In this document: positions 1 through 64,000 of the stretch, piece by piece
Numbering within the stretch: the first letter of the stretch is position 1
Layout of the letters: every line of letters starts with the position of its first letter
From: an uncultured Planctomycetales bacterium
GTDB lineage: Bacteria; Omnitrophota; Gorgyraeia; Zapsychrales; Aceulaceae
Direction: 5' to 3'
Length of the DNA stretch: 64,000 nt
Assembly: GCA_964486675.1 (NCBI GenBank)
Contig: CAZAOD010000001.1
Coordinates: forward strand, 5,683-69,682
Notes under the pieces: model-generated
Database searches by the model: none
What the model was told of the DNA's origin: nothing
The model's input: the letters and a program-made list of their open reading frames with translations, nothing else
Translations under genes and position numbers: made by a program

Positions 1-894
1 ATTTTTTTGAATGCAGAAACAGAGATCTGGCCGAATCTTTTCATGGAATTGCGTCGACGGTCTATTCCGGTCATTCAGATCAACGGACGCCTGTCTGACA
101 AAGCATTTTCACGTTATCGACGCTTTCAGAGGTTGTTGGCGCCCGCGATCAAGGCCTTTGCTTGTTGCTGTATGCAAACAGAATTGGATGCTCAGCGCAT
201 GATGTTTTTGGGTGTCGAGACTGGGCGTGTCCATACTGTCGGGAACATGAAGTTTGATGATACGTTGCCTCCTCAGGAGCAAAAGATATCGGACTCTCAA
301 GACAGCGCTCAGATCATTACGCTGATCGCGGCCAGCACACATCCTGGAGAAGAAAAGATTGTCCTGGAGATCTTGAGAGACCTTAGAAAACAATTTTCTC
401 ATTTACGATTGTTCTTGGTCCCGCGCCATCCAGAGCGCGCAGACAGTCTTGTGTCCCTTTGTCAAAAGATGGATTTTCATGCTATTAAATTTTCTCAATT
501 ATCAGCTACCCCTTTGTCACCACAGACCATTGTCATTGTTGACACGATCGGCCAGTTACGCTCCCTTTATCGATCGGCGGATATTGTCTTTGTTGGCAAA
601 AGTCTTACCGTCAAGGGAGGGCAGAACATTATTGAGCCTGCGCTTTACGCGAAGCCGATCATCGTTGGCCCGTTCACAGAGAATTTTCGTGATATTGTCA
701 GCATCTTCATTGACCATCAAGCATTGATCCAGGTCAAAGATGAGAGCGAGCTAAAAGCGGCTATTACAAGACTTATTCAGGATCCCACCTTGCGTGTCGC
801 CTTGGGCGATAAAGCCCAGAGCGTGATCGCTTGTCATCAAGGGGCGACGGAGAAAACCTTTGGTTTCGTAAAGGCCTTTATAGGAGCCACATGA
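1..894 (+). CDS. kdtA: 3-deoxy-D-manno-octulosonic acid (Kdo) transferase WaaA/KdtA, C-terminal part (5' end lies upstream of window)
   Basis: The frame is open from nt 1. It contains the GT30 signature ETEIWPNL and a C-terminal GT-B fold, and it sits directly upstream of lpxK as in many lipid A clusters. Confidence 0.8.
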   Translation: MFLNAETEIWPNLFMELRRRSIPVIQINGRLSDKAFSRYRRFQRLLAPAIKAFACCCMQTELDAQRMMFLGVETGRVHTVGNMKFDDTLPPQEQKISDSQDSAQIITLIAASTHPGEEKIVLEILRDLRKQFSHLRLFLVPRHPERADSLVSLCQKMDFHAIKFSQLSATPLSPQTIVIVDTIGQLRSLYRSADIVFVGKSLTVKGGQNIIEPALYAKPIIVGPFTENFRDIVSIFIDHQALIQVKDESELKAAITRLIQDPTLRVALGDKAQSVIACHQGATEKTFGFVKAFIGAT

Positions 895-1952
895 TCAAAA
901 AATATCTTTCTGATCTGATCGTTCAGGACCGTTGTGACGTGATCTCTCGTTTTATAAAAGGGTGTTTGCGTGGCTTGTCGTATATTTACTTTTTGGGATC
1001 AAGGTGTATTCTTTTGTGCTATCAGACAGGGGCCTTAAGGCAACGATATCTTGCTAAGCCAACGATCAGCGTTGGGAATTTGACACTTGGAGGAACGGGA
1101 AAAACGCCATTGGTGGGTTTTTTAGCAAAGATGCTTCAGCAAAAAGGGCGGCGCCCGGCGATCTTGACCAGAGGCTACATGACCTCAAAACATTTTTCTG
1201 ATGAGGTAGCGTTGTATTGTCAGATGCTTCACGATATCCCAGTTGAACAGGGAAAGGACAGGGTTTTATCCAGTCGTAAGGTCCTGCAGGACCATCCGGA
1301 TATCAATGTTTTCTTGCTTGATGATGGGTTTCAACATTGGAAAGTCAAAAGGGACCTGGATGTCGTGACCATTGATGCAACGGATGCCTTCAGCAATGGT
1401 TTCTTAATGCCGCGTGGGTTCTTGAGAGAACCGTTAACCGCGCTTAAGCGGGCAGATGTGATCGTTCTGACAAAAGTTGATCTGGCTCCAGAAACTCTCT
1501 CTCGTGTTTATCAGCAGATCAAAGAGAATAATTTTCACGCGATCTTTGTTGAAGCCGTGTACCAGCCGATCAAGTTGATCAATCTTAAAGATCCGCAGCA
1601 ATATTATGACCCAAGCTTTCTAGAGCACAAAGATGTATGTCTTTTTTCCGCGATCGGCAATCCTAAAGCATTTAAGAAAACCGTTTATGATCTTAAGGCG
1701 AACATTCAAAAAACATTTTCATTCCTCGATCACTATGTTTATACGAAGGAAGATATTGAGCGGATGATGCTTCGTGACCGCCCAAAAAAGACAACGATCT
1801 TTGTGACGACTCAGAAAGATGCTGTTAAGCTTGAAGGGTTGCTGTCCGAGGTCCCATCTTCTGTTGACTTATTTGCATTAGCTGTAGAGATGAAAATCAT
1901 TAAGGGAGAAAAAGAGTTTGAACGCAGAATTGATTCTGTTTTATTGTGTTAA
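891..1952 (+). CDS. lpxK: tetraacyldisaccharide 4'-kinase LpxK
   Basis: P-loop GNLTLGGTGKTP plus typical LpxK conservation. The ATG at 891 overlaps the kdtA stop (ATGA). The tabulated ORF start at 831 is upstream of the likely real start. Confidence 0.85.
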   Translation: MIKKYLSDLIVQDRCDVISRFIKGCLRGLSYIYFLGSRCILLCYQTGALRQRYLAKPTISVGNLTLGGTGKTPLVGFLAKMLQQKGRRPAILTRGYMTSKHFSDEVALYCQMLHDIPVEQGKDRVLSSRKVLQDHPDINVFLLDDGFQHWKVKRDLDVVTIDATDAFSNGFLMPRGFLREPLTALKRADVIVLTKVDLAPETLSRVYQQIKENNFHAIFVEAVYQPIKLINLKDPQQYYDPSFLEHKDVCLFSAIGNPKAFKKTVYDLKANIQKTFSFLDHYVYTKEDIERMMLRDRPKKTTIFVTTQKDAVKLEGLLSEVPSSVDLFALAVEMKIIKGEKEFERRIDSVLLC

Positions 1953-3864
1953 AGTTTTCGCGGCGATTGTACAGCGTTTGCCGTTAACGGTTGCCTTGTG
2001 GTTGGGGCGCATGATCGGTCTTTTAGGATACCTTTGCGATCATCGTCACCGGTCATTGGCTTATGCCAATCTAAAGATTGCTTTCGCGCGTGAAAAAAAG
2101 ACCAGCGAGATCAAGCGTATTTTACGCAGGACATTTGAGAATTACGGACAGAACTTGATCGAGTTGTTGCGCCTTCCTGTCATTGACCCAAAAACATATA
2201 TCAAGGTCGAGGGCCGAGAGCATGTGGAGAGGGCATTGGCCCAGGGAAAAGGCCTTATCTTTCTGGCTATGCATTTTGGCAGCTGGGAACTGTGCAATTT
2301 TATTCCTCAGCTTTTTCATCATCCCTATAAAGTCCTTGTGAACCCTCAAAAGCGCTATTCTCGCCTTGATGACCTTCTTAATTCTTATCGGCAGAAAGCT
2401 GGTGCTGGCCTTCTCAATCCTGGCGTTAGCACGCGTGCGTTCATTCAGACATTAAAGGATAATGAAATGGTTGGCATGGTCGTTGATCAAGGAGGCAAGA
2501 CGGGGAATCTGGTGAAGTTTTTTGGCCGTGACGCATCTATGTCGACGGGTGCCGTCAGGATGGCGCTTAAGCTGGATGTGGCGGTTTGTTTTTGTGTCTT
2601 GATCCGCGAAAAAGGCTACCATCGTCTTATTATTAAGCCTCAGCTGGCGCTTGCCAAATCTCGGGATTTAGAGGATGGTCTTCAGCAGGGTTTGTCCGGC
2701 ATCGTTCATCTGATGGAAGAGAACATCAAGAAGCATCCCTCGGAGTATATGTGGTTTTACAAGATCTGGAAATACTCAAAAGAGTCTACGATCGTTGTGC
2801 TTAATGATCGTAAGCTTGGTCATTTACATCAATCGTTGGCTGTTGCGGGTCAGATCCAAAGAGCACTGGCTCAGCGAGCGATCCAGTCCCACCTGGAAAT
2901 CATTGATATTGAATTTAAGAGTAAGACGCGTGAAAGAGTTTTTTCTGGGATCAGCTTCGCGAGCCATCGCCGAGTTTCTCAAGGACGTCTTCGCTATCTA
3001 AAATGGTTCTTGCAAAGAAAATCCTTCTTAGAGGTTATGAGCGTTAAGGGAGATTTTGTTATTTCCTGTGGGTCGTCCACGGCAGGCGTGAATTATTTTT
3101 TATCACAAGATTATCGTGCAAAAAGCATTGCTATCCAAAAGCCTGGGATCCTTGATCTTGATCGTTTTGACCTTGTTGTTTTGCCTGAGCACGACCGAAG
3201 TGTTTTTTATGAGCGTCAAAAGAACGTCCTTTACACAAAGGTCGCTCCGAATTTGATCACTCAAGAATATATTCAGTCGCAGGGCGATCAGCTGATGATG
3301 AAATTTCCAGCGTTGCGACATCGCAAAGGCATAAGGGTCGGTGTTCTTTGGGGAGGGGAATCAAAGCACCATGCGATCCCATCACCATTAGCCAGAATGG
3401 TCATGGATCAGCTGAAAGAAGCCGTTGAATCTCTGGATGGTCAGATGTTGCTGACGACATCCCGGCGCACATCGCAAGAAACAGATGATGCGATCCGTGA
3501 GGCGTTGCGCGGATTTGATCGTTGCATCTTTTCTGTTATGCCGAATCACCATAACATCGTTGAGGCCGTAGGTGGGATTTTAGGGTTGTCGGACATCTTA
3601 GTTGTTTCTTCTGATAGCATTTCAATGGTTTCTGAGGCTATCAGTTCCGGGAAGAAAGTCATTGTTTTCAAACCAGAAAAGCGTGTCCTTGGCACATGTA
3701 AGCATGATGTCTTCGTTGAAAAGCTAAGCGTTCAAGGGCATATTCTTGTCTCTGAGGCCAAGGATATCGGGCATTTTCTTTGTCGTGTTGCAAAAGAAGG
3801 TCTTGTGACTAAGCCAGTGGACCAGCAAGAGGACATATTTAAGGTTGCTCAAGAGATCATATGA
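1918..3864 (+). CDS. fusion protein with an N-terminal LpxL/HtrB-family lipid A late acyltransferase and a C-terminal ELM1/DUF1022-like domain
   Basis: The N-terminus (~300 aa) matches the LpxL pattern (LP..LG..LG, HFGSWE, Y/MWFYK end). The C-terminal ~330 aa carry TTSRRT and SISMVSEA motifs that I recall from Mito_fiss_Elm1/DUF1022 proteins. The start is TTG at 1918 and overlaps the lpxK end; an alternative ATG is at 2011. Confidence 0.6.
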   Translation: MNAELILFYCVKVFAAIVQRLPLTVALWLGRMIGLLGYLCDHRHRSLAYANLKIAFAREKKTSEIKRILRRTFENYGQNLIELLRLPVIDPKTYIKVEGREHVERALAQGKGLIFLAMHFGSWELCNFIPQLFHHPYKVLVNPQKRYSRLDDLLNSYRQKAGAGLLNPGVSTRAFIQTLKDNEMVGMVVDQGGKTGNLVKFFGRDASMSTGAVRMALKLDVAVCFCVLIREKGYHRLIIKPQLALAKSRDLEDGLQQGLSGIVHLMEENIKKHPSEYMWFYKIWKYSKESTIVVLNDRKLGHLHQSLAVAGQIQRALAQRAIQSHLEIIDIEFKSKTRERVFSGISFASHRRVSQGRLRYLKWFLQRKSFLEVMSVKGDFVISCGSSTAGVNYFLSQDYRAKSIAIQKPGILDLDRFDLVVLPEHDRSVFYERQKNVLYTKVAPNLITQEYIQSQGDQLMMKFPALRHRKGIRVGVLWGGESKHHAIPSPLARMVMDQLKEAVESLDGQMLLTTSRRTSQETDDAIREALRGFDRCIFSVMPNHHNIVEAVGGILGLSDILVVSSDSISMVSEAISSGKKVIVFKPEKRVLGTCKHDVFVEKLSVQGHILVSEAKDIGHFLCRVAKEGLVTKPVDQQEDIFKVAQEII

Positions 3865-5966
3865 AAATCTTACAGATCCTTCCTGAACTTAATGTGGGCG
3901 GTGTTGAAACAGGCACTATTGACCTTGCGCGCTATTTGACGGAACATGGCCATGAGGCCGTTGTGGTGTCCCATGGCGGAGCCCTTGTTCCAGAGCTAAA
4001 AAGTGCTGGCGCTAAGCATTATACATTGCCAGTCCATCAGAAAAATCTTTTGACCATGTTTTGGTCCATGAAAAGACTTCAGAGGATCATCATCCAAGAA
4101 AAAGTTGATATTGTTCATGCGCGTTCGCGTGTGCCAGCGTGGGTGGCATATTTTGCCTGCCGCAAAACAGGGGTCCCATTCATTACGACATGTCATGGGT
4201 ATTATTCGAAGCATTTTTTTAGTGTTGTGATGGGATGGGCCAAGCTGATCATCGTTCCCAGTCGGGTTATCGGCCATCATATGGTTGAAGATTTTGGTGT
4301 TCCACTTGAAAGTATTCGCTGTATCCCTCGCAGTGTTGATATCCGTAAATTCAACATCCCCAGAGACGAAGATCCAAAACGTCATCCGGTCATCGCGATC
4401 GTTGGCCGTATTACCCCTTTGAAAGGGCACGAATATTTTTTAAGGGCGATGGCTCGCGTTGTTCGTCAGATGCCATACGTAAAAGTTTGGGTTATCGGTG
4501 ATGCTCCCTTGGAAAAAGAGTCTTACAAAGAAGGCTTGTTGAGCTTGACGAAGCAGTTAGGGCTTGTGAACTGTGTTGAATTTTTAGGCAACCGCAAGGA
4601 TATTCCTCAGCTCCTTTCAAGAGTAGATGTTCTTGTTCTGTCGACGGTAACGCAAGAGTCATTTGGCCGTGTCATTCTCGAAGCGCAAGCAGCGGGTGTT
4701 CCTGTTGTCGCTACGCGCGTAGGAGGGGTCGTTGATATCATCGAGGAAGGGGAAACCGGACTTTTGGTAGCCCCTAGACAGCCAGATGAGATGGCTCAGG
4801 CCATTCTTAGGATACTCAATGACACCTCGTTATCAAAAGCGATCGTTGCTAATGCCAAAAAGAAGCTTTTAGAAGAGTACACCTTAGACCACATGGCAAG
4901 TCAAACGCTGGCTGTCTATCAGGAATTATTGCAAACGGTCCATCTTTTAGTGATCAAGTTGAGCGCGATCGGAGACGCGTTACTGATCACACCATCATTG
5001 AAAGCGCTAAGGGAAAAGTTTCCTTTTGCGAGGATCTCTTGTTTGGTGGGACCATCTATCAGGGAGCTCTTGCAAAGGTGCCCTTATGTGGACGAAATCA
5101 TTGTCTATGATCCGAAAGGAAAGCATCGCGGAAAGCTTGGCCTTTGGCGGCTTGGACGCACGCTGCGCAAACATCATTTTGATAAGGTGATCGATCTTCA
5201 GAATAATCGAAAAAGTCACTTGTTAGCATTTTTGAGTTTTTGCCCTGAACGTTATGGCTATAAGAATAAGAAATGGGGATTTTTATTGTCGCGAGGCATT
5301 AAAGATGATCAGGGGATCTTACCGGCTATCCCGCACCAGTTTCGTGTCTTAAAGCAGGTTGGGATCAGCATGGAAGAAGATGTTAAGCTAGAAGTCTGGC
5401 CTTCGCCTCAGGATTACCGCTATGTTCGAGAACTTTTGGAAGGTTATTGGCTTGCAAAAGGGGTAGCGGTCGTTGGTATTAATGTTTCAGCTTCAACCCG
5501 TTGGCCAAGCAAGAATTGGCCAAAAGAGCATATTGCGAAGCTTTGCGATCTCTTGGCGGCGAAAAATATTCGTGTTGTTTTGACTGGGCTAAAAATCGAT
5601 CAACCGGCCGCTCAGGCGATCATAAAGCTTACTAAGGCAAAACCCATTGACCTCACAGGAAAGACAACAGTTCTGCAAATGGCTTCGCTTATTCAGCAAT
5701 GTTCAGCTTTTGTTGTCTCGGATTCCGCGCCTATGCATCTTGCCGCAGCAGTAAGCACGCCGTTTGTTGCCCTTTTCGGTCCGACGGATCCTTTTCGTCA
5801 TTTGCCCCCGGCAAAAAAATATAAGGTCATTGCGTTAAAGCCGCATTGTGCGCCGTGCTATCAGGGGTATTGTCCGATAAAGACACATGCGTGCATGGCC
5901 AACATTTCTCCTCAGGCCGTTTTGCAGGAGATCGAGAGTTTAATCGAGAAAAAGCAGGAAATATGA
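3861..5966 (+). CDS. two-domain glycosyltransferase with an N-terminal GT4 (GT-B, E-x7-E) domain fused to a C-terminal GT9 ADP-heptose:LPS heptosyltransferase domain
   Basis: The N-terminal half has GT4 motifs (ESFGRVILEAQAAGVPVV...GETG). The C-terminal half has the GT9 N-motif LVIKLSAIGDALLITPSL and a C-terminal DSAPMHLAAA..FGPTDP. ATG 3861 overlaps the upstream stop. Confidence 0.75.
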   Translation: MKILQILPELNVGGVETGTIDLARYLTEHGHEAVVVSHGGALVPELKSAGAKHYTLPVHQKNLLTMFWSMKRLQRIIIQEKVDIVHARSRVPAWVAYFACRKTGVPFITTCHGYYSKHFFSVVMGWAKLIIVPSRVIGHHMVEDFGVPLESIRCIPRSVDIRKFNIPRDEDPKRHPVIAIVGRITPLKGHEYFLRAMARVVRQMPYVKVWVIGDAPLEKESYKEGLLSLTKQLGLVNCVEFLGNRKDIPQLLSRVDVLVLSTVTQESFGRVILEAQAAGVPVVATRVGGVVDIIEEGETGLLVAPRQPDEMAQAILRILNDTSLSKAIVANAKKKLLEEYTLDHMASQTLAVYQELLQTVHLLVIKLSAIGDALLITPSLKALREKFPFARISCLVGPSIRELLQRCPYVDEIIVYDPKGKHRGKLGLWRLGRTLRKHHFDKVIDLQNNRKSHLLAFLSFCPERYGYKNKKWGFLLSRGIKDDQGILPAIPHQFRVLKQVGISMEEDVKLEVWPSPQDYRYVRELLEGYWLAKGVAVVGINVSASTRWPSKNWPKEHIAKLCDLLAAKNIRVVLTGLKIDQPAAQAIIKLTKAKPIDLTGKTTVLQMASLIQQCSAFVVSDSAPMHLAAAVSTPFVALFGPTDPFRHLPPAKKYKVIALKPHCAPCYQGYCPIKTHACMANISPQAVLQEIESLIEKKQEI

Positions 5967-7057
5967 ACATACTGATCTTGGCAACACATTGCAATACCGG
6001 CGGCATTACCAGCTATGTTTTGACGCTTACCAAAGGACTTGTGCAAAAAGGACACAGTGTTCATATCGTGACAAGCGGCGGCGACAGAGAGAAAGAGTGT
6101 GAGCGGGTCGGTGCGATCCATGTACGTTTAAGTATACGCACAAAATCAGAGGTCAGCTATAAAGTTTTTATGGGTATACCAGCGATTATCAAGCTTGTAA
6201 AGCAGCAACAGTGTGATGTGATCCACGCCCAGACACGCGTAACGCAGGTCATGGCGGCAATTGTTTCATTTTTTACTCGGGTCCCGTATGTAGCAACATG
6301 TCATGGGTTTTTTAAGCCTCGATTTTTTCGTCGAATTTTTCCCTGCTGGGGGAACGCGACGATTGCTATCAGCCAGCAAGTCAAAGAGCATTTGATCAAT
6401 GATTTTTCTTGCGATCCAAATAGCGTTTTTCTGCTGCCGCATGGTCTTGATGTATCCACAAAAGAATGGACGCCTCAAGAAAAAGAAGAAAGAAAGAACG
6501 TTTTGGGATTAAGATCAAAAACGATCATTGGTATTGTGGCGAGACTGTCGGATGTCAAGGGTCATGATGTGCTTATCCGCGCGATGCCGAAGGTCGTTAA
6601 GCAGGTTCCCGATGTGGATTTGGTTATTGTTGGACAGGGAAAAACAGAACCTTTTCTAAGAAAACTTGTCCATGAATTCTCACTGGAAAGCTATGTTCAT
6701 TTTTTCCCGTCAGTTAACGGCGATGATAATCTTTTGCCTTTGTTCGATGTTTTTGTCATGCCTTCGCGGCAGGAAGGGTTGGGCTTGTCTGTGATGGAGG
6801 CTCAAGCGCAAGGACTTGCCGTTGTTGCCTCCAATGTTGGCGGGATCCCAAGCCTTATCGAGAACGGAAAGACAGGGGTTTTAGTTAGTAAAGAAAACCC
6901 GGAACAGCTTGCAGACGCGATCATTGATCTTTTGAAGGACACTGATAAGCGCAAAAGGATCGCGTGCGCTGCCCAGGCTTTTGCGATCAAAAATTTTTCT
7001 CTTGATCCGATGGTTCAAGGGACTTTACAGGTGTACGCTCAGGCACGTAAACTATGA
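5963..7057 (+). CDS. GT4-family glycosyltransferase (LPS core glycosyltransferase, WaaG-like), paralogue of the N-terminal domain of the preceding gene
   Basis: MNILILATH..TGGI..; ATCHGFFKPRFF aligns with TTCHGYYSKHFF in the upstream gene. It has the EGLGLSVMEAQAQGLAVV motif and an ATGA overlap at 5963; the tabulated ORF start at 5846 is upstream of the likely real start. Confidence 0.75.
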   Translation: MNILILATHCNTGGITSYVLTLTKGLVQKGHSVHIVTSGGDREKECERVGAIHVRLSIRTKSEVSYKVFMGIPAIIKLVKQQQCDVIHAQTRVTQVMAAIVSFFTRVPYVATCHGFFKPRFFRRIFPCWGNATIAISQQVKEHLINDFSCDPNSVFLLPHGLDVSTKEWTPQEKEERKNVLGLRSKTIIGIVARLSDVKGHDVLIRAMPKVVKQVPDVDLVIVGQGKTEPFLRKLVHEFSLESYVHFFPSVNGDDNLLPLFDVFVMPSRQEGLGLSVMEAQAQGLAVVASNVGGIPSLIENGKTGVLVSKENPEQLADAIIDLLKDTDKRKRIACAAQAFAIKNFSLDPMVQGTLQVYAQARKL

Positions 7058-8070
7058 AGCGAATCCTAGTCGTGAACGTAAATTGGTTAGGAGATGTTAT
7101 TTTTTCTTCTCCTGTTTTTGCTGCTCTTCACAAGCAGTATCCTGGCGCGCGTATTTGCTGCTTGACCGTGCCGCGGGTTGCGGATGTCGCTCGGCAAATC
7201 CCTTGCGTTGATGATGTCATGATCTATGACGAAAAAGGGAAGGATCGTTTCTTGCTAGGCAAGGTCAGGCTTGTGCGTGAGATCAGAGCGCAAAATTTCG
7301 ATGGCGCATTTTTACTGCATGGCTCTTGGACAAGGGCGTTATTGGTTTTCTTAGCTGGCATTCCCGTTCGTGTCGGCTATAACATAAAAAGGCGCGGATG
7401 GCTTTTAACCCATCGTGTGAATGTTCCTCAGGGCATGATACATCGAAGCGACCATTATTTGAATGTGGTTGAATCCTTCTGCGGCCTATCGACAGTCCCG
7501 CGCACAACCAGTCTTCGGGTTTCATCTGAAGATGTTGCTGCCGCTCAAGGACAGCTGGTATCTTTAGGAGTTAAGGAACATGATTTTGTAGTCTTGATGC
7601 ATATTGGTGGCAATTGGCCCTTGAAGCGCTGGCCGATAGAGAATTTTGCGAAACTTTCTGATGCGTTGACAGAAAGAGAGAATACAAAGGTGGTGATTTG
7701 CGGCGGGGTAAGCGAACAAGTATTAAAAGAGCATATTCTCAAGGAAACAGTGCGCAAGCCGATCATCATGGTCGGACATACAAATTTTTCACAGCTTGTA
7801 GGCCTTATGAAAAGTGTCCATGTCGTTGTGTCTGCTGATTCGGGGCCGCTACATGTCGCAAGCAGCGTCGCAACTCCCGTCGTTGGGCTTTTTGGCCCAA
7901 CACACCCGGATGTCACGGGTCCGCGTGGCGGGGGGCGAGCCTCTATTCTTTATTTTCATGTGGGTTGCAATATCAAGCCTTGTTATCATGAGCAATGCCA
8001 GGATAATATTTGTATGAAAGCGATTAGCGTTAAAGACGTGGTGGAAAAGATTGAACAAGTGCGAAATTAA
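7054..8070 (+). CDS. ADP-heptose:LPS heptosyltransferase (GT9)
   Basis: MKRILVVNVNWLGDVIFSSPV N-motif and C-terminal DSGPLHVASSVATPVVGLFGPT; ATGA overlap with the upstream gene. Confidence 0.8.
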   Translation: MKRILVVNVNWLGDVIFSSPVFAALHKQYPGARICCLTVPRVADVARQIPCVDDVMIYDEKGKDRFLLGKVRLVREIRAQNFDGAFLLHGSWTRALLVFLAGIPVRVGYNIKRRGWLLTHRVNVPQGMIHRSDHYLNVVESFCGLSTVPRTTSLRVSSEDVAAAQGQLVSLGVKEHDFVVLMHIGGNWPLKRWPIENFAKLSDALTERENTKVVICGGVSEQVLKEHILKETVRKPIIMVGHTNFSQLVGLMKSVHVVVSADSGPLHVASSVATPVVGLFGPTHPDVTGPRGGGRASILYFHVGCNIKPCYHEQCQDNICMKAISVKDVVEKIEQVRN

Positions 8071-8998
8071 AAAGATCCTTATTGTAAGCCTTACGAATAT
8101 CGGGGACGTGGTCTTAACGTGTCCGGTGATCGATGCGCTCATCAATCGTTTTCCCTTAGCAGAAATTTCAGTCGTCGTTGGACCAAAAGCCCAGACATTG
8201 TTCGAGCGCAATCCTTATATCAAGAAGGTGCATGTTTTTACAAAGAAGGAGACCTTCGGTGAACTTATTTCTTTCGTTCAGCAGTTGAGACAGCAACGCT
8301 TTGACGCGGTCATTGATCTGCGCAACACAGCGTTAGGGTATTTCTTGGGAGCCCCATTTCATACTTCTGTTTTTGCGTGTATTGATCCTTACCTGCATAA
8401 GCGTGACCAGCATTGGCAGAGGTTGCAAAGTCTTTTTTCTGATGTGGAGCGCACAAAAAAACGTTATGCGATCTTTATTGATGAAACGATAAGAAAGAAG
8501 TCTGAGAATATTTTACGTCAGACCTTGGAGTATGGTAAAGGATATTGCGTGATCGCCGCTGGCTCTGCAGACCGAAAAAAGCGATGGACCGCAGATGGTT
8601 TTGTTTCTGTCTGTCAAGCGTTGGTCCAAACATATCGTATGCCTGTATTCTTTGTTGGAGACATCCTTGATTACGAAGGAGCAGAAAACATTATCAAAAA
8701 GGTCTCACAAGGGGCTGTTAATCTTTGTGGCAAGCTTTCCTTGTTGGAAACAACATGGGTTTTGCGTAATAGCCGTCTTTTGCTTTGTAACGATAGCGCG
8801 GCTATGCATCTTGCCAGCTATTTTGATGTCCCGACTGTCGCTTTGTTCGGGCCCACGGACCCGCGCAAATATGGTCCTTGGGGTGAGCGCAGCTGTTTTG
8901 TCCGAGCAAAGATGATCAATGAAGCTGGCGAAGGTCTTATGACCACTATCGACCCGCAAGAAGTTTTGGATCGCATGAAAGAGCTGATAGTTTTATGA
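8051..8998 (+). CDS. ADP-heptose:LPS heptosyltransferase (GT9), second tandem copy
   Basis: KKILIVSLTNIGDVVLTCPV and DSAAMHLASYFDVPTVALFGPTDP. The start is TTG at 8051, so the exact start is uncertain. Confidence 0.7.
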   Translation: MNKCEIKKILIVSLTNIGDVVLTCPVIDALINRFPLAEISVVVGPKAQTLFERNPYIKKVHVFTKKETFGELISFVQQLRQQRFDAVIDLRNTALGYFLGAPFHTSVFACIDPYLHKRDQHWQRLQSLFSDVERTKKRYAIFIDETIRKKSENILRQTLEYGKGYCVIAAGSADRKKRWTADGFVSVCQALVQTYRMPVFFVGDILDYEGAENIIKKVSQGAVNLCGKLSLLETTWVLRNSRLLLCNDSAAMHLASYFDVPTVALFGPTDPRKYGPWGERSCFVRAKMINEAGEGLMTTIDPQEVLDRMKELIVL

Positions 8999-10083
8999 AA
9001 CAACGATATTTTAAGAATATTCTTGTTGTAAGAACTGACCGGATTGGTGATGTCGTCTTGACAACACCCGTTTTGGAGGCTCTGCGCAAGGCATATCCTT
9101 CGGCCAGGATTTCCATCATGGTGACATCCGCAACCAAGGACGTGGTAGAAGGTAATCCTTTTATCGATGAAGTGATTTCTTATGACAAGAGAGGTAAAGA
9201 CAAGGGATTTCTTGGATTTTGGCGGTTTATTCGTTTTCTAAAGAGCAAAAAATTTGATCTCGCGATCAATTATCACTTGAAGAACAGAACTAATTTTATG
9301 CTGTTCCATGCGGGGATCCCAAACCGGATCGGTTTTGCAAATGACAAGTTCGGTTTTTTGCTGACGGAGAGCTATCCAGATCCTCGAACGGATGGGACTA
9401 AGCATGAAGCGGAATATTGCTTGGACTTGCTGCGAAATATTGGCGTTGATCACCAAGGATTCCAGGTTCATGTTCCGATCCACCGCGCCTCAGAAGTGTG
9501 GGTTGCAAAACTTTTTGCTGAAAATCATATCAATCCTGATGACCGGCTTATCGCGATCCATCCTGGGGCCAGCTGTCTTTCGAAACGTTGGCCTCCGCAG
9601 CGTTTCGCGGAAGTTGCCGATATTCTGGAAAAGGAATATCAGGCAAAGATTATCGTAATAGGCTCTGGCGATAATCAACTTGTCGCTCGGGAGGTTTTGT
9701 TGTCTATGAAGCAATCTGTTGTGGATATGACGGGACGAACGACTATAAGTCATTTGATCAGCCTTTTGAAAAGATGCGCCTTGCTGATCTCGAACGATTC
9801 TGGGCCTGTTCATTTGGCTGTTGGCGTTCAGACACCTGTGGTTTCGATTTTTGGCCGCAATCAAGCAGGCTTATCGGCTACTCGCTGGAAACCCTTAGGC
9901 GAGTTAGACATTGCTTTGCATCATGATATTGGATGCAAGGTTTGTTTAGCCCATAACTGTGATCGCCATTTTCAATGCTTGCGATCGATCACGGTAGACC
10001 ATGTGGTAGAGGCCGCGCGGACGATTTTAAAGAAGAAAATATCGAAAAAAGATGAAAAAGACGATAATATTGTTAACCCCTGA
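8995..10083 (+). CDS. ADP-heptose:LPS heptosyltransferase (GT9), third tandem copy
   Basis: NILVVRTDRIGDVVLTTPVL and DSGPVHLAVGVQTPVVSIFG; ATGA overlap at 8995. Confidence 0.8.
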   Translation: MKQRYFKNILVVRTDRIGDVVLTTPVLEALRKAYPSARISIMVTSATKDVVEGNPFIDEVISYDKRGKDKGFLGFWRFIRFLKSKKFDLAINYHLKNRTNFMLFHAGIPNRIGFANDKFGFLLTESYPDPRTDGTKHEAEYCLDLLRNIGVDHQGFQVHVPIHRASEVWVAKLFAENHINPDDRLIAIHPGASCLSKRWPPQRFAEVADILEKEYQAKIIVIGSGDNQLVAREVLLSMKQSVVDMTGRTTISHLISLLKRCALLISNDSGPVHLAVGVQTPVVSIFGRNQAGLSATRWKPLGELDIALHHDIGCKVCLAHNCDRHFQCLRSITVDHVVEAARTILKKKISKKDEKDDNIVNP

Positions 10084-10099
10084 ACATGCGAGGTAATTC

Positions 10100-10456
10100 A
10101 TGGCAGAGAGATTCGATCAGCGTGAGTTTGTCCGTGTCCCAGATTGTTCCGATGTTGTCTATACGCCTATTTCGTCAGGCAAAAAGACAAAAAGCGAGAT
10201 CAAAGATATCAGCCAGGCAGGGATCTGCTTTATCTCAGAAGAAAAGCTTGAACCCGGAGCCACTATCGATCTGACGCTCACCTTGGAAAAGATCGGATTT
10301 TCTTTTGTCGCGCAGGGGGTCGTGAGATGGGTCAATGAAGTTGTGAAGAATAGGCGCTACGAGGTCGGTATCAAGTTCGTTGATCTTCCCGATCAAGATA
10401 TACGTCGTTTGCTTAATTATATGAATTCCATGAAAAAGTTTGATAGTTATCGGTAA
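10100..10456 (+). CDS. PilZ-domain c-di-GMP-binding protein (stand-alone, 118 aa)
   Basis: An N-terminal R..EFVR (RxxxR-like) and a DISQAGICF (DxSxxG) motif pair, preceded by a GAGGT ribosome-binding site. Confidence 0.65.
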   Translation: MAERFDQREFVRVPDCSDVVYTPISSGKKTKSEIKDISQAGICFISEEKLEPGATIDLTLTLEKIGFSFVAQGVVRWVNEVVKNRRYEVGIKFVDLPDQDIRRLLNYMNSMKKFDSYR

Positions 10457-10507
10457 GATGTTCAGCGCCCTGCCTTTTTTGGCTGCATTTTCTAGAGATT
10501 TATTCGT

Positions 10508-10536
10508 TTGACGCTCTTTTTAAACTATGCTAAAAT
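10508..10536 (+). promoter_or_regulatory. sigma70-type promoter TTGACG-17-TAAAAT with an extended -10 (TGc)
   Basis: It lies in the 147-bp gap between the PilZ gene and the heptose kinase gene. The -35 box is at 10508-10513 and the -10 box at 10531-10536, with TG at 10528-10529. Confidence 0.45.
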
Positions 10537-10603
10537 CGGCTCTTTAGTTGAGTCTTAAGAGAGCAAATTTGTCCTCCTTGCCGTATTAATACTTATAATA
10601 ATT

Positions 10604-11632
10604 ATGATCAATTTTCCAACACATATCATTTCTCGCTTCCGCGGAAAGAAGATCTTGGTCATCGGTGACATTATTTTGGACCAATATATCCATGGCGCCG
10701 TTGAAAGGATCTCTCCGGAAGCGCCTGTACCTGTTGTGCTGCAGGAGGGAGAGGCGCGCTTTACCCCAGGCGGCGCCGCCAATGTGGCCAACAATTTGAG
10801 CAGTTTAGGCGCGCGTGTTGTTCTCTCTGGTCAAGTAGGAGACGATCTAGAGGCGAGGATCCTGTATCGGGAGTTTAAAAAGCGCTGCGTTGGCACGGCG
10901 GGATTGATCAAAGATCTTAATGGCATGACGTCTTTAAAGACTCGCATCATTGCTCAGCACCAACAGGTGGTCCGTGTTGATCGAGAAAATGGGTCTGGCG
11001 TAAGCCCCGAAGCGAGTCAAAAGATCCTCGCGTTCATTGAGAAGAATTTCCATAAGTTCGACGCGATCATTTTGTCAGATTACGGTAAAGGTGTTATCAC
11101 AAGGGACCTTGTCCGTCGAGTCTGCGCACTAAAGCGCCGGCACCATACGATCGTTACTGTTGATCCTAAGGTGGAGCATTTTAACTACTATCACCAGGCC
11201 ACGTGCATAACGCCAAATCGAAAAGAGACTGAAAACGCGATCCGTAATATTATCATCACGCATGAAAAAGGGCGTCAGCTCAAGATCAGGAACGACAAGC
11301 TAAAGACCATCAAAGATGTTCGTTTGGCTGGACAAGAAATATTGAATTATTTGAATCTGGAATCTTTGCTTGTGACCTTGGGTGAGCAAGGGATGTGTCT
11401 TTTCCAGAAAGGCCAAGAGCCTTTTTTAATAGCCACAAAAGCTAAAGAAGTTTTTGATGTTACAGGCGCAGGGGATACGGTTATTTCTGTTTTTACGTTG
11501 AGCCTAGCAGCGGGGGCTTCTAAGCAGGAGGCCGCGATCCTTGCGAACTATGCCGCAGGCGTTGTTGTCGGGAAAACCGGAGCTGTCGCGGTGACTCCTA
11601 ATGAAATTTTAGCTGCTATGACAGAGAGTTAA
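10604..11632 (+). CDS. hldA: D-glycero-beta-D-manno-heptose-7-phosphate kinase (HldE domain I only; HldA-like monofunctional kinase)
   Basis: ILVIGDIILDQYIHG..ISPEAPVPVV..PGGAANVANN and a C-terminal DVTGAGDT pfkB-family motif. At 342 aa there is no adenylyltransferase domain. Confidence 0.8.
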   Translation: MINFPTHIISRFRGKKILVIGDIILDQYIHGAVERISPEAPVPVVLQEGEARFTPGGAANVANNLSSLGARVVLSGQVGDDLEARILYREFKKRCVGTAGLIKDLNGMTSLKTRIIAQHQQVVRVDRENGSGVSPEASQKILAFIEKNFHKFDAIILSDYGKGVITRDLVRRVCALKRRHHTIVTVDPKVEHFNYYHQATCITPNRKETENAIRNIIITHEKGRQLKIRNDKLKTIKDVRLAGQEILNYLNLESLLVTLGEQGMCLFQKGQEPFLIATKAKEVFDVTGAGDTVISVFTLSLAAGASKQEAAILANYAAGVVVGKTGAVAVTPNEILAAMTES

Positions 11633-11636
11633 TACT

Positions 11637-12377
11637 ATGAAAGCTATTGGTGTTATTCCTGCTCGATACGGTTCTACGCGTCTTAAGGCAAAAGTGTTAG
11701 CGGATATTCTCGGAAAGCCTTTGATCCAGCATGTGTGGGAGGGGGCAAGGCGTTCGCAGTACCTTGATGATCTTTATGTGGCAACGGATGATGAACGTGT
11801 TAAGGTTGTCTGTGAAGGGTTTGGAGCAAAGGTTGTAATGACAAGCCCTGATTGTCAGTCGGGATCTGATCGCGTCATTGATGTGATCAAAGACATGAGC
11901 GCCGCGCATGTTCTTAATATCCAAGGTGATGAACCTTTGATCGATGGCAGCATTATCGATGGGCTTATTGCGGCCTTAAGAAAAGAAAAAGAGGCGCCTG
12001 TCGCGACGGTTATTAAACCTATCGTCAAAGAAGAAGACTTGAGTAATCCTAACATCGTTAAGGTTGTTGTTGACAGAAAAGGATATGCGCTTTATTTTTC
12101 GCGTTCTACGATCCCTTTTAACCGAGAGGCGGCAAGCTTTTCGACTCTTAAATATTACAAGCATTTAGGGATCTATGCGTATCAAAAAAGTTTTTTAATG
12201 AGCTTTAAGAAATTGCCTCGCTCGATTCTTGAGGAGACCGAAAAGCTGGAGCAGTTGCGCGTCCTGGAGGCGGGATACAAGATCAAGACAACGCTGACAG
12301 ACAGAGAGACGTTGAGTGTTGATACGGCTGAAGACCTGGACAAGGTCAAGGCGTTTTTGCGAAAGGTTAAGAAATGA
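11637..12377 (+). CDS. kdsB: 3-deoxy-manno-octulosonate cytidylyltransferase (CMP-Kdo synthetase)
   Basis: IGVIPARYGSTRL..GKPLI..; typical KdsB length of 246 aa. Confidence 0.85.
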   Translation: MKAIGVIPARYGSTRLKAKVLADILGKPLIQHVWEGARRSQYLDDLYVATDDERVKVVCEGFGAKVVMTSPDCQSGSDRVIDVIKDMSAAHVLNIQGDEPLIDGSIIDGLIAALRKEKEAPVATVIKPIVKEEDLSNPNIVKVVVDRKGYALYFSRSTIPFNREAASFSTLKYYKHLGIYAYQKSFLMSFKKLPRSILEETEKLEQLRVLEAGYKIKTTLTDRETLSVDTAEDLDKVKAFLRKVKK

Positions 12378-13204
12378 GTACGATCGTTTCGACAGGAAAC
12401 ATCAAGATGGGCGGGTCGAATCCTTTTGTTTTGATCGCAGGGCCATGCGTGATCGAGGGGCGAACATTCGCGCTACGTCTTGCGAGTGATCTAAAGGCGA
12501 TCGCGCGCGAGGTAGGTGTGCCTTTTATTTTCAAGGCAAGTTATGATAAGGCCAATAGAACATCTTTGAATTCTTTCCGCGGTCCAGGGCTTTTAAAAGG
12601 GCTTGCAGTTTTGCACGATATTAAAGAACGTATTGGCGTTCCGATTCTCAGCGATGTCCACGGCGTGGATGAGGTCGCGGAGGCGGCGAATGTGCTGGAC
12701 ATTATTCAGATCCCTGCTTTTTTATGCCGTCAAACAGACCTAATTGTTGCTGCGGCTCAAACACGTAAGATCGTTAATGTCAAGAAAGGACAGTTTTTAG
12801 CTCCTTGGGATATCGGGCAGGTCATTAAAAAGATTGAGTCTCAGGGAAACAAAAAGATCCTTTTGACAGAGCGAGGCGTGACCTTTGGCTACAACAATCT
12901 TGTGAGTGATTTTCGTTCTGTTGAGATCATGAAGAGTACAGGTTATCCTGTTATTTATGACGCTACCCATAGTGTTCAGCAGCCAGGCGGCAAAGGGGAT
13001 CAATCTGGCGGCAACAGTGAATATGTGCCCTTGCTCTCGCGCTGCGCTGTTGCGGCTGGAATTTCCGCTCTCTTTCTGGAGGTCCATCCTCATCCTAAGC
13101 AAGCCTTGTCGGACGGGCCTAATTCCTTGCCTTTGTCCAAGCTCAAAGGGTTGTTGCGAGGCTTAAAACAGATCGATCGTGTTGTCAAACAACGTTTTCA
13201 TTAA
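12374..13204 (+). CDS. kdsA: 2-dehydro-3-deoxyphosphooctonate aldolase (Kdo-8-P synthase)
   Basis: FVLIAGPCVIE..FKASYDKANRTS..; ATGA overlap with kdsB. Confidence 0.85.
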   Translation: MSTIVSTGNIKMGGSNPFVLIAGPCVIEGRTFALRLASDLKAIAREVGVPFIFKASYDKANRTSLNSFRGPGLLKGLAVLHDIKERIGVPILSDVHGVDEVAEAANVLDIIQIPAFLCRQTDLIVAAAQTRKIVNVKKGQFLAPWDIGQVIKKIESQGNKKILLTERGVTFGYNNLVSDFRSVEIMKSTGYPVIYDATHSVQQPGGKGDQSGGNSEYVPLLSRCAVAAGISALFLEVHPHPKQALSDGPNSLPLSKLKGLLRGLKQIDRVVKQRFH

Positions 13205-13212
13205 AGGAAAAT

Positions 13213-14172
13213 ATGGTATTGCAAAGAGCAAAAAGTGTTATTACCGCTGAGCTTGAGGCTATTAGCCAACTAAAAGAAAGGTTAGGGTCAGAGTTCGTTG
13301 ATGCGGTCGACATGCTGGCGAAATGTAAAGGGCGGGTGATCGTTTGCGGCATGGGAAAAACAGGTCTGATCGGACGTAAGATCGCGGCCACTCTTTCTTC
13401 GACGGGAACTCCGTCTTTTTGGTTGCATTCTGCTGAAGCGCTGCATGGGGACCTTGGGCAGGTAACAAAGATCGATGTCATGATCCTGATCTCTCACAGT
13501 GGCGAAACTGATGAAACGAAAAGCTTGCTGCCGCTGCTGAAAAAGATCGGCATCAAATCGATCGCGATCACCGGCAACCCCCGTTCATCTTTAGGCCGCT
13601 ACTGTGATATTGTCTTGAATGTCGCTGTTAAAAAAGAAGGATGCCCTCTAGGCCTTGCGCCCATGGCGTCGACAACGGCCACCTTGGTGATTGGAGACGC
13701 GCTGGCGGCATGCTTGATCGATAAAAAGAATTTTAGGCGAGAAGATTTTGCTTTTTATCACCCCGGAGGATCCTTAGGCAGGAATCTTTTGCTTCGCGTC
13801 GCAGATATCATGCGCACAGGCTCTCAATATGCTAAGGTCAAGCCTTCTTCATCCGTCAAGGATGTCCTTTTCGCGATCACGAAAGCCCGCTGTGGCTCTG
13901 CGTGCGTTATCGATCCGAAGGGAAAGCTTGTGGGGATCTTTACGGATGGGGATTTACGTCGTCATTTAAAGAACGGATCCCTTTTTCTGCAGCAAAAAGT
14001 TGAAATGGTTATGACCAAAGATCCAGCAACGATCGCGCAGGATCATCTTGCCGCTGAAGCCATGTGCTTGTTGCAGCAGCGTCGTATCGATGAGGTTCCT
14101 GTCGTGGATGAAAAAGGAAAATCTGTTGGCTTGCTTGATGTTCAGGATTTATTAAAAGCGGGGATCGTCTAA
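13213..14172 (+). CDS. kdsD: arabinose-5-phosphate isomerase KdsD/GutQ (SIS plus tandem CBS domains)
   Basis: The SIS motif VIVCGMGKTG..SHSGET followed by CBS-like repeats; gene order kdsD-kdsC-lptC-lptB. Confidence 0.8.
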   Translation: MVLQRAKSVITAELEAISQLKERLGSEFVDAVDMLAKCKGRVIVCGMGKTGLIGRKIAATLSSTGTPSFWLHSAEALHGDLGQVTKIDVMILISHSGETDETKSLLPLLKKIGIKSIAITGNPRSSLGRYCDIVLNVAVKKEGCPLGLAPMASTTATLVIGDALAACLIDKKNFRREDFAFYHPGGSLGRNLLLRVADIMRTGSQYAKVKPSSSVKDVLFAITKARCGSACVIDPKGKLVGIFTDGDLRRHLKNGSLFLQQKVEMVMTKDPATIAQDHLAAEAMCLLQQRRIDEVPVVDEKGKSVGLLDVQDLLKAGIV

Positions 14173-14702
14173 TGAAGCTCAGCGCAGCGCTGAAAGCAAG
14201 AATGAAGAATATCAAGGTTTTAGCCATGGATGTTGATGGCGTGCTGACCAATGGCCAATTGATCTTTGATGGGCAAGGGCGAGAACTCAAAAGTTTTAAT
14301 GTCCAAGACGGGTTTGGTATTGTCATTCTTAAGCGTGCCGGTATCAAGACGGCGATCATCACGGCAGGCAATTCCAAGGTCGTCAAGGTCCGGGCAGATT
14401 ATCTTCATATCGATAGATTATATTCAGGTGTTTATCCCAAGATGACAGCCTACGAGCATATGCTAAAAGAATTTAAGGTTGTGGACGCTCAGGTTTGTTT
14501 TATCGGTGACGATATCACGGATTGTCAGATTCTTAAGCGTGCCGGATTGGGCATTGCTGTTCGTAATGCTGTTGCTGAGGCAAAGAGCGCTGCTGATGGG
14601 GTGACGACGCGTTGCGGCGGTGATGGAGCTGTGCGGGAAGTGATCGAGCTTTTGTTGAAAGCAAAAGGTTTGTGGACGAAGGTCGTTGCTGGCGACCTGT
14701 AG
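14172..14702 (+). CDS. kdsC: Kdo-8-phosphate phosphatase KdsC (HAD family)
   Basis: LAMDVDGVLTNG..FIGDDITD HAD motifs, 176 aa, 1-nt overlap with the kdsD stop. Confidence 0.8.
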   Translation: MKLSAALKARMKNIKVLAMDVDGVLTNGQLIFDGQGRELKSFNVQDGFGIVILKRAGIKTAIITAGNSKVVKVRADYLHIDRLYSGVYPKMTAYEHMLKEFKVVDAQVCFIGDDITDCQILKRAGLGIAVRNAVAEAKSAADGVTTRCGGDGAVREVIELLLKAKGLWTKVVAGDL

Positions 14703-14718
14703 CTTCAAGAGGTGCTTG

Positions 14719-15555
14719 ATGAAAAAGAATATCCTGTTTCTTATCATCTTTGCAAGCGGGATCTTTTTTGCCTGTCCGTTGCTGGCTCAAACTGATAGCC
14801 AGCAGATGGAAGGATTTAACTTATCCGGTTACGGGGATGGCGGTCAGAAGTCTTGGGATTTAAAAGGATCAACGGCGGATATTCAGAATAATGAAATTAA
14901 TATCACGGATGTTGACGCAAATTCTTATGGCGAAGAGGATATGAATGTCACCGCAAAGAAAGGGCGCATCGATAAGCAAAGCGGGGACATGAAGCTTCAG
15001 GAGGATGTCGTTGTAACAACCTCTGGCGGGATCAAGATGATCACGGATACTCTCAATTGGCAGAAAAAAGAAGACTTGATCACGACTGATGACAAAGTGA
15101 CCATCGTGCGAGAAAACATGATTGCCATTGGACAGGGGGCTGTTGCCCAGCCAGGCCTTAATAAAGCTAAGCTGAATGAGGATGTTTCAGTAGAGTATAA
15201 GCCTAAGGCCAATGACGCTATGGAGGGAGAAATTACCATTACCTCTGATGGCCCGATGGAGGTCGACTATGAGGGTCAAACAGCTGTTTTTCAGGACAAC
15301 GTGATCGCTGTTCAAGGTGATCGACGATTGATGGCGGATAAAATGGAGCTTTTTTTCGATTCTGAAAAAAAGCAGATCAAGCAGATGATCTGCACGGGTA
15401 ATGTGCTGATCGTTCAAGGAGAAAATACTTCTTTTTCCGATAAAGCTGTGTATGAGGCAGGAAGCAAAAAGATCAAACTTTACGGACGGCCGAAGTTGTT
15501 ACTGTATATGGATAACAAGGAAAAAAAAGATAGCCATGTACCTTCTGGAAGCTAA
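14719..15555 (+). CDS. LptC/LptA-like (OstA-fold) LPS transport protein with an N-terminal membrane anchor, apparently a compact LptC-LptA hybrid
   Basis: The N-terminal TM/signal is MKKNILFLIIFASGIFFACPLLA. The first half resembles LptC and the second half LptA (TAVFQDNVIAVQGDRRLMADKMELF..GNVLIVQGENTSFSDKAVYEAG..KLYGRPKL). It lies between kdsC and lptB, with ATG at 14719 after an AAGAGGTG ribosome-binding site. Confidence 0.6.
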   Translation: MKKNILFLIIFASGIFFACPLLAQTDSQQMEGFNLSGYGDGGQKSWDLKGSTADIQNNEINITDVDANSYGEEDMNVTAKKGRIDKQSGDMKLQEDVVVTTSGGIKMITDTLNWQKKEDLITTDDKVTIVRENMIAIGQGAVAQPGLNKAKLNEDVSVEYKPKANDAMEGEITITSDGPMEVDYEGQTAVFQDNVIAVQGDRRLMADKMELFFDSEKKQIKQMICTGNVLIVQGENTSFSDKAVYEAGSKKIKLYGRPKLLLYMDNKEKKDSHVPSGS

Positions 15556-16258
15556 GAACTTAGTCAAAGCATATGGCGGCCGACGGGTCGTTAATAATCT
15601 CAGCATTTCGATCGGCCGCTCTGAGATCGTCGGCTTGCTGGGGCCTAACGGCGCTGGCAAGACAACAACGTTTTATATGGCAGTCGGCATTATCCGTCCT
15701 GATGAGGGACAGGTTCTTTTTGACCAGGAAGATATTACTCATAAGCCTATCCATGACCGTTGTCATTTAGGCATTGGTTATCTGGCTCAGGAGCCGTCGA
15801 TCTTTCGGAAGTTGACGGTTGAAGAAAATATCATGCTTATTTTAGAAACATTGAGTATTTCCCCGAGGGAACGCAGGCGCCGCTTAAGCAATCTATTAGA
15901 AGAGCTAAATATTGGACATTTAGCAAAAAGTAAAGCTTATACGCTTTCAGGAGGCGAAAGGCGCCGGCTCGAGATCACGCGGGCACTTGTGACTAATCCA
16001 TCATTTTTATTGCTTGATGAACCCTTCTCGGGGATTGACCCGATCGTTGTTGCTGAAGCTCAGGAGATCATTAAAGATCTTCGAGGCAGGGGGCTGGGGA
16101 TCTTATTAACCGACCACAATGTGCGTGAAACATTATCGATCACCGACAGAGCATATCTGGTTGCTGATGGTCAGATCTTGATATCAGGAACAGCGGATGA
16201 TCTTGTTAACAATCCACGGGCGAGACAGATCTATCTTGGCGAAAAATTTCGCATGTAA
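15536..16258 (+). CDS. lptB: LPS export ABC transporter ATP-binding protein LptB
   Basis: Walker A GPNGAGKTT, the ABC signature LSGGERRRLEI, 241 aa, follows the lptC/A-like gene. Confidence 0.85.
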   Translation: MYLLEAKNLVKAYGGRRVVNNLSISIGRSEIVGLLGPNGAGKTTTFYMAVGIIRPDEGQVLFDQEDITHKPIHDRCHLGIGYLAQEPSIFRKLTVEENIMLILETLSISPRERRRRLSNLLEELNIGHLAKSKAYTLSGGERRRLEITRALVTNPSFLLLDEPFSGIDPIVVAEAQEIIKDLRGRGLGILLTDHNVRETLSITDRAYLVADGQILISGTADDLVNNPRARQIYLGEKFRM

Positions 16259-16293
16259 TAATAAAGTCGTTAAACAACTGAAGGAAAGGCAAG

Positions 16294-17205
16294 ATGATGA
16301 AAGTTGAAGTTAAGAAAGTGGACGCGACACGACGAGAACTGAGGTTCGAGGTCCCTAAGGATCGCGTCAGCCAGAGAATGGAAGAAGTCTATGGTGAAAT
16401 TTCAAAGGTCGCAAAAATTCGCGGATTTCGCCCTGGTAAAGCACCACGGCATTTAGTCGAGCAAGAGCACGGTAAGATCGCTCAAGAAAAAATGATGGAA
16501 CGGCTCATCCCTGAGGTATATCAAGAAGCCATCAAGAAAGAAAGTTTATCGCCGATCGATTTTCCAGATATCCACGATGTGCAGCTAAAGGACGGCACAT
16601 TGTTTTTTACTGCCAGTTTAGATATTCAGCCTGAGTTCGCGGTTAAAGATTACAAAGGGATCAAAGTGCAGAGGAAGTCAGCGCAAGTCAGCGACGAAGA
16701 GATCAATAAAACATTGGATTTCTTTAAAACTGCTCAAGGAAAAGAGAAAGAAGCAAAGATCGATGATGAGTTCGCTAAAGGATTAGGGTATCCTAGCTTA
16801 GAAGAACTCAAGACCTCGTTTAAGCGCCAGATGGAGCTGGAAAAGGATCGCCAAAATCGTGCGGACATTGAAAATCAGGTGATCGATTTTTTGATCAAAA
16901 ATACAAAATTGACCGTTCCCAAGACAACGATCGAGCGCCATTTACAGCGCTTGGTTGATAATGCCAAGCAGCGGTTTGAGCGGCAAAACGTGAAACCTGA
17001 AGAGATGGAAAAGCGCTTGGAGGAGTTCACGAAGAATATGCGTCCAAACGCTGAGCGGGATGTAAAAGCCTATTTTATTTTAGAGAAGATCGCTCAGCAG
17101 GAGCAAATGAAACTTGAAGAAGGGGAGAATGTCTTTCAGAAGGTCATTGGCTTTTTATTAAAAGAAGCTCAGTGGGAGGAGGCAAAAGAACATGGAAAAA
17201 AATAA
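16294..17205 (+). CDS. tig: trigger factor (N-terminal ribosome-binding and C-terminal chaperone domains; PPIase domain apparently absent)
   Basis: It has the GFRPGKAP ribosome-binding signature and lies immediately upstream of clpP. At 303 aa it is much shorter than the typical ~430 aa; in my alignment to E. coli TF the sequence jumps from the N-domain to the C-domain. Confidence 0.75.
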
Positions 17206-17797
17206 CCAGTTGTTAGTCCCGATCGTTGTTGAAAAATCTGGTCACGGGGAAAGGTCTTACGATATTTATTCCCGTCTTTTGAAAGAGCGCATTGTTTTTA
17301 TCGGAACCGCTATCGATGATAGCGTGGCCAATTTAATCATCGCGCAATTATTGTTCTTGCAGTCTGAAGACGCGACCAAAGATATCAGTGTCTATGTGAA
17401 CTCGCCAGGGGGCTCAGTGACAGCAGGATTGGCGATCTATGATACGATGCGTTTTTTGAAGCCACAGATCCGGACTTACTGCATCGGTCAGGCTGCCAGC
17501 ATGGGAGCTGTTCTTTTGACCGCCGGGACAAAGGGAAAAAGGTTCGCGCTTCCTTACGCGCGCATCATGATCCATCAGCCCTGGGGTGGTGCGCAGGGAA
17601 CAGCTAGCGATATCACGATCCAAGCGCGAGAGATCGAGCGGCTAAAGATCGATCTGATCAAGATCCTGTCTCAGCATACAGGCCAATCAGTGGAAAAGGT
17701 GACAGCGGACTCCGATAGAGACTTTTTTATGAGCGCGGAAGAAGCTAAAAAATATGGTTTGATCGATGAAGTGATCTATCATGGGGAGAATTCTTAA
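17192..17797 (+). CDS. clpP: ATP-dependent Clp protease proteolytic subunit
   Basis: Catalytic context GQAASMGA and MIHQP; 201 aa. Confidence 0.9.
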
Positions 17798-17836
17798 CAG
17801 CATTTTATTCATTAGGTGAAGAAAGGAAGTTGTTGT

Positions 17837-18979
17837 ATGAAAAGAAATTTGTTATTGTCTCCAGGTCCATCGAAAGTCCCAGCAGAACTTTGTGAAGTGT
17901 TAGGCCGTCCGATCATCCATCATCGCACGCCTCAGTTTCAGGCGATCTTAAAAGAAGTTTTCGAGGGTCTTAAAAAGGTCCTGAAAACGCAGAATGATGT
18001 TTTTATTTTTGCCTCATCGGGAACAGGGGCGATGGAGGCAGCGGTCGCGAATTTGTTATCCGCAAAAGACAAGGCAATCACCGTTGAGGCTGGAAAATTT
18101 GGCGAACGATGGACTGAGCTTTGTAAGGCGTATGGCGTTGATGCAAAAGTCCTTAAGATCGCTTGGGGCAAAGCGGTACAGCCTGCTGCCATTCAAGAGA
18201 TCTTAGCCGCTGAGAAAGATGTCAAAGCGGTCTTTATCACCCTTTGCGAAACTTCTACAGCGACCATGCCTGATGTGAAAGCCATCGCGGATATCGTTAA
18301 GCAAACAAACGCTGTGCTCGTTGTTGACGCGATCAGCGGTTTAGGGCCGGATGCATTATTAACGGACGAATGGGGCGTGGACGTTGTTTGTTCAGCCTGT
18401 CATAAGGGTTTGATGCTGCCACCAGGAGTGTCTTTTATCAGCGTCAGCCCAAAGGCGATGAAGCTTGCGGAGCAATCGACAAGCCCGAAGTATTACTACA
18501 GTTTTAAAAAGTCAAAAAAGGCCGTAGAAAAAGCAGATACGCCTTTTACACCCGCGATCAATCTTGTCATGGCCTTGAATGAAAGTTTAAAGATGGTGAA
18601 CGCCAAGGGCATCGAGAACATGTGGCCTTATTATGCTAAGATGGCGAAGGCTGTGAGAGCGGCAGCAAAGGCAATAGGTTTGACGATCTTTGCTGATGAG
18701 GCCAACGCTTCTAACGCTGTGACGGCGATCAATGTTCCGCCAGGCATTGATGGAGAAAAACTCGTCAAGGCGATGCGCGATGTCCATGGCATCACAATGG
18801 CCGGAGGGCAAGGGGAAGAGCTCAAGGGTAAAGTTGTTCGTATCGCTCACATGGGCGCTGTTGATGAGTATGATATCTTAACAGGCATTGCTGTTTTGGA
18901 GAAGGCGTTGTGTGCGATGGGGTATAAATTTGAGCTTGGCGCAGGTGTTGCCGCTGCTCAGAAAGTGTTCAATAGCTAA
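17837..18979 (+). CDS. serC: class V (AGXT-type) aminotransferase, likely a phosphoserine aminotransferase
   Basis: LLSPGPS, FIFASSGTGAMEA and a PLP-lysine context SACHKGL; adjacent to serA. ATG 17837 is preferred (AAGGAAG ribosome-binding site); GTG 17816 is an alternative start. Confidence 0.7.
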   Translation: MKRNLLLSPGPSKVPAELCEVLGRPIIHHRTPQFQAILKEVFEGLKKVLKTQNDVFIFASSGTGAMEAAVANLLSAKDKAITVEAGKFGERWTELCKAYGVDAKVLKIAWGKAVQPAAIQEILAAEKDVKAVFITLCETSTATMPDVKAIADIVKQTNAVLVVDAISGLGPDALLTDEWGVDVVCSACHKGLMLPPGVSFISVSPKAMKLAEQSTSPKYYYSFKKSKKAVEKADTPFTPAINLVMALNESLKMVNAKGIENMWPYYAKMAKAVRAAAKAIGLTIFADEANASNAVTAINVPPGIDGEKLVKAMRDVHGITMAGGQGEELKGKVVRIAHMGAVDEYDILTGIAVLEKALCAMGYKFELGAGVAAAQKVFNS

Positions 18980-18993
18980 AATAAGAGGTTGTC

Positions 18994-20580
18994 ATGATCA
19001 AGGTTTTGATAAGCGATAAATTGGCTCCGGAAGGTCTTCAGATCCTAAAGAACGTCAAAGAATTCCAGGTGGATTCTAAGCCTGGCATCTCGCCAGATGA
19101 TCTGAAGGCTATCATCAAGGATTATGATGCGCTCATTATCCGCAGCGAAACAAAAGTCACGGCGGACATCATTGCTGCTGCTGATAGGCTCAAGTTTATC
19201 GGTCGCGCGGGTGTTGGCGTGGATAATGTCGATCTGAAGGCTGCGACAAAAAAAGGAGTTGTGGTCATGAATACGCCCGGAGGCAACACGACTTCCACGG
19301 CAGAGCAGACCATGAGCCTTATCTTGGCCTTATCGCGCAATATCCCTCAGGCTTGCGCGTCATTAAAAGCTGGTAAGTGGGAGCGATCAAAATTTACCGG
19401 AGTTGAATTACACGGCAAAATATTAGGTGTCGTTGGATTAGGACGCATCGGCTCAACCGTTGCGCGCATGGCTAAAGCTTTTGGGATGAAGATCGTTGGC
19501 TATGATCCTTTTATCACGGTTGAACTTGCCAAGCAAATAGGCGTTGAGATCGTTGAAAAAGATGATCTTTTAAAGCGTGCCGATTATATTACGATCCATG
19601 TGCCAAAAAGCACGGATACAAAGAGTTTTATTTCTGACAAAGAGTTTGATCTGATGAAAAAAGATGTCCGTGTGATCAATTGTGCCCGCGGCGGGATCAT
19701 TGATGAATCTGCCCTTGTCCGCGCGTTGGAATCCGGACGGATCAAAGGATGCGCGCTGGATGTCTATGAGAAGGAGCCTCCAGATTTTCAATCGCCTCTT
19801 TTTAAATTCGACAACTGTGTCGCAACGCCGCATTTAGGGGCATCCACATCGGAGGCTCAGGTAAATGTAGCCATTGAGATCGCGGAAGCGATCCGCAATG
19901 CCTTATTGGGCCAGGGCATTGTGAATGCGACCAACTTTCCGTCGATCGATGCCGAAACGTTCAAAGTCTTGGAGCCTTACGTTGAACTGTCCGAACAGAT
20001 GGGAAAATTTGCCGGTCAGCTGATCGATGGGCGCGTCAGCAATATCAAGATCTTTTATAGCGGTGTTCTTTGTGATTATAAGACAGCGCCTGTTTCAATG
20101 GCGCTTGTTTACGGCATTTTAAAGCCTGCGCTGGGGGACAGCATTAATTTGGTCAATTCTTTAGATGTTGCCCGGGAGAGGGCGGTTAAAGTGGAAGAAA
20201 TCAAGACAAATGAGAAGCAGGAATTCGTCAACCTGATCCGCCTGGAAGTCGCGACGGATAAAGATCCGTTTGTTCTTTTTGGCACACTTTCAAGCAATAG
20301 CCAACCACGCATCGTTAAGGTGAACAATGTTTATGTCGAGGCAATTCCTCGAGGCTATATGTTGTACATTAATAACAACGACAGACCGGGGATCGTTGGC
20401 GCCGTTGGAACGATTCTTGGAAAGAACAAGATCAATATCGCGAGCATTACCTTTGGTCGCGAGCAAAAAGGAGGTCGTGTTATTAGCGTTGTCAATGTTG
20501 ATAACGAGATCCCCGAGAGTGTTCTTCAGGAGCTTCGCCAAACACCGGATATTTTATTTGTTAAATTGATTAAGGTTTAA
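18994..20580 (+). CDS. serA: D-3-phosphoglycerate dehydrogenase with a C-terminal ACT domain
   Basis: NAD-binding motif GVVGLGRIGSTVA, a catalytic His/Glu/Arg context, 528 aa with an ACT tail. Confidence 0.85.
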   Translation: MIKVLISDKLAPEGLQILKNVKEFQVDSKPGISPDDLKAIIKDYDALIIRSETKVTADIIAAADRLKFIGRAGVGVDNVDLKAATKKGVVVMNTPGGNTTSTAEQTMSLILALSRNIPQACASLKAGKWERSKFTGVELHGKILGVVGLGRIGSTVARMAKAFGMKIVGYDPFITVELAKQIGVEIVEKDDLLKRADYITIHVPKSTDTKSFISDKEFDLMKKDVRVINCARGGIIDESALVRALESGRIKGCALDVYEKEPPDFQSPLFKFDNCVATPHLGASTSEAQVNVAIEIAEAIRNALLGQGIVNATNFPSIDAETFKVLEPYVELSEQMGKFAGQLIDGRVSNIKIFYSGVLCDYKTAPVSMALVYGILKPALGDSINLVNSLDVARERAVKVEEIKTNEKQEFVNLIRLEVATDKDPFVLFGTLSSNSQPRIVKVNNVYVEAIPRGYMLYINNNDRPGIVGAVGTILGKNKINIASITFGREQKGGRVISVVNVDNEIPESVLQELRQTPDILFVKLIKV

Positions 20581-20598
20581 TATTCAAAAAGGGTGCTT

Positions 20599-21621
20599 AT
20601 GAAAAAGGTTTGTTTGTATGCTATTTGCATAGGTTTGTTCTTTGCGATAATCGGATCTGCGAGTGTTGGCTGGTGTGAGGGAACCGCCGCTGTTGAAAAG
20701 GAGTTCACGCCAAGATGCTCGAGCCATCAAGAGTGTGCGCGTCCAGGTCTTTTAGGTGTTTGTCAGTCTCCAGGCGAAAAAACTTCCCGTTGTCTTTGGC
20801 AGGAGATCGTGAAGATCCCGGTTGTTGTGATTGAGCCTGACCAGTGCCGCTCTTGTCAAAGCGAAGTTGTTTTAGAACAGCTTAGGATGTTTTTCCCAGG
20901 ATTGGAAGCTGAGCGTCTGAAAGCAAGCGATGCAGAAGCTAAAGAACTTATCGAGAAATTAAAGATCAAAATGCTGCCGGCATATATCTTAGGAAGAGAG
21001 ATCGAGCAAGAAATAAGCTTTAACGATTTTGAGCCAATGGTCTCTGCGGCTGAAGGCCAGTATTATCTTAAGCCGGAGTTCGCCGGTGTTTCATATTTCT
21101 CTGATCGCGCGCGCCGCAACAAACAATTGGACCTTTTTCTCGTTATGACATCTCCGGGCATGTATCAATCCGCTAAAATAGCCCAAGAGATCAGTAAGGA
21201 TAAAAAGCATGAGGTCAATGTCAAAATTCATTTCTTAGGATTGCAAGATGTGCAGTCCAAAAGGATCATTAGTCCTGGGGGCGAAAGGGAAATAAGCGAA
21301 AATAAAGTTTTCGCATGCGTCGAAAAATATTATCCCCAGAAAGCACTTGATTATCTTGCCGATCGTCTTCTGCAGATGGGTAATGTTTGGATTGATGATG
21401 CTTTGCAGGCCAATGGTTGCGATGTGAAGAAAATTAAGGCGTGTGCTCAATCTTCTCAAGGGGAAAAGCTGTACCAGCAGAAAGTGTCCTTGTCGCAAGA
21501 TCTCGATGTTCGTTATGCGCCGTTATTTCTCATGGAGAATACGGAGATTTTTGGTGTGACCGAAAGAACAACGGCGTCAGAAGTCCTAGAGACGTTAAAA
21601 TTATCTAATCAAAAAAAGTAA
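20599..21621 (+). CDS. exported hypothetical protein with a CxxC motif (possibly thioredoxin/DsbA-like)
   Basis: N-terminal signal peptide (MKKVCLYAICIGLFFAIIGSASVG), a PDQCRSCQ CxxC motif and several additional Cys pairs. I see no confident family match. Confidence 0.4.
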   Translation: MKKVCLYAICIGLFFAIIGSASVGWCEGTAAVEKEFTPRCSSHQECARPGLLGVCQSPGEKTSRCLWQEIVKIPVVVIEPDQCRSCQSEVVLEQLRMFFPGLEAERLKASDAEAKELIEKLKIKMLPAYILGREIEQEISFNDFEPMVSAAEGQYYLKPEFAGVSYFSDRARRNKQLDLFLVMTSPGMYQSAKIAQEISKDKKHEVNVKIHFLGLQDVQSKRIISPGGEREISENKVFACVEKYYPQKALDYLADRLLQMGNVWIDDALQANGCDVKKIKACAQSSQGEKLYQQKVSLSQDLDVRYAPLFLMENTEIFGVTERTTASEVLETLKLSNQKK

Positions 21622-21644
21622 CCTTAACCAAAGTGAGTTGACGA

Positions 21645-22916
21645 ATGAATATTGTTGTGGGTGGAGCCCAATGGGGCGATGAAGGCAAGGGAAAGCTGAT
21701 TGATATCCTTTCTCAAAAAGCAGATATTACGGTTCGGTATCAAGGAGGCAACAATGCCGGCCACACGGTCGTCGTCGGAAAAACGCAATACGTGTTCCAT
21801 CTTATTCCTTCAGCTGTTCTTCATAAAAGTAAGACATGTGTCATTGGCAATGGCGTTGTCATTGATCCGCAGGCATTGTTGGGAGAGTTGAAGCAGTTAC
21901 ATGCGCAAAAAATCGCGATCACGCCTCAAAGACTGAAGATCGCAGCTAACGCACACGTTATTATGCCATATCACAGGGTTCTCGATGGTTTACGCGAAAA
22001 AGTGCGCAAGAACCGTATTGGCACGACTGGTCGAGGTATTGGGCCTTGCTATGCGGATAAAGTAACGCGTTGCGGTATCCGCATGGTGGATCTCTTGAAC
22101 CCGCGCATCCTGCGATCAAAGCTTGAAGACAATCTGCGAGAAAAAAATGAGACCTTTCGCCTTGTCTATGGCCATAAGCCGTTTCACTTTTCAGATATTT
22201 ATAAGGAATATCTTCAGTATGGACAACAGTTGAAGCCTTTTATTTGTGATACGGCATTTTATCTTAATCAAGCGATTGACCGCAAGAAGACGATATTGTT
22301 CGAAGGCGCTCAAGGAACATTTTTGGATATTGATTTTGGAACATATCCCTATGTTACTTCTTCCAATTCTATTTGCGCTGGAGCCTGTGCGGGCGCGGGG
22401 ATATCGCCTGTCAAGATCCACAAAAGCATTTCTGCCGTAAAAGCTTATACAACGCGTGTTGGTGAGGGGCCTTTTCCAACGGAATTCTCTCAAGAGCTTG
22501 AAGAGGAGATCCGTAGCAAAGGGAAAGAGTTTGGAGCAACAACGGGGCGTCCGCGGCGTTGTGGATGGTTTGATAGCGTGTTAGTTCGTTATGCCGCCAT
22601 GTTGAATGGCTCTACTGAGTTGGCGATCATGAAGCTGGATGTTTTGGATGATCTAAAAATGATCAAGGTATGCACAGGCTATCGGTATAAAGGAAAAACG
22701 CTCAAGGAGTTCCCTTTTGACCTGGAGACTTTTTGCCATGTTGAGCCTGTTTATGTCACATTGCCCGGATGGCAGACGCCGATCAGCGGGATCCGATCTT
22801 ACGGGAAGCTTCCTGCCAACGCGAGGCGTTATATTGAATATTTAGAGAAGATTATTGGTGTAAAAGTGAAATATATTTCGATCGGCTCACGGCGCGATGA
22901 GATCATTGTCCGATAG
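21645..22916 (+). CDS. purA: adenylosuccinate synthetase
   Basis: VVGGAQWGDEGKGK P-loop and GNNAGHT; 423 aa. Confidence 0.9.
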   Translation: MNIVVGGAQWGDEGKGKLIDILSQKADITVRYQGGNNAGHTVVVGKTQYVFHLIPSAVLHKSKTCVIGNGVVIDPQALLGELKQLHAQKIAITPQRLKIAANAHVIMPYHRVLDGLREKVRKNRIGTTGRGIGPCYADKVTRCGIRMVDLLNPRILRSKLEDNLREKNETFRLVYGHKPFHFSDIYKEYLQYGQQLKPFICDTAFYLNQAIDRKKTILFEGAQGTFLDIDFGTYPYVTSSNSICAGACAGAGISPVKIHKSISAVKAYTTRVGEGPFPTEFSQELEEEIRSKGKEFGATTGRPRRCGWFDSVLVRYAAMLNGSTELAIMKLDVLDDLKMIKVCTGYRYKGKTLKEFPFDLETFCHVEPVYVTLPGWQTPISGIRSYGKLPANARRYIEYLEKIIGVKVKYISIGSRRDEIIVR

Positions 22917-23014
22917 AAAGGTATCTTTTTAAAGCCCAATCACTTACCATTATTTTCTTGACTTTGCAGAGGGCTTATGTTACTTTGGGATATTATAAAA
23001 AGGAGGAGAAATCC

Positions 23015-23665
23015 ATGCAGTTTTTACGATCGTTTATCAGTTTTTTTGTTATCGCAACACTTGTGGCAGGTCTTAGCGGGTGTACTGTTGTCATCCAAAA
23101 AGGCAGAACGAAGGATCTTCAAGAAATTTCAAATTTAAAACAAGAATTAAGCGAATTAGAGCGGGCTAAGCGAGAGTTGGAAGCAAGGCTCAGCCGAGAA
23201 ATTAACGACAAGGAAGTTTCTATTGAAATGCTTGAGCGCGGGCTTGTGATTACATTCGTTTCTGAGGTTCTTTTTGATTCTGGAAAAGCAGCTTTAAAAG
23301 CGGATTCCTTGCAAAAGCTTGGCAAGGTTGCTGGCGTTCTCAAGACGACCGTTAAGGATTTGCGTGTTGGCATTGAAGGGCACACCGACAATGTTCCGAT
23401 CCAGCGTTCTGGATGGAAATCCAACTGGGAGCTTTCTTCTGCAAGAGCGATGAGCGTCTTACACTATCTGATAGATAATGAAGGGCTTGAGCCCAACCGT
23501 TTGTCAGCGACTGGATATGGCGAGTTCCACCCTGTCGCCTCCAATGAGACAAAAGAGGGTAGGCAAAAGAACCGTCGTGTCGAGATCGTTATTTTGCCCA
23601 ATGTTTCCAAAAAGGATGCGGGAAGCGGCACAGGATCTTGGGGCGTTGAGGAAAATTTAAAGTAA
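23015..23665 (+). CDS. OmpA/MotB-domain lipoprotein (peptidoglycan-associated) with a coiled-coil linker
   Basis: Lipobox LSGC after a signal peptide and an OmpA-like C-domain (GHTDNVP..NWELSSARA..NRRVEIVI). ATG 23015 has an AGGAGG ribosome-binding site. Confidence 0.7.
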   Translation: MQFLRSFISFFVIATLVAGLSGCTVVIQKGRTKDLQEISNLKQELSELERAKRELEARLSREINDKEVSIEMLERGLVITFVSEVLFDSGKAALKADSLQKLGKVAGVLKTTVKDLRVGIEGHTDNVPIQRSGWKSNWELSSARAMSVLHYLIDNEGLEPNRLSATGYGEFHPVASNETKEGRQKNRRVEIVILPNVSKKDAGSGTGSWGVEENLK

Positions 23666-23668
23666 TTC

Positions 23669-24019
23669 ATGAAGAAGATCATCGAGAATAAAAATTTATT
23701 GATATTAGCGGCTATTAGCATTGGCTGTTTAGTAATATCGCTTGTTTCTTCTCAAAAATTTCAGCGGACGCGAGAGGATCTTAATCAAGAGCGGTATAGT
23801 CGCATGGTCGCTGAAGAGATGATGGAGAAAATGAAGTCAAAGGTCCGTATCCTTGAGGCCGACGTCAAGAAATTCCAGGCGGAGGCTGAAAAGGCGAATG
23901 CCTTATTGCAGCGCAAGGAAGGCGCTGTAGCGGAACTTAAGCTCGAACTTGAAAAGACCGAGCGTCTCAATCAAGTTCTCCAAGAGCAGTTGAAAAGCGC
24001 GCTTGTTCAGCAGAAATGA
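23669..24019 (+). CDS. small membrane-anchored coiled-coil protein (hypothetical)
   Basis: N-terminal TM helix (LLILAAISIGCLVISLV) then an Ala/Glu/Lys/Leu-rich coiled coil; the gene is followed by a strong intrinsic terminator. Confidence 0.4.
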   Translation: MKKIIENKNLLILAAISIGCLVISLVSSQKFQRTREDLNQERYSRMVAEEMMEKMKSKVRILEADVKKFQAEAEKANALLQRKEGAVAELKLELEKTERLNQVLQEQLKSALVQQK

Positions 24020-24085
24020 TGTACACCATGAATATGACAGAATAGCGCTATTAGCTTGTTGAGTAAGGATGGGTGGCATCGCGAT

Positions 24086-24112
24086 GGGGGATATATATCC
24101 CCCATTTTAATT
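24086..24112 (+). terminator. rho-independent terminator (perfect 18-nt palindrome plus U-tract)
   Basis: GGGGGATATATATCCCCC (24086-24103) followed by ATTTTAATT. Confidence 0.6.
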
Positions 24113-24127
24113 GGTGTCAGGAAAGCA

Positions 24128-24844
24128 ATGATCAGTAGTAGAATTCCAAAGCATGTCGCGATCATCATGGACGGTAATGGGCGATGGGCGAAAAAACGCC
24201 ATATGCCGCGGACCTATGGGCATCTGCAGGGGGTGCGGCGCGTAGATGATATTGTTGCTGCCGCTAGAATAGCCGGCATACAGTTCTTGACTTTATTCGC
24301 TTTTTCAGCAGAAAATTGGAATCGTCCAAGGCAGGAAGTTGATGTGCTGATGCGCACATTGGTTAAGAATTTAGACGAAAAGGCCAAGGAGCTGCACAAG
24401 GCGGATATAAAATTTCAAGTGTTAGGTTCTTTGGACGGTGTCCCTGAAAAGGTCGCCGCGGCCTTGAGCAGGGCTCAGGAACAAACTAAAGGCAACTCAG
24501 GAATGACACTTAACCTTGCCTTTAATTATGGTTCACGGCAGGAGATTTTGGATGCTGTAAAGAAGCTTTGTCGGGAAGTCAAGGACGGGCGCCTAGACCT
24601 TGATTCACTTAATGAGCAGAGCATTAGCGCTGCTTTGTATACGCGAGGAATGCCAGATCCAGATCTTTTGATCCGTACTTCTGGAGAACAGCGGATCAGT
24701 AATTTTTTATTGTGGCAGTTATCTTATAGCGAGCTTTATTTTACATCAAAATATTGGCCGGACTTTACAAAAAAAGAATTTGAGAAAGCTCTTGCGGATT
24801 ATCAAAGACGGGAAAGACGCTACGGAAAAGTTTTGGAGCCTTAA
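24128..24844 (+). CDS. uppS: undecaprenyl diphosphate synthase
   Basis: HVAIIMDGNGRWA..FSAENWNRP. Confidence 0.85.
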   Translation: MISSRIPKHVAIIMDGNGRWAKKRHMPRTYGHLQGVRRVDDIVAAARIAGIQFLTLFAFSAENWNRPRQEVDVLMRTLVKNLDEKAKELHKADIKFQVLGSLDGVPEKVAAALSRAQEQTKGNSGMTLNLAFNYGSRQEILDAVKKLCREVKDGRLDLDSLNEQSISAALYTRGMPDPDLLIRTSGEQRISNFLLWQLSYSELYFTSKYWPDFTKKEFEKALADYQRRERRYGKVLEP

Positions 24845-24848
24845 AGCT

Positions 24849-25670
24849 ATGTTGCCTCAGAGAGTATTAAGCTCAACGCTTATGGTCTTGTTAACGATCT
24901 TCGCGATCCTGAACAAGTGGTTCTTTATTGTTTTTGTTGTTGCGCTGACCATGGCTGGTCTTTATGAGTTCTTTTACCTCGTACGCAAGAAAGGGATCCC
25001 TATCTATAGTTATGTCGGGATCTTTATAGGGACCGCGATCCCTTTATCGATCTTTACGCGGTTTGAGTTGACCAAGAATTGGGAGTTATTGTTCATTGTT
25101 ATTGGATTTTTACTGTTATTGCTTTTGCAGTTTTTACGCGAAGATAATCATAACGCGATCGTCGGGATATCGACAACACTTTTTGGAGTTCTTTATGTGT
25201 CGTGGTTCTTTAGCTTTTTAGTCAAGATACGTTCGCTGATCCCGGGTGACGGGGGAATGAAACTTTTGATCTTTATCATCGCTGTCACGAAGGCAGGTGA
25301 CATTGGCGCTCTTTTAATTGGAAAAAAATATGGCAAGCATGCCTTATTAGCTAAGGTAAGCCCAAACAAAACCGTAGAGGGGTGGCTCGCGGGATTGGCT
25401 TTTGCGGCTATTGCCGCATGGTTGTGTTGGTTTTGTTTGCCAAAAGCGCTGAATTACACATTTCTACAGGTGTTACTGCTTGGCGCTTTTTTCGGGGGTA
25501 TAGGCCAGCTAGGGGACTTATCGGAGTCTATGATCAAGCGGGATTGTAATGTCAAAGATTCTGGCAAATTCTTACCCGGCTTAGGCGGCGTTTTAGATGT
25601 TATCGATAGCTTGTTGTTTGCGGCACCAGCATTTTATTTATATATGAGCTCTGCGTTAAGTACGCTTTGA
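24849..25670 (+). CDS. cdsA: phosphatidate cytidylyltransferase
   Basis: Multi-TM protein with the C-terminal CTP-transferase signature KRDCNVKDSG..PG.GGVLDV; uppS-cdsA-dxr-rseP order. Confidence 0.8.
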   Translation: MLPQRVLSSTLMVLLTIFAILNKWFFIVFVVALTMAGLYEFFYLVRKKGIPIYSYVGIFIGTAIPLSIFTRFELTKNWELLFIVIGFLLLLLLQFLREDNHNAIVGISTTLFGVLYVSWFFSFLVKIRSLIPGDGGMKLLIFIIAVTKAGDIGALLIGKKYGKHALLAKVSPNKTVEGWLAGLAFAAIAAWLCWFCLPKALNYTFLQVLLLGAFFGGIGQLGDLSESMIKRDCNVKDSGKFLPGLGGVLDVIDSLLFAAPAFYLYMSSALSTL

Positions 25671-25677
25671 TACGACA

Positions 25678-26826
25678 ATGAAGAAAATCGTTGTTTTAGG
25701 TTCGACGGGATCCATCGGCATCAATGTGTTAAAAGTTGTCGAGCGTTTTCCGCAGCAATTCCGAGTTGTCGCTTTGAGCGCTTTGAATAGTACGGATTTA
25801 TTGGCAAGGCAGATTCGTCAGTTTAAACCTCGATATGCCGCCATTGACGCAAAGCATGTTTGTGCTCTGCGTCGTGAGGTTTTCGGTTCTAAGGTATCGT
25901 TATTTGACACAAGAAGTGAGATCGACCACTTGGCAAGCTTACCGCAGGCAGATATTGTTGTTTTAGGTATTGAAGGCAGTGCGGCGCTTAGTCCATTTTT
26001 AGCGGCGATACGTTCAGGAAAGCATATTGCGCCTGCAAATAAAGAAGCGCTTGTCATGGCTGGGAGCATCTTGATGGCCGAAGCAAAAAGGCATAGAGCT
26101 TCTATTGTTCCCGTGGACAGCGAGCAGAGCGCGATCTTTCAGTGCCTTCAAGGCCAGGATCGCCAAGGATTAAAAAGAGTTTACTTGACCGCTTCTGGAG
26201 GACCTTTGCGTTGCGTACCTTGCGGCCAGCTTAAACGTGTTTCCGTTGCTGATGTGCTAAAGCATCCACGTTGGCGTATGGGCCGGAAGATAACGGTTGA
26301 CTCTGCGACCTTGATGAATAAGGGCTTAGAGGTTATTGAGGCGATGTGGCTTTTTGATTTGGCGGTATCTCATATTGAGGTTTTGATCCACCCTGAATCT
26401 ATTGTGCATTCAATGGTAGAATTTCAGGATGGCGCGGTCATGGCGCAGTTAGGTGTGACGGATATGCGCATTCCTATTCAATATGCCTTGACGTATCCGA
26501 AGCGTTCCATCGCTCCATTGCCAGCAATGGATTTTATTCGTCAGAAAACTTTGACGTTCTTAAGGCCTGATATTAAGAAGTTTCCGGCGTTGAAACTTTG
26601 CTATGATGTCGCAAAAAAAGGAACAACATTTGGCAGTGTTCTGAACGCCGCCAATGAAGAGGCTGTAAGCGCGTTCTTAAGAGAAAAGATCTCTTTTCTT
26701 AAAGTCACAGAGATCGTTCAGAAAGTGGTTGCAAAACATCGACCTTCTTCGTCGGTTACATTAAAAAGTATATTGAATGCTGATGCCTGGGCGCGAGAGG
26801 AAGCCCGGGGGTTGATCGGCAGATAG
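25678..26826 (+). CDS. dxr: 1-deoxy-D-xylulose 5-phosphate reductoisomerase
   Basis: VLGSTGSIG N-terminal NADPH motif; 382 aa. Confidence 0.9.
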   Translation: MKKIVVLGSTGSIGINVLKVVERFPQQFRVVALSALNSTDLLARQIRQFKPRYAAIDAKHVCALRREVFGSKVSLFDTRSEIDHLASLPQADIVVLGIEGSAALSPFLAAIRSGKHIAPANKEALVMAGSILMAEAKRHRASIVPVDSEQSAIFQCLQGQDRQGLKRVYLTASGGPLRCVPCGQLKRVSVADVLKHPRWRMGRKITVDSATLMNKGLEVIEAMWLFDLAVSHIEVLIHPESIVHSMVEFQDGAVMAQLGVTDMRIPIQYALTYPKRSIAPLPAMDFIRQKTLTFLRPDIKKFPALKLCYDVAKKGTTFGSVLNAANEEAVSAFLREKISFLKVTEIVQKVVAKHRPSSSVTLKSILNADAWAREEARGLIGR

Positions 26827-26832
26827 GATTAT

Positions 26833-27921
26833 ATGGGAACGCTAGTTTTTATTCTTGTTTTAAGTATTTTAGTGATCGTTCATGAATATGGTCATTTAGC
26901 TATGGCGAAGGCTTTGGGTGTGCGGGTTGAGCGATTTGCCATTGGATTTGGACCAAAGATCTTTAGTTTTAAGAAAAATGACACTGATTACGCGGTTTGC
27001 CTTATTCCTCTCGGGGGATATGTTAAAATGGCCGGCGATGAACGCGCTGACTGTAAGGGGGGCAAGGAAGAGTTCTTCTCCAAGCCTGTTGGTCATCGGG
27101 CGTTGATCGTTTTATCTGGGCCGGTCGTGAATTATCTTTTTGCGTTTATTTGTTTTTGTTTGGTTTTTATGATCGGCTATCCAGCTTTAGGGACAAATGT
27201 TAAAGAGACTGTCGCTGGTTATCCGGCACATGAGGCGGGTTTTCTTTCCGGAGACAAGATCCTTGCGATCAATAATGCTCAGGTTCATAGCTGGGAGGAT
27301 GTTCAAAAGTTCATTAGCCGTTCCTTAGATGATAATATCTCGTTTCTTGTTGACCGTAAAGGAGGGCAAAAGACCCTGATGGTGCGCTCAACGCAAGATG
27401 AAATAGAGAATATTTTCGGCCAAAAGATCAAAGCGCGTATCGTTGGCATTAAGCCTCAGGAGCAGATTGTTTTATTGCGATACAATTTCGCACAAAGCAT
27501 TGTTCGAGCAGTTGAGAAACTTATTGATATCACATGGACAACATATAAAGCGCTTTATTTGATGATCACAGGGGCAATGTCCACGAAGGACGGGATGACC
27601 GGGCCGATTGGGATCTTTTTTATCATCAAGAAAGCGGCAGAGTTAGGATTTACCTACGTTCTTTATATTATGGCTGTCATTTCCGCGAGCTTAGCGATCT
27701 TTAATCTTTTACCGTTACCTGTCTTAGATGGAGGGCATTTGTTGCTATTCGGCATTGAGAAAGTAAAAGGAAAACCGCTGCCTGCCAAGGCGGAGGAAAT
27801 CGTTTATAAGATCGGGTTAAGCGTGATCATTTGTTTAGCGGTCTTTATTTTTTATAATGATTTTGTTCGTTATGGTGTTTTTGATAAAATATTCACGATA
27901 AAGGATCGTTTAGGTTTTTAG
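26833..27921 (+). CDS. rseP: RIP metalloprotease RseP (site-2 protease, M50 family)
   Basis: HEYGHLAMA zinc motif, a PDZ-like central region and a C-terminal LDGG motif. Confidence 0.85.
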   Translation: MGTLVFILVLSILVIVHEYGHLAMAKALGVRVERFAIGFGPKIFSFKKNDTDYAVCLIPLGGYVKMAGDERADCKGGKEEFFSKPVGHRALIVLSGPVVNYLFAFICFCLVFMIGYPALGTNVKETVAGYPAHEAGFLSGDKILAINNAQVHSWEDVQKFISRSLDDNISFLVDRKGGQKTLMVRSTQDEIENIFGQKIKARIVGIKPQEQIVLLRYNFAQSIVRAVEKLIDITWTTYKALYLMITGAMSTKDGMTGPIGIFFIIKKAAELGFTYVLYIMAVISASLAIFNLLPLPVLDGGHLLLFGIEKVKGKPLPAKAEEIVYKIGLSVIICLAVFIFYNDFVRYGVFDKIFTIKDRLGF

Positions 27922-27936
27922 CGAAGAGAGGATCTC

Positions 27937-29199
27937 ATGTTAGAGCAAGTCCGTAATCTGATGCAAAAACATTTAATTACAAAAACAGATTTCTTAAAGG
28001 TCAAGGAATCATTGACCGAGGACCAGATTCGTGTTTACGCTAAAAATGCGATAGACCAGACTTGCAAAGATAATGAATTGCTTTTGTCCGAAGAGGAGCG
28101 TGGACGCCTGATCAAGCAATTCGTCGCTTCTGTGATCAGTCTAGGGCCCATACGCCCTCTGATGGAGGACAAGAGCATATCGGAGATCATGATCAATGGT
28201 CCGCATAAGATCTATGTTCAGCGTCACGGTAAGATCGAACTTAGTCCGGTCAGATTTCAAGATTCTAAGGAACTTATGCATACGATTCAAAAGATCTTGT
28301 CTGAGTCTTCATCTGGACGGCGTGTAGATGAATCATCGCCATATGTTGATTTTTCTTTGCCTGATGGATCACGTGTTAATGTGATCCTGCCGCCAGTGTC
28401 TTTGATCGGGCCGGTGGTGACCATTCGCAAGTTTTCTTCAGAGATAGAGACGATCGAAGATCTTTTAAAACTGGAAATGCTTAGCAAGCCGATGGCGGAT
28501 TTTTTGATCGCTGCGATCCATGCGAAGCTGAATATTATTTTTTCTGGGGCAACGGGAACAGGCAAAACAACAACGCTCAACGTCCTCTCGCGGTATTTGC
28601 CTGAAAGAGAGCGCATTGTGACGATCGAAGACACAGCAGAGTTGCGACTTAAACAGGAGCACGTTGTTAGTCTTCAAGCAAAGGCGGCCAACGTAGAAGG
28701 CAAGGGAACTATTAGCATCCGCGATCTTTTTGTTAATTCTTTACGTATGCGCCCTGACCGTATCATTATCGGTGAGATCCGAAGCAATGAAGCGCTGGAC
28801 CTTATCCAGTCGATCAGCAGCGGGCATTCTGGATCGCTGGCCATTGTTCATGGTGATTCACCAAAAGATTGTTACAACCGCCTTGTCACAATGCTATTGT
28901 CCACGGGCATTCCGCTAAGCGTTGATGAGATCAGGCGTCAGATCGCCGGTGCGATCGATATGATCGTGCATACGGAGATCTTTATCGATGGTAAACGCCG
29001 CATCACGCATATCACGGACCTTGTTTACAATGAAAATGCGAACGCGATATCACTAAAAGATATTTTTTATTTTAAAGAAGAACAAGTCACGTCTGATGGG
29101 CATACGATCGGAAAGTGGGTTGCGACAGGACATCAACCTTCTTGTCTGGAAAAGTTCGTCAGACGTAATATCAAGATTTTATTGCCAACACAAGGTTGA
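27937..29199 (+). CDS. CpaF/TadA-family type II/IV secretion ATPase (VirB11 superfamily), orphan
   Basis: Walker A GATGTGKTT, an Asp box, Walker B and a His box (AIVHGDS). None of the tadB/tadC/cpaB/pilin genes is nearby. Confidence 0.75.
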   Translation: MLEQVRNLMQKHLITKTDFLKVKESLTEDQIRVYAKNAIDQTCKDNELLLSEEERGRLIKQFVASVISLGPIRPLMEDKSISEIMINGPHKIYVQRHGKIELSPVRFQDSKELMHTIQKILSESSSGRRVDESSPYVDFSLPDGSRVNVILPPVSLIGPVVTIRKFSSEIETIEDLLKLEMLSKPMADFLIAAIHAKLNIIFSGATGTGKTTTLNVLSRYLPERERIVTIEDTAELRLKQEHVVSLQAKAANVEGKGTISIRDLFVNSLRMRPDRIIIGEIRSNEALDLIQSISSGHSGSLAIVHGDSPKDCYNRLVTMLLSTGIPLSVDEIRRQIAGAIDMIVHTEIFIDGKRRITHITDLVYNENANAISLKDIFYFKEEQVTSDGHTIGKWVATGHQPSCLEKFVRRNIKILLPTQG

Positions 29200-29202
29200 T
29201 CG

Positions 29203-30456
29203 ATGCGCTGGAGTCAGTTTTATATCCCAACAATCAAAGAGATCCCCATAGGGACAGAGGCGGCAAGTCATCAGCTTTTGTTGCGCTCAGGATTGGTTCA
29301 GATGCTTACCTCTGGGGTTTATTCTTATCTTCCGCTTGGGCTTCGCGCGCTGCGTAAGATCGAAGCAATCATTAACGAAGAGATGAACGTTATTGGTGCG
29401 CGAGAGCTCCTTTTGCCGTCATTGCAACCTATGGAGCTATGGAAAAGAACTGGGCGCGACGAAACATTAAAAGATGTCATGATTCAGTTCAAAGACAAAA
29501 AAGGCCGGGCCATGTGTTTGGGCCCAACGCACGAAGAAGTGATCACGGACCTGGTCAAGAATCATGTGCGTTCCTATAAGCAGTTGCCGGTTGTCCTTTA
29601 TCAGATCCAGACCAAATTTCGAGATGAAATGCGTCCACGTTTTGGCATTGTTCGCGCTTGTGAGTTTATCATGAAAGACGCATATAGTTTTGATCAGGAT
29701 GAACAAGGCTTGAGAAAAAATTATGAGCTTATGTACACAGCTTATCAGAAGATTTTCTCGCGTTGCGGGTTGAAAGTTGTGGTTGTCGAGGCTGATTCGG
29801 GTGCAATGGGAGGCGATATTTCACATGAGTATATGGTGCCAGCGGAGATTGGCGAAGACGAGGTTCTCTGCTGTGATGCATGTGATTATGCTTGCGGCAT
29901 CAATAAGGGTAAGGAGGGAAATAGTTGTCTTGTTTGCCAAAAAGGAGCGTTGATCAAGAGATCCGCGATCGAGATAGGGCATATTTTTCAGCTAGGAACA
30001 AAATATAGCAAAGCCCTGGATGTAAGCTTTTTAGATGAAAAAGGGCAGAAGAAGACTGTTGTCATGGGGTGCTATGGGATTGGTGTTAGTCGCTTGATTG
30101 CGACGATCATTGAAAAGAATCACGATGCTGCTGGTATCGTTTGGCCAAAGGAAGTAGCTCCTTTTGAGGTTGAGATCCTTCCTCTTCAGCTTAGCGATGG
30201 CGATATGATGCGTCAAGCTGATAAGCTGTATGTTGATCTGGCCAGGCAGGGGATCGACGTTTTCATGGATGATCGTGATGAAAGCCCTGGAAAGAAATTC
30301 AATGATGCGGATTTGATTGGAATTCCTTATCGTGTAACGCTTGGTAAACGCATGTTGGCAGAGGGGAAGGCTGAGATCAAGGATCGCCGTAGCGGAATGG
30401 TATTTGCTGTCGAGCTCGCGCGCGTAGCGGAAAAACTGAAAGAGGTTTTACGTTAG
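29203..30456 (+). CDS. proS: prolyl-tRNA synthetase, bacterial type, with the INS editing domain replaced by a short Cys4 insert
   Basis: Class II motifs are present and the sequence aligns to E. coli ProRS up to CDACDYACGIN (E. coli SDTSDYAANIE). About 15 aa later it rejoins at LIKRSAIEIGHIFQLGTKYS, leaving 417 aa in total. Confidence 0.8.
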   Translation: MRWSQFYIPTIKEIPIGTEAASHQLLLRSGLVQMLTSGVYSYLPLGLRALRKIEAIINEEMNVIGARELLLPSLQPMELWKRTGRDETLKDVMIQFKDKKGRAMCLGPTHEEVITDLVKNHVRSYKQLPVVLYQIQTKFRDEMRPRFGIVRACEFIMKDAYSFDQDEQGLRKNYELMYTAYQKIFSRCGLKVVVVEADSGAMGGDISHEYMVPAEIGEDEVLCCDACDYACGINKGKEGNSCLVCQKGALIKRSAIEIGHIFQLGTKYSKALDVSFLDEKGQKKTVVMGCYGIGVSRLIATIIEKNHDAAGIVWPKEVAPFEVEILPLQLSDGDMMRQADKLYVDLARQGIDVFMDDRDESPGKKFNDADLIGIPYRVTLGKRMLAEGKAEIKDRRSGMVFAVELARVAEKLKEVLR

Positions 30457-30909
30457 ATGCAGGATCTTAAAGATAAGATCTCAAGTCTGGTAGGGCCTTT
30501 TATGGCTGAGCAAGGTTTTGATCTGGTGGATGTTCATTGTCTTCATCGCAGAGGCGTAGATGCGGTACAAATTTTAGCTGACAGGCCGCGAGGGGGGATC
30601 ACAGTTGATGAATGCGCCGATCTCAGCCGGCAGATCGATACCATTCTTGAGAAAGAAAATGTTTTTTCAGGGAGCTATACACTAGAAGTTTCCTCTCCGG
30701 GTATCGATCGTCCGCTTGCCAGCGATAAAGATTTTTCTAGGGCAACAGGAAAAGAGGTCGTTTTTTACCTGAAAGAACCTGTCCAGGGACGCTTAGAGTG
30801 GCAAGGCATTATTTTACGGTCGGATGGAACAAGCGTGATCATTCAGAGCAGGGGCATTGAGGTGGATATATCTTTTCAATTGATTAACAAAGCACAACTT
30901 GTGTTCTAA
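30457..30909 (+). CDS. rimP: ribosome maturation factor RimP
   Basis: 150 aa, located upstream of nusA-infB; I recognise the conserved RimP N-domain pattern. Confidence 0.7.
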   Translation: MQDLKDKISSLVGPFMAEQGFDLVDVHCLHRRGVDAVQILADRPRGGITVDECADLSRQIDTILEKENVFSGSYTLEVSSPGIDRPLASDKDFSRATGKEVVFYLKEPVQGRLEWQGIILRSDGTSVIIQSRGIEVDISFQLINKAQLVF

Positions 30910-30925
30910 AGGAAGGATGTTTTGT

Positions 30926-32122
30926 ATGGACAGTGAATTGTTGATGATTTTAGACCAAATTGAACGCGATAAAGGCGTTGATAAGGAGATCTTAATTCAG
31001 GCTGTGGAAACAGCTGTGGCTTCAGCCGCTAAGAAGATCTGGACGGTTGGTAAAGAGCAAGAGATCCAGGTTGTTCTTGACCGAAAGACAGGCAAGCTGA
31101 TGGCTTATGCTGACGGCGAAGAGATCAAATCGAAGGATTTTGGTCGTATTGCTGCTCAAACTGCTAAGCAGGTCGTTATTCAGAAGATCCGGGAAGCAGA
31201 AAAAGATGTGGTGTTCAGCGAATATCAAGCACGTATCGGTCAGATCGTTACGGGCAGCGTGTACCGCATCGATAAAGGGAATATTATTGTTGACTTAAGC
31301 AAGACAGAAGCGTTTATCCCCCGCAGCGAGCAATCCGGCAAGGAAGAGTTCAAGCAGGGAGATCGAATTCGTGCTTATGTGCTTGATGTTCGACGGGAAA
31401 CAAAAGGTCCTCAGATCGTTCTTTCGCGGGCGCATCCACATTTTGTAAAGCGTTTGTTTGAGCTAGAAGTTCCTGAGATCTACGATGGTATCGTAGAGGT
31501 TAAATCGATTGCCCGTGATCCAGGAGAGCGTACGAAGATAGCGGTTTATTCCAAGGAAGAGAAGATCGACTGCGTGGGTGCGTGCGTGGGAATGCGAGGG
31601 TCACGCGTTAAGAGCATCGTGACAGAGCTTCACGGAGAGAAGATCGATATTGTTCGTTATGGTGAAGATAAAAAAACATATATTCAGGCGGCCATGTCAC
31701 CGGCGGAGATCGCACAAATGCATCTTTATGCGGCCGAGAAGCGTGCGGATATTGTCGTGGCTGATGATCAACTGTCGATTGCGATCGGTAAGCACGGCCA
31801 GAACATCCGTCTTGCAAGCCAGCTTGTTGGATGGCAGCTGGAGGTTTTTTCTTTAACTCAATGGAAAGAACACGCAGAGAAGCTTCCAGAAAAATCTTCA
31901 GAGGTCGTTACATCCGCAGAACAGTCAGCGGAGCCGTCTGTGTTGGCTCAGCTAAGCGGTGTCGGGGGCAAGCTCGTTGCATTATTGCAAGAAAAAGGAT
32001 TTACCACTCTTGAGTCGATCGCCACAAGTTCAGTTGACGAATTGTCCCAGATCAAGGGGTTGGGAAAGGTGAAGGCGGCAAAGATCATCAAAGAAGCCAA
32101 GTCTCTGTCTTTAAAAAAATAA
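30926..32122 (+). CDS. nusA: transcription termination/antitermination factor NusA
   Basis: S1 domain, two KH domains and a C-terminal acidic/HhH region; ATG 30926 lies after an AAGGAAGG ribosome-binding site. Confidence 0.85.
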   Translation: MDSELLMILDQIERDKGVDKEILIQAVETAVASAAKKIWTVGKEQEIQVVLDRKTGKLMAYADGEEIKSKDFGRIAAQTAKQVVIQKIREAEKDVVFSEYQARIGQIVTGSVYRIDKGNIIVDLSKTEAFIPRSEQSGKEEFKQGDRIRAYVLDVRRETKGPQIVLSRAHPHFVKRLFELEVPEIYDGIVEVKSIARDPGERTKIAVYSKEEKIDCVGACVGMRGSRVKSIVTELHGEKIDIVRYGEDKKTYIQAAMSPAEIAQMHLYAAEKRADIVVADDQLSIAIGKHGQNIRLASQLVGWQLEVFSLTQWKEHAEKLPEKSSEVVTSAEQSAEPSVLAQLSGVGGKLVALLQEKGFTTLESIATSSVDELSQIKGLGKVKAAKIIKEAKSLSLKK

Positions 32123-32140
32123 TAGCCAAGAAGGATATCC

Positions 32141-34588
32141 ATGAAAGTTTCTGATCTCGCAAAAGAATATGGTTTGAAGAGCGAAGACGTTCTCGCAGAG
32201 CTAAAATCATTTAAGATGAAAGCAGTGAACGCACAGCAGGAACTGAGCGTTGCCGCTATCGCGATCGTGCGTCGTTCCTTGGACGCTAAGGGTAAGAAAA
32301 TTATCCCCTTAAAAAAAGAGGAAGGCCGTCCAATGGCGCCAAAGCCTAAATGGGCCCATATCGAAGTTAAGGAGCCTGAAGAGAAAAAGATATCCAAGAC
32401 CTCAAAAAGTAAAAAAATTTCTGAGAAGAAAGAAAAATCAGCGAAAACCCTTAAGAAGGCTGTTGAAAAAAAGATCTCTACGATTGAAAAAAAGCCTAAG
32501 AGCGATCTGAAAAAAGCGAAGCAGATAAAGACTCCTGCCATCGCTAAAGAAAAGGTTCAAGCTGTTGCGAAAGAAAAGGCTCAAAAAAAGTCAGCTATTC
32601 CCGCTGCGATCGTTTCGGCCCCTGAAAAGCCAGTCGAATCCGTGACCGCGCGACCTCAACCAACCGTTGCGCAGCCTACAAGCCCAGTCGCTAAGCCCGT
32701 GCCTTCGCAGGTTGAGATCGTTATTCCAAAGTATTCTGACCATCGACGATCAAGACATCCTGAATCCCACCGGCCATTTCGACCAGAACATCATCGTCCG
32801 CAGCCTGCGGAAGTGATCGTCAGCCAAAGGCCTTCCCGAGAGGTTGAGCTCAGCTTTCCTATTAACGTTAAGGACTTGTCGGTTAAAATTCAGCAGAAAC
32901 CAAGCGCTATCTTGAAGGTTTTGATGCAAAAAGGCGTCTTGGCGACGATCAATCAGAGTTTAACGGAAGAAATTATTTTAAAGATACAGACAGATCTAAG
33001 TTTTACATATCGCGTGGCGAAAACAGAAGAAGAGCAGCTTTTTGCTTTGCATACAGAGAATGATGATCCTTCCTTGCTGAAGCCCCGTCCTCCGGTCATT
33101 ACGTTCATGGGGCATGTTGATCATGGTAAGACATCTTTGTTGGACCGCATTCGTAAAAGTAATGTTGTTGATCAAGAGCATGGCGGCATTACTCAGCATA
33201 TGGCGGCATATTCTGTTGAAACCCCTCGGGGAAAGATCACATTTTTGGATACTCCGGGACACGCGGCATTTACAGCTATGCGTGCTCGAGGTGCGCATAT
33301 CACTGATATTGTCATCCTTGTGGTTGCCGCAGATGAGGGCGTTATGCCTCAAACAGAAGAGGCCATCGATCATGCGCGCGCAGCGAATGTTCCGATCGTC
33401 GTCGCGATCAATAAAATTGATAAACGCAATATCAATTTAGACCGCGTTAAGAAACAGCTTTCCGAAAAAGATCTTATGCCGGAGGATTGGGGAGGAAAAA
33501 CGATTACGGTGGGTGTTTCGGCCACGACCGGGGAAGGCGTTGATAAACTACTTGAAATGATCCTTCTGGAAGCTGAGATATTAGAGCTCAAGGCCAATTA
33601 TGATAGGCCTGCAACAGGTATTGTTGTTGAGGCGCACCTCAGCCATGGTAGAGGATCCGTGGCTTCGGTCATCGTTCAGGCAGGAACCTTAAAGGATGGG
33701 GATATTGTTGTCGCTGGTCCTTATTCAGGCCGCATCAAGGCTATGTTAGATGATTATGGCCGCGCGCTAAAAGTTGCTACACCGGCTGTTCCGGTGGAGA
33801 TCTTAGGCCTTTCGGGAGTTCCAGAAGCGGGAGAAATATTTTATGTGGTTTCTGATGAGAAGAAGGCTAGAGAGATCTGCGAAATGCGCTCAGAACAGAT
33901 CAAAAATAAACGTCTTCAATCAGCCCAGCGCATTACCTTGGAGGATCTGTATTCTCAGATCCAAGAAGGGAAGGTCAAGGATCTGAATATTATCCTGAAA
34001 ACCGATGTCCAGGGTTCTTTGGAGGCGTTAAAGGATTCTTTGGCTAAGCTTTCCAATAGTGAAGTGCAAATTAAATTTTTGCATACCGGTATCGGTGAGA
34101 TCAATGCGGCCGATGTGATCTTAGCCCAAGTTTCTAATGCGATCATTGTCGGGTTCCAAGTGGAGGCTGACACAAAAGCCAAAGAAGAGCTTGCCAAGCA
34201 GAGCGTAGACATCAGAACATATCGCATTATTTATGATGCGGTCGATGATATTAAAAAAGCCTTGTCTGGCCTTTTAGAGCCGAAGATTCGAAAGAAGTTC
34301 ATGGGCCGGGTGGATATTCGTCAAGTCTTTAAATTGAGTAAATCAGGCGTTGTCGCCGGATGCTTTGTGCAAAAAGGACGCATCGACCGTAAAGCGAAGA
34401 TCGCGATCATGCGTAACGGACAAGAAATTTTTGCTGGAGAGATCGATTCCCTTAAGCGTTTTAAAGATGATGTCCGCGAAGTCAAGGAAGGCTTTGAGTG
34501 CGGCATTACTTTGAAAGGTTTTACAGGTATCGAGCCTGGTGATGTCATTGAGGCGTACGAGCTTGAAACTATTCAGCGGGAACTGTAA
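32141..34588 (+). CDS. infB: translation initiation factor IF-2
   Basis: A Lys-rich N-terminal region and GTPase motifs [14 protein letters not shown] and NKID; 815 aa. Confidence 0.9.
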
Positions 34589-34600
34589 GGCGGGGATCTG

Positions 34601-35584
34601 ATGAGTTTAAAGACCATTTTTAGCGGCATGCGTCCTACCGGTAAATTGCATTTGGGCCATCTTGTTGGGGCGCTGCAGAATTGGGTCGTGCTGCAAAAAG
34701 AATACCGCTGTATTTTTAGCATTGTTGATTGGCATGCGCTGATGGGAGAGTACGAAGACAGTTCGCAGATCAAGGAAAACATTTTTGAGATGGCTGTGGA
34801 TTGGATGGCCTGTGGGATCGACCCTGAAAGGTCGATCGTGTTCGTTCAATCAGATGTTCCTGAACATCTTGAGCTATACATGACATTCTCGTGCTTTACG
34901 CCCTTAGGATGGCTCGAGCGTAACCCAACGTATAAAGAGCAGCTGAGGGAGATTAAAACCAGGGATCTGCATACCTATGGTTTTCTTGGATATCCTGTCC
35001 TGCAGGCCGCGGACATCTTGCTGTACAAGGCCAATTCTGTCCCGATCGGAGAAGATCAGCTTCCTCATATCGAATTGACTCGAGAGATCGCCCGCAAGTT
35101 CAACCATTTGTATAACAAGGAAGTCTTTGAAGATTGCCAGGCGATCCTTACTCAGACGCCTCGCCTTTTAGGACTCGATGGCCGTAAGATGAGCAAAAGC
35201 TATGATAACGCGATCAATCTTTCTGATTCTTTGCCTGTTATTGAAAAGAAGATATCATCCATGATCACAGACCCTCAGCGGATAAAGCTCAGCGATCCTG
35301 GCCATCCAGATGTGTGCAATGTCTTTAGTTATTACAAGGTTTTTGATCCAGCACAGACACAGGATGTTTGCGTCTGGTGCACAAAGGCTCAGAAAGGGTG
35401 CACGGAATGTAAGAAGATCCTCGCGCGGGCAATCATCAAGAAGCTTGAGCCCATACAGCAAAGACGTCAAGAGATCGCCGCTAATCCAGACAAGGTTCGG
35501 GAGGTTTTAGCTTTTGGCGCTAAAAAGGCGAAGGCGATCGCGGAAGAAACCATGCGGCAAGTCCGTCAGCAGATTTTTCGATAA
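34601..35584 (+). CDS. trpS: tryptophanyl-tRNA synthetase
   Basis: Class I HIGH motif (TGKLHLGH) and KMSKS. Confidence 0.9.
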   Translation: MSLKTIFSGMRPTGKLHLGHLVGALQNWVVLQKEYRCIFSIVDWHALMGEYEDSSQIKENIFEMAVDWMACGIDPERSIVFVQSDVPEHLELYMTFSCFTPLGWLERNPTYKEQLREIKTRDLHTYGFLGYPVLQAADILLYKANSVPIGEDQLPHIELTREIARKFNHLYNKEVFEDCQAILTQTPRLLGLDGRKMSKSYDNAINLSDSLPVIEKKISSMITDPQRIKLSDPGHPDVCNVFSYYKVFDPAQTQDVCVWCTKAQKGCTECKKILARAIIKKLEPIQQRRQEIAANPDKVREVLAFGAKKAKAIAEETMRQVRQQIFR

Positions 35585-35586
35585 AT

Positions 35587-36423
35587 ATGAACTATAAGAT
35601 CAAACTTGAAGTTTTTGAAGGTCCTCTCGATCTTCTCTTGTACCTCATCAAGAAAGATGAGCTGAATATTTACGATATTCCTATATCGCAGATCACGGAT
35701 CAGTACATGGAATACCTTGATATGATGAAACTCCTTGATCTGGATGTTGTAGGTGATTTTCTGGTCATGGCCGCAACACTTATGCAGATCAAGTCTAAGA
35801 TGCTGCTTCCGCCGGATCCGTCTGAGCAGGCGGCTGAAGAGATAGATCCGCGCGATGAACTTGTTCAGCGTCTTTTGGAGTACAAGAAGTTCAAGGAAGC
35901 GGCAGAGGACCTTCGCCAGAAAGAGCTTAGCCGTCAAGATTTTTTTAACCGTAAGATCGATGAAGAAAAGATCAAGGCGTTGAAAGAGGACGCGACCGAG
36001 GTTTATTTTGAGGCGAGCCTTTTCGATCTTATTTCTGCATTCGCCAACGCTTTAAAAAATGTTCCAAGAGATGTTTTTTATGAGGTTATCAAGGAAGAGT
36101 TTACCGTTGAGCAGAAGATCCACGATATCCTTCATTTGTTCTTGCACCAGAACACAGTGGTCTTGACGGATCTATTCGCGAAGGCGCGCAGTAAAGATGA
36201 GGTGATCGTGACCTTTATGGCCATCTTGGAGTTGATCCGCTTGCGCGAGGTCGTGGCGATGCAAAAGGGGATCTTTGGCGAGATAGAGGTTGTTCGCAAT
36301 AAAGAGAACTTAGAGTTGTCACACAGCGATCAAGAGCCTGAGGGGCCTGGACCACAACCGCAGCCTGAAGGACCAGTATCGGATGATGTGGGCTCTCAAG
36401 GGACAACGGAACCAGCGAGTTGA
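35587..36423 (+). CDS. scpA: segregation and condensation protein A
   Basis: EVFEGPLDLLL..I.I..IT.QY motif at the N-terminus. Confidence 0.75.
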   Translation: MNYKIKLEVFEGPLDLLLYLIKKDELNIYDIPISQITDQYMEYLDMMKLLDLDVVGDFLVMAATLMQIKSKMLLPPDPSEQAAEEIDPRDELVQRLLEYKKFKEAAEDLRQKELSRQDFFNRKIDEEKIKALKEDATEVYFEASLFDLISAFANALKNVPRDVFYEVIKEEFTVEQKIHDILHLFLHQNTVVLTDLFAKARSKDEVIVTFMAILELIRLREVVAMQKGIFGEIEVVRNKENLELSHSDQEPEGPGPQPQPEGPVSDDVGSQGTTEPAS

Positions 36424-36424
36424 C

Positions 36425-37462
36425 ATGCCACAGGAACGACAACGACTTGTTTTAAATACAGAAACAGAAGAGGACGCAATTGTCAGTTTGTCTTTGCGTC
36501 CGATGAAGCTTGATGATTTTATCGGCCAAAAAGACCTCGTTGAGAATTTAAAGGTTTCTTTGCAGGCCGCCACCCAGCGCGGCGAACCTGTTGAGCATAT
36601 GCTTTTTTCTGGCCCGCCCGGATTAGGAAAAACATCCCTTGCGTATATCATTGCCCATGAGATGAATACGCGCATTACGGTCACGTCTGGACCGGCGATC
36701 GATCGGGCTGGTGACTTCATTGGAATCCTGACAAATTTAGAAAAGGGGGATGTCCTTTTTATCGATGAAATCCATCGCCTTTCTAAGGCTGTGGAAGAAT
36801 TTTTGTATCCGGCAATGGAGAATTTCCAAATCGATTTTATCGTGGATAAAGGGCCTTACGCGAAGACGATCAAATTTAATTTAAAGCCGTTTACCTTGAT
36901 CGGTGCGACAACACGCAGTGGGCTTTTGGCATCACCCCTGCGAGATCGATTCGGGATCTTCCATCATCTTGATTTTTATCGCCTTGAAGATCTGCAGCAG
37001 ATCGTTTTGAATTCTTCCAAAAAGCTTTCCGTTACGATCGACGAGCAGGCCGCAGCGGAGGTCGCTAAGCGCGCGCGAGGAACCCCCCGCATTGCCAACC
37101 GTTTATTGCGTCGTGTGCGCGATTACGCGCAAGTTAAGACTTCTGCGGGCGCTGTGACGATCGATGTTGTTCTCAAAGCCATGGCAACATTAGGTATTGA
37201 TACTGAAGGGCTTGATGAATCTGACCGAAAGCTTTTGATGGTTATCCGTGATCAATACAACGGTGGCCCTGTTGGCGTTGAGTCGCTGGCGGCAACCTTG
37301 AACGAAGAAGTGGACACGATCACGGACGTTGTCGAGCCTTTTCTTTTAAAAAGGGGATTTCTGAAAAGGACCCAGCGAGGCCGGGAACTGACCGATCAAG
37401 GTTTTAAGCATATAGGGTCAGATTTTATTTCACGCAACAATCAGCAGCAATTATTCAAATAA
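36425..37462 (+). CDS. ruvB: Holliday junction branch-migration helicase RuvB
   Basis: LRP..L.DFIGQ, Walker A GPPGLGKTS and FIDEIHRL. Confidence 0.9.
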   Translation: MPQERQRLVLNTETEEDAIVSLSLRPMKLDDFIGQKDLVENLKVSLQAATQRGEPVEHMLFSGPPGLGKTSLAYIIAHEMNTRITVTSGPAIDRAGDFIGILTNLEKGDVLFIDEIHRLSKAVEEFLYPAMENFQIDFIVDKGPYAKTIKFNLKPFTLIGATTRSGLLASPLRDRFGIFHHLDFYRLEDLQQIVLNSSKKLSVTIDEQAAAEVAKRARGTPRIANRLLRRVRDYAQVKTSAGAVTIDVVLKAMATLGIDTEGLDESDRKLLMVIRDQYNGGPVGVESLAATLNEEVDTITDVVEPFLLKRGFLKRTQRGRELTDQGFKHIGSDFISRNNQQQLFK

Positions 37463-37465
37463 TTT

Positions 37466-37684
37466 ATGCTAGGTTCCGGCAAAATATGCATTGCCGCAGG
37501 CATTGTCCTGATTCTCATCGGGATCATTCTCCTGTTAGCAGAGCGCATTCCTGGCGCAGGACGCCTTCCAGGGGATATCGTGATCCACAAGGGAAATTTT
37601 ACTTTTTATTTTCCCCTTATGACCTCCATTTTGCTCAGCATTGCCGTCAGTTTTCTTTTATTTCTTTTTAATAAACGTTCATGA
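37466..37684 (+). CDS. small membrane protein, DUF2905 family
   Basis: 72 aa with two TM segments and a central RLPGDI motif. Confidence 0.55.
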   Translation: MLGSGKICIAAGIVLILIGIILLLAERIPGAGRLPGDIVIHKGNFTFYFPLMTSILLSIAVSFLLFLFNKRS

Positions 37685-38858
37685 TGAAGAAATATTTTAT
37701 TATTTTAATCTTATCGGTTTTCTTTCTGCCAAGCTGCAGTTTTACAAGTTTTTTCTTAACCGCTGATCAGCCTGCAATAGAGACTATCCGTGTGGCGATT
37801 TTGAGGGAAGCTGATATTTTTCTCATCCGTATCCAAGGGCCGTATGTTCTATACGACCACAGAACGGATCGCATCCTTTTGGAAGGCTCGGGTCTTAAGG
37901 AGTCTCGCGTGAGCATATTAGAATCGGGGATCCATGTTGCCGGAACAAGTTTCCCTGTTAGCGCCCTTAAGGTTTTTGCGAACCGTGACGCATCCATTTT
38001 TATCAATAATAAGAGTTTCCGCGGTGAGATCGACATCTTTAAGACAGACAACAGCAAGCTGACCGTTGTGAACGTTGTTGAGCTTGAGAAATATATCAAA
38101 GGAGTTCTTCCCAGCGAAGTTCCTAATCGCTGGCCTATGGAAACATTGAAGGCTCAAGCAATCGCTGCTCGGACATACGCGTTCTATGTGAAGCAAAACA
38201 AACGACACGCGCTTTATGACCTTACTAACGATATTTTTTCGCAGGTTTACGGAGGGCGCAGCAGGGAAAAGTACCGAACGAATTTAGCGGTTGATCGTAC
38301 TAAAGGGCTTATCCTGGTCTATGACAATAAAATCCTTGCGTCATATTATCATTCCACATGCGCAGGTTACACAGAAAATGTCTGCGAGCTTTGGAATCAA
38401 GAAGTCGGCGCTTTGGCGGGACAGCCGTGTATTTTCTGCAAAGACTCGCCTCACGCATCATGGAAAAAGAACATGCGGCTAAAGGATATCCAGGACAAGC
38501 TAAATGAACATGATTATCGCTTGGGTCTGATCAAAGAGATCCAAGTTGTGGAGCGCAATCGCAGTCAGCGCATTAAAACGCTCAAGATTATCGCTCGCGA
38601 CGGGAAAGAAGTTTTGATATCTGGTAAGGATTTTCGCAATATTCTCGGGCCCAACATCCTCAAAAGCAATAGCTATGATATTGAGATGAAAGGTTATTAT
38701 GTTGATTTCTTCGGAAGAGGATGGGGACACGGCGTTGGCCTTTGCCAGTGGGGCGCGCGCGCGATGGCTCAGCAGCAATATCGCTTCGAAGATATTCTAA
38801 AATATTATTATCCAGGCGCAAAGATCGTTCATTATCAGAGTCTTGAGCGAAAAGCACG

Positions 38859-38862
<4 letters not shown>
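37681..38862 (+). CDS. SpoIID/LytB-domain protein (peptidoglycan amidase-enhancer family)
   Basis: N-terminal signal peptide, then LEKYIKGVLPSE.P..WP.E.LKAQAIAARTYA and YHSTCAGYTEN motifs. Confidence 0.75.
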
Positions 38863-41652
<2,790 letters not shown>

Positions 41653-41680
41653 TATCACCGAAGTAAAAAGGAGTTTTTGT

Positions 41681-42064
41681 ATGGCGATCAATATTGGAGA
41701 AATCATTAAGAACATTGAGAATAAATATCAGAAAGAATTGCCCCCGTTCAAGGTTGGCGACCAGGTGAAGATGTTTGTCAAGGTCGCGGAAGGCGACAAG
41801 GTACGCCTCCATCCTTTTGAGGGGACGGTCGTGCGCAAGACCGGACGCGGGCTTAGAGGTATTTTTACCATCCGTAAAGTTTCTTTCGGAGAAGGCGTCG
41901 AGCGAACCTTTCCTCTTTGCTCACCTGTCGTGGATAGCCTGAAAGTCGTTGCCAAGGGCGTTGCTAAACGAAGCCGCCTTTATTATTTAAGATCACGCAC
42001 CGGTAAGAGTGCCCGCATGGAAAAAGAAGATGTCGCTGTGACCGCTGCGCCATCATCTAGCTGA
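41681..42064 (+). CDS. rplS: 50S ribosomal protein L19
   Basis: 127 aa, FKVGD.V.V......EG.K.R.Q.FEG pattern; AAAAAGGAG ribosome-binding site. Confidence 0.9.
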   Translation: MAINIGEIIKNIENKYQKELPPFKVGDQVKMFVKVAEGDKVRLHPFEGTVVRKTGRGLRGIFTIRKVSFGEGVERTFPLCSPVVDSLKVVAKGVAKRSRLYYLRSRTGKSARMEKEDVAVTAAPSSS

Positions 42065-42075
42065 TCTTCCTCTGA

Positions 42076-42702
42076 ATGCTTTCCTTTGAGCGTCAAGCCA
42101 AGAAAAAAGGTTTTGAAGTAATTATTGGTATTGATGAAGCTGGCCGAGGTCCTCTCGCAGGGCCTGTGGTCGCTTCTGCTGTATGGCTTACACGCGATCG
42201 ATTTCCTTGTGTTATCAAAGATTCAAAGCAAATGACACCACAGCAACGTCAAAAGGCCTATCATGAGATCTTGGGCCATGCCCATGTTGGAATCGGCATG
42301 GTCGATGCTAAGACCATTGACCGGATCAATATCTTGCAAGCAACTTTTCAGGCGATGGCTAAAGCGGTTTGTGATCTTGTAGAAAAGATCCCTGAGAATA
42401 AGATGCGTTCTTTGGATTTTCAGAAGAAGGTTTTTCTTCTTGTCGATGGTAACCGCTTTGAAACATCCTTACCTTTTGCTTATCAAACGATCATCGCAGG
42501 GGATTCTCACAGCCTATCGATCGCGTGCGCGTCGATCGTTGCGAAGGTCACGCGGGATGTTATCATGGATCGCTACGATAAGATGTATCCGCAGTATGGA
42601 TTTCGAAAGCATAAAGGGTATCCTACGTTTGCGCACAGACAGCAGATCGAACGTCTGGGGTTTTGCGCGATCCATCGAAAAACATTTCATTGCGGGGTTT
42701 GA
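42076..42702 (+). CDS. rnhB: ribonuclease HII
   Basis: GIDEAGRGPLAGPVV active-site motif; 208 aa. Confidence 0.9.
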   Translation: MLSFERQAKKKGFEVIIGIDEAGRGPLAGPVVASAVWLTRDRFPCVIKDSKQMTPQQRQKAYHEILGHAHVGIGMVDAKTIDRINILQATFQAMAKAVCDLVEKIPENKMRSLDFQKKVFLLVDGNRFETSLPFAYQTIIAGDSHSLSIACASIVAKVTRDVIMDRYDKMYPQYGFRKHKGYPTFAHRQQIERLGFCAIHRKTFHCGV

Positions 42703-42704
42703 TC

Positions 42705-43082
42705 ATGAATACCCGGCAGGCAGGCGATTTAGGAGAAGACGCGGCAGCGCGTTTCTTGCAAAAGCAAGGATATCTGATCCTGGAGCGTAATTATCGCAAT
42801 CAGCTTGGGGAAATAGATATTATCGCACAAGACAAGGATGTGATCTGTTTTGTTGAGGTAAAAATGAGAAAAGGTAACGCGCAAGAATTCGCGTTGGAAG
42901 CTGTGACCAGATCAAAACAGCGAAAGATCTCCCAGGTGGCGCTTAGTTATCTAAAAAATAACAATAGGTTGGATTCTCATGCCCGGTTCGATGTTGTAAC
43001 AGTTGCAAGAGATGCGCAAGGGATCATGGATTTTGATCTGATCCAGGACGCTTTTGATCTCGCGCAACCCTATTTATATTAA
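42705..43082 (+). CDS. yraN: YraN-family (UPF0102) predicted endonuclease
   Basis: G..GE.AA..FL...GY.IL.RN.R...GEID.I. pattern; downstream of rnhB as is commonly seen. Confidence 0.75.
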   Translation: MNTRQAGDLGEDAAARFLQKQGYLILERNYRNQLGEIDIIAQDKDVICFVEVKMRKGNAQEFALEAVTRSKQRKISQVALSYLKNNNRLDSHARFDVVTVARDAQGIMDFDLIQDAFDLAQPYLY

Positions 43083-43106
43083 TATTTACAAAAAAATAGA
43101 AGTTGT

Positions 43107-43135
43107 TTGAAAATATTTTAAAATTAGGATATGAT
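43107..43135 (+). promoter_or_regulatory. sigma70-type promoter TTGAAA-17-TATGAT
   Basis: Located in the AT-rich 124-bp gap upstream of the cyclodeaminase-folD pair. Confidence 0.45.
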
Positions 43136-43206
43136 AGACACGCATTAAGAAAACATTTCTTTTTCGTTTCGCGTCAAAACATATCACATGATCTAACCAT
43201 CAAAAC

Positions 43207-43698
43207 ATGAAACCTTTTCGCCGTCAGACACTTACAATGTATTTGGATCGCCTTGCTTCACGTGATCCAATTCCGGGAGGTGGTTCTGCCGCAGCCTTGG
43301 TTGCAGCGACAGGGGTTGCTTTGATCGCTATGGTGGCGCGGTATTCTCTTAAACGACAACAGGCTAAGTTTATTGAGGTCAAGATAGATGGGATCGTGCG
43401 CAAGGCCGACAATATTCGCAAGCGTCTTTTGCTGTTGGTCGACTTAGATGCCAAGGTCTATCTTCAGGTCGTTAAGGCGCGCAAATTAGCCGCACGTGAT
43501 AAGCGTCAAGCTTTGAAGAATGCCCAAAAGGTACCGCTTGAGGTGTGTCGTCTATCCTACGCGGCGCTCCAGCTAATACCGTTTTTGGTACAGTATGGTA
43601 ATCCATATTTGTTAAGTGACGCGGAATGCGCATCTGAGATGTTATCGGCGGCTTTCCATGCGGCAACGGCGAACGTAAAAGCAAATCAGGTATCCTGA
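43207..43698 (+). CDS. FTCD_C-family cyclodeaminase/cyclohydrolase (FchA-like methenyl-THF cyclohydrolase or formimino-THF cyclodeaminase)
   Basis: PGGGSAAALVAATGVALIAMV signature and all-helical 163 aa; directly upstream of folD. Confidence 0.65.
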   Translation: MKPFRRQTLTMYLDRLASRDPIPGGGSAAALVAATGVALIAMVARYSLKRQQAKFIEVKIDGIVRKADNIRKRLLLLVDLDAKVYLQVVKARKLAARDKRQALKNAQKVPLEVCRLSYAALQLIPFLVQYGNPYLLSDAECASEMLSAAFHAATANVKANQVS

Positions 43699-43700
43699 TC

Positions 43701-44567
43701 ATGAGCGCTCAACTATTAGACGGTAAAGTCCTTGCTGGAAAGATCAAAGAAAAGCTTAAGACGCAGGTCGCTGAGATCTTAAGAGAAAAACGTCGAGTAC
43801 CGCGTGTCATTAATATTGCGGTTGGCGACCATCATGCAGCCTGTGCCTATGCTAATGCTCAGATCCGCGTTGCCGAAGAAATTGGTATTGATTATAAGCT
43901 TGATGTCTTGCCTAAGGATATCCCTCAAGGAAAGCTGATCGATCATGTCCGAAAACTCAATCTTGATCCTGAGGTTAACGGCATCATGGTGCATAAGCCT
44001 GTGCCTGCCCATATTGATCATCACGCGGTTGCCAACCAGATAGATGTTATCAAGGACCTTGAAGGCGTGAATGTTGTCAATATTGGGAAAATGATGCTGA
44101 GCAAGACCAGTATTATTCCTTGCACGCCAGCAGCTGTGATGGCGCATATTGATTCTACGGGTGTCCTTTTGAGAGGAAAAGAGGTGGTGATCATTGGTCA
44201 CAGCGAGATCGTTGGCAAGCCCTTGAGTCTTTTATTGTTGCAGCGTATGGCAACGGTAACTGTTTGTCATCTTGGGACAAGCGAAGCAGGGAAGCTTGTT
44301 GACCATGTATCGCGCGCGGATATTCTTGTTGTCGCTGTTGGGAAGCCTGAACTCATAAAGGGCCAGTGGATTAAAAAAGATGCGATCGTTATCGATGTGG
44401 GGATCAACCAGGTAGGGTCACGTATTGTAGGAGATGTTGAATTTTATGCGGCGCAACAAAAGGCTGCGTATTTAACGCCTGTTCCTGGAGGTGTCGGGCC
44501 AGTCACAGTTGTGATGCTGATGAAGAACGCTATTGAAGCCTTTTTTTCGCAGATGGAGCAAAGATAA
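43701..44567 (+). CDS. folD: bifunctional methylenetetrahydrofolate dehydrogenase / methenyl-THF cyclohydrolase
   Basis: LDGK.LA..I, PVPGGVGP.T and the VIIGHSEIVGKP NADP motif. Confidence 0.9.
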   Translation: MSAQLLDGKVLAGKIKEKLKTQVAEILREKRRVPRVINIAVGDHHAACAYANAQIRVAEEIGIDYKLDVLPKDIPQGKLIDHVRKLNLDPEVNGIMVHKPVPAHIDHHAVANQIDVIKDLEGVNVVNIGKMMLSKTSIIPCTPAAVMAHIDSTGVLLRGKEVVIIGHSEIVGKPLSLLLLQRMATVTVCHLGTSEAGKLVDHVSRADILVVAVGKPELIKGQWIKKDAIVIDVGINQVGSRIVGDVEFYAAQQKAAYLTPVPGGVGPVTVVMLMKNAIEAFFSQMEQR

Positions 44568-44571
44568 AATT

Positions 44572-45750
44572 ATGCATTATGTGGTTATCGGCAATTCTTC
44601 GTTTTCATTCGAGGTCGCGCAGGGGATACGTCATGCTGATCAGGCTAGCGAGATCTCGCTTTTTTGTCCTGAAGGGGTTTTACCGTATTATCGCCATGCT
44701 TTACCATCTTTGATCTTAGGGGCGGCGGATGATCAGATGATTTGCGCATCAAAAGATCTGTATGCGCAGCAGAACATTAGTCTTGTTATGGATAAAAAGA
44801 TCGTCCGCGTTCAGCCAAAGCGAAAGCGTCTTCTGACAGCAGATAAGGAGCAGATCCCATTTGACATTCTTATTATCGAAGAGACTGGGCCTTTTGTTTT
44901 GCCGGATTTTAAAGGCGTTCAAAAGCAAGGCGTATTCCATTTGAAGACATTTGAAGACACTAAGAAAATGGTTGACTGCGCGGGTTTGACGGATACTGCG
45001 ATCGTTGAGGTTCATAGTTTCCTTGGCCTTCAGGCTGCTTGTCACTTGCGCAAGATCGAGCAGGAGGTCATCGCTGTCGTTCCGGGTAATCATTTGTTTG
45101 CCGACCTTTTAGATAAGGATGTGGCGGATTATATTGTTGAGCAATGTCAGAAAAAAGGATTAAGATTTATTTTTAATAACGCCATTACGGAAGTTCTAGG
45201 AGACGCCGAAGCGAAAGCGATCCGCTTAAAAACAGGGAAAGTTCTGGAAAGCGAGATCGTTGTGTTCGGCCACGCCGATCGTCAGCAAAATTTATTCAAC
45301 ACAGAGGAGCTTTTTCATCAGGAAAACGATTATTATACGCAATACGAAGATGTGTATTGCGCTAAGGACTTGATGCACTTTCTTGATAAGACTGTCTGGG
45401 AAGAATCCTTTGTCAGCCGATACGCAACTTCTGAGCACGCGGCTTGTTTTGTCGCCGGTCTTATGAAGCAACCTCTGCTGACGATCCCTATTCCGGCTAT
45501 TCGTTCAGTTCAGGTGGATGATCTGTTGGTCAGTCTTTTGGGCTCCTGCAAGAAAGGCGACAATCGGGTTGCCTACTTGAAAGCTGATTATAAGGCGAAT
45601 CTTTACAAAAAGATATTCATCGAAGACAATGTGATCAAAGGGGCTGTGTTGATCAACGATCAGGTAGGTGAGGCCGCCGTGGCGAATCTCGTCAGGGAGG
45701 CTGTCACGATTAGCTCTATTCCCGGGTCCATTGTCGATTATCAGGGTTGA
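44572..45750 (+). CDS. pyridine-nucleotide-disulfide-oxidoreductase-like protein with degenerate dinucleotide-binding motifs (possible pseudo-enzyme)
   Basis: The NADH-oxidase/CoA-disulfide-reductase-like fold is recognisable. The first GxGxxG is replaced by VVIGNSSFSFE and the second by VHSFLGLQAA. Confidence 0.5.
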   Translation: MHYVVIGNSSFSFEVAQGIRHADQASEISLFCPEGVLPYYRHALPSLILGAADDQMICASKDLYAQQNISLVMDKKIVRVQPKRKRLLTADKEQIPFDILIIEETGPFVLPDFKGVQKQGVFHLKTFEDTKKMVDCAGLTDTAIVEVHSFLGLQAACHLRKIEQEVIAVVPGNHLFADLLDKDVADYIVEQCQKKGLRFIFNNAITEVLGDAEAKAIRLKTGKVLESEIVVFGHADRQQNLFNTEELFHQENDYYTQYEDVYCAKDLMHFLDKTVWEESFVSRYATSEHAACFVAGLMKQPLLTIPIPAIRSVQVDDLLVSLLGSCKKGDNRVAYLKADYKANLYKKIFIEDNVIKGAVLINDQVGEAAVANLVREAVTISSIPGSIVDYQG

Positions 45751-45824
45751 TACTTGATGCATTTAAGAAATTTCTTGTAAAACAGGGTGGCATGTATTAT
45801 TCTAATTTTAAGGAAAAATTCTTA

Positions 45825-46664
45825 ATGAAATTCTTTTCACGAATCCTTGTCCTGCTCCTTTTTTTCTGCCTTTTTCAAGCACCTGTTAGCGCTCAAACAA
45901 AGTCGCAAATTATTGAGGAATATCGAGCTAAGGGTGTTGACGCGCAGGAAAAGGGCCTTTATGATGACGCCTTGGCCTATTATCAAAAAGCGCTTAGCTT
46001 GGACCTTGAGCGGGCAGAAATTTATAATGATCTTGGTGTTCTTTGTGAGGTGATGGGAAATTTTTATGAAGCGCGAAATTATTATTTAGACGCTCTGCGC
46101 GTTGATAAGAATTATTTGTCGACATATTTTAATCTGGCTTTTTATTATAAGCGCCAGGGCGATCTTGCGAAGGCGGCCCAATATTTCAAGGAGCGCGTTG
46201 AGCGCAGCCACCCGGAAGATCCTTGGGTTCAGCGGTCTTTAGAGGAGCTGAAGGCGTTTATTCCGATCTTTCCAGATCTCAAGCGCTGGATACAAGAATA
46301 CGAGGCAAGCTTTTTGGCGTATCGCGCTTCTGTTCTGGACAAAAAATTAAAAGAACAGGAAGAGAAGTTTAACGCTGAAAACCTCAAGCAGTCTGATTTT
46401 TGTGTGCAGCAGGCAAAACTTTATGAAGAACAGCAGATGTATGAGCAGGCCTTGGCAGAATATGACAAGGCTTTGTCAAGAACCCCCGATAGCCCTCGGA
46501 TCATAGAATATCGGCGGCTTGCCGCAATGAAGCTCAAGGAACGCGACATGAAAAAACTGATGGACTCTGCACTTGAAAAGTTCCAGGCAGGGCAGACAGG
46601 TTCCTCGAAGGAAGATATTCGTCAAATACTTACCATAATTCCTGACGAAGAAATCAAAAGATAG
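45825..46664 (+). CDS. exported TPR-repeat protein
   Basis: Signal peptide (MKFFSRILVLLLFFCLFQAPVSA) and several 34-aa TPR-like repeats (AYYQKAL, ARNYYLDAL, AAQYFKE..). Confidence 0.6.
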   Translation: MKFFSRILVLLLFFCLFQAPVSAQTKSQIIEEYRAKGVDAQEKGLYDDALAYYQKALSLDLERAEIYNDLGVLCEVMGNFYEARNYYLDALRVDKNYLSTYFNLAFYYKRQGDLAKAAQYFKERVERSHPEDPWVQRSLEELKAFIPIFPDLKRWIQEYEASFLAYRASVLDKKLKEQEEKFNAENLKQSDFCVQQAKLYEEQQMYEQALAEYDKALSRTPDSPRIIEYRRLAAMKLKERDMKKLMDSALEKFQAGQTGSSKEDIRQILTIIPDEEIKR

Positions 46665-46701
46665 ATTTTAGTATTCACGATTCTTTCTGATCCCAAAAAA
46701 A

Positions 46702-49275
46702 ATGTCAAAATCCAGACTTGTTCTTATTGATGCGCATGCGTTATGCTATCGATCTTTTTTTGCGGTTCGCGATCTGCGGACGAGCCAGGGTCAGCCGACA
46801 AACGCGGTCTTTGGATTCGTCAACATATTGCGCAAGATTCTTCGGGACTGTCATCCTGATTACGTAGTCGCTTGTTTTGACGTAGGAAAGAAAACGCATC
46901 GTCAAGAGCGCTTTGCGCAATACAAGATCCATCGTCCATCCATGCCGGATGATCTGATCAGCCAGATCCCTTTGATCAAGGAACTTATTTTGGCGTACAA
47001 CATTCCAGTCTTTGAGCTGGAAGGTTTCGAGGCGGATGATGTGATCGCCACCATCACGCGTAAGGTTTCTGAAAAGGATATTGAAGTTTTGATCGTCAGC
47101 GGTGATAAGGATATGGCGCAGCTGGTCAATAAAACGGTAAAGATCTACGATTATCGTAGTGATGAGATCCTCGATGAGAAGAAGATCCTGGAAAAATATG
47201 GTTTTCAGCCACGACAAATGGTCGATTTTCTTGCATTGGCGGGTGACGCCACAGATAATATCCCTGGGGTCCATGGTATTGGCAAGGTTACAGCAACGGA
47301 TTTGGTCGTCGAGCATGGAAGCGTAGAAGATATCTACGCGCATTTATCTGCTATAAAGTCAGAAAAGATTCGGCAAAAACTTATAGAGCAAAAAGAAATA
47401 GCAATGCTTAGCAAGGATCTCGCGCTTTTAGACAGCCAGGTCCCGATCGATTTTGATCTTAAATCTGTTCGCTTGATTCCTGCGGATGAGGCGCGCCTTG
47501 TTCCGTTCTTTGAGAAATTAGAGTTTCGTAAGTTCGCGCAAGAGTTCGGCGGCAGTCAAGCGCAGGTTGCGTGTTCTGAATTTACGCTTACGACGCACAA
47601 GGAAATAACCGCGTTTATTAAAGAGGCCTTAAACGTCAAGCGATTTGGCCTGGTAATTGACGCTCAGGCACAGGAAGACGAAACAGGCGATGTTCGTATC
47701 GGACTTGTTCTTCAAGATGAGGCCATGTTTCATCTTCCGTTGAATAAGCTTGGACAGATACAAAAAGTGTTTGATGCCGAGGATGTTTTTCTGGTCTGCA
47801 ACGATCTTAAGGCGTGCCTTAAGGTCTTTAACGATCAAGGTATTTTCTTTCACAACAAAGTTTTTGATGTGATGCTGGCAGGATACTTGCTGGAGCCGTC
47901 GCAGGCCAACAAGGACATCTCGACCTTATGCTGGAAATATTTAAAGGTTACGGTGCCTCAGCAGGATGGATTTGCCATTGCAACATCGCAGTTGTTAAGA
48001 CTGCATGCGATTCTGGCGGATGAGCTAAAGACAAAAGAGCTAGAGAGCCTTTTTTGGGAAGTGGAAATGCCTTTGGCGAGGGTGCTGTTTGGCATGGAAA
48101 AGCAGGGTGTCGGACTTGATATCGCGTTTTTAAAAAATCTTTCCTTGCGTACGCATCAGCAGATCCAGGCGATCACAAAGAAGCTTTATCAGCTGGCGGG
48201 ACAGGAATTTAATCTTAATTCGCCTAAACAGCTTTCGCATATTCTTTTTGAAAAATTAGAACTTCCGGCCGTAAAAAAGACTAAGACGGGATATTCGACG
48301 GATGAAGATGTCTTAAAACGGTTAGCGTCAAGACATGAATTACCCCAGGAGATCTTGAGCTATCGCCAATTAACTAAGCTCACAACGACCTATATCGATG
48401 CTTTACCGAAAATGGTGGACGCTAAGACGCATCGGATCCATGCGGTCTTCGATCAGACAGGGACAGAAACCGGACGTTTAAGCTCGCGTAATCCTAATTT
48501 GCAGAATATTCCGATCCGGACCGAGCTTGGGCGTCAGATTCGTAAAGCCTTTATTGCAGGCGGCAAGGACCACGTATTGGTCTCAGCGGATTATTCTCAG
48601 ATCGAACTGCGGATCCTCGCGCATTTATCGCAGGATATGAACTTGATCGAAGCGTTCGCGCGCGGGGCAGATATCCACACGATGACAGCCGCTAATATTT
48701 TTAATGTTAGCGAGAAGAGCGTCACGCAGGATATGAGAGTCATCGCCAAGCGTATCAATTTTGGCATTGTCTACGGGATGAGCGCGTTTGGTCTTTCAAA
48801 AGATCTGAATGTCACACAGAAAGAAGCGCAGGATTTCATCGATAAATATTTTTTACAGTATCCCGGCGTCCCGCGCTTTATGCAGGAGCAGATCCGTAAA
48901 GCCGAAAAAGACGGCTTTGTGACAACGCTGCTTAATCGTCGGCGATATATCCCGGAGATCCATAGCGATAATATGGCGTTGCGACAATTTTCTCAGCGTC
49001 AGGCATTTAATACGCCTGTTCAGGGAACGGCGGCGGATCTGATCAAGGTAGGCATGATCCATGTGCAGAAAAAGTTAGACGAAGGGCAATTCAGATCAAA
49101 AATGACTATTACGGTCCACGATGAGCTTGTGTTTGACGTGCTCAAAAAAGAGCAAGATGACCTTGTTGATCTGGTCCGTCAGCAGATGGAAGGGCCTTTA
49201 AATCTTTTGGTGCCGATCCAGGTGAGTATCAAAATGGGAAACAATTGGCTTGAGATGCAGGAGGTTTTACGATGA
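46702..49275 (+). CDS. polA: DNA polymerase I
   Basis: 5'-3' exonuclease N-domain plus polymerase motifs A (DYSQIELRILAH), B (RR.AK..NFG..YG) and C (VHDE). Confidence 0.9.
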   Translation: MSKSRLVLIDAHALCYRSFFAVRDLRTSQGQPTNAVFGFVNILRKILRDCHPDYVVACFDVGKKTHRQERFAQYKIHRPSMPDDLISQIPLIKELILAYNIPVFELEGFEADDVIATITRKVSEKDIEVLIVSGDKDMAQLVNKTVKIYDYRSDEILDEKKILEKYGFQPRQMVDFLALAGDATDNIPGVHGIGKVTATDLVVEHGSVEDIYAHLSAIKSEKIRQKLIEQKEIAMLSKDLALLDSQVPIDFDLKSVRLIPADEARLVPFFEKLEFRKFAQEFGGSQAQVACSEFTLTTHKEITAFIKEALNVKRFGLVIDAQAQEDETGDVRIGLVLQDEAMFHLPLNKLGQIQKVFDAEDVFLVCNDLKACLKVFNDQGIFFHNKVFDVMLAGYLLEPSQANKDISTLCWKYLKVTVPQQDGFAIATSQLLRLHAILADELKTKELESLFWEVEMPLARVLFGMEKQGVGLDIAFLKNLSLRTHQQIQAITKKLYQLAGQEFNLNSPKQLSHILFEKLELPAVKKTKTGYSTDEDVLKRLASRHELPQEILSYRQLTKLTTTYIDALPKMVDAKTHRIHAVFDQTGTETGRLSSRNPNLQNIPIRTELGRQIRKAFIAGGKDHVLVSADYSQIELRILAHLSQDMNLIEAFARGADIHTMTAANIFNVSEKSVTQDMRVIAKRINFGIVYGMSAFGLSKDLNVTQKEAQDFIDKYFLQYPGVPRFMQEQIRKAEKDGFVTTLLNRRRYIPEIHSDNMALRQFSQRQAFNTPVQGTAADLIKVGMIHVQKKLDEGQFRSKMTITVHDELVFDVLKKEQDDLVDLVRQQMEGPLNLLVPIQVSIKMGNNWLEMQEVLR

Positions 49276-50675
49276 AGGTCGTTTTTTGCTGCTCGGAGAT
49301 GGCTCCTTTTGCCAAAACGGGAGGGCTTGCGGATGTTTGTGGTTCTTTACCTTTAGCGTTGATGAAGGAAGAAGTAGACGTTTGCGTTGTTATGCCTTTT
49401 TACCGTGAGGTCCAGCAAAGAAATATTCCTTTTAAGATGCTCGACCATGATGTTGCTGTGGCGAACTACCAGAACCTAGATGTCTTTTTTATTAAGAATG
49501 AGGTGTTTTTTAATCGCGATGGACTTTATGGCACGCCGCATGGTGATTATGGGGATAACTTGGAGCGTTTTACGTTCTTTAACAAGCGCGTCTTGCAATT
49601 GTTAAAGGATATCCGCCTTGCGCCGGATATTATTCATTGCCATGATTGGCAGACAGCCTTGATCCCTGCTTATTTAAAGTTTTATTATCAGGGAGATTCC
49701 TTGTTTGAGAAGACAAAAACATTTTTTACGATCCATAATTTAGCATATCAAGGTATTTTCCCTAGGGATAAGTTTTTTGTGCTAGGCTTGCCGCACGAAT
49801 TGAACTCGATCAACGGGGTGGAGTATTACGGCCAGCTCAGCCTTTTGAAAGCTGGGCTACTTTTTAGCGATTATATTACAACTGTAAGTCCGCAATACGC
49901 CAAAGAGATTCAGCACCGCGAATCCGGAAGAGGAATGGAAGGCGTCATCCGCTTTCGCTCAGACCGCCTTTTTGGTATCTTGAACGGGATCGATGCAGAA
50001 TACTGGAATCCAGAGAAAGATCCCCTGATCGTTCACCCTTACAGCATGAACGATATGAGCGGAAAGGCTAAAAATAAGGTCATCCTCCAGAAAGAAAGCG
50101 GTTTACCGGTGTGCGCGTATATTCCGGTCTTTGGTTTTGTCGGGCGTCTATCCGAGCAGAAAGGGATAGATGTGATCGCGCAGGGGATCGAAGAGATGAT
50201 GCAGTATCCTGTTCAGCTTATTTTTCAAGGGGTTGGGGAACGGCGCTTTGAGGATCTGCTGCGTAGTTTTCAGCAGCGTTTTCCAGAGAAGATCGCTGTC
50301 CATATTCAGTTTGATGAAACGATGGCACACCGTATTTACGCAGGAAGCGATTTACTGCTGATGCCATCAGTTTATGAGCCATGCGGCTTGAGCCAGCTGA
50401 TCGCGTTTCGCTATGGCACGATTCCCTTGGTTCATCACACCGGAGGGCTTGTGGACACAGTGATGCCCTTTAAGCTCACAAACAATCAGGGTGATGGATT
50501 TGTGTTCACTCGCTTTGATAAAGAGTCGCTGCTTAAGACTTTTGAAATAGCGGTCAAAGTCTTTGAGGATCGTGACCTCTTTCTGGATCTTTCAACACGT
50601 GTGATGCGTTATGATTTTTCGTGGATGACCTCCGCCGTCGAATATAGAAAACTTTACCAGACATGCATATCGTAG
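49272..50675 (+). CDS. glgA: glycogen (starch) synthase, GT5
   Basis: MKVVF..SE..PFAKTGGLADV N-terminal KTGGL motif; 467 aa. Confidence 0.85.
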   Translation: MKVVFCCSEMAPFAKTGGLADVCGSLPLALMKEEVDVCVVMPFYREVQQRNIPFKMLDHDVAVANYQNLDVFFIKNEVFFNRDGLYGTPHGDYGDNLERFTFFNKRVLQLLKDIRLAPDIIHCHDWQTALIPAYLKFYYQGDSLFEKTKTFFTIHNLAYQGIFPRDKFFVLGLPHELNSINGVEYYGQLSLLKAGLLFSDYITTVSPQYAKEIQHRESGRGMEGVIRFRSDRLFGILNGIDAEYWNPEKDPLIVHPYSMNDMSGKAKNKVILQKESGLPVCAYIPVFGFVGRLSEQKGIDVIAQGIEEMMQYPVQLIFQGVGERRFEDLLRSFQQRFPEKIAVHIQFDETMAHRIYAGSDLLLMPSVYEPCGLSQLIAFRYGTIPLVHHTGGLVDTVMPFKLTNNQGDGFVFTRFDKESLLKTFEIAVKVFEDRDLFLDLSTRVMRYDFSWMTSAVEYRKLYQTCIS

Positions 50676-51265
50676 GGATCACCGGAAGTTTTGGTTCAGG
50701 GAAAACCACTGTCGCACGTATGTTGCGCGAGAGGGGAGCGAAGGTTTTTGACGCCGACAAAGCTGTTCACGCGCTTTTTCTGCCCAAGCATCCATGTTTT
50801 AAGAAGATAGCGTCTTCTTTTGGCCGAGAGATCCTGACGCGTGGCCGCATTGATCGCCGCAAGCTTGCGAAGATCGTTTTCAGAAACCCGCAAGCCTTAA
50901 GAAAGCTTTGCCGTATCACGCATCCATTGATCATCCAGCAGATAAAAAAGGAGGTTGGCCGGCACCGCGGTATGCGAACGCCGGGCTTATTTGTTCTTGA
51001 TGTCCCTTTATTGTTTGAAGCAAGATTGGAAGGATTGTGCGATTGCGTTGTTGTTGTCCGATCGACCATTCGCGCGCAGATCACGCGTTTACAAAAAAGG
51101 AACCATTTTTCTCAATCAGAAATCCTGCGACGTATTAACGCGCAAATGCCTATAGCCCTTAAGGCTGCTAAGGCGGATTTCGTTATTCATAACCAAGGAA
51201 GCATTCAGAAAACAAAAAAACAAGTAGAGGAATTATGCCGAAAACTAAAGAAAAAGAAATTGTAA
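50663..51265 (+). CDS. coaE: dephospho-CoA kinase
   Basis: [14 protein letters not shown]-loop; 200 aa. Confidence 0.85.
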
Positions 51266-52572
51266 ATGGTGGTGCAAATGGAAAGACTGATCAGGTCCCA
51301 ATGACGAATGCTGATAAGCTTTTTATTGACAGCTTAAAAGATAAAAAGATGTCGGATCTAACGCAGATCGCCAAAGACATGAAGATCGAAGGCTTAAGTG
51401 GCATCAAGAAGCAGGATTTGATCTTAAAGATCCTTCAGGCCCAAGCTGAAAAAGAAGGCGTTATGTTCGGCGCTGGTACGCTGGAGGTCTTATCCGAAGG
51501 ATTTGGTTTCTTGCGAAACGCCAATTATAATTATCTGCCATGCCCGGATGATATTTATGTCTCTCCATCCCAGATCAGAAAGTTTGATCTTAAGACGGGC
51601 GATAATGTCAGCGGGCAGATCCGGCCTCCTAAAGAAGGTGAGAAATATTTCGCGCTTCTTAAAGTAGAAGCGGTCAATTTTGAGAATCCCGAGAAATGCA
51701 AAGAAAAGATCCTGTTCGATCAGCTCACACCGCTTTATCCTCAGGAGCGTTTTCTTTTGGAAACAAGCCCCGAAGAACTATCCACGCGCGTCATGGACCT
51801 TCTGTCGCCGCTTGGAAAAGGGCAGCGCGCGTTGATCGTCGCGCCGCCGTATAGCGGAAAAACAGTTCTTTTGCAGAAGATCGCTAATTCCATCACGCGT
51901 AATCACCCCGATGCGATCCTGATCGTTCTTTTGATCGATGAACGCCCAGAAGAGGTCACGGATATGCAGCGTAGCGTCAAAGGGGAGGTTATTTCTTCAA
52001 CATTTGATGAGCCGGCAGAGCGCCATGTCCAGGTCGCTGAGATCGTTTTGGAAAAGGCCAAGCGGCTTGTAGAGCATAAAAGGGACGTCGTGATCCTTCT
52101 AGACAGCATCACGCGTTTAGCCCGGGCCTACAACACGGTCGTTCCGCATAGCGGCAAGATTCTTTCTGGAGGCGTGGACTCTAACGCGCTTCATAAACCC
52201 AAGAGGTTTTTTGGCGCTGCTCGCTGTATTGAAGAGGGCGGCAGTTTAACGATCATCGCGACAGGGCTGGTGGACACCGGAAGTCGCATGGATGAGGTTA
52301 TCTTTGAGGAATTCAAAGGAACCGGCAATATGGAATTACAGCTTGACAGAACGCTTTTTCAGAGGAGAATATATCCCGCGATTGACATCAAAAGGTCAAA
52401 TACACGCCATGAAGAGCTATTGATCCCCGAGGGTGATCTGCAGCGCATTTGGCTTTTACGCAAGGCGCTCAATGATCTTAATCTATCGGAGTCAATGGAA
52501 CTTTTGTTGGCGAAACTTGCGAAATATAAGACCAACAAAGATTTCTTAAACAACATGAACAGAGCTGACTAA
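51235..52572 (+). CDS. rho: transcription termination factor Rho
   Basis: N-terminal OB/RNA-binding domain, Walker A PPYSGKT, Q- and R-loops. Confidence 0.9.
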
Positions 52573-52596
52573 GCCTATCAAGGAGGACAATGACGT

Positions 52597-52803
52597 ATGA
52601 AAAAAGATATTCACCCTAAATATGAAGAAGCCACGATCACATGTTCTTGCGGGGAGATTATTCAGACGCGCTCGACCCGCAAAGGCATCCATGTGGAAAT
52701 TTGCTCTAAGTGCCATCCATTCTTCACGGGCGATAAAAAGTTTGTCGATACCGCCGGCCGCATTGATCGTTTTAAAAAGCGTTACGCCAAGAAAGATAAA
52801 TAA
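52597..52803 (+). CDS. rpmE: 50S ribosomal protein L31
   Basis: [11 protein letters not shown] zinc-ribbon pattern, 68 aa, AAGGAGG ribosome-binding site. Confidence 0.9.
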
Positions 52804-52805
52804 CA

Positions 52806-52895
52806 GCTCGGCGCAAAATGCGCTGAGTTGTTCCGAGCCAATAGGCAAAGGACAAAGAAATTGCTCAGCGTGAAATGCGTTGAGATACTCCGAGC
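52806..52895 (+). repeat. tandem direct repeat of two 33-nt hairpin-forming units (REP-like) in the rpmE-prfA spacer
   Basis: Unit 1 (52806-52838) is GCTCGGCGCAAAATGCGCTGAGTTGTTCCGAGC and unit 2 (52863-52895) is GCTCAGCGTGAAATGCGTTGAGATACTCCGAGC, 26/33 identical. Each has an outer GCTCGG/CCGAGC stem and an inner CTCRGCG/CGYTGAG stem. Confidence 0.55.
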
Positions 52896-52919
52896 GTTTG
52901 CGCGAGGAGATGACAGACG

Positions 52920-53984
52920 ATGAATATTGATAAACTTCAGAAGGCCCAAGAGCGTTGTGGTGAGCTAGAGGTCCTTTTGGCGGATCCGCAAGTGATCGCT
53001 GATAATAAGCGATATCAATCTTTTGCCAAAGAGATGGCAGAATTGATGCCGTTTGCCAGCGCTTACCGCGAGCATCAAAATCTTCTTAAAGAAAAACAGG
53101 ATCTTGAGCATCTTTTGAAGGAAAAGCATGATAAGGATTTTATCGATCTTGCGCATTTCGAACTCTCTGAGCTGCAAGCCCGCCAAGAAGCTCTTGAGCT
53201 TCAGATCAATGAACTGCTAAATCCCAAACGACAAGAGCAAGAAAAAGATATCATCATCGAGATCCGTGCCGGTACTGGCGGAGCCGAAGCCTCTTTGTTT
53301 GCTGGCGATCTGTACCGAATGTATACTAAGTACGCAGCTCAGAAGAATTGGCGCGTTGATCTTATGAGCAGTCATCCGGCAGAGGGTGGAGGATTTAAAG
53401 AGATCGTTTTTGGGATTAGCGGAAAAGGTACCTGGGAGCGTTTAAAGTGGGAAAGCGGAGCGCATCGCGTTCAACGCGTTCCAACAACAGAAGCTTCGGG
53501 GCGCATTCATACATCTGCGGCGACTGTCGTTGTCATGGCAGAGCCGGAAGAAATAGATCTTGTGATCGACCCTAAGGATCTAAAAATCGATGTTTTTCGT
53601 TCGTCCGGCCCTGGAGGACAGAGCGTTAATACGACTGACTCAGCGATACGCGTCACGCACTTGCCGACGGGAACCGTTGTCGTTTGCCAAGATGAACGCT
53701 CACAGCTTAAAAATAGGTTAAAGGCCATGCGTGTTTTACGCGCGCGAATCTTAGATAAGATGCAAGAAGACAGTCGCGCAAAGGAATCCCAAGAGCGCAA
53801 GGCGAAAGTAGGGACAGGGGATCGTAGTGAAAAGATCCGTACTTATAATTTTCCAGATCGCCGCGTTACGGACCACCGTATTGGGTTTACAAGTCATCAG
53901 CTTCCCAGCATCTTAGATGGTGAAATGGATGAGCTTACAAGCGCTCTGATCGAAGCTGAGCTTAGGGCGGAGGTGCAAGAATGA
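52920..53984 (+). CDS. prfA: peptide chain release factor 1
   Basis: PAT-like tripeptide region and GGQ motif (SGPGGQSVN). Confidence 0.9.
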   Translation: MNIDKLQKAQERCGELEVLLADPQVIADNKRYQSFAKEMAELMPFASAYREHQNLLKEKQDLEHLLKEKHDKDFIDLAHFELSELQARQEALELQINELLNPKRQEQEKDIIIEIRAGTGGAEASLFAGDLYRMYTKYAAQKNWRVDLMSSHPAEGGGFKEIVFGISGKGTWERLKWESGAHRVQRVPTTEASGRIHTSAATVVVMAEPEEIDLVIDPKDLKIDVFRSSGPGGQSVNTTDSAIRVTHLPTGTVVVCQDERSQLKNRLKAMRVLRARILDKMQEDSRAKESQERKAKVGTGDRSEKIRTYNFPDRRVTDHRIGFTSHQLPSILDGEMDELTSALIEAELRAEVQE

Positions 53985-54769
53985 ACGAGCAAGAACTCAT
54001 TCTCACATCCGTTCTGCAATGTCGCAGAGTTGATCTTTACACAGGCTCCGTTGAAATGACCGAAGATCAAAAACAGCAGCTTGATGATATCTACAGCAGA
54101 CGTTCTTTGAGCGAGCCCGCGCAATATATTTTACGTACTTGTGAGTTTATGGGGTTTGATTTTTATGTTGATCAGCGCGTATTGATCCCTCGTCCGGAAA
54201 CAGAGTTGATAGTAGAGGCTGCGGCGACTTTTTTGCAAAAGGCAGATAAGTCTTTAAGCATTCTTGATATCGGAACGGGAAGCGGCAATATGATCATTAG
54301 CCTCGCGAAGAATTTTCCTCACCATCATTTTCTAGCCCTGGATATTTCTATAGAGGCGCTTGAGGTTGCTAAGCAGAACGCACGGACGCACGATGTCTTT
54401 TCGCAGATCACATTTCTTGAGGGTGATATTTTTAGCGATGCATGTATCCGCAAGATGCCGCCATGCGATATCATTATTTCGAATCCGCCGTATATTCCAA
54501 GCGGCGATATCGTAGATCTTCAGCCGGAAGTCCTCCAAGAGCCCCATGGCGCTTTGGATGGCGGAGAGGATGGATTACGTTTTTATCGTCAGATCGCGCA
54601 ATTCACAAAATATGTCTTATCCCATCATGGCTTTCTTTTTCTTGAGATCGGACAAGGCCAGGCAAAAGATGTTAAAGACATTTTAGAAAAGACAGGTCAT
54701 CTGATCGTTCAAGGATGTTTAAACGATTATTCACATATAGAACGTGTTATTATGGCGCAAAGGATATAG
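53981..54769 (+). CDS. prmC: release factor glutamine N5-methyltransferase (HemK/PrmC)
   Basis: DIGTGSG SAM motif and IISNPPY; ATGA overlap with prfA. Confidence 0.85.
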   Translation: MNEQELILTSVLQCRRVDLYTGSVEMTEDQKQQLDDIYSRRSLSEPAQYILRTCEFMGFDFYVDQRVLIPRPETELIVEAAATFLQKADKSLSILDIGTGSGNMIISLAKNFPHHHFLALDISIEALEVAKQNARTHDVFSQITFLEGDIFSDACIRKMPPCDIIISNPPYIPSGDIVDLQPEVLQEPHGALDGGEDGLRFYRQIAQFTKYVLSHHGFLFLEIGQGQAKDVKDILEKTGHLIVQGCLNDYSHIERVIMAQRI

Positions 54770-54772
54770 TCT

Positions 54773-56035
54773 ATGGACAAGCTTGTGATCGAAGGGGGAA
54801 AACGTTTATCTGGAGAAGTTCGCATTAGCGGGGCAAAGAATTCGGCGTTGCCTATTATGGCGGCTACTCTTTTGACGGATCAGCCGTGCACGATCCATAA
54901 TGTGCCCAAATTACGCGACACATTGACCATGATCAAACTTCTGGAGTCTTTAGGCAAGGTCACGCGTTATGAAAAAGGAAAGCTGGTCGTTTCGAACAAG
55001 GGGCCGATCAAAGATACTGCTCCCTATGACCTTGTTTCCACGATGCGCGGATCGTTCTGTGTCTTAGGGCCTCTTTTAGGAAAGCTTCGCCGGGCCCGTG
55101 TTTCTTTGCCCGGAGGTTGCGTGATCGGTATTCGCCCTGTTGATCTTCATGTTAAAGGCTTGAAGGCTTTAGGTGCTGAGATGACAACGGATGCGGGATA
55201 TATTGTCGCTAAAGCCAAACGCTTGCGAGGAGCACGTATCTATTTAGGAGGGGTCTTTGGGTCATCAGTCCTGGCAACGGCCAATGTGATGATGGCGGCT
55301 GTTCTGGCCAATGGTGAGACGGTCATTGAGTCAGCGGCTTGCGAACCGGAGATCGAGGATCTAGGGAATTTTTTAGTGCGCATGGGCGCTCATGTGATAG
55401 GACACGGGACGCCGCGCATCATTATTCGCGGGGTTAAGGAGCTTTTAGGGGCAGACCATAGCATTATCGCGGATCGTATCGAAGCAGGGACATTTATATT
55501 GATGTCCGTGGCTACGCGCAGCGACTTGACGATCCGTGATGCGTATCACGGGCATTTGCTATCCTTGATCGATGTCTTAGAGTCCATAGGGGTCCGTTTT
55601 GAGTGTACCGATGATGTGATCCGTGTGATCAATCGCCGAACGATCACACCGGCCAGCATCAATACATATCCTTATCCAGGATTTCCAACGGATCTCCAAG
55701 CCCAATTCATGGCCTTAATGGCAACGACACCCGGCGTGAGTGTTATCACGGACCGTGTCTATCCTGATCGATTTATGCATATTGCTGAACTTGACCGCAT
55801 GGGGGCTAATATTCGTCGGGAAGGTTTACACGCGATTGTCCAGGGGGTCAAAACCCTACACGGAGCCCCGGTTATGGCTTCAGACCTACGCGCATCGGCC
55901 GCTCTTGTCATTGCCGGCTTGACCGCGAAAGGCCTGACGGAGATCCACCGCATCTATCATCTGGAACGTGGGTATGAGGACCTCGAGAAAAAACTTTTGA
56001 ACATTGGCGCAAAGATCTCAAGGAAAAAAGTGTGA
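54773..56035 (+). CDS. murA: UDP-N-acetylglucosamine 1-carboxyvinyltransferase
   Basis: [18 protein letters not shown] and an active-site Cys context; 420 aa. Confidence 0.9.
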
Positions 56036-56036
56036 T

Positions 56037-56609
56037 ATGATCCTCATGCTGGATAATTATGATTCCTTTACCTACAATCTCGTTCAGTACCTGGCGGAAT
56101 TGAAAGCGGATGTTGAGGTTTTTCGCAACGATGCCATCACGATCGATGATATCAAAAGCATGGGGCCGGAACGTATCGTTGTCTCTCCTGGGCCGGGACG
56201 GCCAGAGGATGCAGGTATATCTGTTGCGTTAATACGAGAATTTGCCGGTCAGATCCCGATCTTAGGGGTTTGCTTAGGCCATCAGGCCATTGGCTATGCC
56301 TATGGCGGGAGCATCATCGGCGCGAAAAAATTGATGCATGGCAAAACCTCTTTGATCCATCATAATAAAAAAGAGATCTTTAAAGATCTACCTAATCCGT
56401 TCGAAGCGACACGCTATCATTCCTTAGTTATCGATCGAAAAACCATTCCTTCTTGCCTTGAGGTTACCGCTTGGACAGATGATGGCGAGATCATGGGCGT
56501 ACGGCACAAGGATCATCCGCTTTGGGGTGTTCAATTTCATCCGGAGTCTATTTTGACCAAAGAAGGCAAAAAGTTGCTTCAGAATTTTCTAATCTTAAAC
56601 CCTAAATAA
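56037..56609 (+). CDS. trpG: anthranilate synthase component II / glutamine amidotransferase (TrpG/PabA)
   Basis: [15 protein letters not shown], catalytic GVCLGHQ and a HPES motif. Confidence 0.85.
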
Positions 56610-56622
56610 ATTTTCTATCTGC

Positions 56623-57630
56623 ATGCAAGAGTATATAAATAAGATCCAGCAACATCATGACCTCACCGCCCAAGAGATGTCTGATGTGATGCGACGCATC
56701 ATGACCGGAACAGTGCCGAAAGAGGAGCTTAGCGCGTTTCTTTTAGCGTTGCGCAAGAAAGGGGCCGCGGTCAATGAGATCACCGGTGCGGCACGTATCA
56801 TGCGCGAGTTCGCGATCGCGGTAGATACAGATAAAGACGTTGTGCTCGATACCTGCGGGACTGGAGGCGATAGGGCAGGCACATTCAATATCTCGACCGC
56901 CGTCGCTTTTGTGGTTGCTGGCGCTGGTTGCGTGGTGGCCAAGCATGGCAACCGTTCTGTTTCCAGCAAATGTGGCAGCGCGGATGTGCTTGAGTATTTA
57001 GGTGTCAATGTGGGCATGAAGGTCGAGCGTTTATCGGATTGCCTGCGCCAGGTGGGCATCGCTTTTTTATTCGCGCAAAATTTACATCCGGCCATGCGTT
57101 ATGCGGCCGCGGTTCGCAAAGAACTAGGGGTTGAGACGATCTTTAATGTTTTGGGGCCTCTGACGAACCCGTCCAAAGCCACGCATCAGATGATGGGTGT
57201 TTATAGCAAAGAATTAGTTGAGCCCATGGCGCATGTTTTGCAGAATCTGGGATTAAAGAAAGCTTTGGTGGTGCATGGAGAGGATGGCTTAGATGAGATC
57301 ACGACCACTGCCAAGACATTTGCTAGTGAGTATAATAGCCAAGATATCATTTCATATGAGATCGATCCATCTTTCTACGGCATTCCAAGAGCTCTTCCTC
57401 AAGACCTTAAGGGAGGAAACGCTGAAACCAATGCGCAGATCATTTCTGATGTTCTAAGCGGTCAGGCTGGAGCCCAAAGAGATATCGTTATTTTAAATGC
57501 TGCTCACGCGTTGTACGTCGCTGGCAGAACCCCAACAGTTCATAAGGGCATAGAGGCAGCCCGCCAATCGGTCGATACAAAAAAAGCCAAAGAAAAACTT
57601 GATTCCTTGATCGCGTTTACTAATCAATGA
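56623..57630 (+). CDS. trpD: anthranilate phosphoribosyltransferase
   Basis: DTCGTGGD and NGN/HG motifs; 335 aa. Confidence 0.85.
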   Translation: MQEYINKIQQHHDLTAQEMSDVMRRIMTGTVPKEELSAFLLALRKKGAAVNEITGAARIMREFAIAVDTDKDVVLDTCGTGGDRAGTFNISTAVAFVVAGAGCVVAKHGNRSVSSKCGSADVLEYLGVNVGMKVERLSDCLRQVGIAFLFAQNLHPAMRYAAAVRKELGVETIFNVLGPLTNPSKATHQMMGVYSKELVEPMAHVLQNLGLKKALVVHGEDGLDEITTTAKTFASEYNSQDIISYEIDPSFYGIPRALPQDLKGGNAETNAQIISDVLSGQAGAQRDIVILNAAHALYVAGRTPTVHKGIEAARQSVDTKKAKEKLDSLIAFTNQ

Positions 57631-58412
57631 CAAAAGATTTCCTAAAAGATATTATTGCGTACAAACAAGACCTAATCAAAAAGAAAAAAGTCTTCCTACA
57701 GGAGCTTAAGGCAAAGAATAAGAATGACAAGCACACATCGTATCATATATTCCAGAAAGCCATATCAAAGCCGGGCCAGCTAAATCTTATCGCTGAGATC
57801 AAAAAAGCTTCACCATCTCAAGGGGTTATACGTGGTGATTTTAGCGTGCTGGATCTATCGCACACCTATCAGAAAGCTGGCGCAGCCGCCATTTCTGTTT
57901 TGACCGAAGATAAGTATTTTTTAGGCAAGCCGCCGTATGTGCGCGAGGTGGCTGAGTATGTAAGCTTGCCTGTTTTGACCAAGGATTTTATTATTGACGA
58001 GCTGCAGATCTTTGAAACCTTTTCGTTCGGCAGTAGCGCGGTGCTGTTGATCGTTGCCATCCTTACGGATAAAAAGCTACAACAGCTTCTTGAGACCGCT
58101 CACGGTTTAGGCATGGATGCCTTAGTCGAGGTCCATGACGAGAAAGAACTTCAGCGCGCCATCAATAGCGGGGCTAAGATCATAGGGGTCAACAACCGTA
58201 ACCTTAAAACGCTTGAAGTTGATCTTGCGACCTGCGAAAAGCTGATCCCGCGTATTCCTAAAGGAATAGCGATCGTTGCTGAAAGTGGGATCAAAGATCA
58301 TGCGGATATTCAGAAGCTTCAACAGTTGGGCGCGCATGCTGTTTTGATCGGAGAAACTTTTTTGCGTGCCGCTGATGTTGGGGCAAAGGTGAAAGAACTG
58401 ATGCATGGTTAA
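57627..58412 (+). CDS. trpC: indole-3-glycerol phosphate synthase
   Basis: IAEIKKASPS and (beta/alpha)8 motifs; ATGA overlap with trpD. Confidence 0.85.
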   Translation: MTKDFLKDIIAYKQDLIKKKKVFLQELKAKNKNDKHTSYHIFQKAISKPGQLNLIAEIKKASPSQGVIRGDFSVLDLSHTYQKAGAAAISVLTEDKYFLGKPPYVREVAEYVSLPVLTKDFIIDELQIFETFSFGSSAVLLIVAILTDKKLQQLLETAHGLGMDALVEVHDEKELQRAINSGAKIIGVNNRNLKTLEVDLATCEKLIPRIPKGIAIVAESGIKDHADIQKLQQLGAHAVLIGETFLRAADVGAKVKELMHG

Positions 58413-59019
58413 GATCAAGGTTTGTGGAATAACGAACAGCAAAGACGCTCAGCTCGCGTGCCGTCTTGGCGCTTGGGCCGTTGGGTTTATCTTTTATTTC
58501 AAGAGCCCGCGCTATGTTGCGCCCGCAAAAGCTCAAAAGATCATCCGAGCCTTGCCGAAGGCGGTTGTTCCTGTCGGTGTTTTTGTTGACGAACCGCTTG
58601 AAAGTATAAGAGCGATCGTGGCTCAATGCAAATTAAAAGCAGTCCAGCTGCATGGCAGCGAAACACCTGCAGCCTGTTCATGTATCAAGAACGTTTTGAC
58701 CATCAAGGCTGTTCGTGTCAAAAGCAGGGCGGATATCGTCAAAGCTTTACGCTATTCCACGGATTTCATATTGTTAGATGCCTATCACAAAGATCTGCTT
58801 GGTGGCACAGGAAAAATCTTTAATTGGGACTTGTTGTCGAATAGAAAAAAGACAAAAAGCAAGATTATCCTTTCAGGGGGATTGAATCCTGAGAACATCC
58901 GGAAGGCTGTCGCCTTAAAGAATATTTATGCTTTTGATGTTGCTAGCGGTGTTGAGAAAAGGCCGGGGAAAAAATGTGTACGCCTGTTAAGAAAGTTTTT
59001 TAGGCAAGCAAAAAACTAA
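58405..59019 (+). CDS. trpF: phosphoribosylanthranilate isomerase
   Basis: VKIKVCGIT; 204 aa; overlaps the trpC end. Confidence 0.8.
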   Translation: MVKIKVCGITNSKDAQLACRLGAWAVGFIFYFKSPRYVAPAKAQKIIRALPKAVVPVGVFVDEPLESIRAIVAQCKLKAVQLHGSETPAACSCIKNVLTIKAVRVKSRADIVKALRYSTDFILLDAYHKDLLGGTGKIFNWDLLSNRKKTKSKIILSGGLNPENIRKAVALKNIYAFDVASGVEKRPGKKCVRLLRKFFRQAKN

Positions 59020-59155
59020 ATCCGAAGCTCTAAGTGCTAAACAAATACAAATGTTAAAATTTCAACGATGAAGATATTTGTGAAATTCTGGAATTGATTT
59101 TTTGAAATTATTTAGGATTTAGGGTTTCGATATTCGGATTTTAAGGAGTATTTCT

Positions 59156-59824
59156 ATGAGCAAGATCGTTTTTGATATTGAAACCGCAGGGCAGGATTTT
59201 GATAGCTTAGATGAAACATCTAAAGAATACTTCTTAAAGTTTGCCGACAACGAACAAAAGGTCGAAGATGTTAAGAATAGTATGAGTTTTTATCCTGTGA
59301 CAGCCCAAGTGATCACGATCGGTATGTTGGATGTCGAAACGAATAAAAGTTTTGTGTTCTTTCAGAACGGTGGCAAGAAAGAGAAATTCCAGGAAGGGGA
59401 CATCACCTATGTTTCCGGTGATGAAAAAGAGATCCTGATGCATTTCTGGAAGCTCATTGAAAAGGCCAATGTTTTTATTACCTTCAATGGCCGGACTTTT
59501 GACTGTCCTTTTATCATGTTGCGCTCCGCTATTAATAACGTCCGCGCGACCAAGAATCTTGTACCTTATCGTTATGATGCGAAGCTGCATGTTGATCTTT
59601 GCGATCAGCTGACTTTTTATGATGCCATGCGTCGGCGCTTCAGTCTGGATATGTGGTGTAAAGCCTTTGGCATCAAAAGTCCAAAAGAAGAGGGGATCAC
59701 AGGCCTTCAGGTCAAAGAGCTTTTTTCTAAGGGTGCGTTCCATGATATCGCTCGATATTGCGCGCGCGATCTGCAGGCGACCAAAGAGCTATATCTTTAT
59801 TGGGAGAATTATTTAAAGTTTTAA
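59156..59824 (+). CDS. RNase H-like 3'-5' exonuclease of the PolB-exo/YprB-like (DnaQ-like) family
   Basis: Exo I FDIETAG near the N-terminus and an Exo III-like YCARDL near the C-terminus; 222 aa; TAAGGAG ribosome-binding site. Confidence 0.55.
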   Translation: MSKIVFDIETAGQDFDSLDETSKEYFLKFADNEQKVEDVKNSMSFYPVTAQVITIGMLDVETNKSFVFFQNGGKKEKFQEGDITYVSGDEKEILMHFWKLIEKANVFITFNGRTFDCPFIMLRSAINNVRATKNLVPYRYDAKLHVDLCDQLTFYDAMRRRFSLDMWCKAFGIKSPKEEGITGLQVKELFSKGAFHDIARYCARDLQATKELYLYWENYLKF

Positions 59825-59826
59825 AA

Positions 59827-60001
59827 GAAATCAAAATTCAAAAGTCAAAATCCAAAGCTAAAAAACTGATACAAAATCACAAAAATAAGAACATAAAAAT
59901 TTTAATTTCATTCTTATTAGACTATTTTTTGAGCTTAAATTATATTTTTTGTGCTAATGGATCGTTAAATTCTGAATTTTGACTTTTAATTTTTAAATTT
60001 C
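59827..60001. repeat. AT-rich ~175-bp element bounded by ~25-nt imperfect inverted repeats (perfect 12-nt core AAAAGTCAAAAT / ATTTTGACTTTT)
   Basis: The left arm (59827-59851) is GAAATCAAAATTCAAAAGTCAAAAT. The reverse complement of the right arm (59976-60001) is GAAATTTAAAAATTAAAAGTCAAAAT. The perfect cores are at 59840-59851 and 59976-59987. No coding potential. Confidence 0.5.
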
Positions 60002-60034
60002 TGAAACCGCTTTCCCAGACCCATTTTTACCCCC

Positions 60035-60062
60035 TTGTTTTTTATTGATCACGTGCTATATT
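60035..60062 (+). promoter_or_regulatory. promoter TTGTTT-16-TATATT with an extended -10 (TGcTATATT) driving the structured RNA
   Basis: -35 at 60035-60040, TG at 60054-60055, -10 at 60057-60062; predicted transcription start near 60069-60070. Confidence 0.4.
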
Positions 60063-60067
60063 CTCCA

Positions 60068-60262
60068 TTGAGCCGATAAAGGCAAACCCGGGGAAACCCG
60101 GGGGCGCAAAACCACAGACCTAAGTTGTCTGAAGCAGCTTGCGCCCCGCACCCGGAGTGGTGCAGGGGCTACCTCAAGGGCCGGTTGGGCCGCAGTGGAT
60201 GACAAGACGGTGGCTGGGTTGCCGAAGTGGACATACTTTGTCGGCTCTTTCTTTTTTCCTTC
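60068..60262 (+). ncRNA. candidate c-di-GMP-I (GEMM) riboswitch with a terminator-type expression platform
   Basis: The core GGCAAACC-CGGG-GAAA-CCCG-GGGGCGCAAAACC at 60081-60113 closely matches the V. cholerae Vc2 core GGCAAACC-AUUC-GAAA-GAGU-GGGACGCAAAGCC. The next hairpin is CAGAC-CUAAGUU-GUCUG and carries a CCUAAG tetraloop-receptor motif. The 3' junction GGGGCUACC (60165-60173) resembles Vc2 GGGGUUACC. A P1-like pairing forms between 60068-60074 and 60167-60177. GGGUUGCC (60216-60223) can pair with GGCAAACCC (60081-60089) and overlaps the terminator stem. Confidence 0.6.
60221..60257 (+). terminator. intrinsic terminator of the riboswitch expression platform
   Basis: Stem GCCGA (60221-60225) / TCGGC (60241-60245), a 15-nt loop, then the U-tract TCTTTCTTTTTT (60246-60257). 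Confidence 0.5.
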
Positions 60263-60278
60263 CTTTAAATCCTTCTCC

Positions 60279-60306
60279 TTGAAATTTGCAAAAAGTATGC
60301 TATATT
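60279..60306 (+). promoter_or_regulatory. second promoter TTGAAA-16-TATATT with the same extended -10 TGCTATATT (or a duplicated sequence)
   Basis: -35 at 60279-60284 and -10 at 60301-60306; TATGCTATATTTTCC parallels ACGTGCTATATTCTCC at 60051-60066. It lies between the terminator and the large ORF. Confidence 0.4.
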
Positions 60307-60448
60307 TTCCCAAAAGAAACCGCTTTCTTATCCAATCTGTTCTAATTTCCTGCCACGGAAAAAAGGTTTAAGGCTTGCTTTTTTAGCCTTTGAGTACGTA
60401 TGTTGATCAATTTTGATTCTAACAAGTTGTCAAAAAAGGAGAAGTTTC

Positions 60449-63400
60449 ATGACCGCCTGCGGTAACAAAGCCCAAAGAAAATTCATTTCAAAGATCATTT
60501 CTGTCTTTATCGCCTTTAGTTTTCTTTTCACCTCTGTTATTCCAAGCTATGCCCAGAGTCTCTCTGGGCCTGCGGTCATTCCATCGGGGCTAATCACGCC
60601 CACGGCAGCCTTTATGCCTGTTATGTTGCGCGCTATTGAGATCGACCCTGTTAATCCTTTGCATTTTGGCTTTATCGTGGATAACGGTGACACTGGTCTA
60701 GAAGGTGAGGCCTTGACCGCGGAAGCCAAGAATCTCATTCGCTACTTTTTAGCCTCCTTGACAACCCCTGAAAAAGAAATGTGGGTTAACCTTTCGCCGT
60801 ATGAAAAAGACCGCATCATTCCTGATAGCTTCGGCCAGACCCAGATGGGCCGAGACCTTTTAGCCCAAGACTACATGTTGAAACAATTGACAGCTTCCTT
60901 GATATATCCGGAAGATGAACTTGGCAAGAAGTTTTGGGACAAGATTTACAAGACTGCTTATGAGAAGTATGGCACCACCGAGATGCCCATGGATACATTC
61001 AACAAGATCTGGATCTTGCCTAAGAAGGCCACCGTTTATGAAAACAATAACCGAGTTTTTGTTGTTGATAGTGAGCTCGCCGTTATGATGGAGGAGGATG
61101 TTCTGGCACTGCAGAAAAGTAGAGAGGAGAAAGTAGAGAGTAGAGAGATTGGAAAAGATGCGGGTGGCTTGAGCCAGAGCTCTCAGCCGCGCGCAGCGGC
61201 AGGGGTTCCCCGCGGGGGGATGGGTGCCGCGAGCACGGATGAGATGGCGAAAGACAGGACCCGCACCTTGACATCCCAGATCGTGCGCGAGATCGTATTG
61301 CCTGAGATCGAAAAAGAGGTCAATTTTGGCAAGAATTTTGCTGCCCTTCGCCAGGTTTACAGTGCGATGATCCTGGCAGCGTGGTACAAGAACAATTTGA
61401 GGGAAAGCTTGCTTGGAAAAGTCTATATGGATCAAAATAAGATCAAGGGGATCGATCTTGTTGATAAAACTGAGAAGCAGAGGATCTATGATGAATACGT
61501 TAATGCCTTTAAAAAAGGTATTTATGACTTTATTAAGGTTGAGCACGACCAATACACGGGAAAAAATATTCCGCGTAAGTATTTTTCAGGCGGTTTCACG
61601 CCTACTACTTCTGATGGGATCCCTTTAGGCGAGGCGTTGGAAGAGGTCACTCCATCCGCAGATAAATTGCAAGCAAAGGGAAGTGCAACGAGATTTGACG
61701 CGAATCTAAGGGAAAGTAAGGACGGAAAGGGTTCCCCCGGCTCTGCGATCATTTCAAGGATATCGTCTTTAGAGCCGGCATCTGTTCTTTTGCGAGAGAT
61801 CGCGTCTAAGTTCGAGCTGGCTGGAAAAATGCTTTTAAGCTTTAATATTCTTACAGAGGAAGGATATTCTTACGGATTTTCTTTAAGCGATCCCCAGGCT
61901 TCAGGTCGCCTAAGCGTTGTTTTGCCAAAAGCTAAGAAGGTTACGATGTTCTTTAAAGATAGGACCTCTTTAGCCTTTGCCAAAGATGCAGCAAATAGCC
62001 GATGGAAGATAACACAGTTTTACGGTCAAGGATTTAATTTCAAGGACGAAGGAGCAAAATGGAGTGAGCTCGGTGGCTCTGTCAATATCCCTAAGTTTCA
62101 CGCTATTGTGGATCAAAGAGATATGACAACAGGGATCATCGCGGAAAATATGGCTTTAGGGTTGGTCAGTGACGACATCAAGCAGGTCGAGTGGTATAGG
62201 CCCAGCAGTAAAAACCTCATGGCTGAAAAACTTGCTTCTGTGCCGCAAGATGTCAGAGAACCTTTGACGGTAAAGATGTTTATTCGTGACGGCTATGTTG
62301 TTCTTCATCGAGCCAAAAAGGCAAATTTTTGGGAGTTTGTATCGCAGGGGATGCCACTGGCAGAAGATAAAGAAGAAGCCGTGTCTTCCAGCATTCGTAT
62401 TATTTCAAAGGAGGAGATCGATCCGTTCGTTCAAAAGTTAGGCATGGACAAGCCGGGTAGCACTTTTAACCGAGATTATTTTGCAAGTCTTATTGCTCAA
62501 TATAATCAGCAAATGGTCGATAAGCAAAAAGGAATTGTTAACGATCTGGTTATTGGCAAGAATTTCTTTCCAAATTCTATGATCTCAGCGTCAAAAATGA
62601 AAGAGATCATGAACGCGACGGATTTCGCGACAGAGATCTTGTCGCAGGAGGAAAAGTATCTTGAGGCTGCCAAGAATGTTGATCATCGCATTGATTTTAT
62701 GAACGGCGGAGCAGGGACTTCTGTGGGGGGAGTTGGGGCGAAGTCCATGGCCTTGACCTTTGTTGAAGATCTACAAGGATTTGATAAAGGCGGAAATCCT
62801 AAGATCTTTAAAAATGTGGAATTTAGCATTCTCGATGTAAAGTATGTCCACAACATCATTGCCGCCCAAAAAGGTCGCGTTGCGCGCGCCAGTATTCGTG
62901 AGCTTGTAAGCAAAGATACCGTTGGCCCTATCTCAGAGTTTCGCAATAATCATATTTGCCTTCTTGATAAGATCGATGATCGCATCCCAGAAAGTAAAAA
63001 GCGCACGTACGCTGAATATATTAAAGGAATGCAGGGGATTAACTTAGACGAAGACATGATCGTGCAGGCAATCCAACCCGTTGTTGATGTGGCAACAGGA
63101 GAGCTAACAGATCGAAAAACATCTCCAGGCGGTCATGGTGTTTTTGGGCGAATGTCTTTTGAAGAAATCCTTAATGATGTTCTGCCTGAAGATAAGGTAG
63201 TGATCCGCGATATTACTAATGGGGATGGTCCGAACAATCAAATTCCGTCCGTTGTTTTAGGCTGGATGGCGGCCAACAAGGTCCCCATGGTACTTTTGTC
63301 ATCGACAACCATGGAATTGGATAAAAAAGGTGGCAAGGTGGGTGCCCAGCCTGTCGAGGACGGCCTTTTGCTGCAGGATCTTACCGCTGACAACACGCGC

Positions 63401-64000
63401 ATTAACATGATGGAAACTGTTCAAGCGGGCAAGGTTGGGCAGGGTGAGCTTTTTCAGAAGATCGGTTTGACTACAGGTCCTGTTGAAGATGTTGGGCAGG
63501 AGGGGGAGCAGTTCTTTAATACAAACATTATGGGTATCAACGAGACTGTGCTTCAGCCATTCTTGCGCGAGCTGGAACAGATCATCGGACACGAACAATA
63601 TGTGCAGTGGACATCGCCAACTTTTATCGATAACCCAAAAGAAAACGGCACGATCTATCAGATCGAGGGCGCCTTGGGCCATGTGCTTCAGAATCTTGAT
63701 TACCACGTGCGCTACACCGATAACCAGAAAGTAAAAGACTTGATGAAAAAGTACGGTTGGACGAGGCTTTTGCATATCGTGAATTTTACACCTGAATACC
63801 GAGAACTATGCTTTACGCCGGTTAAATTTGCCTTGGATTGGAATTATTATTTATCTGAGCATTTTACGATGGACACAAAAGAATGGTCCATGAGAAACAA
63901 CAAGCCAGGACATTTGGCACGGTTTGAATTTTCTAAGTCCTACGAGGATTATTATCAGAAAAACAAGATCAACGCGCATAAAATTCTTCCATTGGGTTCT
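60449..64000 (+). CDS. very large protein (>1184 aa, 3' end beyond window) with an N-terminal signal peptide/anchor, a ~600-aa uncharacterised region and a C-terminal UDPGP-family (UTP-sugar-1-phosphate uridylyltransferase-like) domain
   Basis: The frame is open from ATG 60449 (AAGGAG ribosome-binding site 8 nt upstream) to the window end. The N-terminus is MTACGNKAQRKFISKIISVFIAFSFLFTSVIPSYAQS. UDPGP motifs are FMNGGAGTSVGG..KS (eukaryotic LNGGLGTSMG..KS), SPGGHG (PPGHGD), KKGGKVG (KGGTL) and FNTNIMGIN (FNTNNLW). Minus-strand ORFs here are antisense artefacts. Confidence 0.7.
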   Translation, partial: MTACGNKAQRKFISKIISVFIAFSFLFTSVIPSYAQSLSGPAVIPSGLITPTAAFMPVMLRAIEIDPVNPLHFGFIVDNGDTGLEGEALTAEAKNLIRYFLASLTTPEKEMWVNLSPYEKDRIIPDSFGQTQMGRDLLAQDYMLKQLTASLIYPEDELGKKFWDKIYKTAYEKYGTTEMPMDTFNKIWILPKKATVYENNNRVFVVDSELAVMMEEDVLALQKSREEKVESREIGKDAGGLSQSSQPRAAAGVPRGGMGAASTDEMAKDRTRTLTSQIVREIVLPEIEKEVNFGKNFAALRQVYSAMILAAWYKNNLRESLLGKVYMDQNKIKGIDLVDKTEKQRIYDEYVNAFKKGIYDFIKVEHDQYTGKNIPRKYFSGGFTPTTSDGIPLGEALEEVTPSADKLQAKGSATRFDANLRESKDGKGSPGSAIISRISSLEPASVLLREIASKFELAGKMLLSFNILTEEGYSYGFSLSDPQASGRLSVVLPKAKKVTMFFKDRTSLAFAKDAANSRWKITQFYGQGFNFKDEGAKWSELGGSVNIPKFHAIVDQRDMTTGIIAENMALGLVSDDIKQVEWYRPSSKNLMAEKLASVPQDVREPLTVKMFIRDGYVVLHRAKKANFWEFVSQGMPLAEDKEEAVSSSIRIISKEEIDPFVQKLGMDKPGSTFNRDYFASLIAQYNQQMVDKQKGIVNDLVIGKNFFPNSMISASKMKEIMNATDFATEILSQEEKYLEAAKNVDHRIDFMNGGAGTSVGGVGAKSMALTFVEDLQGFDKGGNPKIFKNVEFSILDVKYVHNIIAAQKGRVARASIRELVSKDTVGPISEFRNNHICLLDKIDDRIPESKKRTYAEYIKGMQGINLDEDMIVQAIQPVVDVATGELTDRKTSPGGHGVFGRMSFEEILNDVLPEDKVVIRDITNGDGPNNQIPSVVLGWMAANKVPMVLLSSTTMELDKKGGKVGAQPVEDGLLLQDLTADNTRINMMETVQAGKVGQGELFQKIGLTTGPVEDVGQEGEQFFNTNIMGINETVLQPFLRELEQIIGHEQYVQWTSPTFIDNPKENGTIYQIEGALGHVLQNLDYHVRYTDNQKVKDLMKKYGWTRLLHIVNFTPEYRELCFTPVKFALDWNYYLSEHFTMDTKEWSMRNNKPGHLARFEFSKSYEDYYQKNKINAHKILPLGS

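Follow-up and report, generated by a model that had tools for sequence, protein, structure and literature searches.

The closest described system is KdoT of Acinetobacter baumannii (A1S_2903/GtrOC1), a member of the Pfam family PF06258 that transfers KdoIII from CMP-Kdo to Kdo2-lipid IVA in vitro (PMC12856342). A link to the LOS core was reported in 2014, genetic work followed in 2024 (PMC10936431), and the enzymatic demonstration of a CMP-Kdo transferase dates from December 2025 (PMC12856342). KdoT breaks the rule that all inner-core Kdo residues are installed by WaaA, and its homologues have been shown only in Acinetobacter and Rickettsia. The purified protein by itself is a transferase, and it favours the tetra-acylated substrate, the same one that is used by LpxL (PMC12856342). 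The R180A and R180Q variants were inactive and R180K was active, while single alanine mutants of the candidate catalytic bases, including the residues of the PEHD motif, were still active (PMC12856342). GnaT/LpsB is the functional partner of KdoT. The homologue from R. rickettsii complements a kdoT deletion (PMC12856342), and the function therefore spans a deep divergence.

The stretch of DNA analysed here (64,000 nucleotides, hereafter the window) belongs to an Omnitrophota bacterium and carries a single gene in which a predicted lipid A secondary acyltransferase is joined to a domain of the KdoT family. The Omnitrophota are uncultivated, often ultra-small-celled, and far from the Proteobacteria. 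We know of no member of the phylum whose LPS structure has been established, and our literature searches found no description of an LpxL-ELM1 fusion or of Omnitrophota LPS biosynthesis. Public annotation already names such proteins "ELM1/GtrOC1 family putative glycosyltransferase". The fusion gene and its neighbours are as follows.

7..894, + strand: waaA/kdtA (Kdo transferase), C-terminal 295 aa, cut by the window edge (PF04413; PRK05749 variants, E 2.7e-74, NCBIfam)
831..1952, + strand: lpxK (tetraacyldisaccharide 4'-kinase; PF02606, E 4.8e-70; TIGR00682, 177.7 bits, over the cut-off)
1918..3864, + strand: the whole fusion gene, encoding the 648-aa LpxL::ELM1/KdoT-family protein (ORF, two Pfam domains, homologues, AlphaFold2 model)
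3861..5966, + strand: GnaT/LpsB-type GT4 (aa 1-358) fused to a GT9 heptosyltransferase-II-like domain (aa 362-695), from Pfam and NCBIfam
5963..10083, + strand: further core glycosyltransferases, namely a second GT4 (5963..7057) and three GT9 genes (7054..8070, 8051..8998, 8995..10083)
10604..16258, + strand: PfkB sugar kinase, kdsB, kdsA, kdsD, kdsC (CMP-Kdo pathway), a fused lptC/lptA-like ORF and lptB, in the same super-operon

The initial annotation had described a kdtA-lpxK-lpxL cluster, and waaA/kdtA and lpxK do lie directly upstream of the fusion gene. The waaA product makes the Kdo2-lipid IVA substrate. Neighbouring genes of the operon overlap by 4-35 nt; for instance, the last 35 nt of lpxK lie within the fusion gene, and the TGA stop codon of the fusion gene overlaps the downstream ATG as ATGA. 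The fusion ORF itself is uninterrupted in the ORF listing, starts with TTG and has the Shine-Dalgarno sequence AAGGGAG upstream. The window holds no second copy of LpxL or ELM1, and the ORFs scanned from 18 to 58 kb included no more LPS genes.

The fusion is a genuine single gene that is conserved across the phylum Omnitrophota. In a survey of the kind that the initial annotation had proposed, the LpxL::ELM1 architecture was found in 111 of the 150 nearest representatives at 50 % identity; at least 120 clusters (90 % identity) have both domains together, with proteins that are 628-670 aa long and 45-96 % identical, and all the named carriers are Candidatus Omnitrophota. A frameshift had been named as an outcome that would overturn the original reading. 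A frameshift or a lost stop codon that joined two neighbouring genes could be imagined from one close relative (L053), in which the junction is interrupted by two in-frame stop codons, but hundreds of independent assemblies of different origin carry the ORF unbroken, the junction is invariant, the GC content is even across it, and AlphaFold2 modelled the full-length fusion confidently as a single chain (pLDDT 91, pTM 0.85). The intact ORF, the two-domain clusters, the uniform composition and the confident model thus leave such an artefact practically no chance of being the explanation.

The gene order around the fusion is conserved as well. The order waaA-lpxK-fusion-GT4::GT9 was present in all five fused loci examined, and its extension by a further GT4 and GT9 is kept in the window and in three other loci (L055, L056 and L057), with the identity of the ELM1 domain falling to ~31 %. 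The GT4/GT9 order of the window is also that of L055 and L056, and L057 shows it with some differences among the GT9 genes; the PfkB-kdsB-kdsA-kdsD block is found in the window, L055 and L056 and is absent from L057. The kdsBADC genes of the CMP-Kdo pathway lie in the same operon as the fusion gene. A GT4::GT9 gene follows the ELM1 domain in seven of seven Omnitrophota loci, including those with LpxK::ELM1 and split variants. Its GT4 half aligns with authentic GnaT over the full length at 34 % identity (E 2e-64) and scores 206 bits in this comparison versus 102 bits for the other GT4 of the operon, and it shares with GnaT the same outstanding best match in the PDB, the Rickettsia enzyme 7mi0. 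The ELM1 domain therefore co-occurs with a GnaT-type GT4, and the two may depend on each other functionally. In an unclassified MAG (L042), the neighbours of the ELM1 gene are respiratory genes and are uninformative.

Within the fusion protein, the following features were located.

1939..2772, + strand: aa 8-285, predicted secondary acyltransferase domain of lipid A synthesis (LpxL/LpxM type); the N-terminal helix at aa 5-23 is hydrophobic
2272..2289, + strand: putative HX4E catalytic dyad H119-F-G-S-W-E124, invariant in the alignment
2737..2805, + strand: domain junction, aa 274-296, PSEYMWFYKIWKYSKESTIVVLN, running from the LpxL C-terminal W/Y/K motif into the first GT-B beta-strand
2782..3861, + strand: predicted ELM1/KdoT-family (PF06258) GT-B glycosyltransferase domain, aa 289-648
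2806..2832, + strand: N-subdomain motif D297-x3-G301-H302-x2-Q305, aligned with KdoT D8...G12-H13...Q16
3184..3195, + strand: P-E-H425-D426 motif, aligned with KdoT P-E-H109-D110
3454..3471, + strand: TTSRRT, aa 513-518 (S515 R516 R517 T518), corresponding to KdoT S178 R179 R180 T181
3616..3639, + strand: SISMVSEA, aa 567-574 (S567, S569, M570, E573), in the donor-binding subdomain, identified by conservation

The N-terminal half had been read as a lipid A late acyltransferase, and this holds: Pfam places PF03279 (Lip_A_acyltrans) at aa 8-285 with 152 bits (E 2.6e-44), far above the gathering cut-off. H119 and E124 are invariant in a 51-sequence alignment and match the LpxM dyad (PDB 5knk is the E127A catalytic mutant of that enzyme), and the fold in the full-length model is that of LpxM/PatA. 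Judged by its sequence, the N-terminal domain is thus an acyltransferase of the LpxL/LpxM type; its HX4E dyad is intact, and its N-terminal helix is hydrophobic. The best NCBIfam equivalog, PRK08419, gave 131 bits against a cut-off of 248, and the remaining models were likewise below their cut-offs; because every equivalog score falls short, the subtype (LpxL, LpxM or LpxP, with its acyl position and chain length) is unassignable. At the junction, W279, Y281, K282, W284, K285 and Y286 are invariant in the 51 sequences, only ~5 linker residues separate this W/Y/K motif from the first beta-strand of the GT-B domain, and in the AlphaFold2 model the strand E289-296 follows the motif directly. In the split relative L053, lpxL terminates with ...YMWFY and a stop codon.

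The assignment of the C-terminal half to ELM1/DUF1022 was equally borne out, since a Pfam search returned PF06258 (Mito_fiss_Elm1) at aa 301-610, with 158.6 bits against a cut-off of 27 (E 2.5e-46). The GT-B-like fold that had been proposed for it is supported by the confident full-length model, in which the domain has the two Rossmann folds of GT-B enzymes; a search of the PDB with the C-domain sequence gave no match. Both TTSRRT and SISMVSEA are present, as had been noted. Across the KdoT, paralogue and Omnitrophota clades, the conservation of the D/GH/Q motif is 98 % or more; TTSRRT is conserved in all 52 sequences compared (100 %), SRRT occurs in 145 of the 150 representatives, and R517 aligns with R180, the Arg that KdoT functionally requires. 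The positions of SISMVSEA, whose KdoT counterpart is DSVSMIFEA, are conserved at 94-100 % family-wide and presumably bind the nucleotide sugar, by analogy with other GT-B enzymes. The donor-site motifs are all invariant in the Omnitrophota clade. With all family-invariant residues kept, the C-terminal domain is, as far as its sequence tells, a GT-B glycosyltransferase of the ELM1/KdoT family.

For the comparison with KdoT, sequence patches of the enzyme were decoded from published primers, and a degenerate pattern built from the kdoT mutagenesis primers found the KdoT genes in contigs. The C-domain is 30 % identical over 207 aa (E 3e-14) to a KdoT orthologue from one of the species tested in PMC12856342, and D297, H302, H425/D426 and R516/R517 align with KdoT D8, H13, H109/D110 and R179/R180. 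In a neighbour-joining tree with Poisson distances (Kimura distances were saturated), the Omnitrophota ELM1 domains form their own deep clade with 91 % bootstrap. A grouping of this clade with KdoT received 13 % bootstrap versus 50 % for a grouping with the Acinetobacter outer-core paralogues; the clade is roughly equidistant from the two (mean distance 1.49 to KdoT and 1.61 to the paralogues of the GtrOC19 type), and the profile scores of the Omnitrophota domain were 64 bits for KdoT versus 84 bits for the paralogues. TTSRRT was considered as a mark of Kdo-specific enzymes and rejected, since the outer-core paralogues carry it too, together with SxSMxxE. SRRT with its second Arg is therefore necessary for KdoT, yet by sequence comparison not diagnostic, and because TTSRRT and SxSMxSE are found family-wide, they do not fix the donor sugar; none of the sequence features identified is diagnostic of CMP-Kdo.

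The bifunctional enzyme is real; owing to the separate deep clade of the Omnitrophota domain and to the paralogues with TTSRRT, we infer its donor sugar. We consider the following explanation, taken as a whole, to be reasonably probable. The protein would be a bifunctional inner-membrane enzyme of LPS assembly, and the acceptor for both domains would be Kdo2-lipid IVA, which is made by WaaA (its gene is the second one upstream). The N-terminal domain would add a secondary acyl chain from acyl-ACP, and the C-terminal domain would add the first sugar beyond the WaaA-installed Kdo residues, with another Kdo, donated by CMP-Kdo, as the most probable candidate by analogy with A. baumannii KdoT. The GnaT/LpsB-like GT4 half of the translationally coupled next gene would then cap the added residue, and the GT9 heptosyltransferases would lengthen the core. 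The main role of the fusion may be to tether an otherwise soluble glycosyltransferase to the membrane beside its lipid substrate, which would also account for the LpxK fusion or the separate adjacent gene in close relatives.

With the same architecture and acceptor region, the ELM1 domain could instead add a non-Kdo sugar (perhaps a hexose, heptose, hexosamine or uronic acid) to Kdo2-lipid IVA/A or the innermost core, as a KdoT-family enzyme of another donor specificity. We hold this to be possible and on the doubtful side: the tree does not place the Omnitrophota clade as sister of KdoT, its better profile score is with the outer-core paralogues, whose sugars are presumably other ones, the motifs in common occur family-wide, and A. 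baumannii alone has 4 or 5 PF06258 genes in its outer-core loci (PMC4172580, PMC10327509), but the sole biochemically characterised member uses CMP-Kdo and can be replaced by the very distant Rickettsia homologue (PMC12856342). Moreover, a rigid fusion to the membrane-embedded LpxL or LpxK would put the domain at the membrane surface, by the Kdo region, and both the GnaT-like partner and the genes for CMP-Kdo synthesis are close at hand in the operon. That the ELM1 domain lacks catalytic activity and serves as a scaffolding or regulatory module in the manner of plant ELM1, which is thought to be an adaptor in mitochondrial fission, is very improbable. The activity that survives in the KdoT alanine mutants, and an assistive role that was briefly weighed in 2024 (PMC10936431), would fit such a module, but purified KdoT alone is a transferase (PMC12856342), and the invariant donor-site motifs and the near-universal SRRT of the Omnitrophota domains speak against it.

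A separate matter is why the domains were fused. The fusion may be a by-product of tightly packed, overlapping genes that was kept as a membrane anchor, without catalytic coupling, in which case the identity of LpxL as partner says nothing specific about the substrate. Three proteins (P0180, P0147 and P0136) are LpxK::ELM1 fusions at the same locus position, where the LpxL module is missing, L053 has a split lpxL and ELM1 pair (one case verified), and ELM1-only proteins are scattered among the fused ones in the neighbour-joining tree; these versions in close relatives indicate that the fusion partner is interchangeable and not specific. The short overlaps between neighbours and the N-terminal hydrophobic anchors of both LpxK and LpxL fit the same picture. 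An own membrane anchor in the stand-alone relatives was considered and rejected: the true stand-alone proteins are without a hydrophobic segment, and the N-terminal extensions of P0195 and P0228 are LpxL C-termini of truncated fused proteins. However, the LpxL fusion is dominant and ancient, with its invariant junction, and both alternative partners are enzymes of the Raetz pathway that flank the WaaA step, so that the pathway-level inference survives even in the absence of coupling. We regard an uncoupled fusion as plausible if tentative; it concerns the reason for the fusion and is compatible with the bifunctional LPS enzyme described above as an account of what the domains do. A further reading is unlikely, namely an enzyme with two obligatorily coupled sites, at which Kdo2-lipid IVA is acylated and glycosylated in one encounter, with substrate channelling that sets the order of late acylation and inner-core extension, and/or an ELM1 domain of a third functional class with a donor or linkage unlike that of KdoT; either way, the two-step KdoT+GnaT module would be ancient in the LPS assembly of diderms and cross-phylum, and no peculiarity of Acinetobacter.

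These results bear on what the fusion had been expected to teach. The initial annotation regarded the ELM1/DUF1022 family as one with no established function in bacteria, a statement that became outdated with the demonstration of KdoT activity (PMC12856342), and with it went the premise that the fusion gives a functional handle on an uncharacterised family. As the 2025 work showed a KdoT-family member adding a third Kdo to Kdo2-lipid A, the fusion varies a known system and offers no clue to an unknown one; it opens no new functional class. The proposed action of the ELM1 domain on the Kdo2-lipid A intermediate is in line with the acceptor of KdoT and with the GnaT-like neighbour; the fusion partner is not specific. 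What can be said is that the Omnitrophota ELM1 domain is joined to enzymes that handle the substrate or the product of WaaA (LpxK or LpxL), which provides independent gene-fusion evidence that enzymes of the ELM1 family work at the Kdo2-lipid IVA stage. The KdoT-family domain and its GnaT-type partner gene form a conserved core of the Omnitrophota LPS operon, which hints at a wide distribution of the split-Kdo pathway. For structural studies of the coordination between late acylation and core initiation, the fusion is a natural bifunctional construct.

Compared with known systems, the domain in the window shares with KdoT the family PF06258, the predicted GT-B fold, the D/GH/Q, PEHD, TTSRRT and SxSMxxEA motifs, the LPS-core context and a co-occurring GnaT/LpsB-type GT4. 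In contrast, KdoT is a stand-alone protein of ~294 aa without a membrane anchor, whose gene adjoins ilvE and is unlinked to lpxL and gnaT, whereas the window domain has ~360 aa (~60 aa longer), is fused to LpxL and falls in a separate deep clade. The Acinetobacter outer-core paralogues (GtrOC14/19/22 type; L010, L032, L035, L048 and others) likewise belong to PF06258, have ~345-350 aa and carry TTSRRT and SxSMxxE as in the window domain, but they stand alone, are encoded among outer-core genes and are ~21 % identical to it. WaaA/KdtA (GT30), the canonical Kdo transferase, is of a different family without significant similarity and is encoded by a separate gene in the same operon. Relative to the LpxL/LpxM acyltransferases (PF03279; A. 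baumannii LpxM, 5KN7/5KNK), the window protein adds a predicted C-terminal glycosyltransferase of ~360 aa, and its N-terminal domain scores under every NCBIfam equivalog cut-off. Plant ELM1, the namesake of PF06258, was compared by description only; it is of the same Pfam family but is a eukaryotic fission adaptor of the outer mitochondrial membrane without known glycosyltransferase activity.

A late acyltransferase and a glycosyltransferase of the ELM1 family are encoded together, and the features discussed here are as follows.

1918..3864, + strand, lpxL::ELM1 fusion gene, one open frame of 648 codons
aa 8-285 of the fusion, PF03279 (Lip_A_acyltrans), E 2.6e-44
aa 301-610 of the fusion, PF06258 (Mito_fiss_Elm1), E 2.5e-46
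aa 513-518 of the fusion, TTSRRT
aa 567-574 of the fusion, SISMVSEA
3861..5966, + strand, GT4::GT9 fusion gene, a GnaT/LpsB-type GT4 (aa 1-358) with a heptosyltransferase-II-like GT9

The initial annotation had described an LpxL-type acyltransferase fused to an ELM1 domain, and this was correct: both Pfam domains lie in one ORF, the two motifs that it quoted are present, and the Pfam search of the C-terminal half returned the ELM1 family. The gene starts with TTG preceded by the Shine-Dalgarno sequence AAGGGAG. Its N-terminal half is nearest to lipid A lauroyl acyltransferases, yet scored under all NCBIfam equivalog cut-offs.

An artefact, such as two separate genes merged by a frameshift, was ruled out by at least 120 clusters of the same architecture, an invariant junction and a confident single-chain model. 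When the full protein was searched against 5.8 billion proteins, 667 matches were obtained; the best 120 clusters among them (45-96 % identity, 628-670 aa) all contained both Pfam domains, and every named cluster of these 120 was Candidatus Omnitrophota. In a 51-sequence alignment, invariant residues were found in both halves and across the junction (W279, Y281, K282, W284, K285 and Y286, then D297, G301 and H302), where only ~5 residues separate the last LpxL motif from the first GT-B strand. The AlphaFold2 model had a pLDDT of 91 and a pTM of 0.85, and base composition does not shift at the junction. An exhaustive search with the C-domain only, against 1.84 billion 50 %-identity representatives, yielded 1957 relatives, of which 183 reached E<=1e-30. 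Among the best 150, 111 were fused (88 with a complete LpxL domain and 23 N-terminally truncated), 21 had a complete ELM1 N-terminus without an LpxL match, and 18 were fragments. The fusion appears to be a phylum-wide trait of Omnitrophota. It also appears to be new; the literature search found no published description of the LpxL-ELM1 architecture, and fusions go unmentioned in PMC4172580, PMC10936431 and PMC12856342. The proteins themselves are already named in public annotation, as "ELM1/GtrOC1 family putative glycosyltransferase" at NCBI.

The fusion gene belongs to an LPS super-operon with the order waaA (cut by the window edge), lpxK, lpxL::ELM1, GT4::GT9, a second GT4, three GT9 genes, a PfkB kinase, kdsB, kdsA, kdsD, kdsC, a fused lptC/lptA-like ORF and lptB. 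The first 35 nt of the fusion gene also form the end of lpxK. At its other end, the TGA stop shares an ATGA with the start codon of the GT4::GT9 gene, an overlap that translationally couples two bifunctional LPS genes in a row. The order waaA-lpxK-fusion-GT4::GT9-GT4-GT9 is kept in loci L055, L056 and L057, whose ELM1 domains are only ~31-50 % identical to that of the window; the PfkB-kdsB-kdsA-kdsD block lies downstream in the window, L055 and L056, but is absent from L057. No second LpxL or ELM1 gene was found in the 64 kb of the window, and the ORFs scanned in the remainder were housekeeping genes.

Other features of the window were also observed. The 289-aa ORF at 14686..15555 (+), upstream of lptB, contains LptC (aa 35-171) and LptA/LptD_N (aa 185-271) and is an apparent LptC-LptA fusion. 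A trigger factor of just 303 aa (16294..17205, +) has Trigger_C (aa 168-278) directly after Trigger_N (aa 2-142) and appears to lack the central FKBP-type PPIase domain, and a 342-aa ORF between serA-like and purA genes (20593..21621, +) had no Pfam match at E<=1e-5. Over ~59 kb (1..59800), ORFs of at least 150 aa are essentially all on the + strand with frequent stop/start overlaps, which indicates extreme co-directional, compact gene packing; such packing may favour gene fusions. Cumulative GC skew climbs steadily across the first 9 kb profiled.

The initial annotation had stated that the ELM1 family has no established function in bacteria, a view that has been overtaken by work of 2024-2025. 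Four proteins encoded at the outer-core locus of A. baumannii, GtrOC1, GtrOC14, GtrOC19 and GtrOC22, were recognized as members of PF06258 (Kenyon and Hall, 2014; PMC4172580). Deletion of 2903 (GtrOC1) cut LOS back to Kdo2-lipid A (VanOtterloo et al., mBio 2024; PMC10936431), and the purified protein, renamed KdoT, uses CMP-Kdo as donor to add KdoIII to Kdo2-lipid IVA, with ~twofold higher conversion of tetra-acylated than of hexa-acylated substrate, while lipid IVA is no substrate (VanOtterloo, Voss and Trent, JBC, December 2025; PMC12856342). According to the same study, KdoT needs the second arginine of the invariant SRRT (R180A and R180Q were inactive, R180K still active), a kdoT deletion was complemented by homologues from four Acinetobacter species and R. 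rickettsii, and KdoT depends in vivo on GnaT (LpsB), a GT4 that adds GlcNAcA to KdoIII.

For comparison, the primers published for cloning and mutagenesis were used to read patches of the KdoT sequence, and a degenerate pattern for DGKAGHRSQALG fetched 52 loci, nearly all from Acinetobacter. The KdoT ORFs (294-302 aa) of A. pittii, A. calcoaceticus, A. nosocomialis and A. baylyi agree with all primer patches, and KdoT itself matches PF06258 with 210 bits. The window C-domain is 30 % identical to A. pittii KdoT over 207 aa (E 3e-14), with its motifs intact: D297, H302, Q305, H425/D426 and S515-R516-R517-T518 correspond to D8, H13, Q16, H109/D110 and S178-R179-R180-T181 of KdoT, and SISMVSEA corresponds to DSVSMIFEA. 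At a distance of 2-3 kb from kdoT, a second ELM1 paralogue (~345-350 aa, GtrOC19/22 type) was found in 11 of the 52 loci, in Acinetobacter (for example L010, 6243..7295, and L032, 6087..7139, as well as L035, L048, L050, L052 and others), and most of these paralogues also carry (S/T)TSRRT and SxSMxxE. Locus L024 (CAVBYE010000032.1, labelled Bacteroidaceae bacterium) has a KdoT gene of the Acinetobacter/Moraxellaceae type, MHIVYVTDGKAGHRSQALG..., and its contig is probably mis-binned in its MAG.

In a neighbour-joining tree built from 52 sequences with bootstrap support, KdoT was monophyletic (100 %) and the fused and stand-alone Omnitrophota proteins formed one clade (91 %), which grouped with KdoT at 13 % and with the paralogues at 50 %. 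The Omnitrophota domains scored a median of 64 bits with the KdoT profile and 84 bits with the paralogue profile, and fifteen residues are conserved at 90 % or more in all three groups. The fusion domain therefore belongs to the KdoT family, with orthology to KdoT not demonstrable, and the ELM1 motifs do not tell the donor sugar. With TTSRRT or STSRRT in most copies, the paralogues might also use an acidic or CMP-linked donor.

Genomic context argues for a KdoT-like role, through the fusion partner, the variant forms and a GnaT-like neighbour. The partner is informative since LpxL acts on Kdo2-lipid IVA, the preferred substrate of KdoT. The ELM1 domain is also fused to LpxK (PF02606 and PF06258) in the close relatives P0180, P0147 and P0136. 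These proteins of ~700 aa (L100, 3438..5543, and L101, 1784..3940, encoding P0180 and P0147) occupy the lpxL::ELM1 position, with no lpxL between lpxK and ELM1 and with a GT4::GT9 gene also downstream. In both loci, waaA and lpxK are separated by two inserted genes, one for a CBS-domain protein and one for a Na+/H+ exchanger. At locus L053 (1..1380), lpxL and ELM1 are adjacent separate genes with two in-frame stop codons between them: lpxL terminates ...YMWFY*, and a GTG-started ELM1 follows in frame 27 nt on, past the second stop. This split may reflect recent fission, pseudogenisation of the junction or, in that MAG, a sequencing error. Since LpxK::ELM1 and split forms replace LpxL::ELM1, the partner is variable but in every case a Raetz-pathway enzyme that is membrane-anchored and flanks the WaaA step, and both LpxL and LpxK have N-terminal hydrophobic helices. 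The alternative LpxK::ELM1 fusion appears to be new.

The architecture with its conservation, the intact motifs, the synteny and the homology to KdoT and GnaT are shown directly; from these we infer an acceptor, a donor, an order of steps and a rationale for tethering. WaaA would produce Kdo2-lipid IVA; the bifunctional protein, anchored via the N-terminal helix of LpxL, would put on a secondary acyl chain using the HX4E dyad of that domain, and its GT-B domain would attach a further sugar. Kdo is the most probable sugar, if by a narrow margin over an even chance, and would come from CMP-Kdo supplied through the kdsBADC genes of the operon. The GnaT-like GT4 would then cap it, and GT9 heptosyltransferases would extend the core. 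The initial proposal that the ELM1 domain acts on the Kdo2-lipid A intermediate was sound as a functional guess, with the acceptor suggested by KdoT homology and context.

The likeness to the Acinetobacter system extends to the next gene. The GT4 half of 3861..5966 aligns along its entire length with a 366-aa GnaT from locus L094 (34 % identity, E 2e-64, 206 bits), which at both termini matches the published A. baumannii primers exactly, whereas the second GT4 of the operon reached only 24 % and 102 bits. Both GnaT and this half have as their outstanding best PDB match the Rickettsia africae glycosyltransferase 7mi0 (152 and 176 bits, respectively; other GT4s at most 64 and 96). The GT9 half matches TIGR02195 over its cut-off (159 bits). 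The GT4::GT9 fusion was kept at every Omnitrophota locus inspected, and it directly followed the ELM1 domain in 7 of 7. Because of this homology, the shared 7mi0 match and the adjacency, a KdoT-like and GnaT-like pair is present in both Acinetobacter and Omnitrophota, and apparently in Rickettsia too, given the complementation (PMC12856342) and the PDB match. The back-to-back encoding of KdoT-like and GnaT-like modules, both of them in fusion with a further LPS enzyme, appears to be new. A segment of the ELM1 N-subdomain (aa 330-378, nt 2905..3051, FKSKTRERVFSGISFASHRRVSQGRLRYLKWFLQRKSF) is basic and amphipathic over ~45 aa, with G356 and R357 nearly invariant and L365 invariant; it is longer than its counterpart in KdoT and may serve to bind the membrane or lipid A.

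Follow-up and report, generated by a model that had tools for sequence, protein, structure and literature searches.

Core oligosaccharides of Escherichia coli are assembled on Kdo-lipid A by glycosyltransferases of two families, GT9 (WaaC, WaaF, WaaQ and WaaU) and GT4 (WaaG), encoded in the waa locus. Two complete GT-B modules within one chain are known from the GT4–GT4 protein WbdA of E. coli O9a, which performs successive transfers on a lipid-linked glycan; in enzymes of this type, which serve in O-antigen polymerisation, the modules belong to one family. In the GT9 enzyme WaaC, the roles of catalytic base and ADP-heptose-site residues are filled by D13, K192 and D261 (PMC5713226). In Acinetobacter baumannii, the core of which lacks both heptose and GT9 enzymes, the ELM1-like KdoT (A1S_2903/GtrOC1) and the GT4 enzyme GnaT (LpsB) act consecutively, adding KdoIII and then GlcNAcA, and are interdependent in vivo. 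KdoT prefers a tetra-acylated, pre-LpxL substrate, and its homologues were found in Rickettsia (PMC10936431, PMC12856342); the importance of its SRRT motif is documented for residues R179/R180 (PMC12856342).

The array described here occupies positions 3861-10083 of a 64-kb window (the whole stretch of DNA analysed) and consists of a 701-aa GT4–GT9 fusion, a second GT4 and three further GT9 genes, as determined from the open reading frames and Pfam searches. It shares with the E. coli waa locus the two families and their catalytic residues (D13/K192/D261; EX7E). Moreover, E. coli waaQ (GT9) adjoins waaG (GT4) with a 4-nt overlap, forming the unfused counterpart of a GT9/GT4 pair, and three of the Omnitrophota GT9 modules pass the cutoff of the HepII profile TIGR02195. 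The array differs from the waa locus in joining one GT4 to one GT9 in one chain (GT4 being N-terminal), in having four GT9 modules in a row, in lacking the waaP/waaY kinases, and in that none of its modules is the orthologue of any one E. coli enzyme (identities of 18-26%, and a tree without supported grouping). As in A. baumannii, an SRRT-bearing ELM1 domain is immediately followed by an EX7E-bearing GT4, but in Omnitrophota the former is fused to LpxL and the latter to GT9. Rickettsia provides another parallel, having KdoT homologues as well as the closest solved relative of the first GT4 module (GT4a). Unlike WbdA, the 701-aa protein joins a retaining GT4 to an inverting GT9, and would act in core assembly. 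The array combines ordinary enzyme families in an unusual way and does not represent a new kind of system.

Layout and conservation of the operon

A Pfam profile search identified two GT4 and four GT9 modules within 6,223 bp (Table 1), in agreement with an earlier reading of the sequence alone, and both GT4 motifs quoted in that reading (TTCHGYYSKHFF and ATCHGFFKPRFF) were found. The operon has the order waaA-lpxK-LpxL–ELM1(KdoT-like)-GT4a–GT9a-GT4b-GT9b-GT9c-GT9d-(PilZ)-hldA-kdsB-kdsA-kdsD-kdsC, followed by lpt genes. Because the array is set between waaA/lpxK/lpxL and hldA/kdsB/kdsA/kdsD/kdsC/lpt genes, its designation as an LPS-core glycosyltransferase array is upheld, and its most likely role is to build the inner core sugars of the Omnitrophota outer-membrane LPS. 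The gene waaA is the first in the conserved order; its full-length orthologue in locus L001 (5769-7034) matches PF04413 with 187 bits, and the lpxK counterpart in L085 carries the Pfam label PF02606 (LpxK).

Table 1. Genes and modules of the lipid A-core operon in the window.
Feature	Position	Strand	Basis and remarks
waaA, 3' part (Kdo transferase, GT30)	7..894	+	Operon's first gene; truncated at window start
lpxK (lipid A 4'-kinase)	831..1952	+	ORF; position conserved in 80 loci; start codon uncertain
LpxL–ELM1 fusion, 648 aa	1918..3864	+	PF03279 152 bits, PF06258 158.6 bits
GT4a module, residues 1-360 of the 701-aa fusion	3861..4940	+	PF13439, PF00534
GT9a module, residues 361-701 of the 701-aa fusion	4941..5966	+	PF01075 131.5 bits
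GT4b, standalone, 364 aa	5963..7057	+	PF00534 143.5 bits, PF13439 90.9 bits
GT9b, 338 aa	7054..8070	+	PF01075 134.9 bits; Cys4 motif
GT9c, 315 aa, TTG start	8051..8998	+	PF01075 98.1 bits
GT9d, 362 aa	8995..10083	+	PF01075 111 bits
PilZ-domain gene, inserted in operon	10100..10456	+	PF07238 55.7 bits
hldA (D-glycero-beta-D-manno-heptose-7-phosphate kinase; ADP-heptose supply route)	10604..11632	+	TIGR02198 361 bits (cutoff 345)
kdsB, kdsA, kdsD, kdsC (CMP-Kdo supply)	11637..14702	+	ORFs; conserved order; Pfam labels of L086 counterparts

The claim that all genes of the array are coupled by ATGA overlaps holds for the 4-nt overlaps at 3861 (between the LpxL–ELM1 gene and the 701-aa gene), 5963, 7054 and 8995, GT4b having such an overlap at both ends. 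It does not hold for the GT9b/GT9c junction, where TTG at 8051 is the only plausible start and the overlap is 20 nt, extending to the end of the TAA stop (8068-8070). The length of GT4b is counted from its ATG, the longest ORF beginning at TTG 5846. A promoter and terminator scan of positions 1-16500 gave counts not above those of shuffled controls, and the sole noteworthy promoter-like match was located at 10508-10536, in the gap 5' of hldA.

A relative is present in 463 species genomes, and the best 80 loci (Omnitrophota MAGs where named) were compared. The 701-aa fusion is full-length in all 80, and wherever the contig is long enough the genes follow one order; the proposed comparison across related genomes thus revealed conservation of both. 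At least 120 full-length homologues of ~700 aa, with 57-79% identity, are named only as Omnitrophota, and clustering at 50% identity gives ~45 representatives that are full-length and fused, the most distant with 26% identity. In every case in which the context is readable, the fusion lies in this operon. Two distant homologues (26% and 35% identity) were examined and both lie in the same operon; the 26%-identity one, the contig of which extends upstream, also shares the upstream aroK-dprA-topA-xerC context. Over a range of protein identity from 96% to 26%, both fusions and the gene order persist. The region quite probably forms the glycosyltransferase core of a lipid A-core oligosaccharide operon that is ancestral in the phylum Omnitrophota and has been inherited vertically.

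The array varies in its downstream part: GT9c is missing from L056, the loci L013 and L072 depart from the common layout after GT4b or GT9b, and a deacetylase is inserted in the operon in some lineages. A GT4b orthologue is present in 74 loci, and the PilZ gene is restricted to the closest relatives (5 of the 80 loci). Fusion is recurrent in the Omnitrophota operon: L035 has the further fusions GT9c–GT9d and waaA–lpxK, P0347 is a GT9–GT9 protein and P0288 a GT4–GT9–GT9 protein. The database matches also included GT4–GT4 proteins and proteins with three GT4 modules.

The two gene fusions

In the 701-aa protein, PF13439 was detected at residues 12-162 (105.6 bits), PF00534 at 170-334 (133 bits) and PF01075 at 429-674 (131.5 bits; cutoff 22 bits), which confirms a GT9 domain in the C-terminal half. 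The protein is one continuous chain composed of a complete retaining-type GT4 GT-B and a complete GT9 GT-B, with no linker between them. The GT4a/GT9a junction coincides exactly with the end of a standalone GT4 and the start of a standalone GT9, and its residues are conserved among 21 orthologues. In an AF2 model (pLDDT 88.6, and pTM 0.80 from a shallow 21-sequence alignment), helix 342-358 continues directly into strand 361-365. A Foldseek search of the PDB found no chain spanning both modules (best TM on query 0.46), and a literature search on GT4–GT9 fusions or Omnitrophota LPS returned nothing relevant. Automatic annotation names the protein 'heptosyltransferase II' or 'PelF', labels that conceal half of it.

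Among solved structures, GT4a is best matched by a glycosyltransferase of Rickettsia africae (PDB 7mi0, from structural genomics and without assigned function), with 31% identity over the full length, a Foldseek TM of 0.84 on target and the common motifs GGVE(T/R)GT, VDIVH(A/T)RSR(V/A)PAW and E(S/A)FGR; in contrast to GT4a, it is unfused (~385-398 aa) and has another genomic context. For all four GT9 modules, the best solved relatives are 3tov of Veillonella parvula (81-145 bits; 144.9 bits for GT9d) and E. coli WaaF, 1psw (42-110 bits). Unlike GT9a in the fusion, both 3tov (no assigned function) and 1psw are single-module proteins, and WaaF lacks the C-terminal Cys4 motif of GT9a (residues 663-678; 80/80) and GT9b (70/70).

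An adjacent but unfused GT4a/GT9a pair, the presumed ancestral state, was sought and not found; the standalone relatives P0322, P0328 and P0331 lie outside LPS operons. Most likely, the fusion arose by a one-base change at an ATGA-type stop/start overlap, which would have merged two neighbouring genes.

A second conserved fusion, overlooked in the sequence-only reading, lies just upstream. It joins an LpxL-type late acyltransferase (residues ~1-290) to an ELM1/GtrOC1 KdoT-like GT-B (~300-610), and the array thus really starts at 1918. Among the 80 loci compared, the two parts are fused in every locus holding the gene. The ELM1 domain (2800-3864) combines the PF06258 match and the SRRT motif (as 'TTSRRTSQ') that characterise the KdoT/ELM1-GtrOC1 family; the motif is present in 74/75 orthologues of the domain, and the NCBI name of the protein is 'ELM1/GtrOC1 family putative glycosyltransferase'. 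GT4a adjoins this KdoT-like domain and carries a generic EX7E motif, and we hypothesise that it may correspond to GnaT/LpsB. The link is no firmer than this because Rickettsiales GT4 genes of the 7mi0 type are not adjacent to ELM1 genes.

Catalytic residues, descent and substrates of the modules

The equivalents of WaaC D13/K192/D261 in GT9a are D372/K551/D621, invariant in the fusion (21 orthologues), and the D/K/D set was present in 18/18 sampled members of each GT9 orthogroup, except for K to R in three GT9d. Both GT4a and GT4b have the GT4 N-domain PF13439, the C-domain PF00534 and the EX7E motif, which lies at E266/E274 of GT4a (both invariant in 21 orthologues) and is present in 79/80 GT4a and 73/74 GT4b. 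As judged from these alignments, no GT4 or GT9 module has lost the residues on which catalysis in its family is known to depend. WaaG was considered as an identity for GT4a and GT4b and rejected (~58.5 bits against E. coli WaaG, with a partial alignment for GT4a).

Profile TIGR02195 (HepII; cutoff 134.6 bits) scored GT9a with 159.4, GT9b with 169.8 and GT9d with 145.5 bits, and on these scores a HepII assignment cannot be literally true for all three together. GT9c, the most divergent of the four, keeps the catalytic D/K/D and is the only one under every NCBIfam heptosyltransferase cutoff (TIGR02201 103.7 bits, TIGR02193 92.4 bits). None of the GT9 modules passes the HepI cutoff among the NCBIfam profiles tested (TIGR02193/02195/02201). 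A neighbour-joining tree with E. coli WaaC/WaaF/WaaQ/WaaU (100 bootstraps), the phylogeny called for in the sequence-only reading, recovered the four Omnitrophota orthogroups (bootstrap values: a, 84; b, 96; c, 46; d, 95); nothing deeper was supported, and the tree gave no mapping of the modules onto HepI/II/III.

Since the sequence is MAG-derived and neighbouring genes share 4-nt overlaps, through which a single indel could fuse two of them, the 701-aa ORF might be viewed as a frameshift or assembly artefact. The chance of this is vanishingly small, and the idea is already refuted by the conservation of the fusion: the 80 species loci are independent and have the same junction, the protein clusters (at least 120) and the ~45 representatives at the 50%-identity level come from different assemblers and projects, and across the conserved junction residues the AF2 model is confident. 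It is also very unlikely that GT4a and GT4b, or the GT9 genes, stem from a recent local tandem duplication; a local duplication had been proposed for the two GT4 domains on the grounds that they were clear paralogues. GT4a and GT4b are adjacent, share a TCHG(F/Y) motif and, in a comparison with few references, matched each other best (191 bits, end to end), but their identity is just 31% and they form separate orthogroups conserved across the phylum (74-80 species, 46-63% identity within a group). Other GT4s are as close or closer to GT4a, namely the unfused Rickettsia GT4s of the 7mi0 family at 31-33% (Rickettsiales GT4 at 33%) and standalone GT4s elsewhere at 42-47%. In a tree with Rickettsiales GT4, WaaG and WaaB, the GT4a+GT4b clade had a bootstrap of 4/100 and every inter-group node was unsupported; the GT9 groups, in turn, are mutually 25-29% identical. 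The paralogues are ancient (25-31% identity between orthogroups vs 41-63% within), and if there was a GT4a/GT4b duplication, these comparisons would make it an old event, not demonstrably a local one.

The heptose-rich inner core suggested in the sequence-only reading is plausible, because hldA is part of the operon; the GT9 fold, the catalytic residues and this heptose-7-phosphate kinase all fit it. It is not more than plausible, as donor sugars cannot be read from sequence. An LPS core might instead be built that is not heptose-rich, with some GT9 modules transferring a sugar other than L,D-heptose or using non-heptose acceptors, and with the high GT9 count reflecting diversification of one fold, not a heptan. 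We regard this as rather unlikely. In its favour, GT9 also includes non-heptosyl transferases (CAZy), the four orthogroups are as distant from each other as from E. coli WaaF (23-26%) and WaaQ (24-25%; WaaC, 18-21%) with no orthology resolved, GT9c is under every heptosyltransferase cutoff, and in the 26%-identity lineage Pfam matches the GT9 domain only weakly. Furthermore, hldA is the sole heptose-pathway gene in the operon, gmhA, gmhB, hldC and hldD being absent from the 64-kb window and from the region just upstream in L001. Against this stand the passing of the TIGR02195 cutoff by three of the four modules, the retention of the ADP-heptose-site residues K192/D261 and the base D13 in all four, and the position of hldA immediately 3' of GT9d in most loci. 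Activity outside the lipid A-core, such as protein glycosylation by BAHT/TibC-like GT9 enzymes or the making of a capsule or other glycolipid, is extremely unlikely. Autotransporter heptosyltransferases do belong to GT9, and the Cys4 cluster of GT9a and GT9b loosely recalls the TibC iron finger. However, TIGR04414 scores are ≤26 bits against a cutoff of 200 (at best 18.5 bits for GT9c and 26.2 bits for GT9d), by which BAHT/TibC membership was rejected, a PDB search gave no TibC match even at E=10, and in every species the genes are translationally coupled to lpxL and flanked by waaA/lpxK and hldA/kds/lpt.

Proposed pathway and its significance

For the lipid A-core pathway, we infer that the enzymes would be peripheral membrane proteins at the cytoplasmic face of the inner membrane, extending Kdo-lipid A stepwise. 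The GT9 modules would use ADP-heptose, the pathway kinase of which, HldA, is encoded in the operon, and the GT4 modules a UDP- or GDP-sugar. Through the two fusions, enzymes acting one after the other may be kept together, which would allow intermediates to be passed on and would fix stoichiometry, and the tight translational coupling of the unfused genes could serve the same role.

A more elaborate scheme, which we consider doubtful, is that the operon encodes a physically coupled assembly line for an undescribed type of inner core, combining an Acinetobacter-type Kdo3 branch with heptoses, the order of steps being enforced by the two fusions. WaaA would make Kdo2-lipid IVA, and the LpxL-tethered ELM1/KdoT-like domain would add a third Kdo either ahead of late acylation or at the same time. 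A GnaT-like GT4a would then cap this Kdo, and the attached GT9a and the three further GT9 modules would extend it with a chain of heptoses.

Omnitrophota are widespread, mostly uncultivated and very small bacteria, the cell envelope of which has, to our knowledge, never been chemically analysed. The array leaves the general picture of LPS biosynthesis unchanged, and the operon provides a conserved, compact genetic blueprint of the Omnitrophota lipid A-core pathway that offers two natural enzyme fusions, LpxL–KdoT-like and GT4–GT9. The former, through its putative KdoT-like domain, carries the newly characterised KdoT family into another phylum and, by tying this family physically to late acylation, touches on the question why a tetra-acylated substrate is preferred by KdoT. 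The latter unites a retaining and an inverting GT-B in one chain. A pair of this kind is covered by no solved structure, so that the fusion could reveal how core glycosyltransferases acting in succession are placed at the membrane.

The gene row and its glycosyltransferase array

Over its first 16 kb, the window carries a single row of genes on the + strand. The 701-aa protein was found to comprise a complete GT4 module (GT4a) and a complete GT9 module (GT9a), the latter identified in its C-terminal half by a PF01075 match of 131.5 bits. The standalone second GT4 (GT4b) and the three further GT9 genes (GT9b, GT9c and GT9d), which together with the fusion had been proposed in the sequence-only reading, were likewise recovered by Pfam. 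That reading also held that the array is coupled by ATGA overlaps throughout. Such overlaps are present at four junctions, but not between GT9b and GT9c, since GT9c can start only at the TTG at 8051 and overlaps GT9b by 20 nt.

Features of the operon (window coordinates; ~, fused in one polypeptide)
Feature	Position	Strand	Remarks
waaA	cut by window start	+	first in row, followed by lpxK
LpxL~ELM1, 648-aa ORF	1918-3864	+	PF03279 (152 bits), PF06258 (158.6 bits)
GT4a~GT9a, 701-aa ORF	3861-5966	+	PF13439 at 12-162, PF00534 at 170-334, PF01075 at 429-674
GT4b, 364 aa	5963-7057	+	GT4 by Pfam
GT9b	7054-8070	+	GT9 by Pfam
GT9c	8051-8998	+	GT9 by Pfam
GT9d	8995-10083	+	GT9 by Pfam
Cys4 motif, GT9a	5847-5894		residues 663-678
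Cys4 motif, GT9b	about 7990-8040
Cys4 motif, GT9d	about 9950-10000
PilZ-domain gene, 118 aa	10100-10456	+	between GT9d and hldA
Intergenic gap, 147 nt	10457-10603		before hldA
Promoter-like match	10508-10536	+	TTGACG-17-TAAAAT, upstream TG
hldA, kdsB, kdsA, kdsD, kdsC, then lpt genes	3' of PilZ gene	+

The small PilZ-domain gene is shared only with the five closest relatives (loci L001-L004 and L006), and may encode a c-di-GMP-binding protein newly inserted into the LPS operon. The operon has one sizeable intergenic gap, the 147 nt in front of hldA. The promoter-like sequence in it, the best such match on the + strand, may drive the sugar-supply genes from within the operon.

Conservation and probable origin of the GT4a~GT9a fusion

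In a protein search, full-length homologues of about 700 aa numbered at least 120 (57-79% identity), and every named homologue came from an Omnitrophota MAG. Relatives were then surveyed with one genome per species. Relatives were present in 463 genomes; the 80 best loci were fetched, and the fused protein was encoded in all 80 of them (54-96% identity). Genes in these loci were labelled using ORF calls and BLAST, and their order was read as far as each contig reaches. Wherever it does, one architecture was observed: waaA, lpxK, LpxL~ELM1, GT4a~GT9a, GT4b, GT9b, GT9c, GT9d, hldA, kdsB, kdsA, kdsD, kdsC. The order was unchanged in those loci that carry the submitter labels 'Planctomycetales' or 'Gammaproteobacteria'. 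When 1.84 billion cluster representatives were searched with HMMER, about 45 full-length, single-stretch fused proteins were identified, from 50% down to 26% identity, in addition to many junction-spanning fragments. Two distant representatives were inspected (26% and 35% identity), and both lie within the same operon as the window fusion. Upstream of the 26%-identity relative, whose contig extends in this direction, aroK, dprA, topA and xerC precede the operon, as in the close relative L001; the GT9 half of this lineage is a weak Pfam match.

The possibility that the 701-aa ORF is a frameshift artefact, which the sequence-only reading had left to be checked, is excluded by this conservation across loci and down to the most distant representatives. 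The fusion is real and old, and the operon architecture is genuine, ancient and strongly conserved.

An AlphaFold2 model of the 701-aa protein was built on a 21-sequence alignment (mean pLDDT 88.6, pTM 0.80). In this model the final GT4 helix (342-358) leads directly to the first GT9 strand (361-365), so the two modules are predicted to be joined without a linker. The modules meet at the point that corresponds to the C-terminus of standalone GT4b and to the N-terminus of the standalone GT9 proteins. This is the position expected if two coupled genes had been merged by the change of one base in their 4-nt stop/start overlap, which we infer to be the origin of the fusion. No PDB chain was found to span both modules (best TM-score on the query, 0.46).

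Other fused proteins were observed. Locus L035, from one Omnitrophota MAG, encodes waaA~lpxK (811 aa, 5584-8019) and GT9c~GT9d (678 aa, 14662-16698), each as one ORF. Elsewhere there are a GT9~GT9 protein of 685 aa, from another Omnitrophota MAG (P0347), and a GT4~GT9~GT9 protein of 1081 aa (P0288). These represent either recurrent fusion in the operon or indel errors in the MAGs.

Not every locus has the full downstream half of the array. L056 has no GT9c (GT9b, 13160-14125; GT9d, 14085-15167), and in L013 and L072 the array stops after GT4b or GT9b, at 13.2-14.4 kb, although the fetched loci of 22.1 kb each reach about 8-9 kb past this point. In the most divergent lineages a polysaccharide deacetylase gene (PF01522) is located between GT4b and the next GT9 (L085, 12238-13047; L086, 4350-5162), which hints at an N-acetylated core sugar that would be deacetylated there. 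In the complete Omnitrophota genome CP070780.1 (L084, 16075-17652), an intein interrupts GTP cyclohydrolase I, with Pfam matches to PT-HINT, Intein_splicing and LAGLIDADG.

Relationships and catalytic residues of the GT4 and GT9 modules

GT4a and GT4b had been regarded as products of a local duplication. They are 31% identical (191 bits), and GT4a is equally close to an unfused glycosyltransferase of Rickettsia africae, PDB 7mi0 (31%, 177 bits), from which GT4b is more distant (25%, 120 bits). Standalone GT4 proteins elsewhere reach 42-47% identity to GT4a, and long motifs are common to GT4a and the whole Rickettsiales family. In the set used for a neighbour-joining tree, mean identities were 33% for GT4a-Rickettsiales, 30% for GT4a-GT4b and 25% for GT4b-Rickettsiales; no inter-group node of this tree was supported, and a GT4a+GT4b clade appeared in 4/100 replicates. 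These comparisons thus lend no support to a duplication that is recent or demonstrably local.

The GT9 modules fall into four orthogroups (bootstrap: a, 84; b, 96; c, 46; d, 95), with identities of 41-55% within and 25-29% between them. The separate orthogroups and low between-group identity indicate that all the paralogues, GT4 and GT9, arose before the sampled Omnitrophota radiated. Identities to the E. coli enzymes were 18-21% for WaaC, 23-26% for WaaF, 24-25% for WaaQ and 17-19% for WaaU, and no supported grouping of Omnitrophota modules with any of these was obtained, so at this depth the GT9 phylogeny is uninformative. Among solved structures, all four modules are closest to an uncharacterised GT9 from Veillonella (3tov) and next to WaaF.

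Using NCBIfam models, GT9a, GT9b and GT9d scored above the HepII cutoff (TIGR02195), and none of the four modules passed that for HepI. GT9c fell below every cutoff (best HepIII, 104 bits; HepI, 92 bits); as the odd one out, it is, speculatively, a weak candidate for the Kdo-proximal step.

Catalytic residues are retained in all modules, and the window sequence gives no sign of a degenerate or purely structural one. E266 and E274 (EX7E), D372, K551 and D621 are invariant in the 21-sequence alignment, and EX7E is kept in 79/80 GT4a and 73/74 GT4b. Equivalents of D13, K192 and D261, which mutagenesis showed to matter in E. coli WaaC (PMC5713226), are present in all sampled members of the four GT9 orthogroups, except for K to R in three GT9d. 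A four-cysteine (Cys4) motif close to the C-terminus (e.g., CAPCYQGYCPIKTHAC) was observed in 80/80 GT9a and 70/70 GT9b. It is much rarer in GT9d (11/60) and GT9c (4/62), and is not present in E. coli WaaF or WaaC. The motif may form a structural metal site; pLDDT is lower in this region of the model.

Possible sugar donors and a possible KdoT/GnaT parallel

In most species hldA, whose product is assigned at equivalog level as a heptose-7-phosphate kinase (361 bits; cutoff, 345), lies directly 3' of GT9d. This operon-encoded kinase indirectly supports heptose as the donor. The remaining heptose-pathway genes were not found in the window or just upstream.

The gene preceding GT4a~GT9a, joined to it by an ATGA overlap, encodes a second fusion, of an LpxL-type late acyltransferase and an ELM1-family domain, which are joined in every locus holding the gene. 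To our knowledge, no LpxL~KdoT fusion has been described. The ELM1 domain is a KdoT-like GT-B domain, and 74/75 Omnitrophota orthologues carry an SRRT motif. [quoted passage not shown] In Omnitrophota the SRRT-bearing domain directly precedes GT4a, whose nearest solved relative is a Rickettsia GT4. By analogy, this suggests that LpxL~ELM1 and GT4a may be counterparts of the KdoT/GnaT pair. In Rickettsiales, the GT4 gene does not adjoin the ELM1 gene.

We found no paper on the GT4~GT9 protein or on Omnitrophota LPS. The protein itself is already recorded in NCBI, though its automatic naming is half correct: one entry in its 90%-identity cluster is called 'lipopolysaccharide heptosyltransferase II [Candidatus Omnitrophota bacterium]'. 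In the 90%-identity cluster of the 648-aa protein, one entry is named 'ELM1/GtrOC1 family putative glycosyltransferase'. The operon is composed of well-known enzyme families (GT30, LpxK, LpxL, ELM1/KdoT, GT4, GT9) with two conserved gene fusions. A partly fused enzyme assembly is a reasonable reading of the array, and the heptose-rich core that it would build is plausible.

Follow-up and report, generated by a model that had tools for sequence, protein, structure and literature searches.

[quoted passage not shown] In BcsA (cellulose) and in Alg44-Alg8 (alginate), the PilZ domain either forms a fusion with a processive GT2 synthase-exporter or is anchored in the membrane next to it. Other PilZ proteins are made of two domains. 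YcgR joins an N-terminal YcgR domain to a C-terminal PilZ domain in about 230–250 aa, and MotI/DgrA (YpfA) of Bacillus subtilis, which acts on the flagellar stator, joins an N-terminal PilZ-like domain to a PilZ domain in 216 aa. The single-domain PilZ adaptors MapZ (PA4608), HapZ and N5MapZ (XAC3402), which pair with CheR1, SagS and HemK, respectively, are PilZ-only proteins of about 110–125 aa that have an RxxxR and a D/NxSxxG motif, a beta-barrel and a C-terminal helix. For the single-domain class as a whole, a length of about 80–140 aa has been given (preprint 10.1101/2020.02.11.943704). For the characterized single-domain PilZ proteins, partners came from interaction screens and not from gene adjacency; the function of such proteins is, as the authors emphasize, hard to infer without experiment (PMC11250160). 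The original prediction for the locus described here had started from the premise that a single-domain PilZ protein usually acts on the enzyme encoded next to it; this is an over-generalization, as HemK came to light as the partner of N5MapZ by two-hybrid screening (PMC11250160). Full-text searches found no link in the literature between PilZ and heptosyltransferases or LPS core synthesis and, for c-di-GMP effectors in Omnitrophota, nothing beyond passing mention.

We analysed a 64,000-nucleotide stretch of DNA, hereafter called the window, from an uncultured Candidatus Omnitrophota bacterium. Omnitrophota cells are ultra-small and often host-attached. The gene under study occupies positions 10100–10456 of the forward strand, with an ATG start and the stop codon within these coordinates, and encodes a 118-aa protein, a candidate cytoplasmic single-domain c-di-GMP receptor. 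Its predicted possession of a ribosome-binding site of its own was borne out: a GAGG at positions 10090–10093 (forward strand), read from the sequence, lies 6 nt 5′ of the ATG, and a purine-rich GAGG, GGAG or GGGG is found at the equivalent position in the aligned orthologous loci. In a Pfam scan, the protein matched a single family, PilZ (PF07238), for which it scored 55.7 bits (gathering score 22.5; E = 6.6e-15); the match spans residues 7–108 and covers positions 2–100 of the 102 in the model. At 118 aa and with one Pfam family, the protein falls within the length class of single-domain PilZ proteins. Near-identical proteins bear the NCBI label 'PilZ domain-containing protein', and no long hydrophobic stretch was seen when the sequence was inspected by eye.

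Two other assignments were considered and rejected. The protein has weak profile similarity to TIGR02266, the Myxococcus-type PilZ paralogue family, and scores 39 bits against that family's cut-off of 68.7. JGI names the orthologues P0007, P0012 and P0028 'flagellar brake protein YcgR'. We regard this label as over-annotation, as the window protein is PilZ-only, with 118 aa, and has no N-terminal YcgR domain.

The same locus is present in the MAG contig JAKQPK010000050.1, where PilZ is 98% identical. Comparison of the PilZ gene with that of the 98%-identical strain L001 revealed 22 synonymous and 3 non-synonymous differences (dN/dS 0.029); the corresponding dN/dS values are 0.046 for GT9c, the gene upstream of PilZ (see below), 0.052 for HldA and 0.056 for KdsA. 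The PilZ gene is real and is constrained at least as strongly as these three genes.

The two motifs predicted to bind c-di-GMP can be read directly from the sequence: RxxxR, as R8-E-F-V-R12 at positions 10121–10135, and DxSxxG, as D36-I-S-Q-A-G41 at positions 10205–10222 (both forward strand). Twenty-three residues lie between R12 and D36, in keeping with a [D/N]xSxxG motif about 20–30 residues after RxxxR. The 17 closest sequences, when aligned, show no variation at R8, R12, D36, S38 or G41. When orthologues and paralogues were taken together (42 sequences), R8, R12 and G41 were invariant, position 36 was D or N with one E, and position 38 was S with one G. A profile search of the PDB returned MotI/YpfA (5vx6) as the sole match (E = 3e-4), with RxxxR aligned on RRQYVR and DxSxxG on NISAGG. 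The predicted fold of the window protein is the PilZ fold, a six-stranded beta-barrel with a C-terminal helix; in the AF2 secondary structure this helix comprises residues 98–116 (positions 10391–10447, forward strand), among which L104, Y107 and D115 are invariant. The prediction of a stand-alone, canonical PilZ protein with intact RxxxR and DxSxxG motifs thus holds against PF07238 and in the 42 relatives in which the motifs are conserved. The window PilZ shows all those features defining PF07238 and the single-domain class that can be tested, and its motifs, predicted fold and strength of selection lead us to consider it very probably a canonical c-di-GMP receptor. The residue that precedes RxxxR is Q. 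R/K or L has been described at this position for PilZ proteins that bind a dimeric or a monomeric ligand (preprint 10.1101/2020.02.11.943704), and since Q is neither, the ligand stoichiometry is not predictable.

Another conserved element is specific to the orthogroup. The segment W77–E88 (WVNEVVKNRRYE; positions 10328–10363, forward strand) forms a hairpin in which W77, E80, K83, N84, R86, Y87 and E88 are invariant within the orthogroup, and its KNRR is not kept in the paralogues. In the predicted model, strands are located at residues 67–82 and 86–93. We propose that this hairpin may be the partner-binding surface.

As originally predicted, the PilZ gene is embedded in a cluster for LPS core and Kdo synthesis. 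Pfam and NCBIfam scans gave the gene order, all on the forward strand, as WaaA (truncated by the window start), LpxK, LpxL::Elm1, GT4::GT9, GT4, GT9a, GT9b, GT9c, PilZ, HldA, KdsB, KdsA, KdsD, KdsC, LptC/LptA, LptB, trigger factor and ClpP. GT9a matches the heptosyltransferase II model TIGR02195 with 169.8 bits. GT9c, the third GT9 and a WaaF-like heptosyltransferase II (positions 8995–10083, forward strand), matches PF01075 with 111 bits and TIGR02195 with 145.5 bits (cut-off 134.6). The hldA-type gene for D-glycero-beta-D-manno-heptose-7-phosphate kinase (positions 10604–11632, forward strand) matches TIGR02198 with 361 bits (cut-off 345) and is separated from PilZ by 147 nt. The remainder of the window contains housekeeping genes. 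Among the approximately 59 window ORFs scanned, we found no GGDEF, EAL or HD-GYP gene and, by Pfam, no flagellar gene. An HMM built from the PilZ family detected no further PilZ in the 64 kb; with a single PilZ in such a length, PilZ genes appear too sparse for the adjacency to be expected by chance.

The cluster has some unusual features of its own. Two fusion genes are conserved across the clade: one at positions 1918–3864 (648 aa), which combines a lipid A acyltransferase with an Elm1-like domain (PF03279 and PF06258), and one at positions 3861–5966 (701 aa), which combines GT4 and GT9. Double-GT9 fusions of 550–630 aa occur in some relatives (e.g., P0067). At positions 14686–15555, one 289-aa ORF unites LptC (PF06835) with LptA/LptD_N (PF03968), a fusion shared by all related loci. 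Co-orientation is extreme: from position 1 to 60000, essentially all credible genes (about 60) are on the forward strand, with short or overlapping junctions.

We then compared the locus with those of its relatives. A profile search delimited an orthogroup of 30 clusters (45–92% identity, 159–224 bits), with paralogues scoring at most 95 bits. When 1.84 billion representatives at 50% identity were scanned exhaustively with HMMER, one matched at E <= 1e-30 (174 bits), the next best scoring 97 bits. Judged by these scores, the PilZ orthogroup is a single narrow clade. Flanking DNA represented ten orthologue lineages at 45–98% identity, grouped as the window with L001; L002–L005 with L009; L010; L006, L007 and L011; L012; L008; L021 and L022; L023 and L024; L025 and L026; and L027 and L028. 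PilZ is associated with GT9c in all ten. It lies directly 3′ of GT9c in eight, with gaps of 16–112 nt, and one extra gene intervenes in the other two. This extra gene, confined to Candidatus Aceula-like lineages (L023:6165–6941 and L027:6165–6941), encodes 258 aa with a signal peptide and no Pfam match and carries the NCBI entry MDP8266120.1, hypothetical protein. The adjacency of GT9c and PilZ has held through a divergence that saturates synonymous sites.

By contrast, the 3′ side of PilZ is unstable. In every fetched relative that shows both PilZ and hldA, including the 98%-identical strain, one to eight unrelated genes separate them. In L002, these include two small ORFs, a flavodoxin-like gene, a GT87 gene, a gene for a triple-REC protein and a GMP-synthase-like gene; L008, L021, L023 and L027 have cupin and PNPOx genes here, and L025 has a 74-aa ORF. 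In L001, a 390-aa transglutaminase-like gene (L001:8374–9546; PF01841, signal peptide) is located between PilZ and the hldA promoter; it is absent at window positions 10457–10500, and the two strains become similar again some 8 nt 5′ of the −35 element. The predicted placement of PilZ, with the last heptosyltransferase on one side and the heptose kinase on the other, is thus correct for the strain of the window and conserved on the GT9c side, but does not extend to relatives on the HldA side. From the gene orders, the conserved link is that between GT9c and PilZ, not that between PilZ and HldA. Since PilZ is kept beside GT9c while its 3′ side turns over, even between strains, its retention would seem to be more than simple inertia. 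As a separate observation, response-regulator receiver proteins also occupy variable gaps of the cluster in other lineages, namely L002:11290–12459 (389 aa, three REC stretches) and L033:7072–7446 (124 aa, single REC); signalling receivers are thus recurrent inside the LPS cluster.

The boundary between the two halves of the cluster appears to be set by a promoter. A predicted sigma-70-type promoter of the hldA-kdsBADC-lpt unit is located at positions 10508–10536 (forward strand) and reads TTGACG-17-TAAAAT, with an extended −10 element, TGcTAAAAT. The promoter that had been predicted to follow PilZ is substantiated in so far as it is conserved across lineages; the pattern with its TG extension is unique in the 64-kb window. 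The form TTGAC-N15-TGnTAnAAT occurs exactly once per locus in 18 loci (L001, L002, L004–L006, L008–L010, L021, L023, L025–L028 and L033–L036), always just 5′ of hldA where the fetched DNA includes hldA. It has been conserved though the proteins of these lineages are only 45–70% identical, and it is also present in lineages without this PilZ. In L001, the promoter sits beyond the inserted gene, adjoining hldA. On this evidence, hldA is predicted to start a separate promoter-led unit, the promoter delimiting the PilZ-containing unit on its 3′ side. The conserved hldA promoter and the downstream turnover together argue that PilZ belongs with the glycosyltransferase block. We also note that the conserved core of the 29-nt promoter, AAACTATGCTAAAATC, exceeds what a sigma-70 −10 element requires; the extra length may represent an additional regulator site.

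A consensus scan detected no terminator in the gap after PilZ, and folding of positions 10445–10605 gave no significant structure (z = −1.6). As no terminator is evident 3′ of PilZ, read-through into hldA is possible. On the 5′ side, three lineages (L008:3370–3431, L023:6942–7000 and L027:6942–7000) have a promoter-like element, TTGCnA-16-TGnTA(A/C)ACT, whose 3′ end is some 20 nt from the PilZ ATG; there, PilZ may be transcribed on its own. The homologous stretch of the window (positions 10060–10099, GTTAACCCC) is degenerate and overlaps a Lys/Asp/Glu-rich C-terminal extension of GT9c.

An Rfam scan of the whole window at gathering scores found no RNA element near PilZ. Its sole match is a c-di-GMP-I-GGC riboswitch at positions 60072–60227 (forward strand), which scores 61.5 bits and so passes the gathering score of 59, so that the element described as riboswitch-like at 60.1 kb can now be assigned to the c-di-GMP-I class. 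The presence of this riboswitch shows that the organism uses c-di-GMP. It is followed by an ORF at positions 60449–64000 (forward strand) of at least 1183 codons, which has an N-terminal hydrophobic segment and no Pfam match and runs past the window end; its product is a candidate for a giant protein of the surface or membrane under c-di-GMP control.

Paralogues of the window PilZ (at most 38% identity) are found in other contexts: P0031 lies beside the pilus genes PilM, T2SSF and T2SSE, and P0035 beside a REC-GGDEF gene. Homologues of GT9, HldA and Kds proteins are absent from the approximately 10 paralogue loci examined, so the association with the LPS cluster is a property of the orthogroup. 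GT9c itself is far more widely distributed than the PilZ orthogroup, with 2991 matches at E <= 1e-20 that include many Omnitrophota sequences of 48–57% identity. Two loci of this wider set, L035 and L036 (GT9c 55% identical), have a different PilZ gene between GT9b and GT9c, immediately 5′ of GT9c. The L035 protein (L035:7496–7969; MFA5059809.1) has 157 aa, matches PF07238 with 30.3 bits and has RKFDR and NVSVEG motifs; it is 26% identical to the window PilZ. We rejected it as an orthologue, as this identity extends over 81 residues with an hhalign probability of 78%; its score against the family HMM, which is below those of several paralogues from unrelated contexts, likewise disfavours orthology. 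In L033 and L034, the same cluster is present without PilZ, and the gap between GT9b and GT9c holds a single-domain response regulator and other genes. No fused PilZ domain was found among 120 listed GT9c homologues. A regulatory extension was also considered for the long (550–630 aa) GT9c homologues; in P0067, the one checked, this was rejected, the protein having two GT9 stretches and being a double-GT9 fusion.

We propose the following mechanism. PilZ would bind c-di-GMP via R8xxxR12 and D36xSxxG41. Its gene, with which the conserved part of the glycosyltransferase half closes, is probably transcribed together with GT9c or just behind it, and lies 5′ of the separate hldA-kds-lpt promoter. 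The protein would most likely act as a trans-acting adaptor. Binding of c-di-GMP would order the flexible N-terminal arm and the loop of residues 27–38 around the ligand, whereupon the orthogroup-specific surface, comprising the W77–E88 hairpin and the helix of residues 98–116, would engage or release a cytoplasmic LPS-core enzyme. The adjacent GT9c would be the best candidate for this partner. Inner-core glycosylation, in its degree or type, would then track the cellular c-di-GMP level.

How probable is such a role? A functional link of PilZ to LPS-core glycosylation or assembly is plausible, with a chance that we put a little short of even. It is suggested by the adjacency to GT9c despite divergence, by the downstream turnover, by the specificity of the association to the orthogroup and by the second, unrelated PilZ that flanks GT9c. 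Against it, the LPS supercluster is collinear as a whole across the phylum, so that shared ancestry accounts for part of the positional conservation; the orthogroup does not reach beyond one narrow clade, PilZ possibly has its own promoter in L008, L023 and L027, and the 120 listed homologues include no GT9-PilZ fusion. The origin of known adaptor-partner pairs in interaction screens (PMC11250160) and the lack of a PilZ-heptosyltransferase link in the literature searched also count against it. The cluster without PilZ in L033 and L034 implies that any such control would be dispensable. That GT9c is the direct partner is a more tentative proposition, and we are inclined to doubt it even while naming GT9c. 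The same degree of doubt attaches to the general form of the proposal, namely, that c-di-GMP directly tunes LPS inner-core glycosylation in Omnitrophota through stand-alone PilZ adaptors that were recruited at least twice (the 118-aa protein 3′ of GT9c and the 157-aa protein 5′ of it) and dock on the GT9 heptosyltransferase; on the gene-order evidence this is possible, if rather unlikely.

The same observations can be read in other ways. PilZ may be a functional c-di-GMP receptor whose partner is encoded elsewhere, for instance in the pilus, motility, secretion or translation machinery, the junction between the glycosyltransferases and hldA being merely a tolerated landing site kept by descent in a narrow clade. 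We take this as a serious possibility, although not a probable one. The junction is an insertion hot spot for unrelated genes (cupin, PNPOx, flavodoxin, transglutaminase-like and REC-domain), the surrounding cluster is collinear anyway, and the orthogroup amounts to one 50%-identity cluster in one clade; moreover, a promoter of its own may lie 5′ of PilZ in some lineages, type IV pilus genes accompany close paralogues, and the known partners of single-domain PilZ proteins are often non-neighbours (PMC11250160). A tolerated landing site accounts less well for the fact that PilZ is the sole junction gene in 10/10 lineages, always first after the glycosyltransferase block, while the genes behind it turn over even between strains, and for the second, non-orthologous PilZ that flanks GT9c in another lineage. 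PilZ could instead act on LPS precursor supply or export by binding HldA (the ADP-heptose pathway), a Kds enzyme, or LptB/LptC, so as to tune flux and not core structure. All these candidate targets are cytoplasmic or cytoplasm-facing and are encoded in the same supercluster, the window PilZ is only 147 nt from hldA, and the order in L035 is PilZ-GT9c-hldA. The one to eight unrelated genes that part PilZ from hldA in every fetched relative showing both, and the position of hldA at the head of a separate unit whose conserved promoter is also found in lineages without PilZ, make this reading improbable as a whole; HldA in particular, given the unstable downstream side and its own conserved promoter, is a still weaker option. 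Finally, the protein might be a degenerate PilZ that does not bind c-di-GMP and serves as a structural or oligomerizing subunit, like XC1028, XCC6012 or PilZ PA2960. The Q that precedes RxxxR, in place of R/K or L, could be taken in favour of this reading; degenerate PilZ proteins are, however, defined by motif loss (preprint 10.1101/2020.02.11.943704), and here both motifs are complete, conserved and under strong purifying selection, which renders it very improbable.

If this PilZ acts on a GT9 heptosyltransferase, PilZ adaptors would have a target range that takes in non-processive GT-B enzymes; no PilZ-controlled GT-B/GT9 enzyme would have come before it, and LPS core assembly would gain its first post-translational input from c-di-GMP. 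An uncultured phylum would couple the surface chemistry of its outer membrane to a second messenger, and the outermost glycolipid would be remodelled along with a switch between free-living and attached states. If the link is false, the protein is one more among thousands of uncharacterized single-domain PilZ proteins. The hypothesis is clean and testable, but is based on gene neighbourhood alone, within a narrow clade. Since the proteins are small and soluble, it can be tested in vitro without culturing the organism.

The PilZ protein itself belongs to a known kind; what may be new is its target, an LPS inner-core GT9. MotI/DgrA (YpfA) of B. subtilis is its closest solved relative by sequence; the motifs of the two align, and 5vx6 is among the top fold matches. 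MotI differs from the window protein, which is single-domain, in its two-domain build and in its action on the flagellar stator. Like BcsA and Alg44, the window PilZ is linked with a glycosyltransferase; unlike them, it is free and soluble and adjoins the non-processive GT9 and GT4 enzymes of the LPS inner core, not a processive synthase-exporter. With the single-domain adaptors MapZ, HapZ and N5MapZ, it shares length, PilZ-only composition, both motifs, the beta-barrel and the C-terminal helix. By analogy, the window PilZ would be expected to work as they do, by c-di-GMP-dependent docking on a cytoplasmic enzyme.

Follow-up and report, generated by a model that had tools for sequence, protein, structure and literature searches.

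The cpaF-like gene between rseP and proS in the 64-kb stretch of Omnitrophota DNA analysed here (the window) encodes an ATPase that, judged by its sequence and predicted fold, is of the CpaF/TadA type within the VirB11 superfamily. It belongs to a subfamily specific to the candidate phylum Omnitrophota whose genes stand apart from tad operons and hold a fixed place directly before proS. Our best explanation, to which we give about an even chance, is that the protein would be an active hexameric motor that most likely acts in trans on a platform whose genes lie at another locus.

Family identity and genomic setting

The ATPase matches the Pfam domain T2SSE (PF00437, E 2.4e-53) over residues 69 to 344 of its 420 residues, and a phmmer search of the PDB finds Caulobacter CpaF (8rkd/9e24) as its best solved relative (E 3e-90, 306 bits, ~50% identity over ~350 residues), far in front of archaeal GspE (133 bits), FlaI (130 bits), VirB11 (122 bits) and PilT/U (45 to 47 bits). 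Foldseek with an AF2 model of moderate confidence (mean pLDDT 75.4) also places CpaF first, over the full length (8rjf, 8rkd and 9e24, E ~1e-35, top match 2e-35), and the modelled architecture of N-terminal helices (residues 2 to 66) followed by alpha/beta domains matches the three-helix bundle, NTD and RecA-like CTD of this family. The CpaF/TadA-type identity proposed in an earlier sequence-only reading of this DNA is therefore borne out by sequence search, fold search and tree alike, and the intact Walker A, Asp box, Walker B and His box that it described in a 420-aa VirB11-superfamily ATPase are recovered by the PF00437 match and the alignment to Caulobacter CpaF.

Among NCBIfam models the top match is TIGR03819 (271.6 bits over the full length, under its cutoff of 373.15), and the window ATPase passes none of the NCBIfam equivalog cutoffs. 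Sub-threshold matches to VirB11 (217 bits), FlaI (181 bits) and TrbB (171 bits) could suggest a conjugation or type IV secretion ATPase of the VirB11/TrbB type, or an archaellum ATPase of the FlaI type, instead of CpaF. However, these scores lie below their cutoffs and well under the CpaF/TadA-type match, CpaF leads by far in the PDB sequence and fold searches, the clade joins only CpaFs in the tree, and the 64-kb window holds no pilus, secretion, T4SS or archaellum genes, so that we regard this assignment as very improbable. Archaeal FlaI and GspE2-type proteins (of archaella and archaeal type IV pili) share the three-domain architecture and are the next-best structural relatives, but at only ~25% identity, and the window lacks the helicase or conjugation context of the "TadA family conjugal transfer-associated ATPase" of TIGR03819, a helicase/secretion neighbourhood ATPase.

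The gene lies tightly packed between its neighbours (Table 1): 15 nt separate the stop codon of rseP from its start codon and 3 nt its own stop codon from the ATG of proS, and no terminator-like site is found on the + strand among the three genes. Because of these short spacers and the absence of a terminator-like site, the ATPase is probably co-transcribed with rseP, proS, rimP, nusA and infB and would hence be expressed constitutively. Pfam annotation of all window ORFs of at least 150 aa yields exclusively housekeeping genes, and profile HMMs for Tad components (ORFs of at least 50 aa) detect no T2SSF/TadB/C, TadZ, RcpC, secretin or prepilin peptidase in the 64 kb, whereas they recover all parts of the control Tad locus L090. 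The earlier description of the ATPase as located between rseP and proS, alone among housekeeping genes, thus holds on the evidence of the spacers, the family matches of both neighbours and these searches. Of the neighbours without annotation, one is a soluble protein that is secreted, one resembles OmpA and one is a coiled-coil protein with a single membrane pass; a hidden platform among them was considered and rejected, given that none of the 342-aa ORF, the OmpA-like protein and the 116-aa ORF has more than one hydrophobic segment. A horizontal-transfer island was likewise rejected because the GC content of the gene (0.450) equals that of the window (0.458) and the genes all lie on one strand.

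Table 1. Coordinates of the cpaF-like gene, its neighbours and its sequence features in the window.
Feature	Position	Strand	Basis or remark
rseP (site-2 protease), conserved upstream neighbour	26833..27921	+	TIGR00054, 290 bits vs cutoff 148
Shine-Dalgarno-like AGAGAGGA	27923..27930	+	~6 nt 5' of ATG, within rseP-cpaF spacer; read off the sequence
cpaF-like gene	27937..29199	+	420 aa, ATG start; CpaF/TadA-family ATPase, Omnitrophota before-proS subfamily
N-terminal helical region, residues 2-66 (three-helix-bundle/NTD1 of CpaF)	27940..28134	+	AF2 helices 2-16, 19-25, 28-45, 52-66
Loop 8 RRVDESSP; D131 = Caulobacter D208, predicted TadB/C platform contact	28318..28341	+	D in 21/21 clade members and 75/75 tad-operon CpaFs
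Ser140 codon, position of cis arginine finger R217; clade signature	28354..28356	+	Alignment
Arg146, second cis arginine finger R223, kept	28372..28374	+	R in 21/21 clade members
Walker A/P-loop GATGTGKTT, residues 204-212 (K210, T211); clade-typical G282-to-Ala = A205	28546..28572	+	Alignment
Asp box TIEDTAEL; E235 = Caulobacter E312	28621..28644	+	Alignment
Central Loop NVEGKG (E254, G255, G257), predicted platform contact	28690..28707	+	E, G, G in 21/21 clade members
Arg270, trans arginine finger R347, kept	28744..28746	+	R in 21/21 clade members; His in 9/9 after-proS paralogs
Walker B DRIIIGEIR (E280, R282)	28756..28782	+	Alignment
His box SGHSGSLAIVH (H297, H305); clade-fixed T372-to-Ser = S295	28819..28851	+	Alignment
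proS, short ProRS, 417 aa, downstream neighbour	29203..30456	+	NF006625, 598 bits vs cutoff 558
proS-rimP junction, stop codon abutting ATG	30454..30459	+	Site occupied by second CpaF paralog in ~1/3 of related loci, not in the window

A before-proS subfamily of CpaF in the Omnitrophota

In the tree, ATPases encoded before proS in Omnitrophota form a clade with a bootstrap of 100/100, and at least 120 orthologous clusters of 418 to 429 aa share 57% to 91% identity with the window ATPase. Members of the clade are ~43% to 51% identical to canonical CpaFs, which across phyla share ~57% to 75% identity with each other. The ATPase lies beside proS in every Omnitrophota lineage sampled, with the loci sampled via the ATPase itself and the linkage therefore describing the lineages reached in that way. 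As far as synteny in relatives is concerned, a comparison that the sequence-only reading had proposed, proS follows directly downstream at all 55 metagenome loci with a visible neighbour and at 14 other loci, and the gene upstream is ispG at 49 loci and rseP at 22, with ispG between rseP and the ATPase in deeper lineages. None of ~96 clade loci carries a Tad gene (platform, TadZ, RcpC, secretin or peptidase) within ~10 kb, whereas ordinary CpaF genes are housed in tad operons in 67 of 73 and 40 of 41 cases (Fisher p = 3e-32 against the clade).

Alignment to Caulobacter CpaF, whose numbering we use for the motif positions, indicates that no catalytic residue of the Walker motifs, Asp box or His box is altered and that, of the three arginine fingers, R223 and R347 are kept: K210/T211, E235, E280/R282 and H297/H305 align with K287/T288, E312, E357/R359 and the His box (H382), respectively. 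Across the clade, K287, T288, E312, E357, R359, H382, R223, R347, D215, D208, E331, G332 and G334 are each kept in 20 or 21 of 21 members. With these features, the protein could both assemble into hexamers and hydrolyse ATP. Four positions at which canonical CpaFs do not vary (R217, V342, T372 and R425) are altered in the clade, and the first of them is an arginine finger (PMC12019362 and PMC11300603, also for the roles of the conserved residues). Position 217 is non-Arg in 21/21 and 79/79 clade members and in 120/120 of those listed but Arg in 75/75 tad-operon CpaFs, and no basic residue compensating for this loss is evident in the clade alignment. An unrelated FHA-CpaF fusion (L126) has independently acquired an R217S change inside a real Tad locus, and the loss of R217 therefore is compatible with a Tad context; it would probably tune ATP turnover without abolishing it.

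On these grounds we define the before-proS lineage as a distinct Omnitrophota CpaF subfamily, delimited by sequence-based features, namely membership in the clade, a residue other than Arg at position 217, Ala at 282, Phe at 342, Ser at 372 and proS directly downstream. The window protein has all of them (S140, A205, F265 and S295 at the four positions). Compared to the Tad (type IVc) bifunctional motors CpaF of Caulobacter crescentus and TadA of Aggregatibacter, it shows the same fold and domain order at ~50% identity, and it shares with Caulobacter CpaF the Walker, Asp-box and His-box residues, R223, R347, D208 and the Central Loop E-G-x-G. Unlike these motors, it is not encoded with tadZ, tadB, tadC, rcpC and rcpA but between rseP (or ispG in relatives) and proS, and it differs from Caulobacter CpaF by Ser140 in place of R217, by the clade-fixed changes at G282, V342, T372 and R425 and by lacking the ~79-residue disordered N-terminal extension. 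In the PDB alignment, query residue 48 is the first to be matched and corresponds to CpaF residue 127, and ~70 residues precede the hinge Gly compared to a median of 116 in tad-operon CpaFs.

Purifying selection on the window ATPase gene is stronger than on its essential neighbours rseP and proS. Against a 90%-identical ortholog (locus L001), we find a pN of 0.068 (pS 0.81, saturated) compared to 0.110 for rseP and 0.112 for proS, with purA at 0.062 in the same pair. The sequence-only reading had suggested that the gene might be an operon remnant, and the missing Tad neighbours are the sole point in favor of a decaying leftover of a lost tad operon. This idea is refuted by the strength of selection, the at least 120 ortholog clusters of near-constant length and the position beside proS kept across the phylum, and the intact reading frame, the Shine-Dalgarno-like site and a GC content close to that of the window also speak against it, leaving it with next to no credence.

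A proposed platform in trans or a different process

Type IV filament motors are usually encoded alongside their platform, and the genes of the Tad-like Kil apparatus, with which Myxococcus xanthus kills prey upon contact, are reportedly split over separate loci and thus set a precedent for such a split, though its ATPase is said to lie inside a Tad-like gene cluster and not in a housekeeping operon. A motor working in trans, as we favor it here, would probably dock as a hexamer onto a platform protein of GspF fold whose gene lies at another place in the genome. The tight packing of the operon is in line with it, as are the invariance in the clade of the predicted platform-contact motifs and the Tad partners on record for Omnitrophota. 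Loop 8 with D208 and the Central Loop E331-G-x-G334 are the predicted platform contacts of CpaF, and a D208K substitution abolishes Tad function in Caulobacter while a central-loop mutant is non-functional (PMC11300603). TadB/C and RcpA occur in 74 of 116 Velamenicoccia species, and V. archaeovorus LiM (CP019384.1) has a complete Tad locus, at 12382-29832 (PMC10066038). Tad/T2SS-like loci reportedly adjoin giant genes throughout the phylum (10.1101/2023.11.21.568195). Seymour et al. find that the TadB/C of Omnitrophota group with those of Bdellovibrionales.

Several observations weigh against a platform in trans. While ordinary CpaFs sit in tad operons, the clade loci are free of Tad genes, and Denise et al. 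describe scattered Tad systems as "very rare" (PMC6668835). By the definition of TXSScan/MacSyFinder, a Tad system has its ATPase gene in one locus with tadZ, tadB, tadC and, for diderms, rcpA (PMC6668835), an arrangement found neither in the 64 kb around the window ATPase nor within ~10 kb at any clade locus. Tad genes are patchy, occurring in only part of the Omnitrophota (PMC10066038), whereas the ATPase is present in every lineage reached. The divergence from canonical CpaFs, with the four altered invariant positions and the sub-cutoff NCBIfam scores, points in the same direction, and no platform gene was seen from any genome carrying the proS-linked ATPase. 

As for Tad loci of the phylum itself, the best 120 matches to a Bdellovibrionales TadB include no Omnitrophota platform gene (all are from Bdellovibrionota, at 69% identity or more). 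A tblastn comparison of 40 metagenomic Tad loci with all window and Omnitrophota flank proteins, meant to assign these loci to taxa, gave no matches, and a preprint on complete Omnitrophota genomes mentions neither CpaF nor TadB/C KOs. The complete Tad locus L090 (P0179) was considered as a source of an Omnitrophota Tad-locus ATPase and rejected, as it has 63% GC and a CpaF 75% identical to those of Firmicutes/Chloroflexi.

The main alternative is a repurposed motor, in which the proS-linked subfamily would no longer serve a Tad system and would be kept phylum-wide in a housekeeping operon because it drives a different, as yet unrecognised process, be it together with a partner from outside the Tad system or as a soluble ATPase. 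It would account for the full decoupling from Tad genes at ~96 loci and for the clade-specific changes at R217, V342, T372 and R425. The missing N-terminal extension fits as well, since in Caulobacter this disordered region promotes retraction (PMC11300603). Furthermore, the Tad/T2SS-like loci of the phylum reportedly contain a "gspE" ATPase of their own (10.1101/2023.11.21.568195) and therefore may do without the proS-linked one, which also counts against a platform in trans. The source data of Seymour et al. point the same way, in that the KOs listed there for one example genome (as binary presence) include cpaF without those of cpaB/cpaC or tadB/C. However, the RRVDESSP and N-x-E-G-K-G motifs are invariant in the clade and thus hard to explain without a GspF-like partner, and no conserved candidate for an alternative partner adjoins the ATPase, so that we consider repurposing rather unlikely. 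For the proposal of the sequence-only reading that the ATPase was recruited to a different machine, the evidence is divided: conservation of the platform-contact residues suggests platform binding, whereas the divergence of the clade and the lack of Tad neighbours suggest a divergent function.

Omnitrophota are ultra-small and probably host-dependent or predatory bacteria. With a platform supplied in trans, the motor may drive a filament or secretion machine that is Tad-like and resembles those reported to serve host attachment or predation in this phylum.

A second paralog after proS and what the proS-linked genes mean

A second CpaF paralog of ~410 to 421 aa ("cpaF2") follows proS in many Omnitrophota lineages (e.g., L005 12677-13942, L084 to L086 and L091 to L092). 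It is ~43% identical to the window protein and belongs to the same Omnitrophota-specific clade, and it resembles the copy before proS in size and in its housekeeping context without nearby Tad genes. The two lineages are sisters (joint clade in 97/100 bootstraps, each lineage in 100/100), and 13 of ~40 informative metagenome loci have the two-copy arrangement while about two-thirds are single-copy like the window. cpaF2 keeps R217 but has lost the first His of the His box, carries Ser or Thr at Loop 8 D208 and has His at R347 in 9/9 loci and in 97/97 second-copy-type proteins among the best 120 matches.

These complementary defects—the cis finger R217 missing before proS, the trans finger R347 and Loop 8 D208 missing after it—together with the sister relationship and the wide occurrence of the two-copy arrangement, could suggest that an ancestral paralog pair flanking proS forms an alternating heterohexamer and that the window protein is a ring subunit in need of a second-copy-type partner encoded elsewhere. 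By the active-site geometry of PMC12019362, all defects would then share three sites and leave the other three complete. Yet the prior for such a geometric coincidence is only about 1 in 2, proS abuts rimP in the window with no second CpaF copy after proS or anywhere in the 64 kb, and most informative loci are single-copy. Contigs of 0.5 to 1.3 Mb with close orthologs gave no second-copy match (an indirect comparison), and lineages with the after-proS copy only exist too. The multi-module CpaF proteins that were found are tandem fusions of canonical modules and not of the two paralogs, so that a Rosetta-stone fusion was rejected. We consider a heteromeric ring that includes the window protein decidedly improbable. 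The broader scenario, in which a two-gene motor cpaF1-proS-cpaF2 was ancestral in Omnitrophota, formed an alternating heterohexamer uncoupled from tad operons and was secondarily simplified to a single paralog in the window lineage, seems improbable as well. Such a ring would combine three complete active sites with three doubly crippled ones and carry the platform-contact Asp in one paralog only. Its place in the proS-nusA-infB operon would point to a function that may be constitutive and perhaps unrelated to pili.

The proS-linked gene routinely carries the label "CpaF family protein", from which the presence of a Tad pilus may be deduced. The gene by itself is no evidence for a Tad system, and true tad-operon ATPases can be told apart from the proS-linked ones by residues 217 and 347 in combination with the location next to proS. 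In the lineages sampled across the phylum, one or two CpaF-type genes are locked to proS and apart from any pilus gene, and the reciprocal loss of arginine fingers between the paralogs amounts to a natural experiment on the number of fingers required by a CpaF motor. To our knowledge, the characterised motors of type IV filaments (PilB, PilT, GspE, CpaF and FlaI) are homohexamers. The paralog pair is a testable candidate for a heteromeric motor and, if it does form a heterohexamer, would be the first natural one in the type IV filament superfamily.

An intact CpaF-type ATPase among housekeeping genes

The ATPase ORF between rseP and proS is preceded by a Shine-Dalgarno-like AGAGAGGA, and its product matches the Pfam family T2SSE (PF00437) over residues 69-344 (E 2.4e-53). 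Its best NCBIfam model is "TadA family" (TIGR03819; 271.6 bits), followed by VirB11 (217 bits), FlaI (181 bits), and TrbB (171 bits) with PilT, GspE, and PilB far lower, and no NCBIfam model reaches its own curated cutoff with this protein. The closest solved structure by a wide margin is Caulobacter CpaF (E 3e-90, 306 bits, approximately 50% identity over residues 48-398), ahead of archaeal GspE (133 bits), FlaI (130 bits), and VirB11 (122 bits), and CpaF also ranked first in a Foldseek search (E 2e-35) with an AlphaFold2 model of moderate confidence (mean pLDDT 75). The catalytic boxes are present—Walker A (GATGTGKTT), Asp box (E235), Walker B (E280, R282), and His box (H297, H305)—and profile, structure, and residue comparisons thus confirm the sequence-only reading of a CpaF/TadA-type ATPase with all four motifs intact.

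As that reading also had it, the immediate neighbors are rseP (15 nt upstream) and proS (3 nt downstream), with no terminator-like site between the three genes. Annotation of every ORF of at least 150 aa across the 64 kb yielded exclusively housekeeping genes, all on the forward strand: LPS and Kdo synthesis, lpt genes, tig, clpP, serA, purA, and uppS-cdsA-dxr-rseP, as well as proS-rimP-nusA-infB, trpS, scpA, ruvB, queA, tgt, trmD, polA, rho, prfA, and trp genes. Profile HMMs seeded from a textbook Tad locus (L081) and iterated over all compared loci, covering TadB/C (T2SSF), TadZ, RcpC, secretin, and prepilin peptidase, recovered every Tad component of the positive control locus L090 and none in the window, bearing out that the ATPase stands alone among housekeeping genes. 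The three unannotated conserved neighbors, of which one is soluble and secreted, one OmpA-like, and one a single-pass coiled-coil protein, have at most one hydrophobic segment each and were rejected as candidates for a polytopic platform.

Several further features of the window are listed in the table. Bacterial-type models match the short ProRS in two halves with the center missing, a gap that we read as a putatively absent INS editing domain, and ProRS has this length in every related locus. Trigger factor has its N- and C-terminal domains and no PPIase domain match, and the three apparent fusions all concern envelope biogenesis genes. The 342-aa ORF begins with a signal-peptide-like segment and matches no Pfam family; it is 67% identical in the sister genome L001 and was not detected at E 1e-10 in Omnitrophota loci that are more distant. 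The c-di-GMP-I-GGC riboswitch (61.5 bits versus a gathering score of 59, E 4e-12; a match of 156 nt versus a model of 80 positions) lies directly 5' of a stop-free frame whose start near 60449 resembles a signal peptide, whose first 1183 aa match no Pfam domain, and which may encode a large or giant Omnitrophota surface protein under c-di-GMP control.

Features of the window and of compared loci (L-numbers)
Feature	Sequence	Coordinates	Strand	Remarks
CpaF-like ATPase ORF	window	27937-29199	+	ATG start, 420 codons
proS	window	29203-30456	+	417 aa
Lipid A acyltransferase + ELM1-like domain	window	1918-3864	+	apparent fusion, 648 aa
GT4 glycosyltransferase + GT9 heptosyltransferase	window	3861-5966	+	apparent fusion, 701 aa
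LptC + LptA/LptD_N domain	window	14686-15555	+	apparent fusion, 289 aa
Trigger factor	window	16294-17205	+	just 303 aa
ORF	window	20593-21621	+	342 aa
c-di-GMP-I-GGC riboswitch (RF03167)	window	60072-60227	+	
Stop-free frame	window	60407-64000	+	at least 1198 codons, runs past window end
Second CpaF gene, after proS	L005	12677-13942		
After-proS CpaF paralog	L084, L085, L086, L091, L092	~8001-11266		
HAMP-GAF-HD(-GYP-like) signaling protein	L088	431-1837		
TadZ (ParA/MinD-like)-CpaF fusion	L081	9116-11260		714 aa
FHA-domain-like N-terminus fused to CpaF	L126	2-1402	-	

Conservation and synteny across Omnitrophota

The best 120 database matches to the ATPase are 418-429 aa long and 57-91% identical, and all named ones among them belong to Candidatus Omnitrophota, with Ca. 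Aceula (assigned to Velamenicoccia/Zapsychrales; Seymour et al., PMC10066038) as the closest named genus. Compared with the 90%-identical L001 ortholog, the gene has a pN of 0.068 at a pS of 0.81 (synonymous sites saturated), which is lower than the pN of rseP (0.110) and proS (0.112) and similar to that of purA (0.062), and its GC content is that of the window. These at least 120 orthologous matches, the low pN, and the window-like GC rule out a decaying gene and thereby refute the earlier suggestion of an operon remnant.

Scanning a single genome for each species gave at least 80 CpaF loci. Among the scan matches listed, the order uppS-cdsA-dxr-rseP-(ispG)-cpaF-proS-rimP-nusA-infB is found in 6 of 6 Omnitrophota-type loci, including the complete chromosome CP070807.1 and ATPases down to 46-49% identity, while the proS-linked arrangement is found in 0 of 73 loci of other phyla. 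The latter carry TadB/C genes in their flank in 67 of 73 cases, nearly always no more than 170 nt downstream, with TadZ mostly directly upstream and RcpC approximately 1.3 kb upstream. In metagenomes, a degenerate DNA pattern for the motif that marks the clade yielded a sample of 120 loci; the pattern constrained the codon of position 217, of which the context result is independent, and taxonomy was inferred from clade membership and synteny. Housekeeping genes surround 77 of the 79 Omnitrophota-clade ATPases and Tad genes none (2 have no annotatable neighbor), whereas the 41 ordinary CpaFs have Tad genes nearby in 40 cases and housekeeping genes in none (1 without annotatable neighbor; Fisher's exact test on loci with annotatable context, p = 3e-32). 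In the clade loci, proS is directly downstream wherever visible (55/55), and ispG lies upstream in 49 and rseP in 22. The absence of Tad neighbors thus extends to the synteny of relatives, and the proS-linked position, abnormal for a CpaF, has been kept phylum-wide in the Omnitrophota loci sampled, though all of these were reached via the ATPase itself and the position may therefore not be universal. The gene is an "orphan", as first described, in being alone in the window; it is not an isolated oddity but belongs to a housekeeping-embedded CpaF subfamily with phylum-wide synteny.

Five compared loci of other phyla (L035, L040, L045, L054, and L069; from Terriglobales, Actinomycetes, Abditibacterium, Verrucomicrobia, and Chloroflexia) have a CpaF without T2SSF gene in the flank at hand; L040 has two CpaF genes and L045 a stop-free ORF of approximately 1015 codons. 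Locus L005 (CAYYFL010000001.1), from a MAG labeled "uncultured Planctomycetia bacterium", has the full Omnitrophota synteny with both Omnitrophota-specific CpaF paralogs and is probably mislabeled or misbinned, and the protein match P0173 ("Deltaproteobacteria bacterium") looks like a similar case.

Arginine-finger loss and a reciprocal paralog

In neighbor-joining trees of 91-101 CpaFs (approximately 350 columns, with no VirB11 or FlaI outgroup), 100/100 bootstraps unite the before-proS proteins of Omnitrophota in a single clade, whose members share approximately 59% identity among themselves and 48% with tad-operon CpaFs; canonical CpaFs of Proteobacteria, Firmicutes, and Chloroflexi share approximately 57-75%. 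With residue roles taken from Caulobacter CpaF (Hohl 2024, PMC11300603; Yen 2025, PMC12019362), the clade keeps K287, T288, E312, E357, R359, and H382, the cis finger R223, the trans finger R347, D215, and the predicted platform-contact motifs (Loop 8 D208 and Central Loop E-G-x-G). The cis arginine finger R217 is lost: it is Ser140 in the window protein, Ser, Met, or Cys in 19, 1, and 1 of 21 curated clade loci, and non-Arg in 120/120 of the best homology matches, an unbiased sample, while 75/75 tad-operon CpaFs have Arg. Also fixed in the clade are Ala in place of G282, Phe in place of V342, and Ser in place of T372, and R425 is lost. An independent R217 to Ser change occurs in the unrelated L126 fusion of a low-GC (31%) organism, inside a genuine Tad locus (secretin, RcpC, A24 peptidase), and loss of R217 alone is therefore compatible with Tad function.

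A second CpaF gene lies directly after proS in many Omnitrophota, with L005 and several other loci as examples (table; also L087-L089). All inspected two-copy contexts read rseP-ispG-cpaF1-proS-cpaF2-rimP-nusA-infB, down to 47% identity, and some lineages keep the after-proS copy only (in one of them, L088, rseP and ispG are separated by a signaling protein). The after-proS proteins likewise group together (100/100), as the sister of the before-proS clade, with joint support of 97/100 against all tad-operon CpaFs, a pattern that speaks for an ancient duplication around proS with later differential loss. They have lost the first His-box His. A search with the L005 copy brought up a large family, and in 97 of its best 120 matches His stands in place of R347 and Ser, Thr, or Asn in place of D208. 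The defects are thus reciprocal, with the cis finger R217 missing from before-proS proteins and both the trans finger R347 and the Asp of Loop 8 missing from after-proS proteins. Since a CpaF active site is built from Walker A, R217, and R223 of one chain and R347 of the adjacent chain (Yen et al., PMC12019362), an alternating ring of both paralogs would gather all defects in three sites and keep three sites complete. Of approximately 40 informative metagenome loci, 13 carry both copies; in 27, proS directly adjoins rimP, which is also the arrangement of the window. That the window ATPase depends on a second paralog elsewhere in its genome appears improbable to us.

Tandem CpaF proteins built from canonical modules were also found: P0372-P0384 (743-1605 aa, two to four modules; from a representative search) appear to be covalently linked multi-module motors, some with Walker motifs that look degenerate by eye (e.g., P0379). 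In the Bdellovibrionales Tad locus L081, one T2SSF gene and then an RHS-repeat protein come after the TadZ-CpaF fusion.

A possible trans-acting motor

The conserved catalytic core, the platform-contact motifs, and strong purifying selection point to an active hexameric motor that would still dock on a GspF-fold platform. We favor, at roughly even odds, a motor that would act in trans and be constitutively co-expressed with the proS operon. GspF-fold platforms exist in the phylum, which argues for this reading: TadB/C and RcpA occur in 74/116 Velamenicoccia species and V. archaeovorus expresses a complete Tad locus (Seymour et al., PMC10066038), and a conserved Tad/T2SS-like locus adjoins giant genes (West-Roberts et al., 10.1101/2023.11.21.568195). 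It is weakened by the reported presence of an own "gspE" ATPase in the described Tad/T2SS-like loci, by the patchiness of Tad genes in a phylum with the ATPase in every lineage sampled, by the divergence of the subfamily at canonical invariant positions, and by the lack of any platform gene seen from an ATPase-carrying genome. Tad systems spread over several loci are "very rare" (Denise et al., PMC6668835). A repurposed function, as in the initial idea of recruitment to a different machine, is possible but less likely; divergence at invariant positions argues for it and the kept platform-contact motifs against it.

In the literature searched, we found no description of such a proS-linked CpaF subfamily, embedded among housekeeping genes, marked by the diagnostic loss of an arginine finger, and matched by a reciprocal paralog.
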